A DNA stretch of 63,310 nucleotides, the filler included, from Folioceros fuciformis (taxonomy: Eukaryota): the NCBI GenBank assembly GCA_049999805.1. It is 22 parts of 22 records of this genome, joined end to end, with 100 filler letters (N's around TTAATTAATTAA, not from the genome) between each part and the next. Parts side by side here need not be neighbours in the genome. Positions count along the whole stretch, not along the records: positions 21,151 to 26,526 come from JBNGIO010002812.1; 21 more parts are not named here. The stretch is one strand, 5' to 3'. The notes beneath the pieces are model-generated. The model saw only the letters and a program-made list of their open reading frames with translations. It was not told the origin of the DNA and did not search any database. Numbering within the stretch: the first letter of the stretch is position 1; each line of letters starts with the position of its first letter. Positions 1 through 63,310 of this stretch are shown here, piece by piece. Position numbers and translations under genes: made by a program.

Positions 1-389
1 TGGTCGGTCTTTGTTTCTTACCAAGCCTGAACACACTTGTTCGTGTTCCAACAAGTGCGCTCCTGCCGGCTGCGTCGTCTACAGTGCCTGGTAGCTTGGT
101 GGGGATCGTGACGGCCCAGACGCCTGGGTGTGAGGTGCCGTGTTTCGCACGCACACTCGTGGGTGTCCTACTGGAGTGAGTCGCCGACAGTAGAGGCGTG
201 TTTGGCAGGCAAGAGGTGTATTCAGGTTCGCGAGGGTACTGGTAGAAGAAAGGTACGAATAGAGTCGCACACACACAACTAGGATAGGCCCTCCTTCGAG
301 GGAACGAAACCTGCTAGACTACACGACAGCGGGATAGGTGTGGCCGCTAGAGGGAAGCCCCTGGGTGTCCCCGGATTCTTTCCACCACA
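1..389 (+). mobile_element. 3' end of a long LTR (family A), ending CCACA
   Basis: Ends in ...TTCCACCACA directly against Copia coding sequence. Carries the GGGAACGAAACC..ACGACAG..GGG..GTGTGGCC motif shared with other LTR ends in the window. Confidence 0.65.
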
Positions 390-519
390 GGAGCCAAGAA
401 AGCCACATTTGCATGCAGTAAGGCAAACGTTGCGCAATGTGAAGGCAACTATGGATCATGCTTTCTTTTATGCTGCAGATTCAAAAATAAACTTGTGCGG
501 GTACACAGATTAGGATTGG
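390..519 (+). pseudogene. Ty1/Copia RT/RNase H junction remnant between two LTR ends
   Basis: Translates as EPRKPHLHAVRQTLRNVKAT...LCGYTD*DW, the Copia 'H..AVKRILRYLKGT...GY.DADW' region. Confidence 0.8.
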
Positions 520-1017
520 TGTGGAATGATTTCTTGCACCCAAGAACCACCCAAGGGGCCACACATTCCCCTATTGTCGTTGCAGTCCTATGGTTCGCTC
601 CCAAGGGAGTGAACTAGTGCCAAGGAACACTACCTATCACACTCCTACCTATCAGCCGGTCTATAGGTCTGTCTATACACTCACAACAAAAGGGCTAGAA
701 GCCTAGCCCACCCCCAAAGTCAGCTCGACCAACTCACACTCCTGTCCTTCAGTCCTTCAGCTCTTCTTGATTTCCACTTCAGCCACTTTCTCCTTCACCT
801 CAGCTCTGCAAACTTCCCACTTCAATCCCTTCCTCTTCACTTCAGTCCTCCCTCCTCCACTTCAGCAGCTCACTCTTCACTTCTATGCATTTCACTCCAA
901 CTCTTCCTCCCTTTTCTTCAGCTTTCTCCCCCCTGGAAATTAGGACACAATGGCTTCACTTCTTGCAGCCTTCAAGCATAGTGTGGATCTAGGACTGGAT
1001 AGCCCTCCAGCTCACGG
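520..1017 (-). mobile_element. LTR terminus (family C), homologous to 4811-4984
   Basis: TGTGGA...CTTGCACCCAAGAACCAC...GGTTCGCTCCCAAGGGAGTGAAC matches the reverse complement of 4880-4984. Confidence 0.7.
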
Positions 1018-1117
1018 NNNNNNNNNNNNNNNNNNNNNNNNNNNNNNNNNNNNNNNNNNNNTTAATTAATTAANNNNNNNNNNNNNNNNNNNNNNNNNNN
1101 NNNNNNNNNNNNNNNNN
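1018..1117. other. Artificial 100-nt contig spacer (N-TTAATTAATTAA-N); 21 such spacers occur in the window
   Basis: An identical N-run with a six-frame stop linker recurs at 1018, 2690, 4711, 6497, 7642, 8746, 10037, 12025, 21051, 26527, 28517, 32217, 33561, 37071, 41754, 43207, 49081, 50592, 55731, 60249 and 62151. Confidence 0.98.
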
Positions 1118-2689
1118 CTAGAGGAGCAAGCATGCCATCTGGCTGGTAGGAACTGGTCAGGGTAGGTTCACAGCGAGATGCTAGGCGGCGTGGCTGGTCT
1201 CGGCTGAGCATAGTGGCCTGGTTGGCTGCCTTAGGTAGCCGATCGCCCGGCCCAGAAACAGCCAAGAGGGGCCGGGATGGTGGCCGGCTGGGGTCAGATG
1301 ATTTAGAAGCCAGGCCGAACCACAGGAGTAGATTAGGATGAAGGTAGGCGAGCCGAGCAGACCGGACGTGAGGGGGGAATGGTCGCCTAGCCAGGTCTCG
1401 GCAGACGGCCCGGCTGACGACTGGCAACAAGGAGGCGAGCCCGAAATCGGGATTGTGGGGGAGACCCTTAAGGCTTGGCAAGCATCCCCGCCGGAGGACT
1501 GCTCGGCCAGGGACGTCTGGAGGATGGACCCTGGCTGGCGTGCATAGAACGGCCCGGTTGGCAGGATAGGCAGCCATGGACAGCAGCCAAGACAGGCTGC
1601 AGGAGTATCCAGCTGGCGGCGACCTGGCAGCTAGGGGTCTCTGGCTAGCTGGTTGGGCAAGCGGGACAAAGTGGATCTGAGGGGGGTTGGGCAATCTTCC
1701 TGGCTAGCTGTCTTAGCTAGGCGAATGCTCGGCCGCGAGCAACCGAGATGAGCCGTGACGGCTAGCCGAACAAGGGGGTTGCTGGTTAGAGATGGCGGTG
1801 AGGAGTTGGCGGTGAGGAGTCTGGTCAGCAACCCAGCCCGTTCCAATTGCAAGCGAGCAGTAGGCGGCCTACAGGCTGGTCGCCTGGCCAGATCCAGGCA
1901 AAGGCAGGCTGGCCAGTCGAGTCTGGTCGGCTGGCCAGCTAGCTGAATCAGGAAAATGGCAGGCGACTCGGCAACCAGGCGAGCTGACTGGATCCAGTCC
2001 CGATCAGCCGGAGACTGAGCAGCTGGGATAGTTGCAGTTTGGCTGGAAGCAGGGCTAGGGGAGTCACGGCGTGATGGCCGAATCCAGGCGATGGCTAAGG
2101 ATAAGCGGTTGGATCCGAGAGCACCAGGCGCGGACGGACTTGCACTTAGTGCACTGCAAACCAAGGATAGCGGCTTGTCCCAAATCCCGGTCAAACTAGG
2201 TGCAGTGCAGATCAACTGACCCCATCGACGATTCTGTATGGTCGTTCCTTCGAGTTGGACAGAATGGTCTTGACCGGATCTAGCAGCCGAAGACTGGCCA
2301 AATGGCTGGTTGAATAGCCAGTAGGCCTAATAGCCGATAGGCGGCTGCCCAGGGGAAAGACAAGGGAGTGTCCCGAGGGACACTCCAAGGATGACAGCCT
2401 GACACTGGAACACTGGTTGTAGACTACTGCCAGGCAATTTTAGGGCGTGGGCTGCCCCACCCAAGCATCGAAGGCAAGGGTAGTACACCCCCTGTACCAT
2501 GGCAGCCAGTGGCCGTAATTTGCATACGGCTTGCCATCCGCGGTTAGATGGTTGGAACTGACTTGCTACCGCAGGCGGAGGGCCGGATGCTACTTGCGGC
2601 GATGATGGATGGTGTGTGCCATGCCAGGACGCGACGCCCTGGGCTATCCGCTCAAGGGCATCAGTCCAGCAGCTTGGAGGGTGGTCCGC
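1118..2689. repeat. GC-rich low-complexity repeat-family sequence (GGCTGG/CAGCC-rich), probably non-coding retrotransposon LTR or internal DNA
   Basis: 1770-1860 is similar to 6640-6730. The ORFs here are compositionally biased and carry no domain. Confidence 0.5.
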
Positions 2690-2789
2690 NNNNNNNNNNN
2701 NNNNNNNNNNNNNNNNNNNNNNNNNNNNNNNNNTTAATTAATTAANNNNNNNNNNNNNNNNNNNNNNNNNNNNNNNNNNNNNNNNNNNN

Positions 2790-3249
2790 AGATACCCAAG
2801 AGGGGAGTGTGTTCCCTTCTTCCTTTTGTTTGGGGTTAGTCTAGTGACTCTTGCCGGGTAGGAGGAGTCAGTAGGGAAGTGTAGAAGGTAGTGATGTCAT
2901 TGTTAGTTGCTGGTGTTGGTGCTGGAGTGAGAGAGTGAGTGAAGTGTGTGAGGGAAGTCGCAGATCTGAGAGGTTAGAGTCGTTGTAGTCACTGGAGTGA
3001 GTTTGTGGGCACCGAGAGAGGTGCAGCTGACCGCTGAATAGCGAGGCCTGTTCTACGCCTGATCAGAGCTGGAGGGGAGCCCTCGAATCCATCATCGAGT
3101 CGATCAAGTCCGACCCTCCATCCACAACAGCAAGGAACCCCATCGCTCCTTCGTGGGAACGAAACCCAATGTCTCAACGACAATGGGATAAGTGTGGCCA
3201 CTAAAGGTGGAACCCGTTGGCAATCAGTGCCCGGGGTTTTGCCTCCACA
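2790..3249 (+). mobile_element. 3' part of a long LTR (family B), probably a 5' LTR
   Basis: Near-identical to the reverse complement of 36656-37070, 40582-41030 and 47748-48215. Ends GCCTCCACA and is followed by a PBS. Confidence 0.8.
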
Positions 3250-3261
3250 AGTCTTCCAACT

Positions 3262-3273
3262 TGGTATCAGAGC
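3262..3273 (+). promoter_or_regulatory. tRNA-iMet primer-binding site
   Basis: TGGTATCAGAGC, 12 nt after the LTR-B end. Confidence 0.75.
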
Positions 3274-4810
3274 CCTAGGCTCTAGGACCATCTCCATGGT
3301 CTCCAGGCATTATGTTTAGATCATGGAGTAGTTCATACATTTAGATGTGTGAATGATAGTTTAGTCAAAAAGCAAACGCTAGAAACAATTCTTGAATGGG
3401 ATCTAAAGGGGTATAAGCAAATGGCATTTAAATGAGAAAGTAGAGGAGAAGGAGCCCTAAACGCTTCTTTTCCCTCCACCGCTTTCTCTACAAGCCATCC
3501 TTTGCAAGTCTCCTCTTCTACACTAGATTCCCAATTCACAAATGGCAAGGAATCATCGCCGCTCTCAAGCTTCATTAAGACAAAGTGTTGAAGATCGGGA
3601 TCGAACTCGTGGACGCCCACATTGCAGCAGCATTGAAAGGAGGATTGGGCATTCTTACTCACCGAGATCACATCGTCTTCTCGGCGACAACTGGCTGGAT
3701 AATCTCTTCCACACGTTGCAAGAACAAGGATGGACTCCACCGGCAAAATGCCATACTGGCAACATCGAATTGACGTCAAGTCACTCTCGATCTTTCTCTA
3801 ATAGTCAACAGGGAAGAACAAGTGCGCAAACGAGAAGAGATGAAACCGTTGATCTCGTCGTCTCTTCTTCAAGCTTGAGTTCGGCACTTCATTCAAGCTC
3901 TCCACGAATGCGTGGAGGACATCAAACAACCACGTGTCCAGGCAATTCACTTGCAAAAGAACAACCACTTAACTCCGTTGCATGGGGAGAAAGCGATGAG
4001 GAATTGCTGCTAATCTCCCCATCTGTACGTCATTCCAAGCAAAGTTTGAGACGCCAAGCGACTTCCTCACGTCCAAGCGCCTCACACTGTGGCTGTCCCC
4101 CCAAGATTGCCTGTGAATTTGCTCCAAATCAAGAGGAATTGGACTCTGGTGTGTTGGTGCAGGATCAGCACGATGTTGCTTCAATTCCTAACTGCATTTC
4201 AGATGTAAGATCGCCCATCCAGGGCGCACGGATCCATGCAGGAGTCGCCCACAATTGCACATCCAAAGCCGAGATTTGGACGGGCGCGCCGGTGGCTGGA
4301 GCGGATGCTACGCTTGTGCCCGTGGGTGGAGGAAACTTGCCCCCGCGCGCGGGGGAGGAGCCGGGATGCATAACCGCCCCCGTTCGCCAACCGGTACAGC
4401 CAGTATCCAACTTAAGTTGGATATCGGTTTGGGCTGAACCGGTATCCAACTTAAGTTGGAAACCGGAACGGGACGGTGCACCCGTTCGCGTGAACGGTGC
4501 ACCCGTTCTTCGAACGGATGCGACCCCCCCGTAATGTGAACGGTCCCCATGATTATGCTCCCAATTTCTCTACTTATAAGGCTTCTGGTGGTGATTTAAA
4601 AACAGAATTTCCTGGCGATTCTTGTGGAGTTCCTCCTCAACCTCGACGGTTCCTTGCTATGCGATGCGTGCCACCTAAGCACGATTTCCAATCAAACACC
4701 TCCAAGTTGANNNNNNNNNNNNNNNNNNNNNNNNNNNNNNNNNNNNNNNNNNNNTTAATTAATTAANNNNNNNNNNNNNNNNNNNNNNNNNNNNNNNNNN
4801 NNNNNNNNNN

Positions 4811-4984
4811 TGCGGTTAGGTCTAGGGATCGGTTGATAGTTAGGGTTAGATTAGGGCAGAGTGGGGGAAGTTGTAGAAAACCTTGACACTGGTTCACTCC
4901 CTTGGGAGCGAACCCTAGTACTACGACGATAACCAAGGGGAGGTGTGGCCCTTGGTGGTTCTTGGGTGCAAGTTCCACTCCACA
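4811..4984 (+). mobile_element. LTR 3' end (family C) inserted in a Copia integrase
   Basis: Ends CTCCACA against the Copia HLRIFGCPA codons. Homologous to 520-625. Confidence 0.7.
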
Positions 4985-5221
4985 GCAGGGCATCCAAAGA
5001 TACGAAGATGAGAGATAAGGGGCTTACTCCCATGCCAACACTCATAAGGAGTCCGGCTGGTAACGGACTTGGAAAGCACCATGTTATAAGCAACAGTGTT
5101 GACAGCTTCGGCCCAGAAGGACTTAGGCAATTGGGATTGAGCGAGCATAGCTCGCGCCATGGCCAAAAGATCACCATTGGTTTTTTCGCAACTCCATTTT
5201 GCTGAGAGGTATAGGGAACCC
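4985..5221 (-). pseudogene. Ty1/Copia integrase C-terminal fragment
   Basis: VPYTSQQNGV, then (frameshifted) ARAMLAQSQLPKSFWAEAVNT...TPYECWHGSKP..SHLRIFGCPA. Confidence 0.9.
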
Positions 5222-6596
5222 CTCGTAACCATCCTTTATAAGCCCACCTATGAACCAAACATATTGTTTTGTTAATAAAGCATTTGCTTGATGCAAGACG
5301 CTTCCGCATATGTATCTCTAACTCCCAGTCCCCTTCAATCAAAAACATGTTCACTAGCATCCCCATAAGCTCCAACGGCTTCTAGTATGGGAAGACGACC
5401 ATCGAATCTACCGAGTGAAAAAGGTGCTTTTTCACAACAGCACCATGCCTTATCACTCTCGGCAGTAGAAAACCCTGATTCATGAATAAGGTTGCTTTGG
5501 TGGTCTGAGCTTCCAAGTGGACTGCACTGCCACTGTCAGGTACTCGTGGAACGGCGCACTCCAGCCACATGTTGCGCCTAAGCAGCCAGGGTGCTTGAAG
5601 TGTGCCGGTAGATCGGCGCACTCCGGCCACAGTCTGACCTCAGTCCTTCACAAGGGCTGGAGTGCGCTGGTAGACCAGCGCACTCCAGCCACTGACCAAG
5701 CCAATCCGGTGAGTATCCAAGGTTAGTCGAGATTGAAGAAGGAAATAAAAGGAAACTTACCACTTTCGCGAAAGCCGTCTGGAATCGAAGAAGATTCGCA
5801 TCTTCGGTGTGCTTGGGGTAGATCTGTTCGGTTTCTTCAAAGGTCGCGCACTTCAACGCTATGCGGAATGCGTGCTATATCAGATGGATCTTCTTCCTCT
5901 TGCCCACCTCTGCGTCCATATCCTTTAGCTGGAGCTTCTCTTATATGACCTTCTACGTCATTGCAATCATCATTTCTTCTCCTTTTGCCCTTGCTGGAAC
6001 CCCTTGAAAGGCCCTCCAAGGCCTACCCTGCATTGTCGTTATCTTCTTGGTGGACTTGTCAGCGACCGGAGTGCTACTGGAAGCTATGCCAGCTTCCCCT
6101 GGCTTCCTCTTCGCTTTTGCCCGCTTCTTCATGCCTGTGCTCCCTCATGCTACTTGTTCCGGAAGCTCACTCCTCTTCCACATCTTAAAGATCCTGTCCA
6201 CGTTCTCTCACAGGACTCCGCTGCACCTTGCCACCCGATATGGCAGTGTCTGTCTATCCACCATCTTCTGGACCCAGTCAGTATCCCTTGGGTCACCTGC
6301 CTCATCAGTCATCCCAAGCAACCTGTACATATTGAATTTCCACTTCACTGGTGGCTTCTCGTCCAGGTCGTGGCTCCTGTAGAAAATATCCAACTCGTCA
6401 TGAATATATCTTACTTGTTCAATGAAGCCCATTCTCTTCCGTTTGTCGGCAAACACATTGTGATCAACAGCGAGGACTCGCATTTCCTCATCCGTGNNNN
6501 NNNNNNNNNNNNNNNNNNNNNNNNNNNNNNNNNNNNNNNNTTAATTAATTAANNNNNNNNNNNNNNNNNNNNNNNNNNNNNNNNNNNNNNNNNNNN

Positions 6597-7641
6597 GGCG
6601 GGCCTCGGCATGATCTAGCTGCAGGCAGGCTGGTGGTTGAGATCTGGCAAGGGGGGTTTACTAGCTGGAGGTGGTGGTTGAGGGGTCTAGCCAGCGGCCC
6701 AGCCCGCCCCAGCTGCGAGCAGACAGTGGGTGAGCCTGTGGGCGGGCTGCCTGGCTAGATCTGGGAGGCCAGGCCAACCGGCAGGCAGCCCGGAGGATGG
6801 CCGGGCCAGTAGCTCCCCAGCTGCGAGCAGACAGCGGGTGAGCCTGTGGGCGGCCTGCCTGGCTAGATCTGGGAGGCCAGGCCGGCCGGCAGGCAGCCCC
6901 GAGGATGGCCAGGCCAGCAGCTGTTGGCTAGCAGAGCCGGTCGGCTGGTCGAGGCTGGGCCAGTCAGAGGCTGCAGCGGCTGCAGATGGCTAGATCTGGG
7001 CTGCCCAGCAGGAGCTCGTAAGAAGCAGCCAAGCCCGGCCAGGCAACCAGGCGAGGCTGCCAAATCCAGGAGGTCGACAGAGTAGGCAGGTCGGGGCCGA
7101 ATTTGGAAGCCGGGCAGTGGCCTGGCTGCAGGATCCCAAGCAGGGGTTGGCAGTGCAGGATGGTGGGATCCAGACAGGTTGGCCTGGATTGTGGGGTGGA
7201 CAGGCGGCCTGGGCTAAGCGGCTAGGAGGGTGTCGTGTGGCCGGCTAGCCGGATCCAGGAAGCAGGCGGTAGGCAGGCGGCTTGCAGGGGCTGGCAAGCA
7301 GCCTGGCTGCTGAGGGTGGGCAGGGGCCTCAACAGCGCAGAAACTCGGCTGCAAGCAAGTAGCCAGGACCAGCTGCGCGTGGATCTAGGATGGTCAGGCC
7401 TGGGCAGGACTAGCGGATTGAGCTGGGGCCGACCTGGCTGCAGCTGAAGGTGGTCAGGCAGAGCAAAATCCAGACATGTCCGGCTGCTGGAGTCCAAGTA
7501 GGCAGCTGGGATGACCCAAGTCGACCAAGCGAGCCTCGGGTTGATCCAGGTTGTGCTTGCACTGCTGGCTGGCAAGTGAGGTTCAGGCTAGGCGGCCGCT
7601 AGCCAGCTACAGAGGTAGATCGGGACGTAGCAGGATGGCTA
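6597..7641. repeat. GC-rich repeat-family sequence with a ~108-bp direct duplication (6707-6922)
   Basis: CCCCAGCTGCGAGCAGACAG...GGATGGCC occurs at 6707 and 6815. Related to 1118-2689. Confidence 0.6.
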
Positions 7642-7754
7642 NNNNNNNNNNNNNNNNNNNNNNNNNNNNNNNNNNNNNNNNNNNNTTAATTAATTAANNN
7701 NNNNNNNNNNNNNNNNNNNNNNNNNNNNNNNNNNNNNNNNNTAGTCGAGTTCAA

Positions 7755-8378
7755 CTAGGCAAGACGGGATCGAAGTTGTCGAAACTTGCTGGTGTGGGTA
7801 GCCACACTGTCACCCTCTCGCATTTTCAAGGTATAGAATTCATGTTTCACTGTGCACTTAGTCATCATAGTCCGGACAGCATAAGTATTATTGAGCTGAC
7901 TCCAAATCTGATGTGCCTTGGTAAGGTATTCCACGTCAAGAATCAGCACTTCGTCAAGGCCTGTAATCAAGATGGCAACAACAATTTCGTTCATTGTGTT
8001 CCATTTGTCTACATCAGCCTGTGTAACTTGAGTGCCTCCACTTGTGGTAGTGGTTCCAGCAGCAGGAAGCACAGGCTCCACATATGTGCCGTCAACAACC
8101 GTCCACACGCCTCTTGCACGTAATGTAGTCTGCATTCAAACTTTCCATACTTTGAATTTAGTTCCATTGAACCTGTCAAGGCCTCTGAGGTCTGTTGTGA
8201 AGAATGGAGTAGAGGAAGACATGCTGACTACAAATTGTGGCTGTACAGGAGGAAGAGGTGGAGGTGTCGGGGGAATAGGGGCCAGATTAGGTGGTGCACT
8301 GAAAGGATGCACAGATTCTCGTCGACGACGGAGATGAGGTGATAGAGGAAAATTTAAAAAATGGTCTCTCGTAGACAT
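7755..8378 (-). pseudogene. Ty1/Copia gag (UBN2-type) N-terminal part with a Pro-rich leader
   Basis: LDRFNGTKFKVWKV*MQTTLRARGVWTVVDG...FYTLKMREGDSVATH; one in-frame stop. Confidence 0.85.
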
Positions 8379-8845
8379 ACATTAGGGAATTCACTACAAA
8401 ACAATTAGGGACAATTAGATCTGAAAAGACATTTTTTTTTTAGGGTTTCAGCAAAAAAAGTCTAACTTAAACTACTGCCTTCTTTTGTAGGGCACGTTTG
8501 GATTCAGGTGAAGCGGTTAGTAACCGCCAATGAAAATGAATTAGCAGAAGAAAGGGGCCTGAAAACCACGAAAATCAACAGACATCTGAATGCAAAGTGC
8601 CTACACTAGAAAAGGGTAGCAAATGTCAGTTCAATTTGATCGCTCCTCGTCAAAGAAGCAAAGGGCAATGTTCAAAATCTCAAATTGTCTACAAAATTGA
8701 CTAATTTCAAATGAAAATTTAGAGATTAATTTCTGAATTTTAAAANNNNNNNNNNNNNNNNNNNNNNNNNNNNNNNNNNNNNNNNNNNNTTAATTAATTA
8801 ANNNNNNNNNNNNNNNNNNNNNNNNNNNNNNNNNNNNNNNNNNNN

Positions 8846-9849
8846 TCCATGTTGTGGACTAGCACATCATCAATGTAGCACATGAGATAGCCAGCTCCAG
8901 CTAGTACTATGTCCATGATGTGCTGAAAGGTCACTGGCGCATTCTTGAATCCAAAGGGCATCACTAGCCATTCCCATAGTTGTTGAGAACCATGGAAGGC
9001 TGTCTTCTTGATATCTTCAGCTGCCACTGGGACCTGGTTAAACCCTTGTCGCAGGTCCAGCGTGGAGAAGAACATAGACTGTCCAAGACGGTCAAAGATC
9101 TCCTCTGGTGTCGGCATTGGGTACTGATCCTGGGCAATTACTGCATTGATGGGCCTATAGTTGCCACACATCCTCTTCTCAGTCCACAAACCCTGGCTAT
9201 CCTTTTTGGGTGGCATCACAGTGGCAGCAGCGTAGTCACTGTTAGAGGGACGTATTAGGTTTGCCTCATACAGTTCCTTGCATCTTGCATCCACCATGTC
9301 CCATTCCGTCTTGCTCAACCTATACCGTCGCCTATATACAGGCTCTTGGGTGGTAAGGTTGATGCGAAAGGTTGTGACATTGCACCTCTTGAGCTCATGC
9401 ATGGAAAAGGCAAAACAGTCCCTGTACCTAAGCAGCAAGTTACAAATGCAGTCCTGTTGCTTCAGGCTGAGTTCTAAGCCCATCTTCCAAGGGAAATTAA
9501 TAGCAGACAGCTTGGGTGTAGCTCCTAGATCCTCCTTTTCTGCCTTGGCTTGATCAAATGCTGAGTAAACAGTACGTGATGCCAATACTGCGTACTCCAC
9601 CCCCCTAGCATCTAGCCAGAAAGGCAGTTGTGTGTATCCTGGGAATGGGAGGTGAACAGCATCTCCAAGGCAGATGCTAGCAAACAAGCCTGGGAGTAGC
9701 ATGGGAGTGATATGAGTGTGCAGCTGAAAGGCAAGGCACAAACTCACCAACCATGTGATGGCATGGAGGTCCATGGCTCGTCCTAGAGTGCCCTTGCGCT
9801 GCCGATTGGTGACAGTAGGGGCCGCTGTACTATGGGTTTGAAAACCCAT
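8846..9849 (-). mobile_element. Ty3/Gypsy pol fragment (reverse transcriptase)
   Basis: RMCGNYRPIN, YPMPTPEEIFD, LDLRQGFNQ, VMPFGFKNAP and YIDDVL motifs. Confidence 0.95.
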
Positions 9850-10583
9850 GAGTCACTCTCGCTCCTCAACTGTTGGTTCTTCCCACCGTTGCGTTTCAGT
9901 ATTCAATAATAAGCCAGCTCCTTCACCTCTGTAAGCAAATGAACCCGGAAAGCTGACCAGCGTGGGCAACGTCTGCCTTGGCTGACCTGGAATGTTGGTC
10001 TTGAACCAAGGGGCTTTCTCACTGGCCACCACAGGTNNNNNNNNNNNNNNNNNNNNNNNNNNNNNNNNNNNNNNNNNNNNTTAATTAATTAANNNNNNNN
10101 NNNNNNNNNNNNNNNNNNNNNNNNNNNNNNNNNNNNGGTTCACAGTTTTGAATCCAAAATAATTCCCCTAGTGCACTAGTTTTGAATCCAAAATAATTAC
10201 CCCACTGCCCTAGTTCTGAATATGAAATAAATCCTTGTGGCTATGAGAGGTATCCCCACTCCACTCCTCTTCTCGAGCCAACCATGGGGGTATCCATGTT
10301 ATTCTCCCTAAGTGGGAGGGAGGGACAACAATTATTCAAGGTACCTTTAACTTGCTAAGAAGGAAAGTAGGAAATAACAATAGGAACCTGTAATCAAGTA
10401 CATGCGACCTAAATAAATTCTAGTAAGCAAGAGAGTCTAATTGTGTGTAAACTTGTAGTACTCAATGATGCTATGAAAAGTTCATAACTCGAGATACCCA
10501 CGTTAGACATAGAAGATGGGAACCTGGTGAAAATGGTTACTCCCATCATGTACCCGGTTTAGTGATATCCATGATCATGAACT

Positions 10584-10800
10584 TCAAACATCCGCATAAA
10601 ATATCATAACGCAGCCATCATAAACAACCTTGTATTCTAAGAGTGTATAACTACTAAAATTGTCTGCTACTTTCCTTGGAGGGTTAAGAATAACATGTTC
10701 GTAAATGGTACCCCAGGTTGGATCAATAACAACTACATGTGCAACAAAAACTTGATCCCCCCTGGTCAAAAATCAATCAAGCCAAAGGGGTCACCCCATT
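10584..10800 (-). pseudogene. Decayed remnant resembling the C-terminal endonuclease region of a CRE/RLE-type non-LTR element
   Basis: DQVFVAHVVVIDPT resembles the D-V-x-I/V-x-D-P endonuclease segment of such elements. The match is short and degenerate. Confidence 0.35.
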
Positions 10801-10967
10801 AAGCAAGATGTAGGAAATTCTCTAATTGACAAAAATCTTCATCCCATAGCAATGGAGTACATGACATCTTGGACGGCAGTGTGCGAAGTAATGCGCTACC
10901 ATCCCACATTACATCAAGTCAAGTGTATCTCTTAACTTTGTTTCTATTCTCATTTATCTAAGAGTTT

Positions 10968-10970
<3 letters not shown>

Positions 10971-11006
<36 letters not shown>
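10971..11006. repeat. (AT)n microsatellite
   Basis: Uninterrupted AT run. Confidence 0.95.
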
Positions 11007-11009
<3 letters not shown>

Positions 11010-11154
11010 TGATACTAAAAACTTGTTGCAATAAATTTTAAATATCTTAAAACATTATTAAAACTTAATTAAAAATTAAAGAATAGATTTTGTTCCATTT
11101 GTCCTGAGTAAGAATAAAATTCATTCTTCATGTAATTTAATTAAACATGTATTT

Positions 11155-11666
11155 TTATTTTTCTGTTAACTCACGATAACCTAACCAATTTAATGGAGAT
11201 CGATAATTGTAAGATGCCATGTAACTCATCAATACTTGAATTGGTTTATCAGAGGGCCATAGTTGTAAGCACTCCTCTAACTTTTGTAGTGCAATATCCC
11301 ATTTGCCTTGTATGTAGTTATCCACAGCAGACTCAAAGAGGTCTCGATAATCTGATGGGTGTCCTTTTAAATCTTGTTGAAATAATGGCAAATCATAAGT
11401 ATATAAAAATAATGGCTCCACACTTCCTTTTACTGTAACTCGATCAAGTTTTCTACAAGAAACTCTCAAACTGCTTTTTGTTAGATGAGAGATCACTGTC
11501 TCTGAAATCAAGATCATGACTCCATATTGTTTTGTTGCTGCCTCCAAGCGAGATGCCATGTTAACATGAGGGGAGAGATAGGAAGGATCAACTTTATGCG
11601 AAGACCCAATTGCTCCTTCAATTGCCCAACCTACATGCAATCCAAATCCCATGTGTATCCTATAAC
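11155..11666 (-). CDS. CAPE: Terminal exon of a class III adenylyl cyclase (CAPE-like, combined AC-phosphodiesterase type)
   Basis: Catalytic motifs MGFGLHVGWAIEGAIGSSHKVDPSYLSPHVNMASRLE..TKQYG and LDRVTVKGS, followed by a helical tail ending WLGYRELTEK*. Preceded by the acceptor cattttcag (phase 1) at 11667. Confidence 0.85.
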
Positions 11667-12124
11667 CTGAAAATGTGTGAACAAATATATTGATTTAAAA
11701 TAGTTCAAAGTAATTTTTTTGAAGAAAAAGGCAATTACATATAGGATTATACTATGTAGCTTTTAAAAAAAATGAATGTATTGAGATATTGTATTATCAA
11801 AGAGGAATCTGTAAGGTCCACAAAGATTGAATAACTATTATGGGATTAGAATATTGAAGTGCATTATTCTGATCAATTTGTTTAGACTTATTATAGAGCT
11901 AAAACTCAAACAGGAAAATGAATCAATACATTTATTAGTAATTAAACTAAAAGGTGAGGAGGGTGGAGGTAAGAAGGAGAGAGACTTTGGCTTAGCATCC
12001 AAGATGGGGTGGAGCAACTCGCACNNNNNNNNNNNNNNNNNNNNNNNNNNNNNNNNNNNNNNNNNNNNTTAATTAATTAANNNNNNNNNNNNNNNNNNNN
12101 NNNNNNNNNNNNNNNNNNNNNNNN

Positions 12125-12695
12125 GTGGATCCAAAAGAAGAAGCGGGACAAAGAGATGGAGAGGGAAGGGGGAGAAGAGGAAAATGGAGGAAGGGAGGGA
12201 GGAAGAGAGGAAGAAAGGGATGGGAGCGGCCGCAGCCCCTACCCTAGCTAGGGCACGGCCTCCATGGCCGTTTAAGCCAGCCAGACAATCAGCCAACCTG
12301 ACATTGGACCCTGACATACCCCAGATTCCCGTTCCTATGTTCGAACCATTGTTTTATTATTTAACATTATTCTATTATTATTTAATCATTTAATACTATA
12401 TATCTTTAATTAGTAATAAACCAATCACCAAACCTAGATTCAAACTTTTCCGACCCTATGGTCTGGTACCAGACCTAAACTTTCCCAGGTCTGGGACCAA
12501 ACCTATACCCACTCTAGTAACCAAACCAACTAGTTCTTGGTCAATTAACCTATTTAGCACAAAGAAAAATAGGAAAAATAACCAGAAAATAAAAGAAAAT
12601 TAGGGTAAATAAGTAGAAAAAGAAAACCAAACCATACCAGTATTCACCCTTTTTCAACCAAAACAAACCACTACCCCAAACTTTGGAGGTTCACA
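12125..12695 (+). mobile_element. LTR 3' end (family E), ending GGAGGTTCACA
   Basis: 12463-12695 is near-identical to 50694-50926, and the homology stops exactly at TTCACA in both copies. Confidence 0.7.
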
Positions 12696-12739
12696 ATACT
12701 CCATGTCCTGCATGCAACGATTTGTTGAAAGAGGTTATA

Positions 12740-14850
12740 GGGGTCAAGTGTCACTTTGTTTAAGCACACAAGGACTTTGATCGGACCATTTGGGAGCTAC
12801 AAGTCATGGGTGCTTCTTCCATTTCTGCTACTCCTTCAACTTCTCCTCCAAGTGGGCCCCTTGCTCCCTTGCAGGAATCTTGGTTGTGGCTCGAGACATA
12901 GGCTCCCCATCTTCAGGCCCTTTATGAGACCCCCCTTCTGGAATCACATCTGTTTCGACGTCTCCCTAGGCGTTTGCATGACGATGTTCGTCTTGCATTC
13001 AATCTACCATTGGAGCGCCTTGCTTCAAACCCCCAGGACGAGCCATGGACATTGTTCCTCTTTCTTCCCAGGTGGTGCCTTCGTTGTTCCAGGGGCGGCC
13101 TTTATGATCACAGGGAAGTAGCCTCCCACCTTCGTCGATTCCGAGCGGGGGATTGGGAGGCTTTACAGGTGGAGGCCGGCTGTACCGCGAGATCAAGGTT
13201 GGAGTCCGCCAAGTTGGACCAAAATCCTGCGAAGGTGCATCTCAAGAGGTGTCTCTTACTTGATCAAGCCGAAGAGTTAGCTAGAGCCACCAGGGCCCTT
13301 CGGCTAGAGCCGATGGCGTTGCCCCCGAAGGAGACCCGCCCTCCGTGCTTTGGAGAAACCACCTTCGAGACTACTTTGCTCTGGAGGACCCTTCTAGTGG
13401 CTTCTCTGAGCTTTTTTCCTTAGCGGCTGCTGTGGCGCGAGGCAAGACTCCACCTCGGATTGCTCTGGTTTTGGGTGTCAGCAAGTTGCTGGCTTTGGAG
13501 AAACCCACCCCGGGAGTGCACCCCATCGCGGTGGGCGAGGCGTTCTTGAGGCTCATTAGTCACAGCATTGCTCTCCAGCTCAGAGAGCAGCTTCAAGCCC
13601 ACTTCAGCCCCCTACAATTCGAGATTGCTACCTTCGAGGGCTGTGAGGCAGTGGCCTTCGAGGTTAGATCGATCTTGGACCTACATCCAAGTTGGGTTGC
13701 CTTGTAGGTTGACGTGGAGAATGCCTTCAACACCGTCTCTAGGGTGGCTATTTTCAATGAGCTGAAGGTTGCTGGAGGTTGTTTGGAGTCTCTTATCCCC
13801 TTTGTCCGTTCCTTCTATGGTGCCCCGTTTAATCTATACTTTGAACACGGGCCCACGGTAGAGGAGGTCTCAGTGCTCGACTCGACGACAGGTTTGCGTT
13901 AGGGGGATCCCCTATGAGGGGATCTCTTTACTATGGCTCACTTTAGAGCCCTTTCAATTACCACTTCTAAGATAGGGGGTTGTCTCTTCCCATATGTGGC
14001 CGATGACACCCATCTCCTGGGTCCAAAGGGTAAGGTTAAGGAAGCCTTCAAGCTTTTCTCAAAGGAGCTCTTACGATTGGGCTTAAAAGTCAAGATTTCC
14101 AAGTGTAAGATTTGGTCTCTATCTAGTATCACTCCATCTCTACAATTTCTTGAGGGGAACATCGATTCTCCATTGGGGATCCGTGTCATGGGGATCCCTG
14201 TTGGCCCCCCCCCTGACTTTATTCGCTATGGATGTAGCTTTGACGAAGGATTTGGCGCACATTGAGGACCTTCATCAACTTGGGGACCCATAGGTGGCCT
14301 ACGACACCTCTCCACTTGCTTCGCGCGATGCCCCAGGTACCTAATCTGTATAGTGCCTCCATCCTTAGATTTTCTTTCCAAACTGAGGGACTTCGACAAG
14401 CAGGTATTAAACAAATTAGGGGACACTGTTGGCTCGGGTTCATTCAATTCTACTACAGGTGATTTGGCTAGGAGACAGGCATCCCTACCCATTGCTTCGG
14501 GTGGCATTAGGCTACTGGCCATGGAGGCCTTGGCACCGGCTGCTTTTCTTGGTAGTTGGGCACTCTCTGCCCCAGCTTTGGTGACTCGCTTCTCCATCAG
14601 AAACTTGGGCATTTTGGAGGGGTTTGTCACAGGAGTTGATGTGGAGCCATTCTCCCTCTAGGAGTCCCTCAAGAGGGCTCGGCATCTCTTATCCTCACAA
14701 CCTCGATTGGTCATGCCTTCTTTTTCCTCCTTCCCTTTGTGGGCGTATGAAGGGGCTTCAGGTCACCCTCATGGAAAAGAATTATGGGCAAGAGCTACAT
14801 GCCCTCATGCTAGATTCCTTCATTGACAAGCAAGCCCGGGCATAACTTCG
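12740..14850 (+). mobile_element. Decayed non-LTR retrotransposon, CRE-like reverse transcriptase
   Basis: LLALEKP..GVHPIAVGE..RLIS, VDVENAFNTVSR, TGLR*GDPL, YVADDTHL and ARRQASLPIASGG motifs, with several stops and frameshifts. Confidence 0.85.
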
Positions 14851-15122
14851 TTCAACTTGTTCAACTTTCTAATAGCTGCAACATACGTTTGTCTCCCATC
14901 ACCTCTGCAAATGGGCCACACAAAAGACCAGAAATCAAGAACTTCTATCAGCAATATCACCTATGGAGCAAGAGTGTATGCAGGGACCAAGATGTCTTTC
15001 AGGGCACCCAGTGTATGTGCCTCTTTGTGCCGCAAGCTCTTTGAAAAACAAGCAAACTTTTGATCAATTTGGTCATGAGTCTGGCCTACTAGAAGGAACT
15101 ACCCTGCTTTGATCTTCTCAAA

Positions 15123-18100
15123 TGTTCCCATTTCCACTAACATATTCAAATATCCAAATAACAATTGGTTCTTATTTTTCAATAATAAAATGATGAATAA
15201 TAATTATGTTCACAAAGAGTTGTCCTTAAATACTAAACACTAAGTGTTACTTATGAATAACCCTTCTATATATACATCTAACCCTAACCTAATTAACTAG
15301 GTAACTAGTACTCGTGGTTACAATTAACCCTGAGGTCTAACACACCCCCTTAATCATGGAACGTTGGTTAGCCTAAGAACATAGACAGGAGAATGTGATG
15401 GTAGGCTCACTGCTGTCGGTGGTAAATCTGTGCACACTGGCGATCGCAGCCTTCATGTTGATCTGTTAGTAGAAAGAGGAGCAGGAGAAACAAGCCAGGA
15501 GAGGACGAAGATCACCAGCAGCACGTGATCATGGAAATGGGTTATTCTACGCGACACAGCAACAAATCGAGATGGCAGGCTGGGAAGCAAAGCTGTTAGT
15601 GGCAGTGGCGATGAGGCTAGTGAAGAGGCAAGCCTGTGTCCCGGAGGATCAGCTGAGGTAGCTGAAAAAACCAATTGGAGAAAGCTACCAAAGTTCCACT
15701 GTCAAGGTAGATTGAAGTTGGGTGCTAGACGATTAGTTAGGCAAAGGAGCTTCATCCGTCCAGCACCTGGAGCATCCACCTGTAAGTGTCAAGGCAAGTA
15801 GGGAGAGTACTCTACCAGGCCCAGTGCTTCCATTTGAGAAACATGCTTACTAGTCAGTAAGTTCTTTGTAAGCACGTCAGCTGTATTAAGCTCTGTTGAT
15901 TTGTGCTGAATTTTGATCACCTTGCGCTTAAAGGAATGTCTGACGTAGTGATGGTGAATTTCTATGTGTTTAGTGCGCGCATGAAAATGCGGATTCCCAA
16001 CCAAAACGATTGTAGACATGTTGACGCAGAAAATAGTTGTGGGAAGTGCCTGGGGAAAGTCCAAGCCAACTAGAAAAGTGCGCTCCCATTCAGCCTCCTT
16101 GGCTGAATCCATGAGAGCTTTGTATTCAGCCTCCGTGGATGAAAGGGCCATGGAAGTCTGTTTCTTAGAACTCCAGTTGACAGCTGCACCAGATAGCACA
16201 AAGCAATACGCAAAGATGCTCTTGCATTGATCTAGGTTAGTAGCCCAATCAGCATCAGCGTATCCCTCAAGAGTCATGGCATTTTCAATGCCCTGGAAGC
16301 ATAGTCCATGCGTAGACATGCCTTTGAGGTATCGAAGGATCCTTTTACCTGCCATCCAGTGTTCGGGGCCTGGATTCTCAAGGTATTGAGAAATTGCACT
16401 AACAGAGTGCTGAATGTCAGGCCTTGTTCAGCAGCTAATGTAATTGAGACAACCCACAGCGTGCCGGTAAGGGATCTGGCTCATAGCTTCACATTCATAG
16501 TCATCTTGTGGACTCTGTTGAGCAGAGAGTTTAACCCCAACGCTTCTTGGTGTGCTCACAAGTTTAGCATCCTGCAAATTGAAGTGTCAAAGAGTTTCGT
16601 CCATGTACTTGGTCTAGTGCACGACAAGTGCTCTGTTGGGTCTATCTCTTAGCAGCTGAAAGCCAAGGACAAAGGTAATTTGTCCAATGTCTTTCATGTC
16701 ATACTCCTTGTGCAACATACCCTTCACCCAATCCAGTAGCTCTTTGTTGTTGGATGCCAGTATAGCATGATCAACATAAAGTGAAAAAATGACCAAGTAA
16801 CCTCCTTTGGAAAATATGTATATGTTGGCATCAGCTGAGTTCTAAATGAAGCCTATCGACTTGAGGTATTTGTCTATACATTTGTACCATTCACGAGCAC
16901 TTTGGTTCAAGCCGTATAAAGTTTTGTTGAGCCTGCAAACCTAATCTAGATGTTTAGGATCCAGGAAACCCTCAGGTTGATCCATGTATATGTCTTCTTC
17001 AAGCTCTCCATATAGAAAAGCGGTGGAGACGTCCATTTGTTCAAGATCCTAGTCTCGGGCAGTTGCTAGGGCTAACATCATTCTGATTGACTGTGTCTTG
17101 ACAACAAGGCGAAACGTCTCGTTGAAGTCTGCATCTGCGACTTGGGAGAAACCCCGAGCAACCAAACGTGACTGTATCGTGCTATTTCTCCCTGAGCATT
17201 CAGCTTGTGTTTAAATACCCACTTGCAGCTAACCATCTTCCTCCCATCAGGTAAAGGACAAAGCTTCCATGTCCCATTCTTAATCAGCGAATTGTATTCA
17301 TCCTGAATTGAAGGAAGCCAATGATGTTTATCCTGACTAGTTATTGCCTCCTAATATGTACAAGGTTTTGCTAGGTGGATGCTGCTGGTGGAAAGAACTT
17401 CACAAAGTCAAGCACATTGAGGAATCCTGAAATCCTCAAATTCATAGGGCCTTGTGTACCAATTTTCCCTTGATGGACGAGATCTGCTGGGATACCTGTG
17501 CTCTTCAGCAATTGGTTCAGGTTTTGGAGCTGGTTCCTCAGCGGCCTCTAGCTCATTCTGCAACTAGTTGCTTAGCGGGGTCCAGCTCGTCAGCAAGTCG
17601 CACAACAGCATCTTCAGTTTCAAAAGGTGCAGATGGTGTATCTGCATGTCGGCTGTCATTGAGCTCATGTTCCACAATGAGCGGAGAGTTCACCACCGTA
17701 GCATCCGGTATAAGGGTTTCAGAAACATCACCCTAGTTCATGTCATCCATACCCTATCCAAGTGCTGCAGGCAACGGATGTGGTGCATGTGCAGGCACAA
17801 GGATAGACTGTGCTGACGATTGGGCTGCATTTTCACCCCTTGAACCGGTAGCGTGTTGATCAAAACGAGAAGCAAGAGGCGGTTCATATGCAGCATCCTA
17901 AGGGTACTCAGAAGGGGATTCATCAAAATCATTAGTGTCCAAGGGAGAGGATGCTGAAGAAGTGGTAGTGAAAGAAGCAGGAGCCTGCAGTTCCTTGAAG
18001 GTGACACTACGAGCAAATATTGAAGACCTAGAGTGAGGATCATAGAGCTTATAGGCTTTGGTCTCCTCACCATAACCAACAAAGACAAGAGGTCAAGCCC

Positions 18101-18665
18101 TATCCTGAAGCTTCCTGCGCTATTCTTCATGAATATAAGCATAGGCAGGAGAGCCAAATACTCGAAGGTGAAGCAAACTAGGTTTGAGTTTCCAGATCAT
18201 CTCAAAAGGAGCCCGATCGGGAACTGCCGACGTGAGTAGCCGATTGAGAATATAGGTGGCAGTGACGATTGCCTCTGCCCAGTAAGCTTTACTGAGCCCT
18301 GACTAGGCCAACATACTCCGAGTCATGCTGAGGAGTGTCTGATTGCGTTGTTCTGCTACCCCGTTTTGTTGGTGGGTATATGGAACACTAAGCTGGCGGA
18401 TAACACCCTGAGCTGCAAGATACTCATAAAAAACGGTATTCACAAACTCTGTGCCATTATCATATCTTAAGCAGCGAAGGTGAGTCCCAGTCTGCCTTTG
18501 TATCATCGTAAGCCACTCTTGGAATAGCAAGAAAGTGTCTGATTTTCGCTTGAGTGGGTATGTCCAGGAATACCAACTAAAATCGTCGGTAAGTGTGAGG
18601 TAGTAAAGAGAACCTCCCAAGGACTGAACATGAATCTTCCCAGAGATGTCTGTATATACAAGGTC
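15123..18665 (-). mobile_element. Ty1/Copia element 3' part: integrase, RT, RNase H, PPT (15343-15352) and 3' LTR starting at 15342 (left end approximate)
   Basis: TDDFSWYSW, QQNGVAE, SLYVD, GYADADWA, SSTEAEY and HARTKHIEI motifs. AAGGGGGTG|TGTTAG PPT/LTR junction. Confidence 0.9.
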
Positions 18666-19260
18666 TGATGAGAATAGGGTGTTAATACATTAGGTTTCGT
18701 TTGGTGAATGCATTCATAGCTACTATAAGTCTAGGTGCCCGCTCATTTGGGTTGCGTCCTTTATGAAAGGGTGTGTCTATTCACCCTACCTAGCTTAAGT
18801 TCAGTTATTTGTCTATGCTGTATATAATTATTGTTTAATCAATGTAATAATGTAATTGTTTTATAGCAATTGGTCTACACCAATTTCCATATTTTCTCAT
18901 GGTATCAGAGCAAGGTTTAGGGGTAGATTACACTTGTGATAATGCACATTAAAATCTGCACATTCTGATGTGCAGGACAATGTATTTTGTTTATATTTTT
19001 TATTGTTGTTTTCTTTTAAAGAAACTATTTTAAAACATACTTCAAGAAATAGGTTTATAGCTTTCTTGATTTTATATTTAGAAGATTTGCACTTCTAGTA
19101 GGTTGTTCTAGTGTATCCATTGTCAGATTGCACTCTAGCAATATGGCACTAGGCACGCTAGAACAACTGCCAGAATTGGCAAATATTTAATTATAGAATC
19201 ATTCACAAAGTTACAAATGTTTCTTGAAAAATAACAAAATACAAAAGCTTGGCCAAATGA

Positions 19261-19968
19261 ATGGCCAATTTAGTGGACGGGCAGAAATGGCGGCCACGCC
19301 CTGCTGAGCGCATCCAACAGAGGAATGCCCACAGAGTACAACGAATTCAAGAGGGCAGGCTGACGTTTGCAGAATCACTTCACCATCAAACCCTGGATTG
19401 GATTCTTCAAACACAAGACCAGCTTGAACAATCCCGGCTTGTGAGAGATTCCTTCAATAATTTGCTTGAGGCTATCTTCCCACAACAGCGCCATTTGTTG
19501 CTTCCTCCACCACCCAGGAATCAAATTAATCTTCCACCCATTGTAAACGGTAACCCTAGGGGTTTCCTGACAACACACACATCACCACATGTTAGTGTGT
19601 CACAATTAAATGCAAGAATAGAAACACTTCAACAGCATGTTGACGAGTGTTTCCAGAGCATTCGTCATAAGATAGCTGAAGTCAGTGTTGACTTGCAAGA
19701 TTTGAAGGAACGTATAGGACATTTGGACTTCAAGTTGCTTACCTTGCTTAACCCCGTTTTGCTAACACATCCTGCACTCAGAGGTGTTGCTTGCAAACGT
19801 GCTAACAAGAATTATAAGCAACACACTTTTGACGCTCCAAATTCTTGTCCTTCATGCTCTGTTTATGCATTTAACAGATGGGAGATTAGACATCAAAGGA
19901 TAGAAAATAGATTAGCAAATCAACAGGCCAATTTACCTCAAGTTGGTAGATTTGCTCACCCCTTGTAG
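19261..19968 (+). CDS. Extra 235-aa ORF upstream of Copia gag (predicted coiled coil plus CxxC), function unknown
   Basis: Intact ATG-to-TAG ORF, also intact in the second copy (12 aa differences). Heptad-like IETLQQHVD...LQDLKERIGHLD and CPSC. Confidence 0.75.
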   Translation: MANLVDGQKWRPRPAERIQQRNAHRVQRIQEGRLTFAESLHHQTLDWILQTQDQLEQSRLVRDSFNNLLEAIFPQQRHLLLPPPPRNQINLPPIVNGNPRGFLTTHTSPHVSVSQLNARIETLQQHVDECFQSIRHKIAEVSVDLQDLKERIGHLDFKLLTLLNPVLLTHPALRGVACKRANKNYKQHTFDAPNSCPSCSVYAFNRWEIRHQRIENRLANQQANLPQVGRFAHPL

Positions 19969-20121
19969 ATAGGGCTGCTCTTGCAGTTTATCTAAGATGC
20001 AACAGTAGCATCTTACCTCTTCCTAGTCTTTCTCTTCAGTTTGTACCTTGTCTGGATAGGCTACAAAGCTGCATACAGCCATTTCTCCTACAGTTAGGAT
20101 AGAATTACTACATTCTAATAA

Positions 20122-21050
20122 ATGGCAGACACCACTACTGTAGTTGGTGATATTTTTAAGGAGAAAGATAGATTTGGGGGGACTGACTATGACATCTGGG
20201 TCATTCGTATGAAAGGAGCTTTACAAAGTAAGAAGCTATGGAAGATAGCAACAGGAAATGAATCACTCCCAACACCTACTGCATCTTCTGAATCTTCTCC
20301 TTCTTCTGCTGAAAAAAAGATACCAAGAAGCTCGGTATACAAAGGATGAAGCTGCAATGCACCTGTTGAGAAGTGGACTAACCTCTGACATGCTGCGACA
20401 GACTTCTGGCTGCAATACATCTTTTGAGATATGGACCAGATTACATGAGCTGTACGCAGGTGTTAATACCACAAGTCAGATGATAGCCCTTCGCAACATT
20501 TAAAATTGCAAAATGAGAGAAGGGGAGACAGTTGAAAAACATGTTGGGCATTTTAGATCACTTGTTTCTAAGTTAGAAAGTGCTTCACAGGAGGCTCTAT
20601 TTGATGAGCTGCTTACCTTGTATTTCATGATGTCTCTCCCTGACTCATGGTCACACTTTGTGACACCTTACAATGCTTCTCAGCTACAGGCTTCAAAGAT
20701 AGCTAAGGCTGCAGGTGTCACAATACCACAGACAACATTTTTTGAGTTAGTGGGAGCTCTTCTTCAGGAAGAAGCTACAAGAGGACAAAACAGGCGTGCT
20801 GGCAAGCAGCAGGATCTTTACACCACAAATAAAAACAAGGGCGCGAGGCCCAACTTCAAAGGTAAACAGAATACCTTTCAAGGTGCTGGTGCCTCACGGC
20901 GAGGGACAACACAGAAGAAACCCAAGAAGTCTGGAAAATGCCACTGGTGCTAGATTCTAAGACATTGGGAAAATGAATGTCGAAAGAAGCAGGCCGGAGT
21001 ACCTCGCAAGGAGGGCAACTCTACTTCTGAGACACATGTTGTGGTGAAAA
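20122..21050 (+). pseudogene. Copia gag with a frameshift and stops
   Basis: An extra A at ~20318 relative to the 54755 copy, and stops at ~20501 and ~20951. CCHC knuckle CHWC..GH....C. Confidence 0.9.
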
Positions 21051-21150
21051 NNNNNNNNNNNNNNNNNNNNNNNNNNNNNNNNNNNNNNNNNNNNTTAATT
21101 AATTAANNNNNNNNNNNNNNNNNNNNNNNNNNNNNNNNNNNNNNNNNNNN

Positions 21151-23471
21151 GAGTGTGTACTGCTTCAACTCCATTCTGCAATGACTCAACTTGATCTTGT
21201 ATCACGTCGAGGAGAGGTTAGGAAAAAAGATTGATTAATCTTTTTTATAATAAAATAATTTCATCCTTTTGTGTGAAACCCAGTATGAGAATTTGATAAC
21301 TTTTTACCAGGAATTGCAATTGAAACAAGCTATGATAGAGGAGAACCAAGTGAAAACGTCTGGAGACATGGCTTCTGAGATGGTTAACCATGTAACAAAA
21401 TTGTCACACCATATGAAACAGTTAGAAAATGTATTGGATAATGATAGTAATATGATGGGACAAGCTAGCAAGTTTTTTCCAACAGCAGCAAGGTGTGCAT
21501 ATAACTATCATGAAGAAAAGAAGGAGGAACCTGAGATTGAGAACTCCGAGAATCTATTTATCTCTTCATTCCCAAAAGATGTATACATGAATGATGTACA
21601 TGCAGCGGCTGAAATTCAAAGGAATCAAATTGTTGGGTTCATGAAAAACTATGGGGTTTATGGGCAGGACTCTTTAGGCATAGAGAGTCAGTTTAGACCT
21701 TTGGATAGGAATAGCTCTAATTCAAATAGCTTTGGCCATGAAGTACATGTACCTTGGTCCAAAGACAAAGGTACATTGGCTTCACCATCCAAATGGAAGC
21801 CATGCTACATGCAAAATGGCCCGCAAAATTTACATGCAAGGCGCAAGGATTGGGGCCATTGGAAGAGATGGGTAGCTTGGAAATGGAGATGGGCTGCTGC
21901 TGCAGCTAGAGCAGATCAACTAGTGAAACAGTTGTCAAGTTGGAATGTGTTGAAGAAACACCTACAAACAGAAAGTGAACAATACAATCTTAGAATGAGA
22001 AAGCAACATTCTAAACTATCAGACAAACCTTATCATGCTCAAAACATTGAAAGGGAGCAAAACTTGGTAAAAATAGTGGAGTCTGCATGGAACACTTTTG
22101 CTAAGGATGCCAAGATTGATCCCGACTCTAATGTGTTGAAATCCACCTCCAATAAGTTATTAGCTTCCTTGCCTTGGTGGATTCGTAGAGTTGGTGATAG
22201 GAAAAGGATGGAACGTTGTTTTCTCCATTGGCGGCGACTTACTCGCAAGAGAATGAGAGAAAAGAAAAATTTGTCCATCAAAAATGGATGTACCAAAATG
22301 GTCAAAGTAGAGCCTACTTATAACGATCCTAAGGATCCTTATGTTCCATATTATGTGAAGGTTGGTAATGCTGAAGCTTTAGTTGCATTGAAGCAAATGA
22401 CAAAACCCTACCAAGTGCTCAAGTTTTATCAAAAGGGTGGACCTCCGAACCAGCTGCACTATGGAAAGCTTCCTAATATGCATATCACTTCTAGAATGGG
22501 AAAGGATTCAGAGCTACTCTATGGACCGAGTAGGGTGGCAAGAAGTGATATCGTATCAATGCATGGCCTTTGTCCCACATTTACATCTAGAGCTTTGCGA
22601 ATGCTTCAGGTTAGCAGAGAGTTCCACAGTAACTGACAATACTCGTTGAATAGTTTCCACATGAGTCGTGTTATGATAATCATTCCTAATTGCTCGCAAA
22701 CCCATTTGCAGACATCTTTGCAACAAGAGCTTGAAAAATTTGAAAGCATGCTGCAAAATGAAATCAAGGCCCTTCAAAATCATGTAGCGATACAGATATC
22801 TTTCAACAAAATGACCACATGTCTCAATAAGTTTATGGTCACATATCTTTTCTCTTGCATGCTTCTATCACATGATTTGAGTTCCTTTTGTTGTCTTGGT
22901 GCAGATAAGAATGGAGGAAGCTATGAGCAGTTATACTGGTGGCAAAAATGAGTGGCATGTATTCCGGGGTAGTATAGATAGGAGGGGTTGTATTAAAAAT
23001 TATTTAAACTCTCTTTGGCATGTAAGCAATATTTTAGATTTAGCATTAAACAAAGCTAAGAAGCAACTGATGAACAGGGGGAAACGAGTAGATCAATTAA
23101 GCTTAAGGGCATCTTTTCCTTCAGCTTTTGTTTCACCTTGCCAGAATGGTTGGAAGAGAAAGGTTGGGGCCAAGAGTTGCGTGGCCCAATTTTCCAAAAC
23201 CTCTGGGCTTAGGACAGAGCCTATCTCGAGTTGCGTATGTTGTGCAGAACACCAACCCAACAATGTTTGTCTATGGAATAAGAGTAGGATCACAAAAGAT
23301 CGTGATTTTGTTGGATCGCGCTATGCTGCACTACTGAAATCTGAATTATCTCAAACTCATGATAAACAAGATGACCCATTGATTGAGGTTGATAATTTTG
23401 GGGATGTACTTCCTAAAAGGGCACCTTCCGCTGCCTTATATAAAAGAAAACCTTTCTGGAAATTTCATTGA
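21151..23471 (+). CDS. Host gene of unknown function, 5'-truncated; exons 21151-21216, 21311-22609, 22712-22783, 22905-23471 (~667 aa)
   Basis: Three phase-0 GT-AG introns join four open frames without stops. Coiled-coil-like and Trp/Arg-rich segments; no transposon motifs seen. Confidence 0.75.
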
Positions 23472-25366
23472 ACCTATTACCATGCAGTGTAAGCATTGCA
23501 TTTGGATTAGTCATAAAACCATGACTACATGCCTTAACGAATAGAATTCTTGATTACAATTGATATGACTGACCACAAGGGGTGTTGCAGAGCTGGATAT
23601 GGATATGGAGGAGTCATTATTGTGGTCAGTATTAGCTCTATTCCTATGGTTAAGACATGCTTTTCATTCTTTTAGTCACCTATCTTCATTTTATAGATGA
23701 TAATCAAATTTTTGTATTTTTATATAAGTTAAAAGTTATTAATATTAAATTATAAGTTTTATTAGTTTAGTAAATCTCATACCACTGTGCTCTCCATTGA
23801 TAAGCATTTATGTGATGAGAATGTAATATTATCAAAAAATAATTTTCTTCTCAACTAAGATTGGTCATTCTTAATCCCTCCCTTGAGCTTAGAAGTAGCA
23901 TTTGGCAACTTGTCTGCTTGTGGGATTAGATGTCTTGTTGCTGCTCTCAACTCCTTATGTTTATAAAGTTACTTAAAAATAATAAGCAATTTTCATTTTG
24001 AAATATTTCATACTAACTCCTTGACTTGTGAGCGTAAATGTTTTGTTCCCAATCCCAATAATAATGCATATGTTAAACCATGCGTCGAAATGTAGTAAAG
24101 AAAGTAAGCCAAAATGACGATTAAAAGGAAAGTGATGACACCTCAACATAAGAGCATTAGAAACTCATGGTGATTAGTCTGCAAGATAACTTGAAAACAT
24201 GACCTAATTTGCATTGAGTACATCGTACTTGAGAACTTAGTCATTGGTTTGCAATACTCCTTGAAGTAATTCGACGGATCAAAAAAGCCTAGCCTTTGTT
24301 GCTTGTTACCAATATGATAAGATTGAAGCCTCCTGTAGGTCCTTGTCAGATCAAGCACGATCCTTGGTGGTCAACAGTAAATTCAAAGCTTCCTTATGCC
24401 CATCTAGTTCTAACAAAGCCTAGCCAGCCCTTGAAATACATGCTCTTGAGGTGTAGGTTATCTAACCCAAAGGCACGCTCTGAGTCTACCAATGCTTTCT
24501 CATACTTCTACAGCACAAGCCATACCTCAGCCCTATTTAAAAACCTAGAAGAACCTCATTGTTCATCCTCAAAAACTCATTGGAGGAAGCCACTTCCATA
24601 GCTTCTTCATCTTGATGGCTGCTGAAGGCAGCTGTGGTACTTCTCGAAGGTATAGTGGAGGCATGATCCTTGCCCGACTCTCCTTTGGAAGGGGAGGCAT
24701 GCAACAAAGAAGTTAGGAAGTTTTTGTTTTTGGTTTGGCTGTTTTTCCCATTAGATGGAGAAGAGATCAAATTCTTGTGCTCTTTGATTGCTTGCTGAGT
24801 ACTCTAGGTGTAGAAGGTGACCAACTTCTTCCACTCACCCTATCTGAGCAATCCGCCTAGGGAAAAGTGGTAGCTCATGACTGCAAACCCGCTTAGCGGT
24901 GCTGGTACTATGATGTTGTCGGGTCAATGTGACTTGATTGTTATTTATTCGACTTATAGATTGGAAAATTCTTTTATAGAGGAACCCAAGAAGTGAGACT
25001 AAGGCCTCAATGATATCGTAGGTCTTAGAGACCTGGTAGTTTCCCCTAACTACACATAGCCCAACATTTCACACTCCAAATCACCATAGCGCCAAGTAAA
25101 GCTCGAGCGTCATATAAATGATGACCAAGGAACGCTCTGACTAGGGGTTAACACAAAACTAGTACATGAAAATCTGCAAACACTTTACAATTCAGCTGGC
25201 ACATAATGGAATCCTCATGGCCGGGAAGCATCGAGTGAAGAGAGCTTGGCATTGTTGGATGGGGCCTAAGGGTCGGTATACAGCGTGAAGGTCCAGACGT
25301 TGGTGGTGACGGTGGCGTCGGTGTCATCTACGTAGGAGCGGATGAAACGCTGGGTAGCCACTCCCC

Positions 25367-26526
25367 TGACAAACCTGAAGGGTCCGATGCCGACCACAAT
25401 CGACATCTCCCTGCACATACGCAACGCAACGAGTGATTCCAAGTTGAATTTGATAGTTGAAGCGCAGTTGAAGAGCAGCACGATAGAGTAGCATAGTTAG
25501 TTAAGTATAAACGGTACGAGATTTGAAGCGTTAAGTCGTTACCTATCTGCCGACCTAACCACCACGAGGTCAACAGGCACCAAGGACGTGTCTGTCAGAG
25601 TCTGCATACACAAGAGACTGCTGGCAGAGCGCTAATGTACAATCGATTCTAATCTGATGCGATTCCCTACTATTTGTCTTGGTATCAGAGCAGCACGTGC
25701 AGATGCTGAAGCGCACGGGATCAGGGCGCTAATGGAGGCGGAGATGCGACAGCAATCGGGTGTTTTTCTTGCTCTTGCGGGAGTTGGTTTGAATGGAGCC
25801 CTACATCGATTGTCTGAGTCACAATCTACAATTCAGACGAAGAGAGCCCAGAAGGAACCAATCCAGTCGCAACCTGCAGACCATCAACTTCGGTGTCACC
25901 AATCAAAACAGGGAGGTTGCACATTTTGAGGGTTCAGGTGCGACAAGCAAGAAATATACCCAACTGCCATCTCTTTCTCCGCGTCCAGTCTTGTGCCAGC
26001 ATTGCAGAGTCTGTGGGCATTCACCACCTGTTCAGGTCAGGCACGGCAGACGTCATTCAAGATCTTTTGTCCAAAATCAACACAAGGGTCCACAATACTC
26101 AAAAGAGCACAAAGCGAAACACAAGAGAGAAAATATTGTTGTGAGCAAACTTCAGGTGTTAATTCACTCTGTGTCTAAGATTGCAGCACAGCTGATGAGT
26201 TTAGATACTCACCTTCAAGCACTCGATACAAAGTTCCTCTTGATCCTTAAATCACACCTACTTGCAAACAAATTAGCATTGTCAGCACTTTCTGTCCCAC
26301 CTATAGGTCAGATTTATCAGCAACCCACAAAATGTCTGGAGTGCATTGTTCACCGACACGGGCAGCAGACCAAAACAGCTAAGATGGCAGAACAAGTGAA
26401 ATTGGAAATGCTAACAATGTTGGGCACATGAGTTAATGTGGTCACCCAATTTTACCTCCTTCCTTGGGAGTCCCAGGCTTGAAATTCCAGTGAGACTGGA
26501 TGTCGAAGAGACAATTGCAGCCTTAA
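25367..26526 (+). mobile_element. 5' end of an LTR element (probably Copia): LTR (~25367-25679), PBS 25680-25691 and extra ORF
   Basis: TGACAAA...TTTGTC(T) imperfect termini, then TGGTATCAGAGC. The following ORF resembles the 19261 ORF. LTR start is uncertain. Confidence 0.6.
25793..26431 (+). CDS. Extra 212-aa ORF after the PBS, a distant homologue of the 19261/53893 ORF
   Basis: LDTHLQALDTKFLLILKSHLLANKLAL..YQQ..CLECIV aligns with LKERIGHLDFKLLTLLKPVLLTNPAL..YKQ..CPSCSV. Confidence 0.65.
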   Translation: MEPYIDCLSHNLQFRRREPRRNQSSRNLQTINFGVTNQNREVAHFEGSGATSKKYTQLPSLSPRPVLCQHCRVCGHSPPVQVRHGRRHSRSFVQNQHKGPQYSKEHKAKHKRENIVVSKLQVLIHSVSKIAAQLMSLDTHLQALDTKFLLILKSHLLANKLALSALSVPPIGQIYQQPTKCLECIVHRHGQQTKTAKMAEQVKLEMLTMLGT

Positions 26527-26626
26527 NNNNNNNNNNNNNNNNNNNNNNNNNNNNNNNNNNNNNNNNNNNNTTAATTAATTAANNNNNNNNNNNNNNNNNN
26601 NNNNNNNNNNNNNNNNNNNNNNNNNN

Positions 26627-27652
26627 TACCTAGCAGTCTATGTGGACGATTTGATACTATCCAGTAACAGCCAGGCATTCATAACAAGTATAACTGATGT
26701 ATTGGCCACCAAATTCAAGATGTCCTGTTTAGGCCCCCTACAGAGTTGCCTAGGGATACACATCCAACGGAACAGGAAGACTCGGGTCATGACTCTGACT
26801 CAACCACGTTACCTCTTGGATTGTGTCGAGTAGCTTGGCCTCAAGGATGCTAAGCCTGCATCAACGCCCATGGCAGCGGGTCAGAAACTAAGCAAGACCA
26901 TGTCACCTGTAACTAGAGACGAAAAGGCACAAGTGAAAAACATACCCTATAGACAGGGTGTTGGCAAGTTGATATATGCCAGTAATACAACAAGACCAGG
27001 GATTGCTTACACTACGAGTGTATTGTCACAGTTTCTGGAAAATCCAGGTGTGGAGTACTGGACAAGTCTTAAGCGTGCATTCAAATACCTGAAAGGTACA
27101 TCTAGGCTAGGGATTACGTATAAGCATAAAAAAGGACAGCCCTTGGACCTTGAAGTCTTTACAGACTCGGACTATGCCGGTGATATCGACAACAGAAAGT
27201 CGGTTTTAGGATATGTGATTTCCATAGCAGCAGGTCCAGTGTGTTGGTCAAGCAAAAAGCAACCAACAGTTGCTTTGTCTTCAACGGAAGTAGAATATCG
27301 GGTCCTGACCGCGGCTGCAAAGGAAATCGTTTGGTGTCAGTTGCTATTTAAGGAGCTAGGTATTCAAATACCAACGTGCATCACTATACATATTGACAAT
27401 CAGGGCTCAATGGCCTTGGCAAGAAATCCAGTTCTTCATTCGAGAACGAAGCATGTAGAGGTAGAATACCACTACATACGAGGGCTCGTGAATGAAGGCA
27501 AAATAGATTTACAATAAGTCCCGACGCAGGATAATCCAGCAGACATATTGACGAAAGCCTTAAGCAGAGAATTACACTTTAAGCACATGCAACGTTTGGG
27601 CATAGGAGATGTAGAAGCACACCATCTACTTCTAAAAGCCCGAGGAGACTGA
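26627..27652 (+). mobile_element. Ty1/Copia RT C-terminus and RNase H
   Basis: AVYVDDL, FTDSDYAGD, VALSSTE.EY and HSRTKHVEV motifs; two in-frame stops; ends TGA at 27650-27652. Confidence 0.95.
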
Positions 27653-28400
27653 GTTATCAGAATCAGATATCATGTCTAACACTATCTCAGTTCCAGCCTC
27701 AACAGTGTCAAAGGTAGACTCATCTCTAGTCTTGAAGGAGGCATCGGGCGCCCAGTCTTTGCAAGGCTTCAGGCGGCACAATTCTTTATACTTGGCTTCA
27801 TCACCAGTCGCTCTCGCTTCTTCCAACATCTTCCACTCCTCCCTAATACGCCTAGTGGACTCTGTCCACAGCAAGTGGGAGCAGTCAGTAAAACCACAAG
27901 CAACTTGAAGACAGCAACTTCAGCAGTAGTGAAAAGCAGTGAACGGGGTTTGTAATCTTAATGTACAGACTAACAACATGCCCAGGAAAGCATCTGCAGC
28001 GGAGGACTTTCACTCTCTTCATCGTCAGTTCCTCCGAGTCAACCCAAGCTTTGTACCAGATCGGAGAGCAAGGGAACTCCAGGGTGCCATAGGTCACAAC
28101 CTTCGTCTCTTCACCACGACACTTGGGCTTTGGCAGGCGTACCGGGATGCGGCTCTTGGAGCCGTCACTGTAGTATGCCACATCCAAGTTGAGCACTCTG
28201 GTAAAGGGCAAAACCACGAACTCTTCTTCTTCTACAGGCGGAGGGGGTGGTGATGGCTGTCGCTGAGGCGCAGAGGGACCAACCATGTTGGAAACAGTCT
28301 GCACCACACCGCGTTTGTTGTGCTCCAGAAACTCCTTCGTAGTTCCCAGCGGCCGTCCAGGTTTCCAATCCGCCGTTGTACGAGTTCGCAAAGGAACCTA
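27632..28400 (-). CDS. Antisense accessory gene of a Copia element; exons ~28397-27962 and 27861-27632 (donor mutated to TT)
   Basis: Homologous to 57971-58728. Removing 27961-27862 (branch TACTGAC, acceptor ACAG) fuses the two ORFs in frame. Confidence 0.75.
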
Positions 28401-28616
28401 GTGATCAAGAACAAGAAACAGGTTGAAGCAGCGCACCTCAGCTCAGGAGCTTTCATATAGGTGTCTGTACCAGGCGGTGGCATCTTCACTGGCGATGCTC
28501 ACAGCTGGAACGTAATNNNNNNNNNNNNNNNNNNNNNNNNNNNNNNNNNNNNNNNNNNNNTTAATTAATTAANNNNNNNNNNNNNNNNNNNNNNNNNNNN
28601 NNNNNNNNNNNNNNNN

Positions 28617-31600
28617 CTTACTGAATGAAGAGGCAACTCACATTCGAGGCCGAGGCTCCTCCTCTAACAATGCTGCAAGAGCCATGTTTGTATCTCGAGG
28701 TCAAGGACGACGTACCACTAGTGGCCCTCGTCCACCTTACAAGCCGACTGGTTCTCGCCCAACATGGCCAGCTTCGAAGTCTAACACTTCAAAGAGAGGC
28801 CCCTGCACCTGGTGTAGAATTCCTGGCCATACAGAAGCTGAATGCCGTAAGAAACAAAACGGCGAACCTAAAAGAGAGGCTCCACCTTCAGCTCATGTAT
28901 CCTCAAAGAAAAGTTCGGGTGCCATGCTTAAATTATGCATGGTTTCCTCGTCCCAAGATAGACATGCTTGGTATCTAGACTCAGGTGCCACAACACATGT
29001 CTGTAATACACGTACAGCATTTACCACGTTGATACCTTCTCCTAAGGGACAGTTTGTCCTTATAGGTGATGACAGTGGTCTATGCATTGAGGGCATGGGT
29101 ACAGTGGTCCTCCATCCTACACATGGTCAACAAATTACGTTGTCAAATGTTATCTATGTGCCACAGATGGCAAAGAACTTGGTGTCTCTTAGGCGTCTGT
29201 CTCCTCCGTTGCTCAGACTAGAGATGACCACAAAGGGCCTTGCTCTAAGAGAAGCTGCTGCACCAAACAAGTTTGCTGGCTACCTGTACTCTCAACAACG
29301 ATCTATATCAGTTTGACTTGAAGAGTAATCCGATGCAGCACCTGAAGGCTTCAACAGTTAATGCAGCAGTGGCTTCCCCGCCTAATGAAACACAGCTATG
29401 GCACTATTGACTGGGCCATGTACATCTACAACGGCTTCAGTCCCTGCCTGCTTCATCCTTGTATCGGACTCCTTTGAAGTTTAAATCCGACAAGTCACTC
29501 TTCTGCGAGGCCTGCATACAAGGGAAGCACCATAAAGCTCCACATCCAAGTCAAGATGCTACCAGGGCTACTCACCTTCTACAAACTGTGCACACTGACC
29601 TCTGTGGTCCTATGTCTACACGTTCACTTGGTGGAGCCCTGTACTTTATGCACCTTATAGATGACTGGAGTCGTTTCACCGTCACTTACTTCTTAAAGCA
29701 TAAAAATGAAGCATTTTCTTGCTTCCTTCTATACCAGGCGTATGCTCAACGTTTCATAGGTCAGAAACTCAAGTGCCTCCGAAGTGACAACGGTGGCGAA
29801 TTTACCTCTGGTGAATTCATGGAGTTCTGCTCACGGGAGGGAATTTTACGGCAACTGACTGTTCCCTACGAACATGAGCAAAACCCCTTACCTGAAAATA
29901 TGAACAAAGTCACTCAGGCTGCAGCAAAGTCCATGCTTCATCTTGCGAAGCTTCCTCGCAGCTTTTGGGCCGAAGTAGTCGCAACAGCTGTTTATATACA
30001 GAACAGGCTGCCTACTCGCGCCTTCAGTGATGCCACTCCTTTTGAAAGATGGACTGGTGTCAAGCCTCGTGTGGACCATCTTCGGATATGGGGCTGCCCT
30101 GCGTATGCACATACACCCGATGAGATCCGACGTAAAATGGACTTTAAGGCTACCAAACATCTCTTCATTGGTTACACGGATGGTATCAAGGGCTACAAGC
30201 TCTATGATCCATCTCGGAAACGGTTCTTACATGCAAGAAACGTCATCTTTGACGAGCAGTTTCTACTGCAAGCTTCAGGAAAGGACAGAGACGTACCTGG
30301 TCTACAACGCCTTACGTCCTCTGAACAAGATGCAACTGAACTGCGGTCAACTGAACATGATGTGCCTCTTGTTACCTCTCAGTCTGTGCCAGTAGCTTCA
30401 GTAGTTCCAGTTCAACCAGCAGATGCTTTCCCAGACGATGAACCTGACCTCACTGCAGATGACTCTCACTCTAACACTAGTCAACACTCCGAGAATGAGC
30501 AGCAGGAGGATTATGATGACATGGACGATGACACTCCACCATCTCCTCCTGTAGCTGAGGAAGAGGTCGAGGAGCATGATGAGGCACCAACATATGAGCC
30601 CCCAGCTCCTAGAAGATCGTCTAGAACACATACAACTGATCCAAGTCAGTGGACTAACAAGCCATTAAGCTACGAACTGGACGAGGCCTACAGGCAGCAA
30701 ACTTCTAATCTCACTACCAGTGACAACACATCAAAGAAGAATGCCTCACCTCATGCCTATGTTGCTCAGGCCCTGCTTGCAGCACAGGATCTTGGAGAGC
30801 CAGCCACACTAAAGGAAGCACTTTCCTCCCCTGAAGGCCAAAGCTGGAAAGCAGGCGTAGACTCAGAGTATCAGTCCCTCATCGACAATCAGACTTGGGA
30901 GCTGGTAGACCTGCCTCCAGGACGCAAGGCACTCACAGGCAAGTGGGTGTTCAAGAAAAAGTTGAACCCAGATGGAACAGTGGCCAGATATAAGGCAAGA
31001 TACGTTGTGCATGGATACAAGCAAGTCGAAGGACTTGACTTTCACGAAACCTTCTCACCTGTTGTAAGGACGTCTTCTGTAAGGATGCTCTTTGCACTCG
31101 CTGCAGAATGTAAGCTTGACATTCATCAGATGGATGTCAAAACCGCTTTCCTCCATGGCACCATAGATGAAGAGATGTATATCACACAGCCAGAAGGATA
31201 TGTTAGTAAGAAAGAACCTCATAAAGTATGCAGGTTAAAGAAGAGCCTGTATGGCCTGAAACAGGCACCAAGAGTATGGTATAAGAAGATACACGCCTAC
31301 CTGATCCAGTCAGGATTCAGTCAGAGTGATGCAGACACAAATGTGTACATCCTTATAGAAGGGCAGACATTTGCCATTCTAGCACTATATGTTGATGATG
31401 CATTGATATTTGCTAACTCCCCTGACATAATGAAGAAGGTTAAGTCTATTCTTACTTCTGAATTCTCTATGACGGACTTGGGTCCGCTCACCTTCTTTCT
31501 AGGCATACATATATTCATTAGTCCAGATAAGGGAAGTATACTCTGTCACCAGGCTCATTATATAAGGCAAATGCTAGAGAGGTTCATGATGGTAGACTGT

Positions 31601-32216
31601 AAGCCCGCCATCACTCCCATGGCTGTGGGAGAGAAATTCTCTACAGAACAAAGTCCAAAGACGGATGCTGAAAAGCAAGAGATGGAAAAGAAGCCTTACA
31701 GCATGTTAATTGGATGTCTAATATGGATTAGCAGATGGACTAGACCTGATGTGTCCCCTGCTACTCGCATCTTCTCGCGGTTCCTGGCAAATCCTAGCAA
31801 TGCACACTGGACAAGAGTTAAGAGGGTGCTGCGTTACCTCAAGGGCACACAATATCTCAGCATCAGATACAAATCGCAAGGGAAGTTCCCGCTACTTATC
31901 TGTTATTCTGACTCCGACTGGGCCAGTGACGAGGACTCCAGGTAGTCGATTACTGCAAACTGCACCATTATGTCTGGAGGAGCAGTCAGCTGGACATCTA
32001 AGAAGCAGACAGTGGTGGCCCTCTCCAGCACTGAGGCTGAATACACAGCCGCAACCTCAGCTACTCAGGAAACAGTCTACAACAGGCGCTTTATGGCCTC
32101 TGTAGGGTTTCCACAACCTGGAGCCACAACCATCTACTGTGACAATCAATCGGCCATCGCCCTATCCAAAAATCCAGTTCACCACTCCAGAACAAGACAT
32201 ATTGCAGTGAAGCAGC
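28617..32216 (+). mobile_element. Ty1/Copia gag-pol, nearly complete (zinc knuckle, protease, integrase, RT, RNase H)
   Basis: CTWCRIPGHTEAEC, WYLDSGAT, HTDLCGP, LRSDNGGEF, QMDVKTAFLHG, LYVDD, YSDSDWA and SSTEAEY motifs. Confidence 0.97.
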
Positions 32217-32419
32217 NNNNNNNNNNNNNNNNNNNNNNNNNNNNNNNNNNNNNNNNNNNNTTAATTAATTAANNNNNNNNNNNNNNNNNNNNNNNNNNNN
32301 NNNNNNNNNNNNNNNNCTAAGGCACCGCTAAGAGACCACATCGAGGCAGCCCCAGCAAGTCGCTCAGCATTTGACGTACTTAAGCCTCGGGTTTGGGGTT
32401 TGAGGGTGTGGAAGTCAAA

Positions 32420-32742
32420 CTTCAGGAGGACATAACGGCCGCAATTCCGCTTGTCTGCCTTAGATGTACATACTAACAGATTTGTCTTGAAGAGGCAAAC
32501 ATTTTGGTATGTTTTGCGCTTACTTTTGAGCTGATTCCAGAGACTGATCTTAGATTTTCAGTGTGGATCAGATCACTGCAAGAGGAGAACATAACGGCCG
32601 CAATTCTGCTTGGCTCCCTTTGATCTACAAACCAACAGATTTGTCTTGTAGAGGCAAACATTTTGGTATGCTTTGTGCTCACTTTTAAGCTGATTTCAGG
32701 GACTGATCTTAGATTTTCATTGCGGATCAGATCACTGCAGGA
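32420..32742. repeat. ~160-bp direct duplication
   Basis: AACAGATTTGTCTTG.AGAGGCAAACATTTTGGTATG...GGATCAGATCACTGCA occurs twice (32475 and 32634). Confidence 0.8.
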
Positions 32743-33660
32743 AGAGGGACATGGCTGATCATGGATGCTTTGGGGAGGGGTAGATTTCTTGTTCCCTCAG
32801 TATTCCAAGAAAGTTGTGTTCCTTTGCTTTCTAATCACAGTTACCCAGCAAGCCTAGGGAATTGAGATTTTCCACGGGTAGGATTTTCCCAAACTAGGAT
32901 TATCTGGATAGGGAGTAGCTGAGCTTTGCTCACACTCATTCAGACTGTGGGGGGCAGCTGTAAGCTACGACCAGACGCGGCATGAAGGGAGGCCACCATC
33001 CGATATTTGGGAGGAGCTAACCCTCATTTCTTGGTGACATTTGTCGAGAGGCATGCGTGGTTTGTTGGAACCACATGTTTAGGGGCTCGTGTTGCCTTTG
33101 AGAACAGGGGTTTGATTTGGAGGCCAGCAACAGCCAGTAGAAGCCTGAAGGTACTGTGGGTACAGCTGAAGCAGTGTATGGCGTCCCAGCGAGAGTCACT
33201 TCCCTAGGCCCGGTGTTCTCAATTGCAGCACAGCACCTCACTGTTTTTGCCAAACACCAGCTGTAGGTGTAACAGGGGTGCATGGGGTATGCAACCAGAT
33301 CAGCAAGAGGCCAGCCTACGTTATCGATTGAGGAGTTGAGACATTCCTATCAGGGCATCACCGGAGCGTGCACAACGGAGGAGAAGATGGGCAGCTCGAC
33401 GACGCCAACTTGCAAGTGAAGAAGACTTGAGAGAGGACTTGGAACCAGCAACATCCGTTGGGCAACCCAGCTGGTCACCCCTCTTAGACTTGGGCAAGAT
33501 TGTTGTGCTAACGAGCTCAAATTTAGGGGGTCAGCTAGTTTGTGACGAGGAACCTGAACANNNNNNNNNNNNNNNNNNNNNNNNNNNNNNNNNNNNNNNN
33601 NNNNTTAATTAATTAANNNNNNNNNNNNNNNNNNNNNNNNNNNNNNNNNNNNNNNNNNNN

Positions 33661-33891
33661 CGGCTTCGCGTGACGGAATCGATACGGGTGTTAAGTTTAA
33701 GGGGGGGTGTTACGAATAGGCTTATCTCTGGTTAAACCTAAACACGTGGTTCTTTTATGTTTTGGGTTTATATAGATTAGGTCTGTGAACACGAACAGTC
33801 ATGTGCGTAGTATATAAACACTTTTGTATTGCATTCATTTTAATCCAACTACAAGAGTTCATGCACTCTCGCTCCTACTCGATATTTTATA
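33661..33891 (+). mobile_element. PPT plus a short (~184-bp) 3' LTR inserted in a Copia RT
   Basis: AAGGGGGGG|TGTTACG at 33699-33714. AT-rich LTR with TATATAAA that interrupts the minus-strand RT. Confidence 0.7.
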
Positions 33892-36655
33892 GAGTCTGAC
33901 TCTGTGTGAGCTTTACACCGGTAGCAAGCGGGGTAGCTGACCCATTCGCATTTTCCAGGTTGAATTTCTTTAAGCTGTCTCGTACATACTTGTGTTGGCA
34001 AATGGTGAACTTCCTAATACTTCTCTCTTTGCTTATCTCAATCCCTAGACACCAAGTGAGCTCTCCTAGCTCAGACATCTCGAATTCTTTCCTGAGGAGT
34101 ACTTTGACCTTTTGAAACAGGCTACACCTACCCTTGGTTGCAGCCAAAACCAAGTCGTCAACGTATAGCAGCAGGATAAAAAATGCTTCTCCTTCACTCA
34201 TGACATACAGACCAGGGTCTGTAGTACCCTGCTTGAAGCCCAGCTTTTCAGGTAAGCGTCTATACGCTGGTTCCAAGCCCATGGGCTTTGCTTTAGCCCG
34301 TACAGGGTTTTTACCAACTTGCATACTAAGTGCTCCGTTCTAGGTTTGATGTATCCCTCCGGCTGCTCCATATACAACTCTTCTTCAAGTTTGCCGTGCA
34401 GGAAGGCCGTTTTCACGTCCATCTGCTCCAAATCAAGGTCCAGGTGTGCTGCTAGTGCCAGCACCATCCTCAAAGTTGTAAACTTTACAACTGGACCAAA
34501 GGTATCATTAAAATCCACTCCTGGAATCTGAGAGAATCCTCGGGCAACCAGCTGTACCTTATACCTTTCTATGCTACCGTCAGCTTTCATTTTTCTCTTG
34601 AAGACCCACTTGCACGAAATCGGCTTTTGTCCTTTCAGTAACTCAACCAGCACCCAAGTTCCATTCTGAATTATTGATGCATATTCATCGTTGACAGCTC
34701 TCTTCCACTGTTTGGCTTCTGGCCCTGAGTACGCTTGTGTCAGTGATACAGGTTCAGTCGAGTCTGTTGTGGCTGTCAGTAACGCTTGGACAAAGGCATT
34801 CGAGGGCTGGGAATCTTGCAGAGTTTTTGCATTGTCACTTGACTGTTCATATGCTAATTGTACACCCATTGAGAACTGCTCAGAGGTAACTGAAATGTCT
34901 GCAACTCTAGCCCTTGACCCTTTCACTTTTGCTTTAGACTTGTTCGTACGCCAGTCCTCCATCTCCAACGGGGGTTCCTTCCAGGGAATGTTCCGACTTC
35001 TGAGATTGTAACCACTTCTTGGTTTAACTGCAGGAGCTTCCTCCACTCTGGGTATTTCACCATCAAGCATATCCTCATCTGCCTGTTGAGCCAAGCCAGA
35101 GTTGTCCACAGTGTTGCTGTCAACATTAGCCTCTTCATCTTCAAGTGCAAGAGTTCCTTCAGCCTGCTCGAAGTAGGATACTTCTGAATCTGCTGTTTCA
35201 GCATAACCTCCTGCAGGAGACCACTCGTGGGCATCTTCATCCTCGAAGTCGAGCTGATCACCTACCCCATCATCAAAACCTGCACTGGAATCAGGTAATG
35301 CAGTGCCCGGTGGTTTCAGCAGACCTCTCTCATCAAAAACTACGCTCCTTGCATGCCTAACAGCCCGAGACATAGGGTCATACAACTTATATGCTTTTAT
35401 ACCATCTGTATAGCCAATGAAGACTAACTTCTGGGCCCTATCTTGCAGCTTAGTTTTCCTCTTCGGTTTGGGAACAAACGCGTACGCTGGTGAACCAAAA
35501 ATGCACAGACGCTGAACAGCTGGCTTCCGTCCCCACCAGGCCTCAAACGGTGTAGTACCAGGTAGCACTCTCGTGGGCAGTCTAATCACCAAGTAGTTTG
35601 CAGTATTTATGGCCAGAGGCCTAGTAACTTCGAGGCAAACGTGCTTGCTTAAGCAGAGCCCTAGCTGTCTCCTGCAGAAGCTGGTTCTTCTTCTCAGCAA
35701 CCCCATTGAGTTGTGCAGTGTATGGTACAGTCAGCTGTCGTTGGATGCCAAGACCCCGACAATAAGCTTGAAATTCTCCAGAGGTATATTCCCCACCATT
35801 GTCGGATCGAAGGCATCGTAAGCTACGGCCATGATGACGCTCTCCCAGCAACAAATAATCCTTGAAGTGCTGCAAAGTCTCACTTTTGTGTTTGAGAATG
35901 TACAGCATACAATAACGAGTGCAGTCATCGATAAAGGTTAAGAAGAAGGAGCCTCCACCAATAGACGCTACCGAGATGGGACCACAGATGTCCGAATGAA
36001 CTAGGTCCAACGGGGCAGTAGCCCGATGTGCTCTTGACTTGTCAAACGGTAACTCATGGTGCTTTCCATATATGCATGCTTCGCACAGAGACATATCCCC
36101 CACTTGATCTGGATTCCCATCTGAATACAATGTGCTTTTTGACATGGCCAGAAGCTTGCCACCATGAGGATGTCCACAACGTAAGTGCCAGACAGTCGCA
36201 ACTTCCTCCGGAGACAAGTTACCCCCAATGCCAGCAACATGCAGCTCAGGTAACTTGCTGCCTGCTATGCTTAGCTGATAAATGTCATTAACAGGGTACC
36301 CTTCTGCAACAGCTACACGCGGATCCGTACTTTGGACTATCATGCCCTTATCCTCTCTAAACAAAACTTGCATTGGCTGATCTGAAGTTAGTTTACGTAC
36401 TGACAGCAGATTTTTCATGACTGCAGGTACATACAGAACATCATCCAGCTCCAAGCTTCGGCCATGATGCAGCTATAACCTGACTTTGCCAGTTCCAATG
36501 ATAGGTAATGTGCTTTCATCTCCCAACATCACTGAATATGCTTCACTGTACGGTGCATACTCACTAAAGCAAGCCTTATTGTGGCATATGTGCGCAGAGG
36601 CACCAGAATCAACGAACCAGTATGAGGTTCGAGAGCAAGAAGTGGTAAGGCACAC
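33892..36655 (-). mobile_element. Ty1/Copia pol (protease, integrase, RT) with frameshifts
   Basis: WFVDSGASAH, HSDICGP, LRSDNGGEY, QMDVKTAFLHG and LLYVDDL motifs. Confidence 0.95.
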
Positions 36656-37070
36656 TATGGAGGCAAAACCCCGGCACTGATTGCCGACGGGTTCCACCTT
36701 TAGTGGCCACACTTATCCCACTGTCGTTGAGACATTGGGTTTCGTTCCCACAAAGGAGCGATGGGGTTCCTTGCTGCTGTGGATGGAGGGTCGGACTTGA
36801 TCAACTCAGTGATGGATTCGAGGGCTCCCCTCCAGCTCCGATCAGGCGTAGGACAGGCCTCGCTGTCCGGCGGTCAGCTGCACCTGTCTCGGTGCCCACA
36901 AACTCACTCCAGTCACTACAACGACTCTAACCTCTTAGATCTGTGACTTCCCTCACACACTTCACTCACTCTCTCACTCTAGCACCGACACCAGCAACTA
37001 CCAGCAACCAGCAACGACACCACTACCTTCTACACTTCCCTACGGACTCCTCCTACCCGGCAAGAGTCAC
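36656..37070 (-). mobile_element. LTR family B terminus inserted just upstream of a Copia protease
   Basis: Matches 2790-3249 and 40582 onward. Confidence 0.85.
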
Positions 37071-37699
37071 NNNNNNNNNNNNNNNNNNNNNNNNNNNNNN
37101 NNNNNNNNNNNNNNTTAATTAATTAANNNNNNNNNNNNNNNNNNNNNNNNNNNNNNNNNNNNNNNNNNNNGGCATCGAAGTCACAGGTCAGGGCCATCGC
37201 CGGCAGTGGGAGCTCAGTGCGCGAAAGAAAATTGCGCAAGTGCAAATGAATCTCACAGCTGCCGAATCAGCCGCCTAAGGCAAGCCCTAATCCAAGTTTC
37301 TTTCTGTGCCCTAACTTGGCTGGATAATGCACGAAAAGTCGTTACTTCAGCATATTAGATAAAATGCAGCAGGAAATAATCTAGCTAAGTGGGAGTAAAA
37401 GGGATAGGAGGTAGGATAAGTATTAATTAAATAGCCAGCATTATTTCCATAATTAAATAGGCTAAAATATAAACGAACCGACAGATATGAATCGCTGAGA
37501 TTCATATCGTCACAACGAAACGGCAACTGCCACAAGTCATGGGACACTCCCAACGGTCGTGTCCACCCGCACATCTTTTAAGCAGCCACATGGGCACGCC
37601 AATCTATGAATCCTTTATGCAATCTATCTGCCATCGATCCTAGTTCTAGACTCAGACTATTTGTAACACTCAAAGTAGTTCACGAAAGTGTCAAAACTT

Positions 37700-37900
37700 A
37701 TCTCTACCAAGCGACTTAGTAAAGATATATGTTACCTGGTCTTTGGTCTTCACGTGCCAAAGATCCATCTTCTCAGATAATACCACTTCCTTGATGAAAT
37801 GATAATTACTTCTATGTGCTTCGAACGAGCATGAAACACAGGATTAGTAGCCAAACTCATGCTATTCATGTTGTCACAGTAGATTGTAACCTTGCTGTTC
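37700..37900 (-). pseudogene. Old Copia RNase H remnant
   Basis: IYCDNMNSMSLATNPVFHARSKHIEV. Confidence 0.75.
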
Positions 37901-38394
37901 ACTATATTTCCAAGATCTCATTGAAGGTAGACTGTCAAGGCTGGAATACTAGAGAACTATGCAGATGGCAATGCCAGAGGAAAAAGGGGAGCTGGCTTAC
38001 TACTACGCATATCGGGTTACCTCTGATGCACAAAAGGAGCTCAGATGATTCTGATGCAAGCAGCTAAAGCACCTGGTGAAAATGACAACACTCCCTTTGA
38101 AAGGAAACTTCAGAAGAAGAGAACATATGACAACTTTAATGGGGGAGACTAAGCGCTTACATTTATGTGGTGCTTCATCCACCTTGCCCTACCCCAGTAT
38201 GTACAGTCTCCATTGTCCAGACCTGCAAAGTGATTGACTTCCCTGCCCTTGCTAACTTGCAGCCCTGCTAGATGAGTTGAAGAAAACAAAGGGACTGCTG
38301 CAAGCCTTGAAAAAAGGATAAAAGACCAGGGATATCATGTGCATGTCTAGGCTTGGGGACTGCATCTCACCTTAGTGTGCTGTACCAGTCTTCC

Positions 38395-40581
38395 TTGCAG
38401 CTATGATAAGTCTCAGTCCATTGCATTAAGTTTATGTTTGAAAACCCATTTGCAGCTCACAGCTTTATGGCCAGTAGGTACCGGGCATAACTCCCAAGTC
38501 TCATTCTTCATGAGTGATTTATACTCATCTTGGATAGATGGAATCCAGTGTTGTTTGTTTTTACCATTTATGGCCTCTTGATAAGTTCTGGGCTCTACAG
38601 GATGTTCAACAGCAAAGGACAGGATTACATATGAGAAGGCTGACATTCTAGCTGACTTAGAAAGCCTAAAGTCTATGGATTCATATGGCTTCTCATGCCA
38701 CTAGTCTCTAGGGTTGCGAGTCCTGTTGGGGTATCTTCTCTCCTCAAGGGCAGGAGCTGAGATCTTAGGAAGATCTTCAATAATAGAGACATCCTTATCA
38801 ACATCAGAAAATTCAGACTCAGCAAGTTGGTTTTCAAGAACAGGAGCGGGATCCTCTGGACCTATGCCCTCGACATGTATGAGTTCCTCAATGTCTTAAG
38901 TAGCAGCAAGGGGTTATGTATCATCATCCAACGGTTGAGCAGGTTGTACAAGGGCCTGAAACTGAAACGTGTACAGGATGTACAGGCTGTCCAGCCTGTG
39001 TGGATGACGAAGTGCCACCCCCTGAACCACGAGCTGCAAAAAGAGGAGCACCCCATGAAGACGGAACGACATAGATATCTTGAGGATACTCAGAGGCTGC
39101 AGTGTCAAAGTCATCAACAAGTGAATCATCAAGGACTGTAGAACTGTCTGCAAAGTGAGATTGAGCTGGCTTGACAAGCTCCTTGAAGGTAACACTATGG
39201 GCAAAAATAGAGGATCTCGAAAAAGGATCATATAATTTGTAAGCCTTCGTTTCTTCTCCATAACCAACAAAAATAAAAGGCTTAGCTCTGTCCTGAAGCT
39301 TCTTTTGCAATTTTGCAAGTACATGTGCGTAGGCTGGAGAGCCAAATAGACGCAAGTTGAGAAGGCTAGGACGACGTTGCCATATCACTTCGAAAGGAGT
39401 TCGGCCTTCAACTGCACTTGTAAGAAGACGTTGAGTATGTATGTAGCAGTCACGACGGCCTCAACCCAGTAAGCCTTATCCAATCCTGACCATTGAAGCA
39501 TACTGCTGGTCATGCCATTCCATTAAAGTCTGATTCCGTCTCTCAGCAATACCGTTCTGTTGCTGAGTGTAGGGAATGATAAGTTGCTGAGTGATGCCTT
39601 GGTCAGACAAATACTGGTCAAAGAGGTTATTGACAAACTCAATGCCGTTATCGCACCTCAAGCAACAAAGGAGTCGACTTGTCTGTTGTTGTACTATGGT
39701 GAGCCACTCTTGAAATACAGGAAAAGTATTTGATTTCCGCTTTAGGGGAAGTCCAAGAGTGCCTACTATAATCGTCCATAAGTGTGAGGTAATATTGGGA
39801 GCCTCCCAAAGAAGGAACATGAATTTTTCCTGATATGTTTGTGTGTACAAGGTCTAGAACATGAGAGGTACAATGCGCAACGGCAGACGGGAAGGGAATC
39901 TCTTTCTGCTTGGCGATGATACAAGAATCACATAAGGGAAGTTCCTTGAAACACTTAGGCAGTGGTTCTCTGTAACATTCCAAATTAGACATCTTTATAA
40001 GCTTATCTTTATTGGCATGTCCCAAACGGGCGTGCCACAATTGTGCTAAAGCCGATTGTGTCCTTGCAACCACAAAAGCACTCTTAGCGGGCTGACAACA
40101 TATGTTGAGCCTATACAGGTCATGCACCAAGAGACCTCGAGCGACGGAATCATGGGCACCTTTATGTGAAAGAAAACAACCAGCAGAGGTGAATGATAGA
40201 TCATACTATTGTAGCTTCATCAATTGACTGACAGAGAGAAGATGCTTGGCCATGCTAGGAACGTAGAGTACGTTATCCAGGCGAAGGGCAGAGCCATCTT
40301 CAAGTTGAAAAGTGCAAGATCCTGTGCCAAGGATCTTCAAACCCATTTGGGTAAGCTCATCTCCCAACAAGACCTTTTCATTAGCGTGTGTTGGAGTGAA
40401 ATCACTGAGCAAGTGTTGATTGTGGCATATATGGGATGTGGCACCTGAGTTTGGTTTAGGGTCTGGTTCACAGACTATGGTGGAATGGCAGACGGTCATT
40501 ACCACGGGCTGCTTGCTGGAAGATGAGGCTTGTGAAGACCTGTCCTTGGAAATTGAGTGTGCCTCAACCACTTTGTGGGTC
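38395..40581 (-). mobile_element. Decayed Ty1/Copia pol (protease, integrase, start of RT)
   Basis: SGATSHICH, LWHARLGH, QQNGIAERRN, LRLFGSPAY and EPRTYQEA..SCKWVFKHK motifs. Confidence 0.92.
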
Positions 40582-41753
40582 TGTGGAGGCAAAACCCCGG
40601 GCACTGATTGCCAACGGGTTCCACCTTTAGTGGCCACACTTATCCCACTGTCGTTGAGACATTGGGTTTCGTTCCCACGAAGGAGCGATGGGATTCCTTG
40701 CTGCTGTGGATGGAGGGTCGGACTTGATCGACTCGATGATGGATTCGAGGGCTCCCCTCCAGCTCCAATCAGGCGTAGGACAGGCCTCGCTGTCCGACGG
40801 TCAGCTGCACCTCTCTCGGTGCCCACAAACTCACTCCAGTCACTACAACGACCCTAACCTCTTAGATCTGCGACTTCCCTCACTCACTCTCTCACTCCAA
40901 CACCAACACTAGCAATTAACAATGACACCACTACCTTCTACACTTCCCTATTGACTCCTCCTATCCGGCAAGAGTCACTAGACTAACCCCAAAGAAAAGA
41001 AAGAAGGGAACACACTCCCCTCTTGGATATCTCCCCCCCTACAACCTTACCAGATGCCATGAAACATGGCCGGCCTACAGCACTTGTCCAAATAAGGAAC
41101 AAGAGTGGACCGGTCAAGAGAAAGACACGTCCTTTACAATCAAGAGCTAGGGGCAAGCCCCTACACCCTGGTCATTACACCTTGTGATCCTACCAGACAC
41201 TATACAACCGGCAACACGCTGCCCGCGATCCTGCCAGACACTATACAGCCGGCAACACACGGCTTGCGATCCTACCAGACGTTGCACAGCCGGCAACACA
41301 CTACAGGTCCTAAACCAAGCAGGGATAAACCACAAGAGCTCATGAAGAGAGGACCTCCAAGAGCTCATGAAGAGATAGACTGACTCCCAAAGTGAATGAC
41401 TCCCTCCTCCTACAGGCTCACTTGATCTTATAGGAGCCTCTCTCTCTCTCTGACTTTACCTCTCTCTAACTTGAGAAATATTATTTTAATAGGACCACTA
41501 GCCTAGCCAGCTATCACTAGCCACTTATTTAGACTTCTAGCACATCCTGCCACCAATGAGCTCCTGGCCCTACCACCACAAGGATCTACCACCTCTTAGA
41601 CTATCCTGAGACTTCGGAGGATGTCTGATCTTCAAAGATATGCGGACGCCGCCTCTTCCTTGCTGGATGGCCGCCCGCTAAGTCTTCCCCTGCAACTATT
41701 CACCCTTGGTGGCTGAGCCAGCCTCCAGGGGAGGAGTATGAGAAGTGGGAAAG
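40582..41753 (-). mobile_element. Long LTR family B with three 41-bp tandem repeats (41186-41302) and a TATA-like CCTATAAG (~41430, minus strand)
   Basis: Collinear with 47748-49000. Confidence 0.85.
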
Positions 41754-41853
41754 NNNNNNNNNNNNNNNNNNNNNNNNNNNNNNNNNNNNNNNNNNNNTTA
41801 ATTAATTAANNNNNNNNNNNNNNNNNNNNNNNNNNNNNNNNNNNNNNNNNNNN

Positions 41854-42849
41854 TGTCATCTACATAGATAGCCAGGGCCAAGAAATCCTTTCCTTTGCCT
41901 CTTGTGATGTACACAATAGTGTCAGCATGCAGTGGCATGTAGCCATGTGAGACCAGGAAATTATGAATGCGTGCAAACCATGCACGTGGACTCTGCTTGA
42001 GTCCATACAAGGTTTTCTTGAGTTTGCAGACATACTGATGTATGTCATCTTGTGCTACAAATCCAGCTGGAGGCTCCATGTATATTTCTTCATTCAGCTG
42101 ACCATACAACAAGGCCGTAGTCACATCCAGCTGTTCTAATTCATAGTCATGGACTATGGACAAGACCAAGAAAAGCCTGAGTGTACTCATCTTCACCACT
42201 GGACTAAATGTGTCCATGTACTCTACTCCAGCAACTTGTGAGTAGCCTTTAGCTACTACTCTTCCCTTGTACCTTTCTATACTTCCATCAGATTTGAGTT
42301 TAACCTTGAAAACCCATTTGCTGCCCACAGCTTTTCTGCCAGGTGGCAGCTGAGTAAGCTGCCATGTTTCATTCTCCTTAAGTGAATTCTACTCCGATGC
42401 TATGGCTTTCCTCCAATGATCTGCATCTGGACAGGAGAGAGCTTCCTCATATGTTTGAGGCTCAAAGTGCTCTACTGACGCTACCAAACAGTAAGTCAAG
42501 TTTGACTTTGAGTGATCTCCCTTTTTCAGATGCCTCCAATCGTGGACCTTGTAGAGGTCAATCTTCCCTGAAGTGGATCTTATAGGTTTGTCCCTTGGGG
42601 GAACAGGAAGACTCACGTTCTTTTTCTTCTTGCGCTGCAGAATTCAAGGGTTGGACATATTTTGATAGCTTGGGCGTGTAGCAAACATGTCTCTTGGTGA
42701 GACGACTCCTTCCATATCAAAGTCGCCAAAAATTATGGGCTCATCCTCACTCTCGGATGGCCTGACTGGTGTATGCATGCTCGGCATGGCAGGTACTTGC
42801 TGTGGAAGTGGCACTATGTCAATAGGATCGACTCCAGTCTACGTGCAAG
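41854..42849 (-). mobile_element. Ty1/Copia RT fragment
   Basis: EPQTYEEAL, SKWVFKVK, QLDVTTA and IYVDD motifs. Confidence 0.93.
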
Positions 42850-43206
42850 TGTAGGAGAGGAGAGGAGAGAAGAGAGGGTGGTATTGGTGATCACAACCAT
42901 GAAAACAATACACATCACCACTGTCTTACTATGGAGGTCCGAGGTCTCCATTTAAGTAGTACATTTAGGGCTACACAACTTCCAGGTTCAATATGGGATA
43001 ATCTACACTATCCTAAGTTCACTAATAACTAGAACTAGTCTAGTATGAACCCAACTGGGATAACTAACACCACATGAGTTTAGCTCATATAGAGCTCGAT
43101 AACTCAACACTCCCCCTCGAGCTCAACATAGCATCTGTACGCCTAACATAGCTCGGAATTTCTTCAGCTTCTCTGCTCCCATTGGCTTAGTAAATATATC
43201 GGCTAT
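42850..43206 (-). mobile_element. 3' end of a nested Copia: RNase H end, PPT and 260-bp 3' LTR (43109-42850)
   Basis: IADIFTKPM...KFRAMLGV; GAGGGGGAG|TGTTGAG...CTCCTACA. Confidence 0.85.
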
Positions 43207-43401
43207 NNNNNNNNNNNNNNNNNNNNNNNNNNNNNNNNNNNNNNNNNNNNTTAATTAATTAANNNNNNNNNNNNNNNNNNNNNNNNNNNNNNNNNNNNNN
43301 NNNNNNAACCTCGGCGTGCAGTCTGACCTTCACCTCCTCCACCCGAGTGTGTGAAGAGCTGTCAGTATGTCAATGGCGGGCTTCTCCAGGAATTTGAAAC
43401 G

Positions 43402-46400
43402 TGTTGGAGAAAACTAGGTTTAAGCACAGCCTGATACCCGTTACCGAATCAGGACAGTTTCATAAACTCACTAGTTAAACACAGCTTAGTGGTTCGAACA
43501 GTTAAGTAGGTTACTCAAGTTACTAATTGATCAGTCGTCGTTATAACTAAATACACTTTGTATTTAAATCGTATCATTAATGCTCGAATCATCAATTCCA
43601 AGGGATTCTTGTCCTGCTACATGGTATCAGAGCCCCAGGCTCGTCCCCTCATGGCTTCGCCGCTGCTTCCCGTCATTGGCGCTGCACACTTCACAAGGAT
43701 GGGTCAGCAACAATTGAAGAATCCAGCGGACCAGAGATCCTAATAAGGAAAACATAGCAAGGCGATGCACCTCCGTGACTTTCACTTCAATACACCGTGC
43801 TCCCACTCCTGAAGAGAGATCTTTCATCAACATAGCAGAGAAGCAAATCCACGACGAGCGACTCCGCCGCCGGTGGACAACGCCAACTACCAGCACACCT
43901 ATCAGCATTCCAGCCACGGCCGCCCCGATCAAGCCCATCTCTCACTCACACGGATGCACGTACACTGCTTCCTCCCAAGCCAGCGTACCTACCACACCTA
44001 AGTACTTGAGAATTCAATTGGACTACATAGAGTCACAACTCGGCCCTGCATATCGCAATCAATCAAATTCCCTTCTACATACAAATGTAGATCACGCACT
44101 CACTCCTCACCTTTTTTGCTAGTCCTAATTCGACGCCCCGCAGCCTTTTATGCCCAAATTTGATCCGCTCTCCCTTCATACCACAAAGCCCCCTACAAAG
44201 AAACTTGCAATTAAATCAGCCATGGCCTCTTATGTCCCTAATCCCACTTCTACGGTGATTAACACCACCAAAGTAGAATTTAGAGACTGTGATCGCTTCA
44301 ACGGAAGCGATTACGATATCTGGCAAATGAGAATCACAGCCCTGTTAGAAGAACATGATCTAATGTCAATCACATACGGCACTTTGCCACGGCCCTCGCT
44401 CACCTCTACCACACCAGCTACCCTTGACCAGATAGCTGCATGGGACAAGAAAGACAAGAGGGCTCGCAACATCTTGATATCTGCGATTGACAAAACAATG
44501 CTACAACACACCCAAGGTCAGACGACCTCACATGATGTATGGAAAGCTTTTAATGACATGTTCCAGGCACAGAGTTCAATGTCTCTAATCAATGCCACAA
44601 GACAATTCTATTCACTGAGGATGAAGGACAGTGAGAGCGTCGAGCAACACGTAAACATCTTGCAGTCCCTGCGAGTGAAGCTCTCTAGCAGCGGCACCGT
44701 CATCACCAAACTTCAAGCAGTAGGCGCAAACGCACCACCAGCCTACACCTTTTCAGACGTTATTTCAGCATTGCTCGAGAAAGAATCCAGCAGAATCGGC
44801 ACCTCATGCAATAATGTTGGGGTAAGCCACGCCCTCTTCACTTCCAGAGGTCGAGGAAATAGGCGTGGTGAAGGACGAGGAGGTTTCCCCAAGCGAAGAG
44901 GCCCACCTTCTCCAAGCTTCTCGGGCTTCCCAAGTCGACAATTTTCACAAAACAGATCATTTGACAGAAGATCAGCCAAACGAGCATGTAACTGGTGCAA
45001 AAATCTTGGTCACTACAAAAGTGAATGCCGAAAGAAGCAGGCAGGCAAGCCACGTAGAGAAGCTCCCAGAAACGAGTCTCACCTTACCACAACTACCAAG
45101 TCGTCGTCAGCCAGTTCCATCTTAGCAGTCTGCCTCACCCTTACCAGAACAGACACATGTCGTTGGTTCTTAGACTCCGGAGCCACCACACATATATGTA
45201 GCTGTCAAGACATGTTTACCTCCTACCACCCGGTCCTCTCCGACCAACGCGTCCTCTTAGGAGATGATAGTGCACTACCCATTCAAGGTTCAGGAGAAGT
45301 CCAACTGCGTCTTTCTACTGGAGAGCTCCTCACCATCAACAAAGTCCTCCACGTACTTGCAATGACCAAGAACTTGCTGGTAGTCCGTAAGTTAGCCACA
45401 AAACATGACCTCACCATCACGTTCCAAGGAAACCACTGCACCATCTGTCACAGCAAAGACCCTGAGAAAATAGCCCTGGCTCACGGACTTCCCTTCAATG
45501 ATCTTTACCTCTTGAACATCCAATCTACATCACTCTTGGTAGATAGCAGTCCACCAACATCCTCAAACAAGTCCTTGTTACTGCACTGCCGTGCAAGCCA
45601 TATGAACTCTAGATACCTCAACATGCTTGCAGACCCCACCATGTATAAGGATCTTGTCAAGCTCAAAGTTCACAAGGACTTCTTCTGCAAGATATGTCAG
45701 TATACCAAGTTAAACCAATCACCTTTCAAAGATCCTTCTCCTACCCGTGCCAGACTAGTGCTTAAGACAATCCACTCCGATATATGTGGACCCATGAGCA
45801 CCGACTCCTTTGGAGGCCACAGCTATTTCATTACGTTCCTGGATGAATGGAGCAGATATTGCCATGTCTACTTCTTGAAGCGAAAGGACGAGGCCCTTTC
45901 ATGTTTCCAAGACTTTCTTCTCACTGCTGAGTGGCAAACAGGATTTCAAGTAACCACCCTGCGAACAGACAACAGGGGTGAGTACATCAGCAATGCCTTC
46001 CAAAGATTCTGCCGCTCTAAGGGCATTCAACAAAAGAACACGGTACCTTATACTCCCTCATAGAACCCTTTCGCTGAACGACTGAATCGTTCCTTGTTGG
46101 AAATCTTGAGGTCCCTCCTCAAACTCGCAGGCTTAACAAAAGCATACTAGGCAGAAGCTGTGTTCACTTCCACTTACCAGAAAAACAGGCTTCCAACTAA
46201 GGAACTCCCCTGCACTACTCCATTCGAGAGGTGGAGTGGCCACAAACCTAGGGTATCCCACCTCCATATTTTCGGTAGTCCTACCTTTGCCCATATTGCT
46301 GCAAAAACCCGAAGGAAGTGGGATGATACAGGTCGAAAGATGTTGTTCATAGGATACTTGGACCAAGTCAAAGACTACCGGCTCTTTGATCCCCACTCTT

Positions 46401-47271
46401 GAGAGGTAATCCATTCCCGCAATGTTCATTTCCACAAAACCCATCTCCTCAACACACTCCTCCAGTCCTTCCTCACTTCCACTCCCTTGCCTGCACCTAG
46501 CATTTTTGGCCATTCTACCACTGAATCCCCCCTTGAGTTTGAAGGGGCCACAGACTACGATAACATCACCTCATTGCAAACTCAAAAGGTGATCCAACAA
46601 GAAGTACTTCAGCAACCTGCACCACCAACCTAACAACCACTAGCCCAATAGCCTATAGAGCAGCAACCAGACCTCTCTCACTCCACATCATCTCCAGACT
46701 CCCAAATCCCAGAGGTTACTGTCCCGGAGATAATACCCCAAGTGTACCATCCCGAACCCACTTTACCTGCACCTCCAGAAGCAATCAAAAGATCCACCAG
46801 AAACAAACCTACACGAAGTGAATGGAAAGAGCCACCATACACTCCTGGTGATACCCTCACAGGTCCCATGGAGCGCCAGGCATCCTCCATGTCTCAACCT
46901 CACACTGACTAGTTGGAAGATGTTGCACACCAGGCACTATCGGCCATTGAAATGTAGGGAGTACCCCTATCCATAGACGAGGCACTTGCTTCACCAGAAT
47001 GGACAGTTGCAGTACAATCAGAGTACGACTCCCTAATGAGCAACAAAGCGTGGGAGTTGGTGGACTTACCGAAAGGAAGAAAACCTATCTCCTGCAAGTG
47101 GACATTCAGGCACAAACTCAATCCAGACGGAACAGTAGCAAGACATAAGGCCAGACTTGTTGTAAGAGGCTTCACTCAGATCCCTGGCTTCGACTACGAG
47201 GAAACCAGACTTTTTAGTCCAATAGTGAAGTCGACCTCCATTAGAATTCTTCTTGCCTTCGTAGCACACCA
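43402..47271 (+). mobile_element. Ty1/Copia: 5' LTR (~43402-43621), PBS 43622-43633, upstream ORF remnant and gag-pol to mid-RT
   Basis: TG..CA LTR, TGGTATCAGAGC, and DRFNGSDYDIW, CNWC..GH....C, WFLDSGAT, HSDICGP and SCKWTFRHK motifs. Confidence 0.93.
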
Positions 47272-47747
47272 TGTGGGGAAAAATATCACACCCGTGGGTG
47301 CTGCAAGGTCCACACAAACCCTCTTTGTCGTTACAATTTAGGGATTCGATCCCAAAGGAATGATCCCAAAGGAACTCTCACCGACAGCACTTCTAGTTAG
47401 AATTGCTAACTTGGAAGCAAATGCATTGAAAATGATCTATTAGCAAATTGATTAGGTGGATACAAAGGTCTTAAGTAGCAGTTTAGGAGGGGTGTGCCCT
47501 TTGACTAACTTGCCAGTTAACTAACTACACTCATAACTATGTCCAGTTAGGCTAACCAACGTAATACAGATTCACGTGGTCTGCCTAATATTCCAACTCT
47601 CCCTCTCAGACACGTGTTGGTTGCTATTAGAAGAGAGCTCCTAAGTACAAACGGAGATCACTACTGTTGATACCAAGCTTTAAACATTGTCAAAACGGCT
47701 ATCACCTAAAGTCAGTAGTCCTCACTCTTGTAGAGCCCATAGTCTAC
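47272..47747 (-). mobile_element. LTR terminus (family D) inserted in a Copia RT
   Basis: The RT frame breaks at TGTGGGG, and the shared terminal motif is present. Confidence 0.65.
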
Positions 47748-49080
47748 TATGGAGGCAAAACCCCGGGCACTGATTGCCGACGGGTTCCACCTTTAGTGCC
47801 CACACTTATCCCACTGTCGTTGAGACATTGGGTTTCGTTCCCATGAAGGAGCGATGGGGTTCCTTGCTGCTGTGGATGGAGGGTCGGACTTGATCAACTC
47901 GATGATGGATTCGAGGGTTCCCCTCCAGCTCCAATCACGCGTAGGACAGGCCTCGCTGTCCAGCAGTCAACTGCACCTCTCTCGCTGCCCACAAACTCAG
48001 TCCAGTCACTACAACGACTTTAACCTCTCAGATCTGCGTCTTCCCTCACACACTTCACTCACTCTCTTACTCCAGCACCAACACCAGCAACTACCAGCAA
48101 CCAGCAATAACACCACTACCTTCTACACTTCCCTACTGACTCCTCCTACCCGGCAAGAGTCACTAGACTAACCCCAAAGAAAAGAAAGAAGGGAACACAC
48201 TCCCCTCTTGGGTATCTCCTCCCCACAACCTTACCAGACGCCATGAAACATGGCCGGCCTACGGCACTTGTCCAAACAGGGAACAAGAGTGGACAGGTCG
48301 AGAGAAAGACACATCCTTTACAATCAAGAGCTAGGGGCAAGCCCCTTCACCCTGGTCATTACACCTTGTGATCCTACTAAACACTATACAACCGACAACA
48401 CGCTACCCGCGATCCTACCAGACACTGTACAGCCGGCAACACGCTGCCTGCGATCCTACCAGACACTGTACAGCTGGCAACACGCGGCTTGCGATCCTAC
48501 CAAACGTTGCATAGCCGGCAACACACTACAGGTCCTAAACCAAGCAGGGACAGACCACAAGAGCTCATGAAGAGAGGACCTCCAAGAGCTCACGAAGTGA
48601 TAGACTGACTCCCAAAGTGAATGACTCCTTCCTCCTACAAGCTCACCTGATCTTATAGGAGCCTTTCTCTCTCTCTGACTTCACCTCTCTCTAACTTGAG
48701 AAATATTATTTTAATAAGACTACTAGCCTAGCCGGCTGTCACCAGCCACTTATTTAGACTTCTAGCACATCCTGCCACCAATGAGCTGGCCCTACCACCA
48801 CAAGGATCTACCACCTCTCAGACTATCCTGAGACTTCGGAGGATGTCTGATCTTCAAAGATATGTGGACTTCGCCTTAGTCTTCCCTTGCAACTGTTCAC
48901 CCTGGTGGCTGAGCCAGCCTCGAGGGAAGGAGCATGAGCAATGGGAAAGATAGAGAAGAGGTGGGAAGGAGTGGGATCAGCAGCCGGAACTTGGCCTGAA
49001 ATCGGTAGCTTATTCAGCTGAATCAGCTTCCAGCCGAAATGGTTCCTCGGCCATGGAAGACTGACCCTGAGGTGCTGGGG
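47748..49080 (-). mobile_element. Long LTR family B with four 41-bp repeats (48370-48527), nested in LTR D
   Basis: Collinear with 40582-41753. Confidence 0.85.
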
Positions 49081-49180
49081 NNNNNNNNNNNNNNNNNNNN
49101 NNNNNNNNNNNNNNNNNNNNNNNNTTAATTAATTAANNNNNNNNNNNNNNNNNNNNNNNNNNNNNNNNNNNNNNNNNNNN

Positions 49181-50591
49181 CAACACCAATAAATCCAGCT
49201 TGATTAAATTCTAAATCAAATGGTTTTTCCCCCCACAAATGTCTTGGCTGTCTTAAACGTGAAGGATACCTCCGCTCTGGAGCACTACCCTCCCCTGTCC
49301 TGTCACCTGTCATAGGGACATCTGGTACAGGAGTTGAAGTAGGTGGATCTATGTCTGGATATGCAACGTCTTTGTCTTCATCATCGTCAGTTTCCCCCCC
49401 TCGAGCAGCATCCGGAGAATCCGGAGCTGCTTGAGATGAAGGTGCCTCTAGAACAGAAGCATCAGGAAAGGACGAAGAAGTAAAGTCAAAGGAAACGGAT
49501 AGATCGTCCAGGGGATGAGGACTAGAAGTGTGAGAACTATCATCCTTGTCGCCATCCAGAACAGGGCCACGAGACAGCACAGAGCCTTCATCAAAAGTTA
49601 CCGTACGAGCATAGACCGGTGCATGAGATTGAGTATCTACTAACTTATAAGCCTTGCGGTCCTCCCCATAGCCAACAAATACAAGTTTCCGTGCACGAGA
49701 AGAAAGCTTATCTCGTAAAGGGGAAGGGATATAGGCATAGGCGGGAGAGCCAAAAACCCGAAGGTGAGAGATAAGAGGCTTGTATCAAAACCAGCATTCA
49801 AAAGGTGTACGACCAGTAACAGCCTTCGTAAGCAGCCGGTTCTTAATATAAGAAGCTGTGGAGATAGCCTCAGCCCAAAAGGACTTCGGCAAACCAGACT
49901 GAGTGAGCATTGCTCTAGCCATGGCCATAAGATCACCGTTGGCCTTCTCGGCAACGCCATTCTGAGAAAAAGTGCAAGGGACAGTAAACTGGCGAGTAAT
50001 CCCTCTATCTTCACAGAAGGCTTGGAAGAGCCGGTTGTTGAGTTCCCCAGCATTGTCTGAATGAATGCACCGCAGCTTGCAGCCTGTGTGCAACTCGGCC
50101 ATCGAGACAAAAGGCTGGAACACAGCAAAGGAGTCACTCTTGAGACGGAGCGGATACACGAAAGTATAACGAGAGTAATCATCAACAATCATCATAAAAT
50201 GGCGAGCTCCGCCTAAAGAGGGTACAGGTAGAGGTCCACACAGATCCACATGTACAAGTTCCAAGGGCTGAGACGCCCTATGTGCAGGAAGACTAGAGTA
50301 TGGAGCACTATGCTGCTTGGCCAACATGCAGGCTTCACAAAATGGGGGAGTCTTGGCCAAGGCGGGAAGCTTGTCTCTGTAGAGATCCTGCATGGACATG
50401 GCAAGAAGCTTGGCAGGGTTAAGGTGCCCAAGTCTACAATGCCATAACAAGGCTTGCTTGGAGGGCGAGTGCCTTGCAGCCACTGCATCCTCAGTCGAAT
50501 CCACCACAGAAACATTGGAGGAAGACATAAGGGTGCTTGAAAAGATATAGAGATCGCTATGAAGACAACCTCTAGCAACCACCTTGTGTGG
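49181..50591 (-). mobile_element. Ty1/Copia GAG-pre-integrase and integrase fragment
   Basis: LWHCRLGH, CEAC, HVDLCGP, VDDYSR and QNGVAE motifs. Confidence 0.95.
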
Positions 50592-50691
50592 NNNNNNNNN
50601 NNNNNNNNNNNNNNNNNNNNNNNNNNNNNNNNNNNTTAATTAATTAANNNNNNNNNNNNNNNNNNNNNNNNNNNNNNNNNNNNNNNNNNNN

Positions 50692-50926
50692 GCCTGGTAC
50701 CGAACCTAAACCTTCCCAGCTCTGGGACCAAACCTATACCCACTCTTATAACCAAACCAACTATTTCCTGGTCAATTAACCTAATTAGCACAAAGAAAAA
50801 TAGGAAAAATAACCAGAAAATCAAGGAAAATTAGGAAAAATAAGTTGAAAAGGAAAACCAAACCATACCACTATTAACCCTTTTTCAACCAAAACAAACT
50901 ACTACCCCAAACTTTGGAGGTTCACA
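50692..50926 (+). mobile_element. LTR 3' end (family E)
   Basis: Near-identical to 12463-12695. Confidence 0.75.
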
Positions 50927-51620
50927 TCAAGCAAAACGGCTCCTTAACCGTGTGGTCAAGAAGATCTTGCGGTATAGTGTCATGAGTTTCTAAGTGAAGA
51001 GCATGAAGTGTAACAATGGTGTCCTCAGTTGCATATGTTGCTGACTTTGGGCACAGTCCTCTAGCTGCATGAGCATATTCACCATCCCTACCTAACGTGA
51101 GACATCGCTTGAGATGCACTTTAAATGTGTCATGGCAAACCATGTTAACCTTAGCTAACTCCAAACAAGATATTGCTGCTAGTAGATCTTTCTTCTAAAG
51201 AGCTTGCCAATCTCTAGATTAAAAATGGCAAAGTCAAGAGACCACCTCCCTATGACATGAAGGACCACCCCTAGAGTGCCGAAAGCACCATATGGGGAGG
51301 AAAAGGAACAAAATCCAAGCACTCTCATCCCTTGGGTCCCGAGCAAGGTGATCTAATGGAAGACGATAAGCAAGGTGAATATCTTCAAATAGGTGGCTAG
51401 GAAATCGTCGAAAGAGGCGAGGGCACGGAACATGAGCATGGAAAAGACCCAACGAGTGATCATATTGCCCTCAAAGCCACAACCAAGCCTTTGGGGGTGG
51501 CCCTAAGGGATTTGCTGGAAGAGGATTGGCATCTCGTTTGGAAAAAAGAACCAAGTCACACATGTGCGACCCAACTAGTCCTCTCAAAGTCCTTATGCTT
51601 ATGACTAATATGGTAGTTCA
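50927..51620 (-). pseudogene. Decayed N-terminal region of a CRE-like non-LTR element
   Basis: LAYRLPLDHLARDPRDESAWILFLFLPIWC..SRGG..HREV and KVHLKRCL match 12974-13300. Confidence 0.8.
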
Positions 51621-51789
51621 CCCCCCTTCACCCCGGAACAAAGTTGAGAACACACTAGGCAAGGGGTGTGCTTGATAGGTAAAGGCTTGGTGTCATATAC
51701 CATATGATAGAGGCATGTAGAAAGTCCTGTCAAACAATCTAAACCAAACAGTTGTAATCCGTAACCCTATGATGCCTTGTTCCACTTTA

Positions 51790-51985
51790 TGCCATTATGC
51801 TCTGCCATGCCAATGAATCCTAAACCCATTTTTCTCCACGATGCTAATAAAACCCTAAACCCATTTTGCTCCACCATGTCATTAAACCCTAATCTCATTC
51901 TACTCTACCATGCAACCAAACCCTAATCACATTTTCCTCTGCCATGCGGCTAAACCCTAAACCTTAATTGCTTGCTCCACCATGA
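51790..51985. repeat. Degenerate ~38-bp tandem repeat containing AAACCCTA
   Basis: About five units of AAACCCTAA..C.ATTTT.CTCCACCATG. Confidence 0.7.
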
Positions 51986-53298
51986 CGCTATACCATGTCA
52001 TGACTTAAAAAGTCTGTTAGAGTTTTGCATCTGTGAGAACTTTCTGTGCAGGTCGCAAATGCAAAACCTGTTTGCTTGGGACGAATACGTTGGCATAGAG
52101 AGTAAATCCTTTACGTTTTGGCTAAAGAGATAGTTGGCAGGCAAAAGTTATCGTGAAGGAATAGTTGAAGAGTAGGGTTTTTGATGGATAACTTTGCAGA
52201 CGGTTGATAACGCTTTAGCAATGACCATTCAGGTGGTTAGTAATAGTATGTTGTAGGCATATAGGGACGAAGAAAGAATGATCGAACCTTCTTTTGATAG
52301 TTCGCTTAGAAAGCTAGATGAGCGGTGGCACACTGAGTGTTTTTCAATGTGTGATAGAACTAAGAAGCTTGTAGCGAACTGAACAATTGAATCAAAGGTT
52401 CTGTGTGTCAATTAGCATTTGTACACGTTAGTGTATAGGAAAGCGTTGCAATGGCATAGCACGGAGCATCATCAGATTGATATCTTAAACTTGTCATTAT
52501 CAAAATAATGTTCGACTTCCTTGGAGCATGGCACAAGTGGGGATAGCTTTGAGTGAATGTATGTGCAGAGCCAAAATGCAAGAGGAGAGTTAGAGCGTGA
52601 AGTTGCATTTGAACCAACTGATATAGGTGTCATCATGTTCCAAGGAAGAAGAAGTTTTGGTTATATTAGAAGGGAGTAAAATTTGGGACGTCGGCATCCA
52701 AGGACTAAAGTTAAGCGATTTGTTAGTTGGAATAGGATGTGAGGGAGAGGAATAGAAAAGGGTTTTGGACTAAAAAAAAAAATTTGAGGTTGTATCACAA
52801 CTAGGAGATGGTGAGGGTGAGCCAAGCTGTGCAAAGTCCAACCATGCAATAGAGGAGTTATAGTGAGGGGAAAATATTCTAAAGTGTGGTGGGTGTTAGG
52901 CAAAACGGGTGAAAGAAGGTGAATAATAGGGTTTTTAATTTTCTTGGAAATTCGTTGTTTTGAGTTTACGACTATGGAGCGTTGTGAGGTGGCAAGCTTT
53001 AGGGTGGCAAGAGTGATGGTGGAGAGAACTTTGGCAAGAACCCAACGTCGAGGGTTTGGCAGACATGGCGGGCAAGAGGAAAGAACGAGTCGTGGCAGCG
53101 GAGGCTTCTAAGGCACGGGCGAGACCAAAAGTTTGAAAGACCGAAAGTCGGCAGCACCGAGACTCACCAAGGCTCAACTGCTGCAATGACTTTAGGAGCA
53201 GACAGAGGAACTGGAAAGGCTGAGGAGTGGTCTCAATCTATAGTTGGAGCGGCTACGGGATGTAGTGACTAACGTCTCTGGGTTACCCACGCTGCCTC

Positions 53299-55730
53299 TG
53301 ATGAGAATAGGGTGTTAATACATTAGGTTTCGTTTGGTGAATGCGTTCATAGCTACTATAAGTCTAGGTGCCCGTTCATTTGGGTTACATCCTTTATGAA
53401 GGGTGTGTCTATTCACCCTACCTAGCTTAAGTTCAGTTATTTGTCTATGCTGTACATAATTATTGTTTAATCAATATAATAATGTAATTTTTTTATAGCA
53501 ATTGGTCTACACCAATTTCCATATTTTCTCATGGTATCAAAGCAAGGTTTAGGTGTAGATTACACTTGTGATAATGCACATTAAAATCTCCACATTCTGA
53601 TGTGCAGGACAATGTATTTTGTTTACATGTTTTATTGTTGTTTTCTTTTAAAGAAACTATTTTAAAACATACTTCAAGAAATAGGTTTATAGCTTTCTTG
53701 ATTTTATATTTAGAAGATTTGCACTTCTAGTAGGTTGTTCTAGTGTATCCATTGTCAAATTGCACTCTAGCAATCTGGCACTAGGCACGCTAGAACAATT
53801 GCCAGAATTGGCAAATATTTAATTATAGAATCATTCACAAAGTTACAAATGTTTCTCGAAAAATAACAAAGTACAAAAGCTTGGCCAAATGAATGGCCAA
53901 TTTGGTGGACGGGCAGCAACGGCGGCCACGCCTTGCTGAGCGCATCCAACAGAGGAATGCCCACAGAGGACAACGAATTCTAGAGGGCAGGCTGACTTTT
54001 GCAGAATCACTTCACCATCAAACCCTGGATTGGATTCTTCAAACACAAGACCAGCCTGAACAATCCCGGCTTGTGAGAGATTCCTTCAACAATCTACTTG
54101 AGGCTATCTTCCCACAACAGCGCCATTTGTTGCTTCCTCCACTACCCAGGAATCAAATTAATCTTCCACCTATTGTAAACGGTAACCCTAGGGGTTTCCT
54201 GACAACACACACATCACCACATGTTAGTGTGTCACAATTAATTGCAAGAATAGAAACACTTCAACAGCATGTTGACGAGCGTTTCCAGAGCATTCGTCAC
54301 AAGATAGCTGAAGTCAGTGTTGACTTGCAAGATTTGAAGGAACGTATAGGACATTTGGACTTCAAGTTGCTTACCTTGCTTAAGCCCGTTTTGCTAACAA
54401 ATCCTGCACTCAGAGGTGTTGCTTGCAAACGTGCTAACAAGAATTATAAGCAACACACTTTTGACGCTCCAAATTCCTGTCCTTCATGCTCTGTTTATGC
54501 ACTTAACAGATGGGAGATTAGACATCAAAGGATAGAAAATAGATTAGCAAATCAACAAGCCAATTTACCTCAAGTTGGTAGATTTGCTCACCCCTTGTAG
54601 ATAGGGCTGCTCCTGCAGTTTATCTAAGATGCAACAGTAGCATCTTACCTCTTCCCAGTCTTTCTCTTCAGTTTGTACCTTGTCCGGATAGGCTACAAAG
54701 CTGCATACAACCATTTTTCCTAACAATTAGGATAGAATTACTACATTCTAATAAATGGCAGACACCACTACTGTAGTTGGTGATATTTTTAAGGAGAAAG
54801 ATAGATTTGGGGGGACTGACTATGACATCTGGGTCATGTGTATGAAAGGAGCCTTACAAAGTAAGAAGCTATGGAAGATAGCAACAGGAAATGAATCACT
54901 TCCAACACCTACTACATCTTCTGAATCTTCTCCTTCTTCTGCTGAAAAAAGATACCAAGAAGCTTGGTATACAAAGGATGAAGCTGCAATGCACCTGTTG
55001 AGAAGTGGACTAACCTCTGACATGCTGCGACAGACTTCTGGCTGCAATACATCTTTTGAGATATGGACCAGATTACATGAGCTGTACGCAAGTGTTAATA
55101 CCACAAGTCAGATGACAGCCCTTCGCAACATTCAAAATTGCAAAATGAGAGAAGGGGAGACAGTTGAAAAACATGTTGGGCATTTTAGATCACTTGTTTC
55201 TAAGTTAGAAAGTGCTTCATAGGAGGCTCTATCTGATGAGCTGCTTACCTTATATTTCATGATGTCTCTCCCTGACTCATGGTCACACTTTGTGACATCT
55301 TACAATGCTTCTCAGCTACAGGCTTCAAAGATAGCTAAGGTTGCAGGTGTCACAATACCACAGACAACATTTTCTGAGTTAGTGGGAGCTCTTCTTCAGG
55401 AAGAAGCTACAAGAGGACAAAACAGGCGTGCTAGCAAGCAGCAGGCTCTTTACACCATAAATAAAAACAAGGGCGCGAGGCCCAACTTCAAAGGTAAACA
55501 GAATACCTTTCAAGGTGCTGGTGCCTCACGGAGAGGGACAGCACAGAAGAAACCCAAGAAGTCTGGAAAATGCCACTGGTGCCAGATTCCAGGACATTGG
55601 GAAAATGAATGTCGAAAGAAGCAGGCCGGAGTACCTCGTAAGGAGGGCAACTCTACTTCTGAGACACATGTTGTGGTGAAAAAGCAAGGCTCACCTTCTG
55701 CCCTTACAGTAGGGATTAGGAAGTTTGCAT
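53299..55730 (+). mobile_element. Second copy of the extra-ORF Copia family: LTR 53299-53531, PBS 53532-53543, extra ORF and gag
   Basis: Collinear and near-identical to 18666-21050. Confidence 0.93.
53893..54600 (+). CDS. Extra 235-aa ORF upstream of gag (copy 2)
   Basis: Intact, and 223/235 aa identical to 19261-19968. Confidence 0.75.
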   Translation: MANLVDGQQRRPRLAERIQQRNAHRGQRILEGRLTFAESLHHQTLDWILQTQDQPEQSRLVRDSFNNLLEAIFPQQRHLLLPPLPRNQINLPPIVNGNPRGFLTTHTSPHVSVSQLIARIETLQQHVDERFQSIRHKIAEVSVDLQDLKERIGHLDFKLLTLLKPVLLTNPALRGVACKRANKNYKQHTFDAPNSCPSCSVYALNRWEIRHQRIENRLANQQANLPQVGRFAHPL

Positions 55731-55830
55731 NNNNNNNNNNNNNNNNNNNNNNNNNNNNNNNNNNNNNNNNNNNNTTAATTAATTAANNNNNNNNNNNNNN
55801 NNNNNNNNNNNNNNNNNNNNNNNNNNNNNN

Positions 55831-57779
55831 AGTAGTCTAGGGCTAGGGGCTGTGCTGGCTCAACAGGATGAAGCAGGTTGTGAGCGTGTGGTTGCTTACG
55901 CCTCGCGTAGCAACAATCGAGCTGAAGCCAACTATAGCAGCTACGAGGGTGAATGCCTCGCTGCTGTGTGGGCAGTGTGCCACTTCAGACCATATTTATA
56001 TGGTCAGAAGTTCACACTCGTGACAGACCATCAACCACTCAAGTGGCTGATGACCAACACCAAGCTCAGTGGCAAACTCGCACGTTGGGCCATGATCCTT
56101 CAAGATTACGAATTCCAGGTTGAACATCGGCCAGGAGTGAAGCACCAGAATGCTGATACCTTGTCACGAAATCCTGACAGCAGTTGTGTGGATACCACTG
56201 GAGCTCGCCAAGATGAAGAGTACAGCACAATGCTTGCCGTATCGGCTCTGGTGGCCATGACTTGCTTGGGACAGGTGCCTGTAGATGCAGCTCAGCAATC
56301 CTCCAAGGATATTTGGGAGGATCCAGCTACCCTTCAGTATGTGCAGACAGGTAGAGAGGACCCGACTTGGACCGCGGCCACAAGGGAACGAGTTCACCAA
56401 CGGGCTACCAAGTATTGTTGGCGGGACGGACATCTCATCCGTCAACAGGCTCAAGGAGTGGAGCGATTGGTACCCCCACAGCAGATCCTGCTGCCCTCAT
56501 CAAAAGGGTGCATGATGACATGGGTCATTTTGGGGTCAAACGCACCTACAGCCTGTTGACTCCCTATTTCTACTGGAATCGAATGCATGAACAAGTGAAG
56601 GAACGAGTAGCCTGTTGCGAGCAATGCGACCGTGTCAAGGCTTCCTTCACCATGCAGCACCCAGAGCTGCACCCTTTGCCCATCATGGGTTTATTCTTCA
56701 GATGGTCATGCGACCTGATGGGTGAGCTCCCGCAGTCTCCACGAGGCAACCTGTATGCGATGATCATGATGGAACACTTCAGCAAGTGGGTGGAGGTAGT
56801 GGCCCTGCCAGACAAGACCTCTAGGAGTACCTCACAAGCCTTCCTACAATGTGTGCTCAGTAGGTTTGGTGGCTGCGCAGAGTGTCTCACAGATCAGGGT
56901 TCTGAGTTTCGAGGAGAATTCCAGGATCTAATGGATGCAGCCCTTATTGACCACAGGAGAACTAGCCGGGACCACCCGCAGGCTGATGGCTTAGCCGAGC
57001 GCATGGTCCAGACTATGAAGAAGGGGCTTTGCAAGCTGTGTCTCCGAGAACCCAAAACAGATTGGGATCTCATGCTTCCATATATTGCAATGGGTTACCG
57101 CATGAGCAAGCATGCTGCCCTTGCCCATTTTTCCCCTTACTTCCTCTTGTTTGGCAGAGAACCAATTCCACCTAGTTCTATAGCCAAACAAATGCTAGAA
57201 GTTGTCAAGCTGGATGATGCAGCTACATGGGCACGTGTGATAGGTAACAGGGCAGCCTTGTTCAAACAGGCCATGCCCATGGCAATGGCTAACTTGCACA
57301 TTGCCCAGCATAGGGATACCCTTCATTATGCACACACTAGGGGAGGCAGTTTTAGGCCCAAGCTCAGGAAGTTCCAGGTAGGAGACTTTGTTTACCTGCA
57401 GAGGCAGACCTCAGATGCCCTGGACACTTCTAGCAGTCGGCATGTGTTGCGGATTCAGGAGGTCAAGCCTAATGGCATCCTGGTATTGCAAGGCTCAGAT
57501 GGTCGGATCACCACTGACCACACCAAGAATTGCGCACCTTGCCACTTGCCCAATCTTGATCCTTCTATTGTCACAGCAGATTGGATTCCACCAGCGGACT
57601 ATCCTTGCCAGGTTTGTCAACGCACTGATGATGCTAACCTCATCTTACTTTGTGATGGCTGCAATGGGGGTTTCCACCTTTTCTGCTTACAGCCACCACT
57701 TACCCATGTACCGGAGCAACTTTGGTATTGTCCCAAGTGCCAACCGGACACAGCAGGTGTGACCAACCTAGGAGTGTAG
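55831..57779 (+). mobile_element. Ty3/Gypsy RNase H and integrase with a C-terminal PHD finger; one frameshift near 56480
   Basis: VAYASR, TDHQPLKWL, ADTLSR, HHCC, TDQGSEF and GLAER motifs; C4HC3 CQVC..LLCDGC..FHLFCL..WYCPKC. G-rich PPT-like tract at 57821. Confidence 0.95.
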
Positions 57780-57970
57780 CTCTTATCGTGCTCTTCATGC
57801 TTTCAGCCCGTCCATCAGCTGGGGGGGGAAGGCATGGACAATCTTTTTGTTCTCTTTTTTTTTGAGTGCACAAGACATTAGCCTTGCAGCTGATGGATTG
57901 AATTGAAGTGCTCACAACAGCTGATACCGGGAGCACGACACACCGCCACAACCGTGATGCTCTAGGGTAA

Positions 57971-58728
57971 TTCGCGCCAAGGACAACTACCAAAGATATA
58001 AAGCCGAAGCTTGATGCTGTCAGCACAAAGAAGAAGGTTGGGCGGCCGCAAGGAACAACGAAAGGCTTTCTGGAGCGGCGCAAGCTTGACGCGCTACGGG
58101 TTGAAGCCAACATGGCTGGTCCTTCCATCAATCAGCGGCGATCATCAACTCCTCAGGAATGAGAGGAGAAGGAGGAGGTTACGCCCTACATCAGGGTGCT
58201 GAACCTGGATGTCTCATATTACAGCAACAGCTGCAAGAGCCGTGTGCCTATGAAGCTTCCGGAACCCATCAGCTACGATGAAGAAACTCTGATTGTGATC
58301 TGTGGCACACGTGAGTTTCCATGTTCTCCAATCTGGTACAAAGCTTGGGTTGGTCTTGATGAGCTAACTATGAAGAGGGTGAAGGTTCTTTGCTGCAGAT
58401 GCTTCGCTGGACACGTCGTCAGTGTGTACAGTAAGTGTCTGCTCCCTCTTTTAGCTGCTGTTGCTGTTTCTTGTTCTTGACAATTGTTTATATCTCCCAC
58501 TTGTTGGGTGCAGAGTCCACAAAGAAGATTAAGGAGGAAAGGAGGCTGGAGGATGAAGAGAAGGCTTTCGATTCTGGAGTGAAGCCACACCAAGAAGATC
58601 CGTCACCCGACACTGATTCCAAGACTGATACTGAAGATGAGTCAACTCACGATGTTTTAAAGTCAGGAGTTGGCATAGAGATTCAGGACATTATTGATTC
58701 TGATTACTCTAACTCCTCGGGCTTTTAG
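57971..58728 (+). CDS. Antisense accessory gene of a Copia element; exons ~57971-58430 and 58514-58728, one premature stop at 58160
   Basis: A GTAAGT...GTGCAG 83-nt intron restores the frame. About 70% identical to the 27632-28400 gene in the core domain. Confidence 0.78.
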
Positions 58729-58740
58729 GAATATTGTGTG

Positions 58741-60248
58741 TTACTCTGAACTGGATAGGAGAGCTTCTGCCTCTCCCATTCCCAAACGCTGTATATGCTT
58801 GTGATGAGCTTCTTTGCTCAAAACCTTTGTTAGTATGTCCGCTGAGTTGTCCTGTGTCGGAACATATTGCAAATCAATTTTCCCTTCCGTCACAAGCCCC
58901 CTTATATAGTGGTATTCAACCTCCACATGTTTTGTACGTACGTGAAACACTGGATTTCTTGCTAATGCCATTGAGCCCTGATTGTCTGTGTGGATTGTTG
59001 TGCAAGTAGGTATCTAAATTCCTAATTCCTTGAACAAAAGCTTACACCATACTATTTCTTTGGCTGCTGCTGTCAGGACCTGGTACTCTGCCTCTGTTGA
59101 AGAAAGAGCAACCATTGGTTGCTTCTTACTAGACCAGCATACAGGCCCTCCAGCAATTGAAATGACATAGCTTGAAACTGATTTTCTACTGTCTATGTCT
59201 CTTGCATAGTCTGCGTCTGTAAATACCTCAAGATCTAGAGGATTTCCTTTTTTATTCTTATAAGCTATGCCAATTTTTGCTGTGCCTTTCAAGTAACGGA
59301 AGGCACGTTTCAAGTTTGTCCAGTGTTCTTTCCCGGGGTTTTCCAAGAACTGTGAGAGCACACTGGTGGTATATGCAACTTCTAGTCTTGTAGTATTGCT
59401 TGCATATATCAGTTTGCGTACACCTTGCTTGTAAGGAACTCCTGTCATTTGCTCCTTGTCTTCTTGAGTTGAAGGTGACATGAGCTTGCTAAGTTTCTGA
59501 CCAATGGCATAGGTGTTGATACAGGTTTTGCATCCTTAAGACCTAGTTGCTGAGCACAATCTAAAAGGTAACGGGGTTGTGTTAGTGTCATTACGCGAGT
59601 CTGCCTATTTCTTTGAACATGAATTCCTAGACAGCTCTGTAAGGGTCCTAGGCAATTCATTCTGAATTTTGTTGCTAACACATCTGTTATACTTGTGATG
59701 AAGGTCTGACTATTGCTTGATAAAATTAGGTCATCAACGTAAACTGCCAAGTAGCATATGACATTCCCTTTGAGGTAAATATACAAGCTACTATTTGCTT
59801 GACTCTTAGTGCCTCCTCATATGATTGAGGTTCAATGAGATCAAGGGAAAAATTATCAGCATGAACTGCCACATGAGAAGAAGGATTCCTGAAGTCTGGA
59901 GCTTGGTAAAGGTCTGGAGGCTGCTTATGACGAGTAGAATACCGCTGGACTGGTTCGGCAGGCAAAACTTGATGATCATACTGAAGGTCAGCTGCATTCT
60001 CATTTTCAACTGGGTCAATTTGGTCAACTGGTTCTGCTTGTTCTGGTACAACTTGTTCAGGAGGAGGTTGGTCCTATAAATCCAGGTCAGGTGCATTGAT
60101 ATGTGCAGGTTCTGAAGTTGCTATGTCCTCAACATCAACCAGCTCAAAACCAGCTGCTGGATCTTGCCCACCTGCAGGAACAATGTCCTCCATAGGAACA
60201 ACCTGTGTGCTATGATCGGATTGATCAAAAGAAGTGTCATCATCCATT
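58741..60248 (-). mobile_element. Ty1/Copia RT end and RNase H, with an internal deletion of most of RT near 59790
   Basis: EPQSYEEAL is joined almost directly to YLAVYVDDL. FTDADYA, SSTEAEY and FHVRTKHVEV motifs. Related to 26627-27652. Confidence 0.93.
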
Positions 60249-61179
60249 NNNNNNNNNNNNNNNNNNNNNNNNNNNNNNNNNNNNNNNNNNNNTTAATTAA
60301 TTAANNNNNNNNNNNNNNNNNNNNNNNNNNNNNNNNNNNNNNNNNNNNCCCTATTATTGTATTCGTCTTAATTACTAAGCTCCAAAAATCGAGAACAATA
60401 TACTGATTATGTAAATATAAATTTGAAATTAATTCATATAGTTTCTTTCAATATGCCACTATTACTAATTAAAATTATTGTGCTAATTACTAATACAAAA
60501 ATTATCGATTAAAGAAAAAGCTCCATGTTTTAGGATAATTGATCTTTGTTGACAAAGTTCTTGCAAGCAAGTTCTTCATCTCAAACTTTAAGGAATCATT
60601 TTCATCAAACTATTTTTATCCTTTAGATACTATATATCAGAAATAATATGCTTGTATTACAAGAATAAAAATTTTACTGTAGGCTAATACAAGTTTCATA
60701 ATTGTGGAATCTTGAGTTCAATTAGTAGTTAAAATGAATATTCTTAAATCATCTCATCTTGGGTTAGTACAAACTTTTCAATTAATGGATCTCAACTTAA
60801 ATCAATGGTCAAAATGGATATCCTCGCACATGACTTCACAAGATTGAAAATACGTTGATATTATAGATAATTTAAATGCAAAAATAATATGTCCATGCAA
60901 CAGTTAGTTACGTTATATTCATCATCTTTATATAATAATAAGTTTTGAGAAGTTGTTCTCCTATTGAGATGATACCTCGCCTTGGCTTCACTAATATAGT
61001 TTATGAGTTAAGACAATAGTTAAATCATTACTCAAACAAACAGGCACCTTGAGTGTTTTTGGTAGAGAGATAGAATGTAAACCCTAAAGTTTTCTTCATT
61101 GTAGGAAGGATTGTGTGTTTGCTCTATCTATGTAAAGGGTTCTTGGTTCATGGCATAAGGCTATTGTTACGAATGCTCG

Positions 61180-61975
61180 TTCAAACCCTAAAGTTTTGTA
61201 CATTTTTGTATGGAGGATCACGTCATGTATAGGCACCACTTGATGTGTGTAAGAAGGTACTTGGTTTGTAGCATGAGGCTATTTGTTACAAGTGCTCTTA
61301 GAGACCTTGAAGGTTTCTTTATCCTCGCATGGAGGATCAAGTGATGTAAAGGCACTACTTGATGTATGTATATAGAAGGTTCTTGGTCTGTGGCGTGAGG
61401 CTATTGTTAGAGGTTGCTCTTTGCACGTTTGATGTACCTTTGTTCTTATCAGGACCAAGGTAAGGCTTCTTTTTTGAAAAAAGGCCAATGTCGGACGGTC
61501 CTTTTTGCTCTTTTTATGTGCGTTTTGCTTTTGTCAGATGCATTAAGGTTAAGGTTCTTATTCTGACATGCATGAGACTGTTGTTGTAAGGTCCTTTGTG
61601 CCTCGTTTGATGTGGCTTCCTTGGAAGGTCATTTTCGTGACGTGTTTGATGTGCTTCTTTGTTGTCAGAACTTTTGAAGTTATCGTCTTGACAGGCGGCC
61701 CGTTGCTATACAGCGCTTTCAACTTTTTTGATGTGCCTTCTTTGTTGTCAGAACCTTTGAAGTTACCCTTCTTGTAATAGGGGCCGTTGCTGTAAAGCTG
61801 TTTTAGCCCGTTTGATGTGCCTTCTTTGTTATCAAAACATTCAAAGTTACGCCGTTGCTGTAAGTGTCTTTAGCCCGTTTGATGTGCCTTCTTTGTTATC
61901 AAAACATTCAAAGTTACAGTTCTTCTAATAGGGGGCCATTGCTGTAAAGTGCTTTTGGCCCATTTGATGTCCATC
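61180..61975. repeat. Degenerate tandem array (~65-85-bp units)
   Basis: CGTTTGATGTGCCTTCTTTGTT.TCA.AAC.TT..AAGTTA recurs at about 61643, 61727, 61809 and 61877. Confidence 0.75.
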
Positions 61976-62299
61976 CATTGGTGTTAGACACACGAAGCTT
62001 AAGGTTCTTCTAGGCCCTTCCATGTACCTCTTCTTAGAAGATTCATCACGACTCTCTTCAGCACTACTCTTCCCTCCCAACTCTCTTGAAGACTCTTCTC
62101 TTTTGGGCCCCTCTATGTACCTCTTCTTGGAAGATTCATCACGACTCTTCNNNNNNNNNNNNNNNNNNNNNNNNNNNNNNNNNNNNNNNNNNNNTTAATT
62201 AATTAANNNNNNNNNNNNNNNNNNNNNNNNNNNNNNNNNNNNNNNNNNNNTCCTTCATCTTATACACCCATTTGCATGGCAACGCCTTCTTGCCCTTAG

Positions 62300-63310
62300 G
62301 CCGAAAATGTGGTGGTGAAGAAACAGAATACACCATCAACACTGACAGTCGGGACTAGAATGTTTTCAAGTCCACTGTTGCTTCCCATTTGTCTTTCTAC
62401 AAAAGCTAATGTTAAACACACATTAGAGTGGTACTTAGACACAGGTGCCACTGCGCATATTTGTTTTAACAGAAATGCTTTTAGCACATACAGGTCTGTT
62501 CCAGATCAATGAGTCTATCTTGGAGATGACAGATCTCTTGTTGCACCTGGTCGAGGCACAATTGAGTTGACAGTGCCTTCTAGCATCAAATTGCTTCTCA
62601 AGAATGTCTACTATGTGCTTGACATTACTAGAAACTTGATCTCAGTCAAGCGTTTAAATGCTAATAACAACAGTCACATTGTTGTCACTAGAACAGATTG
62701 TCAGATTGTAGATGACTTTAACGCTAGGAAGGTACTTGCCTCTGGATCTTTAGATCATGACCTGTTCCATCTTCATCTTCATAGTGGACTAGCAGAGTCA
62801 GACCAGCCATCACCAGCTGTCTCCTTGGCCTCTGCATAACAAGTTGAAAAATCAGAATTGTGGCATGCCCGGCTTGGTCATCCTCACATGGCAAAATTGC
62901 AGAAGTTGGCTGTGAGTACTTTCTATCAAGATGGCCCTATTGGCCCATTAGCTGCTATTCCCCTATGTGAAGCTTGTGTATTATCTAAGAAACACCAAGC
63001 AACATTCAAGAGTAAAGCCCCTTACCGCACAGTAGATATTCTTGAGCTTGTGCACACAGATATGTGTGGACCCCTGTCTCAGCCATCCATTGGAGGTGGA
63101 CGTTATTTTCTAATGTTTACTGATGACAAAAGCCGTTTTGTCACCACCTATGTTCGGAAACACAAGAGTGAGTGCTTTTCCTATTTTAAGGAATATATTA
63201 AGTTTGCTGAACGTTGGACAGGCAAACAACTTAAGACACTAAGATCAGATAATGGTGGTGAATTCATTTCTAATGAATTTCAAAGCTTTTGCAAGGATGA
63301 GGGCATAGGC
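62300..63310 (+). mobile_element. Ty1/Copia protease-integrase fragment related to the extra-ORF family
   Basis: VVVKKQNTPSTLTVG matches VVVKKQGSPSALTVG at ~55670. WYLDTGAT, LWHARLGH, HTDMCGP and LRSDNGGEF motifs. Confidence 0.93.

Follow-up and report, generated by a model that had tools for sequence, protein, structure and literature searches.

Many plant LTR retrotransposons carry additional ORFs, almost none of which has, to our knowledge, been assigned a function. The window analysed here, meaning the whole stretch of 63,310 nucleotides from Folioceros fuciformis, holds a Copia-type element in which a 235-codon ORF stands between the PBS and gag, and it raises the question of whether this ORF is a gene of the element, a frame that is open only because the element is young, a fragment captured from the host, or a severed part of gag. 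The best explanation, to which we give a probability of roughly 0.6 (0.6-0.65 for a real, TE-encoded protein gene under selection as such), is that the ORF is a genuine, selectively maintained 5' sense accessory gene of a plant-type Ty1/copia lineage, and this reading excludes both a chance frame and a captured host fragment.

Layout and state of the two copies

The window is a chain of short, unrelated contigs joined by linkers (42 runs of 44 N), each linker having the form N44-TTAATTAATTAA-N44, in which TTAATTAATTAA is a string of 12 letters with stops in all frames. Reading the adjacency of pieces in the window as genomic adjacency was rejected; neighbouring pieces are unrelated sequence, and position in the window is therefore uninformative on genomic position. 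One copy of the element (copy A) sits on the piece at 12125-21050 and the other (copy B) on the piece at 50692-55730, and both stop within gag at contig ends (21050 and 55730, respectively). Alignment of the two copies, 18664-21050 against 53297-55682, gave 97.0% identity over 2388 columns. The preliminary description of this DNA had claimed the order LTR, PBS, leader, ORF, gap and gag, with a second copy at 53299-55730, and this layout proved exact, with a leader of 349 nt and a spacer of 153 nt (Table 1). Its claim of a separate ORF before a Copia-type gag was likewise borne out, as a sense ORF without similarity to gag was found in both copies (Smith-Waterman score of the ORF against gag, 37, which equals background).

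The PBS follows the LTR directly and corresponds to TGGTATCAGAGC, which we take to be complementary to the 3' end of initiator tRNA-Met. The tRNA-iMet identity of this PBS agrees with the excerpted text of PMC6317226, and five TGGTATCAGAGC-type PBS sites were found in the window, compared to 0.32 expected by chance. Downstream, gag matches PF14223 Retrotran_gag_2 (Pfam 'gag-polypeptide of LTR copia-type') with an E value of 1.8e-22 and 80.1 bits against a cut-off of 27; the Pfam match to the CCHC knuckle in gag is weak (E 0.032). The element thus carries the marks of Ty1/copia, namely an LTR with a tRNA-iMet PBS directly after it and a Copia-type gag. The ORF in turn has the attributes of a 5' sense additional ORF, being separate, on the strand of gag, within the PBS-gag interval and unrelated to gag-pol; past the PBS, no long cistron precedes it on the LTR-to-LTR transcript unit. 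An Rfam scan of the whole window gave 0 matches, and a scan for bacterial-type promoters and terminators, which has no meaning for a eukaryotic element, added nothing.

Table 1. Positions in the window of the features of copies A and B and of element C, a second element with an ORF after its PBS
Feature	Position	Strand	Remarks
5' LTR, copy A	18666..18899	+	~234 bp, TG...CA; homology between the copies starts at 18664/53297; CA directly before the PBS
PBS, copy A	18900..18911	+	exact match to TGGTATCAGAGC
Leader, copy A	18912..19260	+	349 nt, AT-rich, 30% GC, with upstream ATGs
Extra ORF, copy A	19261..19968	+	235 aa / 235 codons
Spacer, copy A	19969..20121	+	153 nt, pyrimidine-rich, five in-frame stops, several YAG sites
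gag, copy A	20122..21050	+	Copia-type; frame shift and two stops; ends at the contig end
5' LTR, copy B	53299..53531	+	aligned to 18666-18899
PBS, copy B	53532..53543	+	one mismatch to TGGTATCAGAGC
Extra ORF, copy B	53893..54600	+	235 aa
gag, copy B	54755..55730	+	PF14223, CCHC knuckle; one in-frame stop; ends at the contig end
PBS, element C	25680..25691	+	exact tRNA-iMet PBS; second, unrelated-looking element
ORF, element C	25793..26431	+	212 aa, starts 101 nt after the PBS

The length of the ORF was compared with shuffled versions of the PBS-to-gag interval, and none of 2000 shuffles reached an ORF of at least 235 codons (maximum, 163); therefore, the stretch is coding, or was coding until recently. 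The ORFs of copies A and B share 95% amino-acid identity and differ by 21 substitutions in 708 nt with no indel. Elsewhere, 10 substitutions were counted in 361 nt of leader, 8 in 236 nt of LTR and 25 in 929 nt of gag, so that the copies have diverged evenly, by about 3%, in LTR, leader, ORF and gag. Lesions were found in gag in both copies: in copy A the frame is shifted at ~20312 and interrupted by in-frame stops at 20501-20503 and at 20951-20953, and copy B has one in-frame stop at 55220-55222. The earlier statement that the ORF is intact and gag disrupted in both copies is accordingly correct as an observation, but it is weak as an argument, because divergence is uniform at ~3% and the probability of four out of four lesions landing in gag is ~0.11 given the lengths, which is not significant. 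Codon differences between the two ORFs comprise 8 synonymous and 12 non-synonymous changes, with 6/6/9 substitutions at the three codon positions; between copies that are 97% identical, these differences are close to neutral and are what is expected from post-insertion decay. Copies A and B alone cannot decide between constraint on the ORF and youth.

The encoded protein and its relatives

The 235-aa protein is basic, with 29-31 Lys and Arg residues compared to 20 Asp and Glu, and it contains 12-13 His and 23 Gln. All of the features claimed for it in the preliminary description were found, namely a basic N-terminus, a Pro-rich linker, a heptad coiled coil (at ~113-169) and a C-terminal CxxC (C196-x2-C199). 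An AF2 model built from three sequences was weak overall (mean pLDDT 53.7) and contained a long helix at 113-169 with a pLDDT of 74-81, as well as further helices at 14-30, 36-51, 55-72, 74-80 and 197-224. A self-association prediction for two copies of residues 105-215 scored 0.12 against a mark of 0.32, which speaks neither for nor against association.

Searches for relatives of the protein were carried out in several collections. In Pfam there was no family match (best E 0.018, 15 bits against a cut-off of 90), and phmmer against 1.84 billion representatives returned 0 hits. A word-indexed search of 5.8 billion clusters yielded 267 candidates with the ORF protein, none of which scored, and 4290 with a three-sequence alignment and 330 with the gag N-terminus, none of which was confirmed. 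Neither the 235-aa nor the 212-aa ORF had a usable hit in the ESM Atlas, two scans of metagenome contigs produced 72 and 459 pattern matches with none confirmed, and no relative of the ORF was found in viral contigs. PDB sequences gave seven matches, all insignificant (E 0.15-0.9), four of which were C2H2 fingers placed on residues 182-218. A C2H2 zinc finger (C-x2-4-C-x12-H-x3-5-H) was considered and rejected, as copy A has no second His in range and the PDB profile gave E values of 0.15-0.78. The Cys/His pattern reads C196-x2-C199-x11-H211 in copy A and C-x2-C-x2-H-x-H in the ORF of element C, and a small Cys/His metal site in the ORF protein is possible on this pattern.

Two further elements in the window were compared. 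In a related Copia element, with 33% identity in gag (E 3e-25), the 515-nt leader contains no such ORF; the ORF is therefore specific to its lineage and is not a generic part of the leader. The second, element C, has an ORF at the same position behind its own PBS, and its contig stops 95 nt past the ORF stop, before any gag, which makes element C only a putative autonomous Copia. The 212-aa product of this ORF is basic in its N-terminal half, contains a heptad stretch and also shows a C-terminal CxxC, and both it and the 235-aa protein contain a 35-residue window in which 100% of the heptad a/d positions are hydrophobic. None of 2000 shuffles of the element C sequence reached 212 codons (maximum, 193).

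The two proteins were compared by Smith-Waterman alignment (BLOSUM62, gap costs 11/1), with 3000 shuffles per test. Copy A scored 64 against the 212-aa ORF (z about 4.6-5.3; between 1 and 5 of the 3000 shuffles in a test scored as high), and copy B scored 77 (z 7.0-7.6), which was matched by none of 3000 shuffles and by none of 3000 when shuffling was confined to blocks of 30 or 15 residues, a procedure under which a locally biased composition, for instance in a coiled coil, is preserved. Among the 90 ORFs of the window (stop-to-stop, at least 100 aa), the 235-aa and 212-aa ORFs are reciprocal best non-self hits, with scores of 77 and 64 compared to 44 and 38 for the next best. In comparisons of all 36 frame pairs with element C, the +1/+1 pair scored 77 for copy B (others, 21-41) and 64 for copy A (others, 21-42). 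At the DNA level no similarity to element C was detected, as the local score of 23 compares with a shuffle mean of 20.8 +/- 2.2.

The alignment joins residues 126-202 of the 235-aa ORF to residues 115-187 of the 212-aa ORF, and this common module of ~77 residues consists of the heptad coiled coil, a Leu-rich LD.K.L..L...LL and P..C..C.V. The N-terminal halves of the two ORFs are unalignable (z below 0); BLASTP with composition adjustment gave an E value of 0.47 for the two proteins, and tblastn gave no cross hit at E <=10. It should be noted that the evidence for homology consists of shuffle statistics for Smith-Waterman scores over a single stretch of 77 residues, of which the coiled coil is part. 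The preliminary description had named the ORF's fate in more diverged relatives as the test of whether youth explains its openness, and the outcome is favourable, in that a distant protein homologue stands at the same position in element C. Through that ORF, conservation at the protein level in a related family is indicated by the alignments, with the BLASTP E value of 0.47 as a caveat. The product of the ORF most likely represents a new protein family, whose conserved module is made up of coiled coil and CxxC.

Further copies were sought in sequencing runs, and DNA runs X1 and X2, which carry one organism label, contain the element stretch. Run X1 has 237 matching contigs, with 22, 58, 60 and 97 in the identity classes of 99% or more, 95-99%, 90-95% and under 90%, respectively, which shows that the family is abundant and that some of its copies are old. 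The Logan contigs of X1 and X2 are short and together span all 30 bins of the stretch, including the ORF, which is present in both of the two copies in the window. Run X3, with another species label, covers part of the ORF, as its nine pieces include ORF positions 19434-19653 and 19681-19894. Among the 28 of 502 pieces listed, the diverged ORF pieces span 245, 214 and 220 nt and have 0, 0 and 9 gap letters and 45, 38 and 12 mismatches; also among these 28, leader pieces have 6 and 2 gap letters with 18 and 8 mismatches, and gag pieces have 0-2 gap letters with 30-58 mismatches. The gap pattern of ORF pieces compared to leader pieces, among these 28 of 502, is anecdotal evidence that would fit coding constraint.

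In a selected subset of 17 listed ORF variants, changes were distributed 6/5/6 over the codon positions, with no stop. At six listed ORF sites, copy B agrees with the contigs where nearly all of them differ from copy A, and the better match of copy B to element C is what true homology predicts. A 323-nt contig present in both X1 and X2 spans the end of the ORF and the start of gag (19896-20217, 3 mismatches); the best-matching run may, however, be the sample behind the window assembly. Run X6, an RNA run by guess, contributed three short pieces of <90% identity from other elements.

Possible role of the protein and expression of gag

Caulimoviridae encode small coiled-coil nucleic-acid-binding proteins ahead of the capsid-polymerase gene. 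The ORF protein resembles these and LINE-1 ORF1p in pairing a coiled coil suited to oligomerisation with a basic part, and the resemblance is a functional analogy only, not one of sequence or fold. From its composition and architecture, the ORF protein would be helical and probably self-associating, and it would probably bind nucleic acid through its Arg-rich N-terminus together with the small Cys/His motif. We tentatively suggest that it is a nucleic-acid-binding oligomer. Such a protein would act in trans on the RNA or the particle of the element itself, and it may be likened to an RNA chaperone, a packaging factor or an export factor.

The position of the ORF constrains how gag could be reached by ribosomes. 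A ribosome scanning from the ORF start would meet nine ATGs before that of gag, so leaky scanning to gag is excluded, and readthrough from the ORF into gag is ruled out by the five in-frame stops in the spacer. Seven more ATGs lie between 18855 and 19260 in the leader, and they would hamper cap-dependent translation of the ORF unless the AT-rich leader were removed. We infer from this arrangement that gag-pol would need a spliced or subgenomic RNA, reinitiation or internal entry. With leaky scanning excluded, a spliced or subgenomic RNA would therefore be the most likely source of gag-pol; expression of gag by splicing is put forward here as a tentative proposal, and expression by reinitiation or internal entry appears unlikely. 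The spliced or subgenomic RNA would lack the ORF and give rise to gag-pol, using candidate 3' sites in the pyrimidine-rich spacer, and the unspliced RNA would serve both as mRNA for the ORF and as genome.

Candidate splice sites were then compared between the copies. AG/GT sites occur at 18915, 19053 and 19102, and the one at 18915 is kept in both copies; TCTTTCTCTTCAG, which ends at 20039 in the pyrimidine-rich spacer, is kept in copies A and B as well. The donor proposed in the preliminary description, AAG/GTTTAG, is kept in copy B, but it is presumably a poor match to the plant splice consensus; the proposed acceptor CCTACAG (AG at 20092-20093) is lost in copy B and was abandoned.

A more elaborate scheme, which we regard as very improbable, is expression like that of complex retroviruses, with the ORF protein as a Rev-like adaptor that would export or protect the unspliced genomic RNA. 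In this scheme, one 5' splice site just after the PBS would be joined to alternative 3' sites to give separate mRNAs for the ORF and for gag-pol, and the Arg-rich N-terminal helix, the coiled coil and the conserved Leu-rich LD.K.L..L...LL would be the working parts of the protein. Its support is only architectural, consisting of the kept AG/GT at 18915, the kept TCTTTCTCTTCAG and the nine ATGs that block scanning. If true, such an adaptor would be the first regulatory protein of this kind in a Ty1/copia element.

Alternative explanations and known systems

The principal alternative to a selectively maintained accessory gene is that the ORF is open only through youth, as a functionless or decaying part of the leader whose resemblance to element C is an artefact of composition or of the coiled coil. 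The ~3% divergence throughout LTR, leader, ORF and gag would be in keeping with this, as would the 8 synonymous and 12 non-synonymous codon differences, the probability of only ~0.11 for all four lesions falling in gag, the BLASTP E value of 0.47 and the lack of a tblastn cross hit, the unalignable N-terminal halves, and the failure to find a relative among 1.84 billion representatives. Nevertheless, we judge this alternative unlikely, because 235 codons were reached in none of 2000 shuffles, which indicates that the stretch was coding at least until recently, and because the similarity of copy B to element C survived shuffling within 15-residue blocks (0 of 3000), was confined to the two open frames among 36 frame pairs and made the two ORFs reciprocal best hits among 90.

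It seems improbable, too, that the ORF came from the host, as a gene or part of one that was captured by transduction and spreads passively with the element. Transduction by LTR retrotransposons is documented (excerpts of PMC7264820), and the GC content of the ORF is 44%, compared to 30% in the leader; however, a conserved host gene would be expected to show relatives, and no homologue was found in the protein, Pfam, PDB, ESM Atlas, metagenome and viral searches. Captured genes are, moreover, usually present in one or few copies according to the same excerpts, whereas the ORF family is abundant, and the presence of a distantly homologous ORF behind the PBS of element C, without similarity in DNA, indicates long residence in the element lineage. 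The remaining alternative, that the ORF is the N-terminal part of a longer gag severed by mutations in copies A and B, can be given hardly any weight: although the ORF and the gag ATG of copy A are in the same frame, 861 nt apart, the spacer of copy A has five in-frame stops within its 153 nt, that of copy B measures 154 nt so that the frames differ there, gag opens with an ATG of its own and then the customary DUF4219-like and PF14223 start, and no similarity between ORF and gag was found.

With the accessory-gene reading preferred, the ORF can be set beside additional ORFs described elsewhere. These are found upstream or downstream of gag-pol and in either sense, the 3' position being commonest (PMC7264820, in excerpt). 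In the excerpted text of PMC6317226, extra ORFs of at least 250 codons were counted in 582 Ty1/copia and 3372 Ty3/gypsy elements, those of Ty1/copia form 45 similarity groups, and the survey includes a 5' forward category. A literature search found no described Copia 5' ORF beyond the counts in the excerpts of PMC6317226, its per-lineage tables aside. Like the Copia extra ORFs of that survey, which in the excerpts are heterogeneous proteins mostly without known domains, the present ORF gave no match to a known family, but the sole Copia eORF discussed there, the SIRE 3' 'env-like' ORF (eORF-3'F), lies downstream of pol, whereas this ORF precedes gag. The 235- and 212-codon ORFs both miss the 250-codon threshold given in those excerpts, which is an operational and not a biological cut-off, and the 235-codon ORF would therefore be overlooked in such a survey.

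The preliminary description had named Ogre as the known precedent for an ORF upstream of gag, and Ogre turns out not to stand alone, as 5' ORFs are also present in Tekay chromoviruses (PMC11728184) and in Retrosat2 of rice, where the ORF is named ORF0 (PMC3485330), both as excerpted. Like the Tekay 5'aORFs and Retrosat2 ORF0 in these excerpts, the ORF is in sense orientation in the interval between the 5' LTR/PBS and gag. Tekay 5'aORFs are described in the excerpt of PMC11728184 as being present in most family copies, without a known domain and fast to diverge between related families, and that of sunflower Tekay 13-2 occurs in 500 of the 523 elements and combines an NLS and three helices with a disordered, Pro-rich part. 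The ORF protein shares with the excerpted Tekay proteins the combination of basic or NLS-like, alpha-helical and Pro-rich disordered parts; compared by description, it differs from Tekay and Retrosat2, which are Ty3/gypsy (the sunflower protein having about 400 aa), in its Copia-type gag and its 235 aa. It is like Ogre ORF1 and Athila ORF-1 in preceding gag on the same strand, and unlike them in that those belong to Ty3/gypsy (Tat/Athila) and to very large elements. The domains given for Ogre/Athila-type eORFs in the excerpts of PMC6317226 are the plant mobile domain, Transposase_28 and Athila ORF-1, and the plant mobile domain, Athila ORF-1 (PF03078) and Transposase_28 were absent among the Pfam matches of the ORF at E values up to 1.

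If the ORF is kept as a protein in two deeply diverged Copia-type elements, then Copia lineages also evolve upstream accessory genes, and survey thresholds of 250 codons miss such genes. The finding raises the question of how gag-pol gets translated behind a long first cistron, and the protein, at 235 aa, is a compact candidate for functional studies, be it of RNA binding, oligomerisation or counter-silencing.

Make-up of the window and the site of copy A

The window (1-63310) is composed of short contigs chained via N44-TTAATTAATTAA-N44 linkers (e.g., 21051-21150), and the 21 linkers delimit pieces of approximately 1-9 kb; pieces that lie side by side are not genomic neighbours. Copy A, a Copia element carrying the 235-aa ORF, either sits within or adjoins an antisense integrase fragment from another Copia, and this fragment is 70% identical at the DNA level to 39177-39855.

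Additional features of the window
Feature	Position	Strand	Remarks
Third kind of element	3262-4534	+	Exact tRNA-iMet PBS at 3262
330-aa ORF	3542-4534	+	GC-rich; downstream of PBS at 3262
Copia integrase fragment	17738-18666	-	Antisense; copy A lies within or beside it
434-aa ORF	21332-22636	+	Upstream of element C, same contig
Tandem repeat	32424-32746		Two copies of a 159-nt unit
Ty3/gypsy-type integrase	56520-57779	+	Integrase_H2C2, rve

Other coding and repeated sequences

The 434-aa ORF that shares a contig with element C, which encodes a distant homologue of the 235-aa ORF, yielded no Pfam matches. The Ty3/gypsy-type integrase bears a C-terminal PHD finger (PF00628, E = 2.2e-12), whereas chromoviruses have a chromodomain in this place. 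The tandem units are 88-89% identical to each other.

A third kind of element

A 460-bp LTR precedes the PBS of the third kind of element, and the same LTR is present again at 36654-37070, 40581-41032, and 47746-48217. No Pfam matches were obtained for the 330-aa ORF, nor was any similarity detected between it and the 235-aa ORF (19261-19968, +). The 330-aa ORF may represent a further non-gag first ORF, or the element may be non-autonomous.

Follow-up and report, generated by a model that had tools for sequence, protein, structure and literature searches.

The DNA analysed here, in the following called the window, is a stretch of 63,310 nt from Folioceros fuciformis (assembly GCA_049999805.1) and is made up of 22 short contigs with spacers (44 N, TTAATTAATTAA, 44 N) between them. 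The contig at 21151-26526 (JBNGIO010002812.1) carries an ORF of 212 aa, which lies behind the LTR and the PBS of a retrotransposon, here named the 212 element. The following features were assigned to the element:

~25473-25679, plus strand: 5' LTR of ~207 bp, placed by read-contig depth and break points; it may in fact begin with the TG at 25469
25657-25929, plus strand: uORF of 90 codons, beginning in the LTR end, spanning the PBS and using another frame than the 212-aa ORF
25680-25691, plus strand: PBS TGGTATCAGAGC, an exact match directly abutting the LTR
25692-25792, plus strand: leader of 101 nt, from the PBS to the ATG of the 212-aa ORF
25793-26431, plus strand: 212-aa ORF (protein P0003), basic with a pI of 10.2; an in-frame TGA stands right before the ATG
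26432-26526, plus strand: 95 nt 3' of the stop codon of the 212-aa ORF, after which the contig ends; no gag within

Read-derived contigs of four public runs (X1-X4) were aligned onto 24000-26526; X4 gave no coverage of the ORF. Among the six runs listed, two contain the stretch; all come from one study and one sample, and no RNA run is among those listed. In run X3, C>T (98) and G>A (95) make up nearly all differences. X1 and X2, which derive from that sample too, do not show this, and the X3 library looks bisulfite-converted. Between ~25445 and 25699, the word depth in the read contigs climbs from ~7-10 in the flank to 55-185, and contigs of other copies diverge 'before' 25473 and 'behind' 25679. 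The rise in depth and the two divergence points thereby define an LTR of ~207 bp that reaches exactly up to the PBS. The internal part of the element including the ORF has a word depth of ~32-40, which is 4-5 times that of the flank; therefore, the 212-aa ORF belongs to a repeated element.

The sequence TGGTATCAGAGC, which we take to be the usual tRNA-iMet PBS of Ty1/copia elements, was found exactly at 25680, 3262, 18900, and 43622 and with one mismatch at 53532. At ≤1 mismatch, this makes 5 occurrences in the window vs. 0.32 expected. One feature of Ty1/copia elements, an LTR followed immediately by a tRNA-iMet PBS, is present in the 212 element; the other, a Copia-type gag and a pol with integrase ahead of reverse transcriptase, would lie beyond the contig end at 26526. 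The distance of 101 nt between PBS and ATG agrees with the preliminary description, which had placed the ORF ~100 nt after a Met PBS.

The preliminary description had also considered that the next fragment of the window might be part of the same element. This proposal found no support: the two fragments are separate contigs, no terminal overlaps were found when all 22 contigs of the window were compared, and no further copy of the 207-bp LTR exists within the window, so that nothing connects the Copia 3' end next door with the 212 element. In the absence of overlapping contig ends, adjacency of fragments is no evidence of linkage. Two Logan contigs per run continue beyond 26526.

Several other features of the window were recorded. 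Upstream of the 212 element, in DNA of single-copy depth, there is an open frame of 460 aa (21254-22636, plus strand) with no Pfam family and coding-like codon usage (score 0.126; for scoring see below). Just outside the LTR, a Dirigent-like fragment was detected on the minus strand (25266-25496; E 8e-6, 26.0 bits at a cut-off of 29.1). A contig ~89% alike to this fragment has a word depth of 1622 in run X4, which we guess to be an RNA run. Together with a contig of 131 kb in X1, this would point to a plant genome. Retrotransposon genes form the majority of those window ORFs that have a family match. An ORF of 419 aa (56520-57779, plus strand) represents a gypsy-type integrase: besides Integrase_H2C2 and an rve core, it has at its C-terminus a PHD finger (E 2e-12), which takes the place of the chromovirus chromodomain.

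Open frame and coding signal

One explanation of the 212-aa ORF, which we regard as unlikely, is that the frame is perhaps a non-functional open stretch, and that its similarity to a second ORF, one that precedes a gag (described below), arose by chance between unrelated leader ORFs, both encoding amphipathic Leu-rich helices, with a coincidental CxxC. The length of the frame argues against this explanation, as a frame as long as 212 codons appeared in 5 of 5000 runs when the 847-nt region was simulated with a Markov-1 model. For comparison, the length of the 235-aa ORF introduced below was reached in 1 of 5000 such simulations. The explanation draws support from the distribution of stop codons in the first part of the ORF, since all three frames are open at 25818-26142. 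From 26142 to 26431, solely the frame of the 212-aa ORF is open, while the other two have 10 and 4 stops.

Codon usage was measured by a log-odds score, for which 11 retrotransposon genes from the window served as the training set. The 212-aa ORF scored 0.028, a value reached by 8.9% of the off-frame windows, while 7.2% of the in-frame windows were lower; its codon usage is ambiguous. Scored by halves, the C-terminal half was again ambiguous (0.056), and the N-terminal half looks non-coding (0.005). Both the ambiguous total and the low value of the N-terminal half are points in favour of chance. The 235-aa ORF scored 0.081, which is coding-like and was reached by none of 1400 off-frame windows.

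Counted from the LTR start, five ATGs precede the 212-aa ORF. The uORF listed above extends over the first 45 codons of the ORF and has a codon score of 0.075. Five ATGs upstream of gag are also present in a Copia element of the window that has no additional ORF in this position, so that the upstream ATGs are no argument against use of the frame. In contigs from other copies, the ORF stretch is 95-99% alike (15 of the 30 contigs in X1). One of the three differences listed for LTR and ORF, A>G at 25852, lies inside the ORF and is synonymous by codon reading.

The 235-aa ORF family and its similarity to the 212-aa ORF

The ORF used for comparison occurs twice in the window, in both cases between an iMet PBS and gag. 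Its copies, and the stretch of the 212-aa ORF which aligns with them, are located as follows:

19261-19968, plus strand: 235-aa ORF, copy 1 (protein P0001), with an LTR at ~18664-18899, a PBS at 18900-18911, and a Copia gag from 20122
53893-54600, plus strand: 235-aa ORF, copy 2 (protein P0002), with a PBS at 53532 and gag from ~54755
26138-26353, plus strand: aligned stretch, aa 116-187 of P0003 against aa 127-202 of the 235-aa ORF

The two copies of the 235-aa ORF are 97% identical at the DNA level. In both, the distance from the iMet PBS to the ORF is 350 nt, and the Copia gag (DUF4219, Retrotran_gag_2) begins 153 nt 3' of the ORF. The gag of copy 1 (20122-20953, plus strand) shows a frame change between 20349 and 20504, and that of copy 2 (54755-55582, plus strand) aligns in one piece. 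Two other Copia 5' ends of the window (43622-44150; 7755-8745) have no long ORF before gag; their leaders measure 528 nt (43622-44150) and ~470 nt (7755-8745, where gag is on the minus strand). The pre-gag ORF is therefore family-specific and not a general feature of the Copia elements. At a third iMet PBS (3262; region 3262-4534, plus strand), an ORF of 330 aa follows at 3542-4534. It was rejected as a relative of the pre-gag ORFs (Smith-Waterman score 41, no Pfam match), and with codon scores equal in all three frames it is probably non-coding.

The 212-aa and the 235-aa ORF have several properties in common. Both follow an iMet PBS, start in the identical context tgaATGg, are of similar size, and encode basic proteins with a heptad helix and a P-x2-C-x2-C-x-V...RH motif. 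They differ in that the N-terminal halves are unrelated, the LTRs and the DNA cannot be aligned, the leader has a length of 350 nt in one case and 101 nt in the other, and gag is visible only behind the 235-aa ORF. No N-terminal homology was found between the two ORFs in any frame, frameshifted comparisons included. That the 212 element has a different LTR and no visible DNA similarity to the other family, as described before, was borne out, since the DNA shared by the elements is just 20 nt comprising the LTR end and the PBS. Over the aligned codons, nucleotide identity is ~44%.

An alignment by eye had previously suggested the pattern L..L......LD.K.L..LK..LL.N..AL, followed by Y.Q and CxxC.V, as common to the C-terminal halves. 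We found all three parts, with a one-residue gap in the first and an exact fit in the copy at 53893-54600. In the copy at 19261-19968, N and H replace the K and the N of the pattern, while the rest stands.

This similarity was quantified by Smith-Waterman alignment (BLOSUM62, gap penalties 11/1). P0003 scored 77 against P0002, with 22 of 71 aligned pairs identical, and 64 against P0001. Plain shuffles gave a mean of 34 (sd 5.5), and none of 2000 reached 77 or 64. When residues were shuffled within windows of 20 aa, the observed score was reached in 0 of 2000 cases for P0002 and in 3 of 2000 for P0001. Chance resemblance between two coiled coils calls for a stricter null model, in which helix residues were exchanged only between equivalent heptad positions, and the tail was shuffled. 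Even so, none of 3000 heptad-preserving shuffles reached the score for either copy of the 235-aa ORF, which argues against chance; the earlier claim of C-terminal conservation at the protein level thus survived comparison with shuffled coiled-coil sequences. The signal resides mainly in the helix, which alone gave z values of 5.7-7.2 (0 of 3000 register-preserving shuffles). The Cys tail alone (P-x2-C-x2-C-x-V) gave z values of 2.5-2.8, and 54 and 84 of 3000 shuffles did as well, as would suit a coincidental CxxC.

Comparison with real ORFs also speaks against a chance match. When P0003 was aligned with all 323 stop-to-stop ORFs (≥60 aa) of the window, the copies of the 235-aa ORF were the top non-self matches (77 and 64), whereas the best of the 320 other ORFs scored 44. 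The ranking is reciprocal, P0003 being the best match outside the family for each 235-aa copy and the next one scoring 47. Moreover, few tests were made, as the comparison was defined by position, i.e., by an ORF after an iMet PBS. Other programs gave values that are more in line with chance: composition-adjusted BLASTP yielded an E of 0.035 for P0003 vs. P0002 and no alignment for P0003 vs. P0001, a tblastn search of the entire window at E≤10 did not include it, and hhalign returned P 0.011 with a probability of 3.8%. Taken at the level of the sequences, the similarity is statistically real but modest, and it is confined to ~75 residues.

The preliminary description had gone further and spoken of an old, selected protein family. 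Of this, what we can point to is that both frames are open at ~44% nucleotide identity. Between the two copies of the 235-aa ORF, 8 codons show synonymous and 12 codons non-synonymous differences, with no clear constraint. These counts say little, because the copies probably diverged after insertion. Together with the ambiguous codon usage of the 212-aa ORF, they leave the term 'selected' unsupported.

Predicted protein architecture and search for relatives

Within the 212-aa protein, the following regions were distinguished:

25793-26101, plus strand: N-terminal half, aa 1-103, rich in Arg, His, and Lys, pI 10.8, predicted to be disordered
26102-26287, plus strand: aa 104-165, predicted as one long helix and holding the core of the similarity (AlphaFold2, heptad pattern)
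26333-26359, plus strand: C181-x2-C184-x2-H187-x-H189, of which C181, C184, V186, R188, and H189 are identical in the 235-aa ORF

AlphaFold2 models based on a three-sequence alignment had a low overall confidence (mean pLDDT 51 and 54), with just the helix at ~69-84; in P0003, the latter values refer to aa 111-160. A single helix of ~55 residues was modelled for both proteins (aa 104-158 in P0003, aa 113-169 in P0001), and in both models it is followed by a loop and then by a C-terminal helix. The residues V116-I151 of P0003 form an unbroken 3-4 hydrophobic heptad pattern in register with V127-L162 of the 235-aa ORF. According to these models, a long heptad helix, a Cys loop, and a C-terminal helix would be the architecture common to both proteins, which are also both basic (pI 10.0-10.4).

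In the loop, both proteins have the motif P-x2-C-x2-C-x-V...RH, and MAFFT gave Y175, Q177, P178, C181, C184, V186, R188, H189, and Q191 as invariant columns. A classical C2H2 zinc finger has the spacing C-x2-4-C-x12-H-x3-5-H. P0003 with C-x2-C-x2-H-x-H and no Pfam family at E≤1 does not correspond to it, nor does the 235-aa ORF, which has C-x2-C-x11-H and no second His in range. In a profile search of PDB sequences, C2H2 fingers matched the Cys tail at a sub-threshold E of 0.15-0.78. The metal site which had been considered possible gained no support from this: apart from CxxC, it comprises a single aligned His, and no family was matched.

The helix of the 235-aa ORF (aa 113-161; 19597-19743, plus strand) matched the central coiled coil of influenza HA2 in 17 chains at a sub-threshold E of 0.08-1. 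Since they all belong to one family, we read these sequence matches as heptad resemblance. An Env-like or class I fusion protein was rejected: the proteins are basic, have 212-235 aa, and show just these sub-threshold HA2 matches on the 235-aa helix. Neither protein contains an uncharged hydrophobic stretch of membrane-spanning length.

A wider family, as the preliminary description had envisaged, did not emerge, and the failure to find a third member favours chance similarity. No Pfam family matched P0003 at E≤1, and the Pfam matches of the 235-aa ORF were far below the cut-offs. Word-based homologue searches with P0003 and P0001 against 5.8 billion clusters gave nothing at E≤0.01. A profile search of 1.84 billion representative proteins yielded two matches, both long repeat proteins. 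They were judged spurious, as they cover only positions 29-74 of the profile, BLASTP gave an E of at least 0.3 per repeat, and P0003 was unmatched. The Atlas, queried with P0003, contained no usable match; PDB sequences gave sub-threshold matches only, and metagenome and viral contigs gave pattern matches and no relative. This lack of relatives is weak evidence, because predicted proteomes are unlikely to include the retrotransposon leader ORFs of a plant that has been sampled little.

Interpretation and comparison with known systems

On balance, we favour the view that the 212-aa ORF belongs, as a diverged member, to a small and lineage-specific family of pre-gag accessory ORFs, and that what it has in common with the 235-aa ORF is probably a true, once-functional accessory domain. 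Two frames that share ancestry and are both still open at this level of nucleotide identity were counted in favour of a gene. A quite improbable variant is that the homology is true and the frame a relic, i.e., that the 212 element is decayed or non-autonomous (LTR-PBS-ORF) and its accessory gene no longer under selection, with ancestry visible in the C-terminal domain only; it would fit the N-terminal half without coding signature or similarity, the contig stopping before any gag, an LTR depth ~3 times the internal depth, by which many copies are solo or truncated, and the upstream ATGs with the overlapping uORF, but it has against it a frame intact over 212 codons with its ATG right after a stop, the ORF-less Copia with equally many upstream ATGs, and the close likeness of the other copies over the ORF, which fits recent amplification.

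As a diverged family member, the 212-aa protein would be among the proteins that some LTR retrotransposons of the Ty1/copia type in this genome encode between PBS and gag. The conserved unit would be the C-terminal ~75-100 residues, consisting of a coiled coil of five to seven heptads followed by a P-x2-C-x2-C-x-V...R-H loop, and the basic N-terminal region would be free to vary. If the protein is made, it may associate with itself via the coiled coil, and the basic parts together with the Cys/His cluster may bind nucleic acid or Gag. By analogy to ORF1-type proteins elsewhere, a role in the packaging of the element's own RNA or in particle assembly is conceivable. For translation of a pre-gag frame and gag from one RNA, reinitiation, splicing, and internal entry are candidate routes.

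The model for the proposed self-association and nucleic-acid binding is provided by the ORF1 proteins of non-LTR retrotransposons, which are basic, contain a coiled coil, and are encoded 5' of the enzymatic ORF. The likeness concerns the architecture only: no RRM, CTD, or CCHC knuckle was detected in P0003 (Pfam, E≤1).

Among the LTR retrotransposons of plants, extra ORFs are mostly located between pol and the 3' LTR (PMC7264820). ORFs upstream of gag are described for the Ty3/gypsy lineages Ogre and Tat (PMC2533021, PMC9181549); that of a Medicago Ogre has 1527 bp (PMC2533021). Another study reports that Retrosat2, RIRE3, and RIRE8 carry an upstream ORF0, which evolves fast and is of unknown function, with ~10% similarity between ORF0 proteins where the pol proteins have 60% (PMC3485330). 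By these descriptions, the ORF1 of Ogre/Tat and the ORF0 of Retrosat2, RIRE3, and RIRE8 resemble the 212-aa ORF, a presumed pre-gag ORF, in that they are additional sense ORFs placed after the 5' LTR and before gag. Their carriers differ: Ogre, Tat, and Retrosat2 are Ty3/gypsy elements whose LTRs span several kb and whose ORFs are much larger, while the LTR of the 212 element is ~0.2 kb. A Ty3/gypsy carrier of the Tat lineage was also rejected for the 212 element in view of its iMet PBS and of the gag in the sister family, which is of the Copia type (DUF4219, Retrotran_gag_2). The 212-aa ORF may thus be seen as a positional analogue of the Ogre/Tat/Retrosat2 ORF0/ORF1, set apart by its carrier, a comparison made by description. 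In a full-text literature search, we found no description of an upstream-of-gag ORF in a Ty1/copia element; supplementary files may list some. In kind, the 212-aa ORF belongs with the additional ORFs already known from LTR retrotransposons.

A conserved domain in two Copia families whose DNA cannot be aligned offers a defined protein of ~100 residues for testing the function of upstream ORFs; the present scope is two families, one genome, and moderate statistics. A broader proposal, which we put forward tentatively and would rather doubt than assert, is that a conserved, element-required 'ORF0' encoding a basic coiled-coil protein with CxxC...H is present upstream of gag in several Ty1/copia families of this genome that are otherwise unrelated, as the Copia counterpart of the upstream ORFs of Ogre, Tat, and Retrosat2. 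If this were true, such an 'ORF0' might serve, e.g., in RNA binding and packaging, in particle assembly, or in countering host silencing.

Follow-up and report, generated by a model that had tools for sequence, protein, structure and literature searches.

Antisense open reading frames (ORFs) located between pol and the 3' LTR have been described in LTR retrotransposons, and some of them encode nuclear proteins, as set out in parts of two papers (PMC7264820, PMC11963269). The examples of this "aORF-3R" arrangement given in those parts are gene23 of maize Grande, rice RIRE2, Silene Retand (TRP28-domain ORFs), ORF2 of Phaseolus PvRetro13, and brtn of Botrytis Boty (PMC7264820, PMC11963269). Antisense accessory genes have been well studied in deltaretroviruses and are functionally obscure in LTR retrotransposons, in which few cases have been described, mostly in plant Ty3/gypsy elements. 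The named aORF-3R examples likewise belong mostly to the Ty3/gypsy type. In HBZ, the antisense gene of HTLV-1, the spliced form has an upstream exon towards or in the 3' LTR. An antisense intron is also the trick used in retrotransposition reporter genes.

In this study, we analyzed a window of 63,310 nucleotides, i.e., the whole stretch of DNA made up of 22 joined parts of a Folioceros fuciformis assembly (GCA_049999805.1). The preliminary description of this DNA had reported a second copy of an antisense gene. This was borne out by tblastn of both exons against the whole window, which placed the gene at two loci only (other matches all E >= 2), and by the matching exon and intron layout of the two loci, hereafter copies A and B. 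Our best explanation, with a probability of about 0.68, is that a small antisense accessory gene of a Ty1/copia LTR retrotransposon lineage, situated directly behind pol, is present at the locus in decayed form. The host of this copia lineage is probably a green alga. The features of the two copies are as follows.

26627-28516: contig carrying copy A (1,890 bases), ending 119 bases upstream of exon 1
26627..27631, plus strand: 3' part of Ty1/copia pol, copy A (end of RT, then RNase H; RVT_2 match), convergent with the antisense gene
27632..27634, minus strand: stop codon TAG of the antisense gene, copy A
27635..27861, minus strand: exon 2, copy A (two bases finishing the Lys codon, then 75 codons)
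27862..27961, minus strand: intron-like stretch, copy A (100 bases, TTAAGA...TACTGAC...CAG)
28397-27962, minus strand: exon 1, the main coding exon, copy A (145 codons and the first base of the split Lys codon)
28272..28289, minus strand: N-M-V-G-P-S, copy A, holding the sole conserved in-frame ATG (28286-28284)
28323..28364, minus strand: motif K-P-G-R-P-L-G-T-T-K-E-F-L-E, copy A, AT-hook-like but not the canonical RGRP
28398..28400, minus strand: in-frame TAG just upstream of exon 1, copy A, doubling as the AG of an acceptor-like CACTAG/G after a pyrimidine tract
28405..28421, minus strand: pyrimidine tract CTGTTTCTTGTTCTTGA, the same as 17 bases within the copy B intron (17/17, E 0.002)
57971..58430, plus strand: main exon, copy B, with an in-frame TGA at 58160-58162 and a TAA just before the exon, at 57968-57970
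58431..58513, plus strand: intron, copy B (83 bases, GTAAGT...TTGAC...CAG)
58514..58728, plus strand: exon 2 with stop codon TAG (58726-58728), copy B
58741..60248, minus strand: 3' part of copia pol, copy B (RVT_2 match)

Re-reading of the DNA reproduced all coordinates and letters previously given for copy A. The whole antisense gene spans ~0.77 kb, and the predicted protein of ~220 aa is a small candidate for a nuclear or DNA-binding role. Exon 1 of copy A encodes a basic N-terminal part, where the GRP motif is found, and a conserved core of ~90 aa, connected by a Pro/Ser linker. The core residues C110, C134, C136, and H140 are invariant, and a Cys3-His metal site is possible in this core. 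Exon 2 of copy A starts with the charged sequence STRRIREE and has an acidic Ser/Asp tail ending in DSDNSVSSGF. The charge pattern is split along the protein, with a pI of about 11 for the N-terminal part and of 4.3-4.7 for exon 2.

The gene resembles the aORF-3R ORFs, as portrayed in parts of their sources, in its position behind pol, its opposite orientation, the conservation of its protein in diverged copies, and the lack of clear relatives in databases; it may likewise be suspected of a nuclear or DNA-binding role (PMC7264820, PMC11963269). In contrast to them, it accompanies a copia-type RT (RVT_2) in what is probably a green alga, as opposed to a flowering plant or a fungus, with a pol-gene spacer of 11-12 bases, a size below one kilobase instead of kilobases, and a conserved spliceosomal-type intron. 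No sequence similarity links it to the aORF-3R ORFs, and no match to TRP28 (PF04195) or another Pfam family was obtained. Similar to HBZ and the other deltaretrovirus antisense genes, as covered in parts of the same papers, it would be antisense, spliced, and protein-coding and lie at the 3' end of its retroelement, here as predicted from sequence (PMC7264820, PMC11963269). However, it has no bZIP or any Pfam domain and no sequence relationship to HBZ, and both the host and the element class are different.

Exon 1 of the two copies was 61% identical over 134 aa (tblastn, E 5e-49), with pS of 0.70, pN of 0.22, and dN/dS of 0.125. In the 79-codon core, the differences at the first, second, and third codon positions numbered 16, 11, and 39 (pN/pS 0.23), and the remaining two frames had 7 stops apiece. 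By these measures, exon 1 is under strong purifying selection between the copies, and for this reason we consider that the gene was real. Exon 2 was 38% identical over 78 aa (tblastn, E 3e-8), and its dN/dS of 0.63 indicates weak constraint. Taken by themselves, the 26 codons preceding the conserved Met had a weak coding signal (pN/pS 0.61), and 6 of the 10 differences in the 14-codon N-terminal motif were at third positions, as counted by eye; this motif appears to be conserved and coding. The shared N-terminal motifs proposed earlier, KPGRPLGTTKEFLE / KVGRPQGTTKGFLE and NMVGPS / NMAGPS, were both found. In copy B, the in-frame TGA separates the GRP motif from the core; it was unmentioned in the preliminary description, as was the TAA at 57968-57970.

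On the gene strand of copy A, exon 1 ends with ...GTT AGT CTG TAC A at 27962, followed by TTAAGA (27961-27956), and TACTGAC lies 23 bases before CAG (27864-27862). Without 27961-27862 (100 bases), copy A reads ...VSLY-K-STRRIREE, and without 58431-58513 (83 bases), copy B reads ...VSVY-K-STKKIKEE. Both gaps split the same codon after its first base, in agreement with the intron position claimed for the two copies, and the donor dinucleotide is TT in copy A versus GT in copy B, so that the description of a dead donor holds. The branch site and the acceptor had also been described as kept; TACTGAC and CAG are present in copy A, but TACTGAC is not common to copy B, which has TTGAC 33 bases before CAG in its place. 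The spacer (100 versus 83 bases) contains stops in all three frames, its last 20 bases are conserved, and its sixth base is A in copy A versus T in copy B. All four features of a U2-type GT-AG intron were found in copy B (GTAAGT, CAG, TTGAC, and a restored frame); in copy A, the donor fails (TT), CAG and CTGAC are present, and removal restores the frame. As read from these features, this is a gene with at least two coding exons and a short spliceosomal-type intron.

The change of the copy A donor from GT to TT would abolish normal U2-type splicing. A G>T change after insertion, as proposed in the preliminary description, would be one possible origin of the TT. In the unspliced frame, a stop codon is found at 27887-27885, and copy A is regarded as a pseudogene because an unspliced message would end there, after 25 codons of intron sequence. 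GTACAT, located five bases upstream of the dead donor, was considered as a cryptic donor and rejected, since splicing from it would shift the frame and lead to an early stop codon. With respect to the genomic RNA of the element, the intron is on the opposite strand and would stay in that RNA; since it would not be removed, it should be copied faithfully at each retrotransposition, and this orientation may explain how a retroelement-borne gene keeps an intron. The strand of the intron also implies that the gene would be transcribed from its own antisense promoter. The conserved intron may be a natural counterpart of the reporter antisense intron, inherited via the element RNA and expressed from the other strand.

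The RVT_2 and RNase H region is on the strand opposite to the antisense gene in both contigs, and the gene is present in both of the window contigs (2/2) that hold the pol 3' end of this copia lineage. The pol of copy A has in-frame stops at 26831-26833 and 27515-27517 and is without 20 bases behind 27620 that contigs from the sequencing runs have, and that of copy B is disrupted both by a stop codon in frame (59014-59016) and by a shift of frame. The two pol parts share 79-81% amino acid identity and 73% DNA identity, and the A/B alignment passes unbroken through both stop codons. The distance from the pol stop to the antisense stop amounts to 12 bases for copy B; for copy A, it is 11 bases if the 20 bases of the run contigs are counted. 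Of these 20 letters, 19 are as in the pol end of copy B, including its stop (compared by eye). The gene, the intron position, and the pol junction have thus been kept in two lineages in which pol DNA is only 73% identical, and it is this conserved linkage that would place the gene inside the element. Neither a 3' LTR nor a polypurine tract or a target-site duplication was established in the window, in which the copy A contig ends shortly upstream of exon 1. In copy B, there is no room for a normal LTR because a complete gypsy integrase-PHD ORF on the same strand ends ~190 bases upstream.

Near-identical contigs from sequencing runs X1 and X2 differ from the window contig at ~1.2% of bases. They have sense codons at the pol stops of the window (26831 T>C, 27517 A>T) as well as the 20 extra bases, and a CAG>TAG nonsense change at 28265 in the antisense gene. 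The antisense gene might therefore be dispensable, given a pol intact at these sites together with a gene carrying a nonsense codon. Both contigs cover the donor, and no difference at 27961-27960 was seen among the eight that are listed of their nine differences. Additionally, diverged run contigs (81-86% alike, three records) cover 27957-28217, and a 1,450-base contig of run X4 has a 37-base match to the stretch that keeps the GRP motif; its flanks, translated by hand, continue in the same frame with residues resembling copy B. The run contigs thus contain at least one further diverged copy, plus one in X4. Among the runs listed as carrying the stretch, none was given as RNA; X4 may be of this kind. 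The lesions in both visible copies fit the ordinary decay of dead transposon copies.

The GRP motif is kept in other copies, as K-x-GRP in copy B and in the third member (X4). Its relation to the AT-hook is one of resemblance. The defining core of the AT-hook is Arg-Gly-Arg-Pro, according to the part of the source that defines it (PMC11169806). As in the AT-hook proteins HMGA and plant AHL, at the level of detail of that part, a basic segment contains a G-R-P core with x-G-(S/T)-x-K behind it (PMC11169806), and the GRP-x-G-T-x-K tail recalls the type-I hook RGRP-x-GSKNK. In contrast, each of the three members seen has Pro or Val in place of the first Arg of RGRP (K-P-G-R-P in A, K-V-G-R-P in B, and K-V before the motif in the X4 member), and there is a single motif only. 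None of the four exon pieces of the two copies matched AT_hook (PF02178) or any Pfam family at E up to 1. We also considered a SUMO-interacting motif in the C-terminal tail (A, EIVLDMISDSDNS; B, IEIQDIIDSDYS). Such motifs have the form hXhh or hhXh (h = I, V, or L) with acidic or phosphorylatable flanks, as defined in part of one source (PMC8616421). The tails have the acidic/Ser flank but no strict hXhh or hhXh, and the candidate was rejected. Composition and motifs suggest, with low confidence, a nuclear protein acting on DNA or chromatin and modulating the expression or integration of the element, a role that has also been proposed for antisense accessory genes in other retroelements.

Searches for relatives found none in the collections covered. 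A word-indexed protein search with exon 1 gave nine candidates, none at E up to 0.01. A two-copy HMMER profile against 1.84 billion representative proteins gave two matches, both repetitive and rejected as spurious; each consisted of 4-6 short stretches, and one resembled repeated topoisomerase II pieces. The best match in the PDB sequence search had an E of 0.13, and Rfam had no match in the window. Cystine-knot clusters of the ESM Atlas scored at best 0.76 for the whole exon and 0.83 for the core, below the level of 0.9 that is often reached by chance, and were also discarded. Pattern searches returned 103 matches in metagenome_contigs and 43 in viral_contigs, with none confirmed as relatives. 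An AlphaFold2 model of exon 1 from a two-row alignment was unusable (mean pLDDT 41, pTM 0.22). Among the open-access papers searched, queries on antisense ORFs of copia elements or of elements from algae retrieved general reviews and no account of the gene. On the best reading of these results, the gene is an orphan that was previously undescribed. In terms of annotation, such genes are missed entirely, given that none of the predicted proteins searched is a match.

Several other explanations were weighed against that of an antisense accessory gene. It is distinctly unlikely that the locus is a host gene or gene fragment transduced by copia, or a cellular gene beside copia fragments, without a role in the life cycle of the element. 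Some extra ORFs do arise by transduction, as stated in part of a review of such genes (PMC7264820), the gene is not placed within the element by any LTR found, and the run contigs combine sense codons at the pol lesion sites with a nonsense codon in the gene. However, transduced genes are typically limited to one or a few copies, and here the gene-pol junction has been kept in two diverged lineages with exon 1 under purifying selection. Moreover, no cellular homologue was detected in the protein, metagenome, or viral collections searched, and sense capture via an RNA intermediate would have removed the intron. We consider it quite improbable that the gene acts through its antisense RNA, e.g., as dsRNA with the element transcript feeding silencing, the ORF being incidental. 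Such a possibility has been raised for retrotransposon antisense transcription in part of the same source (PMC7264820), and the 3' end of the gene within 12 bases of pol would allow read-through to yield complementary RNA; the excess of third-position and synonymous differences in exon 1 nevertheless shows selection on the protein sequence.

With respect to the interruption, the TT donor might be an error or a strain-specific change in a low-quality contig, with normal splicing at the real locus. The window contig is indeed ~1.2% off the X1 and X2 contigs, three of the differences are lesions disabling pol (the two stop sites and the 20 missing bases), and one of the nine differences in the donor-covering X2 contig was not listed. 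On balance this is improbable, as the other eight differences are placed elsewhere, none is listed at 27961-27960 even though both contigs span the site, and a donor difference would have had support like that of the rows listed; the differing sixth intron base (A versus T) also fits decay. The least probable explanation is that the interruption is not an intron and separates two ORFs or is the variable spacer of a frameshifted relic, in line with the absence of GT in copy A and with splicing being predicted here from sequence. Against it, GTAAGT and CAG of copy B sit exactly where joining restores the conserved frame, the same codon is interrupted in the same phase in both copies, and the spacer, which varies in length and is closed by stops in every frame, shows its conservation mainly at either end.

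If an antisense accessory gene is the correct reading, such genes would be extended to further hosts and elements by the present one, which is compact, contains an intron, is constrained at the protein level, and belongs to a copia lineage of a probable green alga. A doubtful but more specific scenario is that a copia lineage of a green alga independently evolved an HBZ-like spliced antisense regulatory gene, with its first exon and promoter in the 3' LTR; the first antisense intron would use the complement of the polypurine tract as its polypyrimidine tract. The encoded protein, combining a GRP hook and a Cys3-His core with an acidic tail, would be nuclear, bind DNA or chromatin, and control the silencing or integration of the element.

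A further upstream exon is plausible. As had been noted for copy A, no start ATG precedes the conserved motif in frame, and in each copy the conserved frame directly follows an in-frame stop. A pyrimidine tract and CACTAG/G in copy A resemble an acceptor, and if the suspected exon exists, it would be located towards or in the 3' LTR, as in spliced HBZ. Among the GT sites in the 119 bases upstream of exon 1 of copy A, none joins an ATG in frame, and a 45-base mini-intron (GTGCGC...CACTAG) linking an ATG at 28481 to the exon was rejected because of the wrong frame. The upstream regions of copies A and B showed no significant likeness (351 of 500 shuffles reached the observed score), and no second copy of either was found within the window. 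On the copia sense strand, the CTGTTTCTTGTTCTTGA tract would be purine-rich and polypurine-tract-like, followed by T/TG. The unitigs of the sequencing runs break at 28399. Purine-rich tracts followed by T/TG on the copia strand are candidates for a polypurine tract.

Alignment of the two copies of the antisense gene, a two-exon accessory gene placed tail to tail with a Ty1/copia pol, establishes at the level of sequence a constrained antisense gene, an intron-like interruption kept in position, fixation of the gene to the 3' end of copia pol, and a donor-less, decayed copy at the locus under study (copy A). The layout of copy A was correct as written in the preliminary description, in coordinates and in letters, and the diverged second copy (copy B) has the same intron position, removal of the gap giving VSLY-K-STRRIREE in copy A and VSVY-K-STKKIKEE in copy B. 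The N-terminal strings quoted there are also present in both copies. Additional to that description are in-frame TGA (58160-58162) and TAA (57968-57970) codons in copy B, and the end of contig A only 119 bases upstream of exon 1. The features are as follows:

26627-28516: contig A, 1,890 bases, holding copy A
28400-28398, minus strand: in-frame TAG directly before the frame of copy A
28397 to 27962, minus strand: exon 1 frame of copy A
27864-27862, minus strand: CAG closing the intron-like gap of copy A, which reads TTAAGA, TACTGAC, then CAG
27861 to the stop at 27634-27632, minus strand: exon 2 frame of copy A
55831-60248: contig B, holding copy B
58431-58513: interruption of copy B, 83 bases, GTAAGT...CAG, after the first base of the same codon as in copy A
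56355-57779, plus strand: Ty3/gypsy integrase with a C-terminal PHD finger (PF17921, PF00665, PF00628)

The antisense gene is protein-coding and was selected for most of the time separating copies A and B. Exactly two loci in the window were matched by both exons in tblastn searches, everything else having E >= 2, and the copies shared 61% identity over 134 amino acids in exon 1 and 38% over 78 amino acids in exon 2. Synonymous sites of exon 1 were nearly saturated (pS 0.70), with pN 0.22 and a dN/dS of 0.125; in a 79-codon core the differences fell 16/11/39 by codon position, and each of the other two frames contained 7 stops. Exon 2 was weakly constrained (dN/dS 0.63), with its start (ST-basic-basic-I-basic-EE) and its end (DSD-x-S-x-SSGF-stop) kept in both copies.

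The interruption has what appear to be the properties of a short spliceosomal intron, given its canonical ends in copy B, its differing length (100 bases in copy A and 83 in copy B), stops in every frame, and conservation confined mainly to the first five and last 20 bases. The branch site and acceptor proposed earlier, TACTGAC and CAG, are present in copy A, but TACTGAC is not common to copy B, where TTGAC, 33 bases ahead of the CAG, is the best candidate branch site. The dead donor was confirmed, with TT in copy A versus GT in copy B; the sixth intron base also differs between them. The proposed G>T change may have arisen before or after insertion. A cryptic GTACAT five bases upstream of the copy A donor would cause a frameshift into an early stop. 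Copy A is a pseudogene, incapable of making the full protein.

Matches to RVT_2 (copia-type reverse transcriptase) lie on the strand opposite the gene in both contigs, the pol parts share 79-81% identity in protein and 73% in DNA, and the DNA alignment passes from the gene across both stop codons and on into pol with no break. The spacing between the stops of gene and pol is 12 bases for copy B; for copy A it is 11, counting 20 extra bases found in run contigs. The gene is therefore tied to this copia lineage rather than to a chromosomal site. No LTR was identified around either copy within the window contigs. Candidate polypurine tracts are two purine-rich stretches of the copia strand, each with T|TG behind it, at 28405-28421 (copy A) and at the complement of 57843-57865 (copy B). 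At copy B, the gypsy integrase-PHD ORF, complete at its C-terminus against P0123 and on the same strand as the gene, ends approximately 190 bases upstream, which leaves no room for a normal LTR; copy B is truncated, rearranged, or mis-assembled.

The window consists of 22 short contigs chained by 21 identical 100-base linkers, N44-TTAATTAATTAA-N44 (e.g., 28517-28616), with 42 N44 runs, and most contigs contain pieces of Ty1/copia or Ty3/gypsy retrotransposons. It is a bin of unplaced repeat contigs, and adjacency across a linker is meaningless. The closest named relatives of the gypsy integrase-PHD ORF are from the green alga Haematococcus lacustris (45-46% identity), and one unnamed environmental protein has 71% identity. 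Because of these Haematococcus relatives, the host is probably a green alga, judging from one transposon protein. The integrase-PHD layout is common to many relatives in the protein collection, some of which add a cytosine DNA methylase domain (PF00145).

The N-terminal block K-x-G-R-P-x-G-T-T-K-x-F-L-E spans 14 codons (42 bases) and, counted by eye, has 10 differences between the two copies, including 6 at third positions. Contigs of four public runs under the same species label (X1 to X4) were aligned to contig A at 80% likeness, and one of 1,450 bases at depth 83 from X4, possibly an RNA run, matched only 28323-28359 with 6 differences. In a hand translation of its reverse complement, in frame with the gene, AVTAITKPKV preceded the motif and KRKLAALKTE followed it, against DAVSTKKKV and RRKLDALRVE in copy B; a third member thus retains both motif and frame and supports the motif independently. 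The suggested AT-hook is a resemblance only. GRP-x-G-T-T-K recalls the type-I hook RGRP-x-GSKNK, a real but partial likeness, and the hook is defined by an Arg-Gly-Arg-Pro core (PMC11169806), of which the first position here is Pro or Val instead of Arg, so that the defining core is absent. The motif had no Pfam match at E up to 1.

Copies A and B each have an in-frame stop directly before the conserved frame, the residues just after it are still alike (PLRTRTTAD in copy A, PRTTTKD in copy B), and no in-frame ATG precedes the motif, as had been noted for copy A. The copy A stop forms the AG of CACTAG|G behind a pyrimidine tract, an arrangement resembling an acceptor, and it is precisely here that the run unitigs break. 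Seventeen bases of this tract are identical between 28405-28421, upstream of copy A, and 58464-58480, in the intron of copy B (E 0.002); the string could be a splice signal common to both, the complement of a polypurine tract, or a low-complexity chance match. Farther upstream, similarity between the copies is not significant, the observed local score being reached in 351 of 500 shuffles, and none of the 7 GT sites in the 119 upstream bases of copy A joins an ATG in frame. These features are most simply explained by a putative exon further upstream. If translation began at the conserved Met, the motif would lie in untranslated sequence despite its conservation, which accords less well with the third-position pattern. 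Taken as a whole, the 26 codons before that Met show a weak signal of coding (pN/pS 0.61).

No relative of the antisense gene was found in Pfam, a word-indexed protein search, a PDB sequence search, or scans of metagenome and viral contigs, and none was accepted from the ESM Atlas (scores 0.76 and 0.83). An exhaustive profile search of 1.84 billion representatives gave two matches, both spurious repeat proteins, and the AlphaFold model was unusable (mean pLDDT 41). With a pI of ~11 the N-terminal part is basic; exon 2, at pI 4.3-4.7, is acidic. C110, C134, C136, and H140 are invariant between the copies and would fit a small metal site, a comparison of two sequences that proves little. The C-terminal tail kept in both copies (27635-27690, 58670-58725) has hydrophobic residues before its DSD ending and many casein-kinase-type Ser/Asp sites. 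In its acidic Ser/Asp character the tail resembles the region flanking a SUMO-interacting motif; such a motif was rejected, since the aliphatic core is neither hXhh nor hhXh, the consensus given in PMC8616421, in either copy.

The intron would survive retrotransposition because the genomic RNA is complementary to the strand that carries it, in which case the gene must have an antisense promoter of its own, probably in or near the 3' LTR. The charge pattern, the hook-like motif, and parallels to HBZ and Grande gene23 drawn from PMC7264820 and PMC11963269 tentatively suggest that the product is nuclear, contacts DNA or chromatin, and adjusts expression or integration of the element (probability roughly 0.3). 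Additional antisense ORFs located between pol and the 3' LTR are known from Grande, RIRE2, Retand, PvRetro13, and Boty (PMC7264820), and their proteins, as here, are without database relatives. This kind of arrangement is already known; the present case is set apart by its copia-type element, probable algal host, conserved intron, and very compact gene abutting pol. No description of such a gene was found in the open-access texts searched.

X1 and X2 come from one sample, and their near-identical contigs cover the copy A donor: X1 record 5 (27377-28399) has 13 differences plus a 20-base insertion, and X2 record 13 (27673-28399) has 9 differences, 8 of which could be placed:

27845: att>atc, silent
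28014: aga>agg, silent
28210: ttg>tcg, Leu>Ser
28241: ccg>gcg, Pro>Ala
28265: cag>tag, nonsense in the antisense gene
28282: gtt>gct, Val>Ala, as in copy B
28321: cac>cgc, His>Arg, as in copy B
28338: acg>acc, silent

Since none of these 8 lies at 27961-27960, the TT donor is probably shared by the near-identical run contigs. The X1 and X2 contigs are ~99% identical to contig A and lack three pol lesions of the window version:

26831: T>C in run contigs, in-frame stop to Gln codon, as in copy B
27517: A>T in run contigs, TAA to TAT (Tyr), as in copy B
behind 27620: 20 more bases in run contigs, carrying the pol stop

These 20 bases equal the reverse complement of the copy B pol end in 19 letters. 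Contig A may therefore be either a more decayed allele or copy, or error-bearing. In the run version, the antisense gene is itself broken by the CAG>TAG change at 28265. This change and the TGA of copy B lie within ~10 codons of each other, both independent and C>T-like; the linker they hit, which joins the GRP motif to the core, is poorly conserved, and their near-coincidence is probably chance decay.

Diverged sister contigs (records 7, 8, and 14), 81-86% alike, cover 27957-28217. A sister contig of 591 bases, in X1 and X2, aligns over 27957-28099 and then over ~34 bases ending near 27632, skipping 291 bases (27665-27957); the sum 265 + 291 + 35 = 591 would fit an equally long, unalignable intron followed by exon 2 better than it fits a deletion. 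Run X3 looks bisulfite-converted, with 213 C>T and 127 G>A places over 26627-28516. Its contigs differ by 31 letters against 44 C in the reference over 26843-27051, and by 157 letters against 212 G over 27409-28301. Some cytosines thus seem unconverted, a hint that the DNA of this transposon is partly methylated.

What the first reader, a model, noticed from the sequence alone, without database searches (positions are those of the whole stretch)
57971..58728. Spliced antisense gene carried by Copia elements, converging on the pol stop
Seen in sequence: two diverged Copia elements (this one and 26627-28516) each carry a homologous ORF on the strand opposite pol. It ends 12 nt from the pol stop here and overlaps it by ~21 nt in the other element. 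The 78-aa core (VLNLDV.YYS...EFPCSPIWYKAWV...ELTMKRVKVL.CRCF.GHVVS.Y) is ~55/78 identical, with differences in the best-conserved block at third codon positions (TTC/TTT, CCT/CCA, TGC/TGT, CCG/CCA), which implies purifying selection on this frame. Both have a frame-restoring intron at the same codon (here GTAAGT..GTGCAG, 58431-58513) and an acidic tail ending D.I.DSD.S.SSGF*. Established: canonical Copia elements have only gag-pol, and extra 3' ORFs are mainly known from Sireviruses (sense) and some Gypsy Tat/Ogre lineages. Inference: an intron in antisense orientation survives reverse transcription, so this looks like a separately transcribed accessory gene, possibly an anti-silencing or targeting factor.
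Basis: partly seen in the sequence, partly recalled or inferred. Interest (0 to 1): 0.88.

Follow-up and report, generated by a model that had tools for sequence, protein, structure and literature searches.

The report
Spliced backward gene in Copia retrotransposon
Two old, broken copies of a Copia-type jumping gene each carry, tail-to-tail with their polymerase gene, the same extra intron-containing gene of unknown family that evolution has clearly kept as a protein, an arrangement so far described mainly in Gypsy-type elements.

Summary
The window is 22 small contigs joined by linkers. Two of them (55831-60248 and 26627-28516) share one colinear 1.7-kb unit at 69% identity. The unit is the RT/RNase H end of a Copia pol plus a convergent ORF.

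The ORF's stop lies 12 nt from the pol stop in copy A and overlaps it by 21 nt in copy B. Its 80-codon core differs at codon positions 16/12/39, with pN/pS 0.24; pol from the same pair gives 0.15. A T-rich, poorly conserved intron (83 vs 100 nt) sits at the same codon and restores the same frame in both copies.

This is a real gene maintained while the element lineage was active, in the class of antisense accessory ORFs between pol and the 3' LTR.

Caveats:
- Both copies are dead: an in-frame TGA in A, a TT intron donor in B.
- Conserved coding runs upstream to a closed frame, so the 5' exon is missing.
- No LTR is visible.
- Copy A abuts an unrelated PHD-bearing Gypsy pol.

No homologue, domain or confident fold was found, so the function is inferred only: probably a nuclear DNA/chromatin-binding regulator. 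Expression could not be tested.

The parts
57971..58430 (+). Copy A, conserved coding exon. It has a basic N-part with the GRPxGTTK motif (GRP at 58040-58048), a conserved ATG at 58112-58114 and a Cys/His core at 58190-58429. The frame is closed upstream by TAA at 57968-57970.
58160..58162 (+). Copy A, in-frame TGA in the acidic linker. It is a disabling nonsense codon relative to copy B.
58431..58513 (+). Copy A intron, 83 nt, GTAAGT...TGCAG, 45% T. Read through, the frame stops inside the intron.
58514..58728 (+). Copy A last exon: an acidic, Ser-rich tail ending ..DIIDSDYSNSSGF, then TAG.
58741..60248 (-). Copy A Copia pol: the C-terminal part of RVT_2 plus RNase H. It is degenerate, with a stop at 59014-59016, a frameshift near 59445-59535, and only RVT_2 profile positions 145-242 of 244 present.
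57780..57970 (.). Unresolved junction between the natural end of the Gypsy pol and the Copia unit. It holds a G-run on the + strand (about 57821-57833) and an A-rich run on the - strand (about 57850-57875), both read by eye as possible polypurine tracts.
   Evidence: inference
27962..28397 (-). Copy B conserved coding exon (read 28397 down to 27962), an open frame of 145 codons with the conserved ATG at 28286-28284. It is preceded by a pyrimidine tract and TAG at 28400-28398, which looks like a splice acceptor.
27862..27961 (-). Copy B intron, 100 nt (read 27961 down to 27862). The donor is TTAAGA (GT lost) and the acceptor is CAG. 42 of 100 aligned columns are identical to A.
27632..27861 (-). 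Copy B last exon (read 27861 down to 27632), ending ..MISDSDNSVSSGF then TAG. Its last 21 nt (27632-27652) overlap the pol reading frame.
26627..27652 (+). Copy B Copia pol: the RVT_2 C-terminal part plus RNase H, with two nonsense codons (26831-26833 and 27515-27517).

Best explanation
This is an accessory gene of a Ty1/copia lineage, lying in the internal region downstream of pol on the opposite strand. It belongs to the class of antisense extra ORFs between pol and the 3' LTR.

Shown:
- It is a protein-coding gene of at least two exons.
- It was maintained by purifying selection while the two element lineages diverged.
- It is tail-to-tail with pol, within 21 nt or less.
- Both copies in the window are now dead.

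Inferred:
- It is transcribed from its own antisense promoter in or near the 3' LTR.
- An upstream exon that carries the start codon lies beyond the sequence available.
- The intron survives retrotransposition because it is not a splice substrate in the sense genomic RNA.
- The convergent transcripts must overlap the 3' end of pol.

Proposed function, at roughly one in three: a nuclear regulator or tether that binds DNA or chromatin. Binding would use the basic GRP (AT-hook-like) segment and a C..CxC..H core, and the acidic Ser-rich tail would recruit host factors. The protein would act on the element's own transcription, silencing or integration.
For: - One colinear 68.7%-identical HSP spans the ORF and pol in two separate contigs.
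- ORF core: 80 codons, 0 stops, differences 16/12/39 by codon position, pS 0.678, pN 0.164, pN/pS 0.24 (bootstrap 0.14-0.38). The other five frames carry 2-7 stops.
- The upstream 52 codons give dN/dS of about 0.19.
- Pol of the same pair: pS 0.768, pN 0.118, ratio 0.15, 80% amino-acid identity. Both genes therefore evolved under constraint as one unit.
- Each gene carries only 1-2 disabling lesions despite saturated synonymous divergence.
- The intron is at the same codon and phase with different lengths (83 vs 100 nt). Only 42 of 100 aligned columns are identical, against 72% in the exon core. It is 45% and 36% T, against 23-26% in the exons. Both readthrough frames stop inside it.
- The C-terminus and stop position are conserved.
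- The overlap with the pol reading frame places the 3' end inside the element.
- Segment make-up is basic (pI 11), then Cys-bearing, then acidic (pI 4.3-4.7).
- The class is known from other elements (passages of PMC7264820 and PMC11963269).
Against: - Only 2 copies are available, both fragments. No LTR, primer binding site or target duplication is in view, so the gene's 5' side is not shown to lie inside the element.
- Copy A lies 192 nt downstream of a Gypsy pol on the same strand.
- Neither copy has a start codon at the head of the conserved frame. A has a nonsense codon and B has lost the GT donor.
- No expression data.
- No homologue was found in 1.84 billion representative proteins beyond 2 repeat-inflated hits.
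- The last exon shows weak constraint, dN/dS about 0.63.
- Pfam reports no AT-hook, and both structure models are unusable (pLDDT 38.6 and 38.0). The functional part therefore rests on motifs read by eye.
Confidence: 0.65

Rival explanations
1. The ORF belongs to the PHD-bearing Gypsy element as a sense 3' ORF, and the antisense Copia piece is passenger DNA in a composite unit.
For: In copy A the ORF follows a complete Gypsy pol C-terminus on the same strand after 192 nt. Copy B's contig ends 119 nt upstream of the ORF, so a Gypsy pol there cannot be excluded.
Against: Copia pol in the same unit is under strong purifying selection (ratio 0.15). That is not expected of passenger DNA. The search listed 260 relatives of this Gypsy integrase, yet the profile search of all representative proteins found no credible ORF homologue. 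No upstream similarity between A and B was detected.
Confidence: 0.07
2. This is a host gene, or gene fragment, sitting next to Copia remnants. The whole segment was duplicated, so it is not an element gene.
For: No LTR is seen. The gene has introns like a host gene. The window holds only two copies.
Against: The ORF stop abuts pol in A and overlaps it in B, with no LTR in between. Pol shows TE-type purifying selection over saturated synonymous divergence, with only 1-2 lesions per copy. Dead duplicated DNA would not show that. No host-type homologue turned up in the databases searched, which do hold plant proteins.
Confidence: 0.08
3. The gene was captured once and is merely carried along, with no role for the element. 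Alternatively, the constrained feature is an antisense RNA, not a protein.
For: Function is unknown and there are no homologues. The last exon is weakly constrained. Convergent transcription over pol could by itself feed small-RNA regulation, an idea raised in PMC7264820.
Against: The codon-position pattern and the stop-free frame are specific to one frame. The intron phase is conserved despite indels. RNA-only constraint would not produce these features.
Confidence: 0.12
4. It is a chance open frame or an assembly artefact.
For: The contigs are short and repeat-rich, and the A contig joins two truncated elements.
Against: Two independent contigs share the same junction. The third-position bias has p = 7e-5.
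Confidence: 0.02

Closest known systems
Antisense additional ORFs between pol and the 3' LTR (aORF-3R / eORF-3'R) of plant Ty3/gypsy Tat-Retand elements: maize Grande gene23, rice RIRE2, Silene Retand (TRP28). Source: passages of PMC7264820 and PMC11963269.
   Same: It sits downstream of pol on the opposite strand. It is conserved about as well as element proteins. It has no known function. A nuclear or DNA-binding role is suspected. Grande gene23 has its own promoter.
   Different: The host element here is Ty1/copia, not Gypsy. The gene is tightly packed, at most 21 nt from the pol stop, in a region of roughly 0.8-0.9 kb instead of 3-6.5 kb. There is no Transposase_28 domain. An intron is present, whereas 'intron' occurs 0 times in the text of either paper.
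HTLV-1 HBZ: an antisense gene with a promoter in the 3' LTR. The review passages mention the antisense genes and the promoter; the splicing and bZIP details are recalled.
   Same: An antisense accessory gene of a retroelement. It is spliced. Here the 5' exon and promoter are predicted to lie in the 3' LTR.
   Different: No bZIP or any other Pfam domain. No sequence relation. The promoter position here is only inferred.
SIRE (Sirevirus) eORF-3'F, the env-like ORF of Ty1/copia (passages of PMC6317226).
   Same: An extra ORF downstream of pol in a Copia lineage.
   Different: The SIRE ORF is in sense orientation. The one here is antisense and intron-bearing.
The brtn antisense gene of the fungal Gypsy element Boty (cited in PMC7264820; seen as a passage and a reference title only).
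   Same: An antisense extra gene in an LTR retrotransposon outside the Tat/Retand group.
   Different: It is a fungal Gypsy element.

Membership tests
Ty1/copia LTR retrotransposon (host element) | Copia-type RT (Pfam RVT_2) followed by RNase H at the C-terminal end of pol | tested here: met
   RVT_2 is found in both copies (E 5e-10 and 3e-14). The RNase H part is 40-44% identical to other Copia pol genes in the window. Database relatives carry PF07727.
Ty1/copia LTR retrotransposon (host element) | Flanking LTRs, primer binding site, polypurine tract and target-site duplication | tested here: inconclusive
   The contigs end before any LTR. Only purine runs read by eye are available. No whole genome is held.
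Antisense extra ORF between pol and the 3' LTR (aORF-3R) | Lies downstream of the pol stop, on the opposite strand | tested here: met
Antisense extra ORF between pol and the 3' LTR (aORF-3R) | Lies upstream of (inside) the 3' LTR | tested here: inconclusive
   The 3' end overlaps pol, so that end is internal. The 5' end and the LTR are not visible.
Antisense extra ORF between pol and the 3' LTR (aORF-3R) | Present in most family copies, with conservation like the element's own proteins | tested here: met
   2 of 2 copies in the window carry it. pN/pS is 0.24, against 0.15 for pol. A genome-wide census was not possible.
Antisense extra ORF between pol and the 3' LTR (aORF-3R) | Own antisense transcript | not testable with these tools
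Retand/Tat TRP28 antisense protein (Pfam Transposase_28, PF04195) | Transposase_28 domain | tested here: not met
   No Pfam family matched any ORF segment, at E up to 1 for A's three segments and B's first exon and at E up to 0.01 for B's last exon.
AT-hook DNA-binding proteins | RGRP core flanked by basic residues (Pfam AT_hook) | tested here: not met
   The motif is K(V/P)GRP(Q/L)G, without the first Arg. Pfam gives no hit. It is a resemblance only.

The most novel reading that the evidence does not exclude
A bryophyte-type Copia lineage evolved an HBZ-like arrangement. A spliced antisense gene has its first exon and promoter in the 3' LTR. It encodes a previously unseen zinc-binding, DNA-tethering protein that shields the element from silencing or steers its integration. 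That would make it the first such factor in Ty1/copia.
Probability: 0.12. Interest if true: 0.75.

Novelty: new variant of a known kind. Interest (0 to 1): 0.5.

Why it matters
Antisense accessory genes are an accepted but functionally unsolved feature of some Gypsy lineages and of deltaretroviruses. A selection-maintained, intron-bearing example in Ty1/copia would matter in three ways:
- It would show that the strategy arose independently in the other superfamily.
- The antisense intron would be built-in evidence that the gene is expressed from its own transcript.
- It would offer a compact protein of roughly 180-250 residues for testing what such genes do.

Surveys that require 250 codons or more of unbroken ORF (PMC6317226) would miss genes of this kind.

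Tried and rejected
**Searches with the ORF**
- Pfam on four ORF segments and on the last exon of B: no family.
- Word-indexed protein search, near lengths only: 9 candidates, none scored.
- Profile search of 1.84 billion representative proteins: 2 hits, both tandem-repeat proteins whose scores sum 4-6 near-identical short matches.
  - Pairwise, the best single repeat of P0001 gives 35 bits (25 of 63 identical, shared GTL..PC.PIWY).
  - P0002 gives 27 bits.
  - I treat both as unproven. P0001 is kept as a weak lead.
- Protein atlas: best score 0.77, below any useful level.
- PDB sequence search: best E 0.12.
- AlphaFold2 on the two-sequence alignments: pLDDT 38.6 and 38.0. No fold search was run.

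**Searches for more copies**
- ORF scans of metagenome, viral and prokaryote genome contigs: no confirmed relative in any.
- Pol scan of metagenome contigs: 4 loci at 41% identity or less, none with an ORF homologue.
- The closest pol relative is P0003, 67% identical, on a 2.5-kb contig.
- No whole genome is held for this window.
- Earlier-findings look-ups: nothing relevant.

**Within the window**
- I looked for an in-frame upstream exon in B's last 119 nt. By my own reading of the sequence, neither ATG there joins the conserved frame through a canonical donor.
- The upstream flanks of A and B were compared at DNA and peptide level: no significant similarity.
- The LTR of another Copia family in the window (start near 53300) does not match the flanks of A or B.

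**Literature**
- Four searches returned results. None returned a description of a spliced antisense gene in Ty1/copia.
- I read passages only, not whole papers.
- Supplements are closed. The eORF tables of PMC6317226 might list antisense eORFs in Copia lineages.

Full report
**What the window is.** The window is not one locus. It is 22 contigs of 1.0-8.9 kb joined by 21 linkers of 44 N, TTAATTAATTAA, 44 N. The finding lies in contig A (55831-60248). The 'other element' is contig B (26627-28516). No whole genome is held, so everything rests on these two fragments and on public databases.

**Anatomy of copy A**.
- On the + strand there is a Gypsy-type RNase H and integrase ORF. Pfam finds Integrase_H2C2, rve and a C-terminal PHD finger.
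- That ORF ends at 57779. Alignment with five database relatives shows this is its natural end.
- A conserved + strand frame opens 192 nt later, at 57971, and runs to TAG at 58726-58728. It is interrupted by an 83-nt GTAAGT..CAG intron at 58431-58513.
- Twelve nucleotides further on, the - strand stop (58741-58743) of a Copia pol is reached. That pol occupies the rest of the contig and comprises RVT_2 profile positions 145-242 plus RNase H.

**Anatomy of copy B**.
- Copia pol is on the + strand (RVT_2 C-terminal part, then RNase H) with its stop at 27650-27652.
- The ORF is on the - strand from 28397 to 27632.
- The two reading frames therefore overlap by 21 nt.

**Is the resemblance real?**
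- blastn gives a single colinear alignment, A 58039-59753 to B 28359-26627, 68.7% identical over 1772 columns. It runs straight through the ORF/pol junction.
- tblastn finds these 2 copies in the window and no third.
- The ungapped 80-codon core is 70% identical in protein and 72% in DNA. Differences fall 16/12/39 on codon positions 1/2/3 (chi-square p = 7e-5).
- Nei-Gojobori proportions for the core are pS 0.678 and pN 0.164, ratio 0.24 (bootstrap 0.14-0.38).
- The coding frame has no stop. The other five frames have 2-7.
- The 52 aligned codons upstream of the core also look coding, with dN/dS about 0.19. The acidic last exon is much less constrained, at about 0.63 on an uncertain alignment.
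- Pol of the same pair gives pS 0.768, pN 0.118, ratio 0.15 and 80% amino-acid identity, with differences at 36/24/111.

Synonymous sites are saturated in both genes, yet each has only one or two disabling lesions. Most of the divergence therefore accumulated while both genes were functional. The two genes were inherited together, which is what is expected of one replicating element.

**The intron.**
- In both copies the frame breaks at the same codon, after ..V(S)(V/L)Y, in phase 1.
- It resumes after a CAG in the frame that yields the conserved ST(K/R)(K/R)I(K/R)EE.. and the ..DSD.S.SSGF* ending.
- The two introns are 83 and 100 nt long, a difference that is not a multiple of three.
- Only 42 of 100 aligned columns are identical, mostly in the last 25 nt or so before the acceptor.
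- They are T-rich, 45% and 36%, against 23-26% in the exons.
- Read through, both frames hit a stop inside the intron.

This is good comparative evidence for a genuine intron. Its reverse complement is not a splice substrate in the sense genomic RNA, so it can pass through reverse transcription.

1. Copy B's donor is TTAAGA, so the GT is lost. By my own reading, a GTTAGT four codons upstream and an AG two bases downstream would also splice in frame. That is conjecture.
2. Copy A has an in-frame TGA at 58160-58162, in the acidic linker between the basic part and the core.
3. Conserved coding extends to the very start of both open frames. Both are closed at the same aligned point by a stop, preceded in B by a pyrimidine tract and AG.
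   - A conserved ATG in good context lies inside the frame (A 58112-58114, B 28286-28284).
   - The conserved K(V/P)GRP(Q/L)GTTK.FLE segment lies upstream of that ATG.
   - The likeliest reading is that at least one more 5' exon exists beyond the available sequence. I found no in-frame canonical way to join either ATG in B's last 119 nt.
4. Pol is also damaged.
   - A has a stop at 59014-59016, a frameshift near 59445-59535, and lacks RVT_2 profile positions 1-144.
   - B has two nonsense codons.
   - Both copies are dead relics.

**Is the gene inside the element?**
- At its 3' end, yes. It abuts pol in A and overlaps it in B, with no room for an LTR.
- At its 5' end this cannot be shown, because no LTR is visible.
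- On the Copia sense strand both copies have a purine run followed by T-TG just beyond the conserved coding. In B it is right at 28403-28423. In A it is at about 57875-57850. These could be the polypurine tract and the start of the LTR.
- If so, the gene would fill the whole internal region, with its promoter and first exon in the LTR. This is a by-eye inference.
- In A the picture is confused by a G-run on the + strand (about 57821-57833) that could be the Gypsy polypurine tract. One of the two elements must be truncated within 190 nt, by rearrangement or by mis-assembly of repeats.

**Why not a Gypsy gene?**
- Same-strand adjacency in A is the main argument for that rival.
- Against it, the Copia pol in the unit is under strong selection.
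- The Gypsy integrase has 260 listed relatives. The named ones include the liverwort Calypogeia fissa at 54-76% identity, Klebsormidium and Haematococcus. Yet the exhaustive profile search found no credible relative of the ORF.
- The Copia pol is itself rare. Its one close relative is P0003 at 67%. The next is at 46% across the whole query, and no other listed hit exceeds 55% even over a partial alignment.
- These hits also suggest, as a lead only, that the source is a streptophyte of bryophyte grade.

**What does it encode?**
- No Pfam family, no PDB sequence relative, no atlas neighbour and no usable AlphaFold model (pLDDT 38.6 and 38.0).
- No relatives in metagenome, viral or prokaryote contig scans.
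- The sequence itself shows three segments:
  - a basic N-part (pI 11) with a GRP motif that resembles but does not meet the AT-hook core;
  - a Pro/Glu linker followed by a core with invariant C, CxC and H (C-x23-C-x-C-x3-H in B);
  - an acidic, Ser-rich tail (pI 4.3-4.7) whose hydrophobic patch followed by SDSD recalls, from memory only, phospho-regulated SUMO-interaction motifs.
- On this basis I propose a nuclear DNA/chromatin-binding regulator or tether, at roughly one-in-three confidence.
- Because the ORF ends at the pol stop, its 3' UTR must run antisense into pol. The transcript could therefore also act through double-stranded RNA, an idea raised for other elements in PMC7264820.

**Comparison with what is known.**
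[quoted passage not shown] - Their function is unknown. Some are nuclear or carry DNA-binding domains. Grande's has its own promoter.
  - The passages draw the comparison with HTLV antisense genes.
  - The word 'intron' occurs in neither paper.
- PMC6317226 counted extra ORFs of 250 codons or more in 582 Ty1/copia elements, out of 5410 elements classified as Ty1/copia. It names only the sense-oriented SIRE ORF as characteristic of a Copia lineage.
  - A split gene with exons of about 145 and 75 codons would fall below its threshold.
  - Its supplementary tables, which I could not open, might list antisense cases.
- My four successful literature searches returned no description of a spliced antisense gene in Ty1/copia.
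- I therefore rate this a new variant of a known kind.

**Verdict.** The core of the interpretation, an accessory gene, is supported, but transcription, LTR context and function are open. Interest is moderate at 0.5. The comparative signal is clean and the arrangement is unusual for Copia. However, the evidence is two dead fragments, and the class already exists.

Noticed in passing
window 1-63310: The window is a chain of 22 unplaced contigs (1.0-8.9 kb) joined by N44-TTAATTAATTAA-N44 six-frame-stop linkers. Adjacency between contigs means nothing. Most contigs examined carry Copia pieces (gag, integrase, RVT_2).
   Followed up: yes
window 55831-57779 (+): A Gypsy-type pol has a PHD finger fused in frame to the integrase C-terminus. 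The best named relatives are from the liverwort Calypogeia fissa (54-76% identity), then Klebsormidium and Haematococcus. This suggests a bryophyte-grade streptophyte source.
   Followed up: partly
window 53893-54600 (+) and 19261-19968 (+): A 235-codon ORF (MANLVDG...) lies between the start of an LTR (near 53300 / 18667) and Copia gag (54755), in two contigs that share 2.4 kb at 97% identity. The 21 differences fall 6/6/9 by codon position and give 12 amino-acid changes, so there is no sign of purifying selection. Pfam finds nothing.
   Followed up: partly
protein P0001 (database hit, 398 aa): A protein made of four tandem units of about 98 residues. Each unit weakly resembles the first half of the ORF core (25 of 63 identical, shared GTL..PC.PIWY). 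The match is significant only because the repeats add up. It could be a satellite derived from a related element gene, or chance.
   Followed up: partly
window 59445-60073 (-): Copy A's pol passes from the integrase-RT linker (..EPQSYEEAL..) almost directly to the YVDD region. About 140 residues of the N-terminal RT appear to be deleted.
   Followed up: partly
window 21254-22636 (+): A 460-codon open frame with no Pfam match, on a low-GC contig (37-39%). It was not examined further.
   Followed up: no
window 50694-50926 and 12463-12695: A second short repeat, 233 bp at 92% identity, is shared by the same two contigs that share the Copia 5' region. Its nature is unknown.
   Followed up: no
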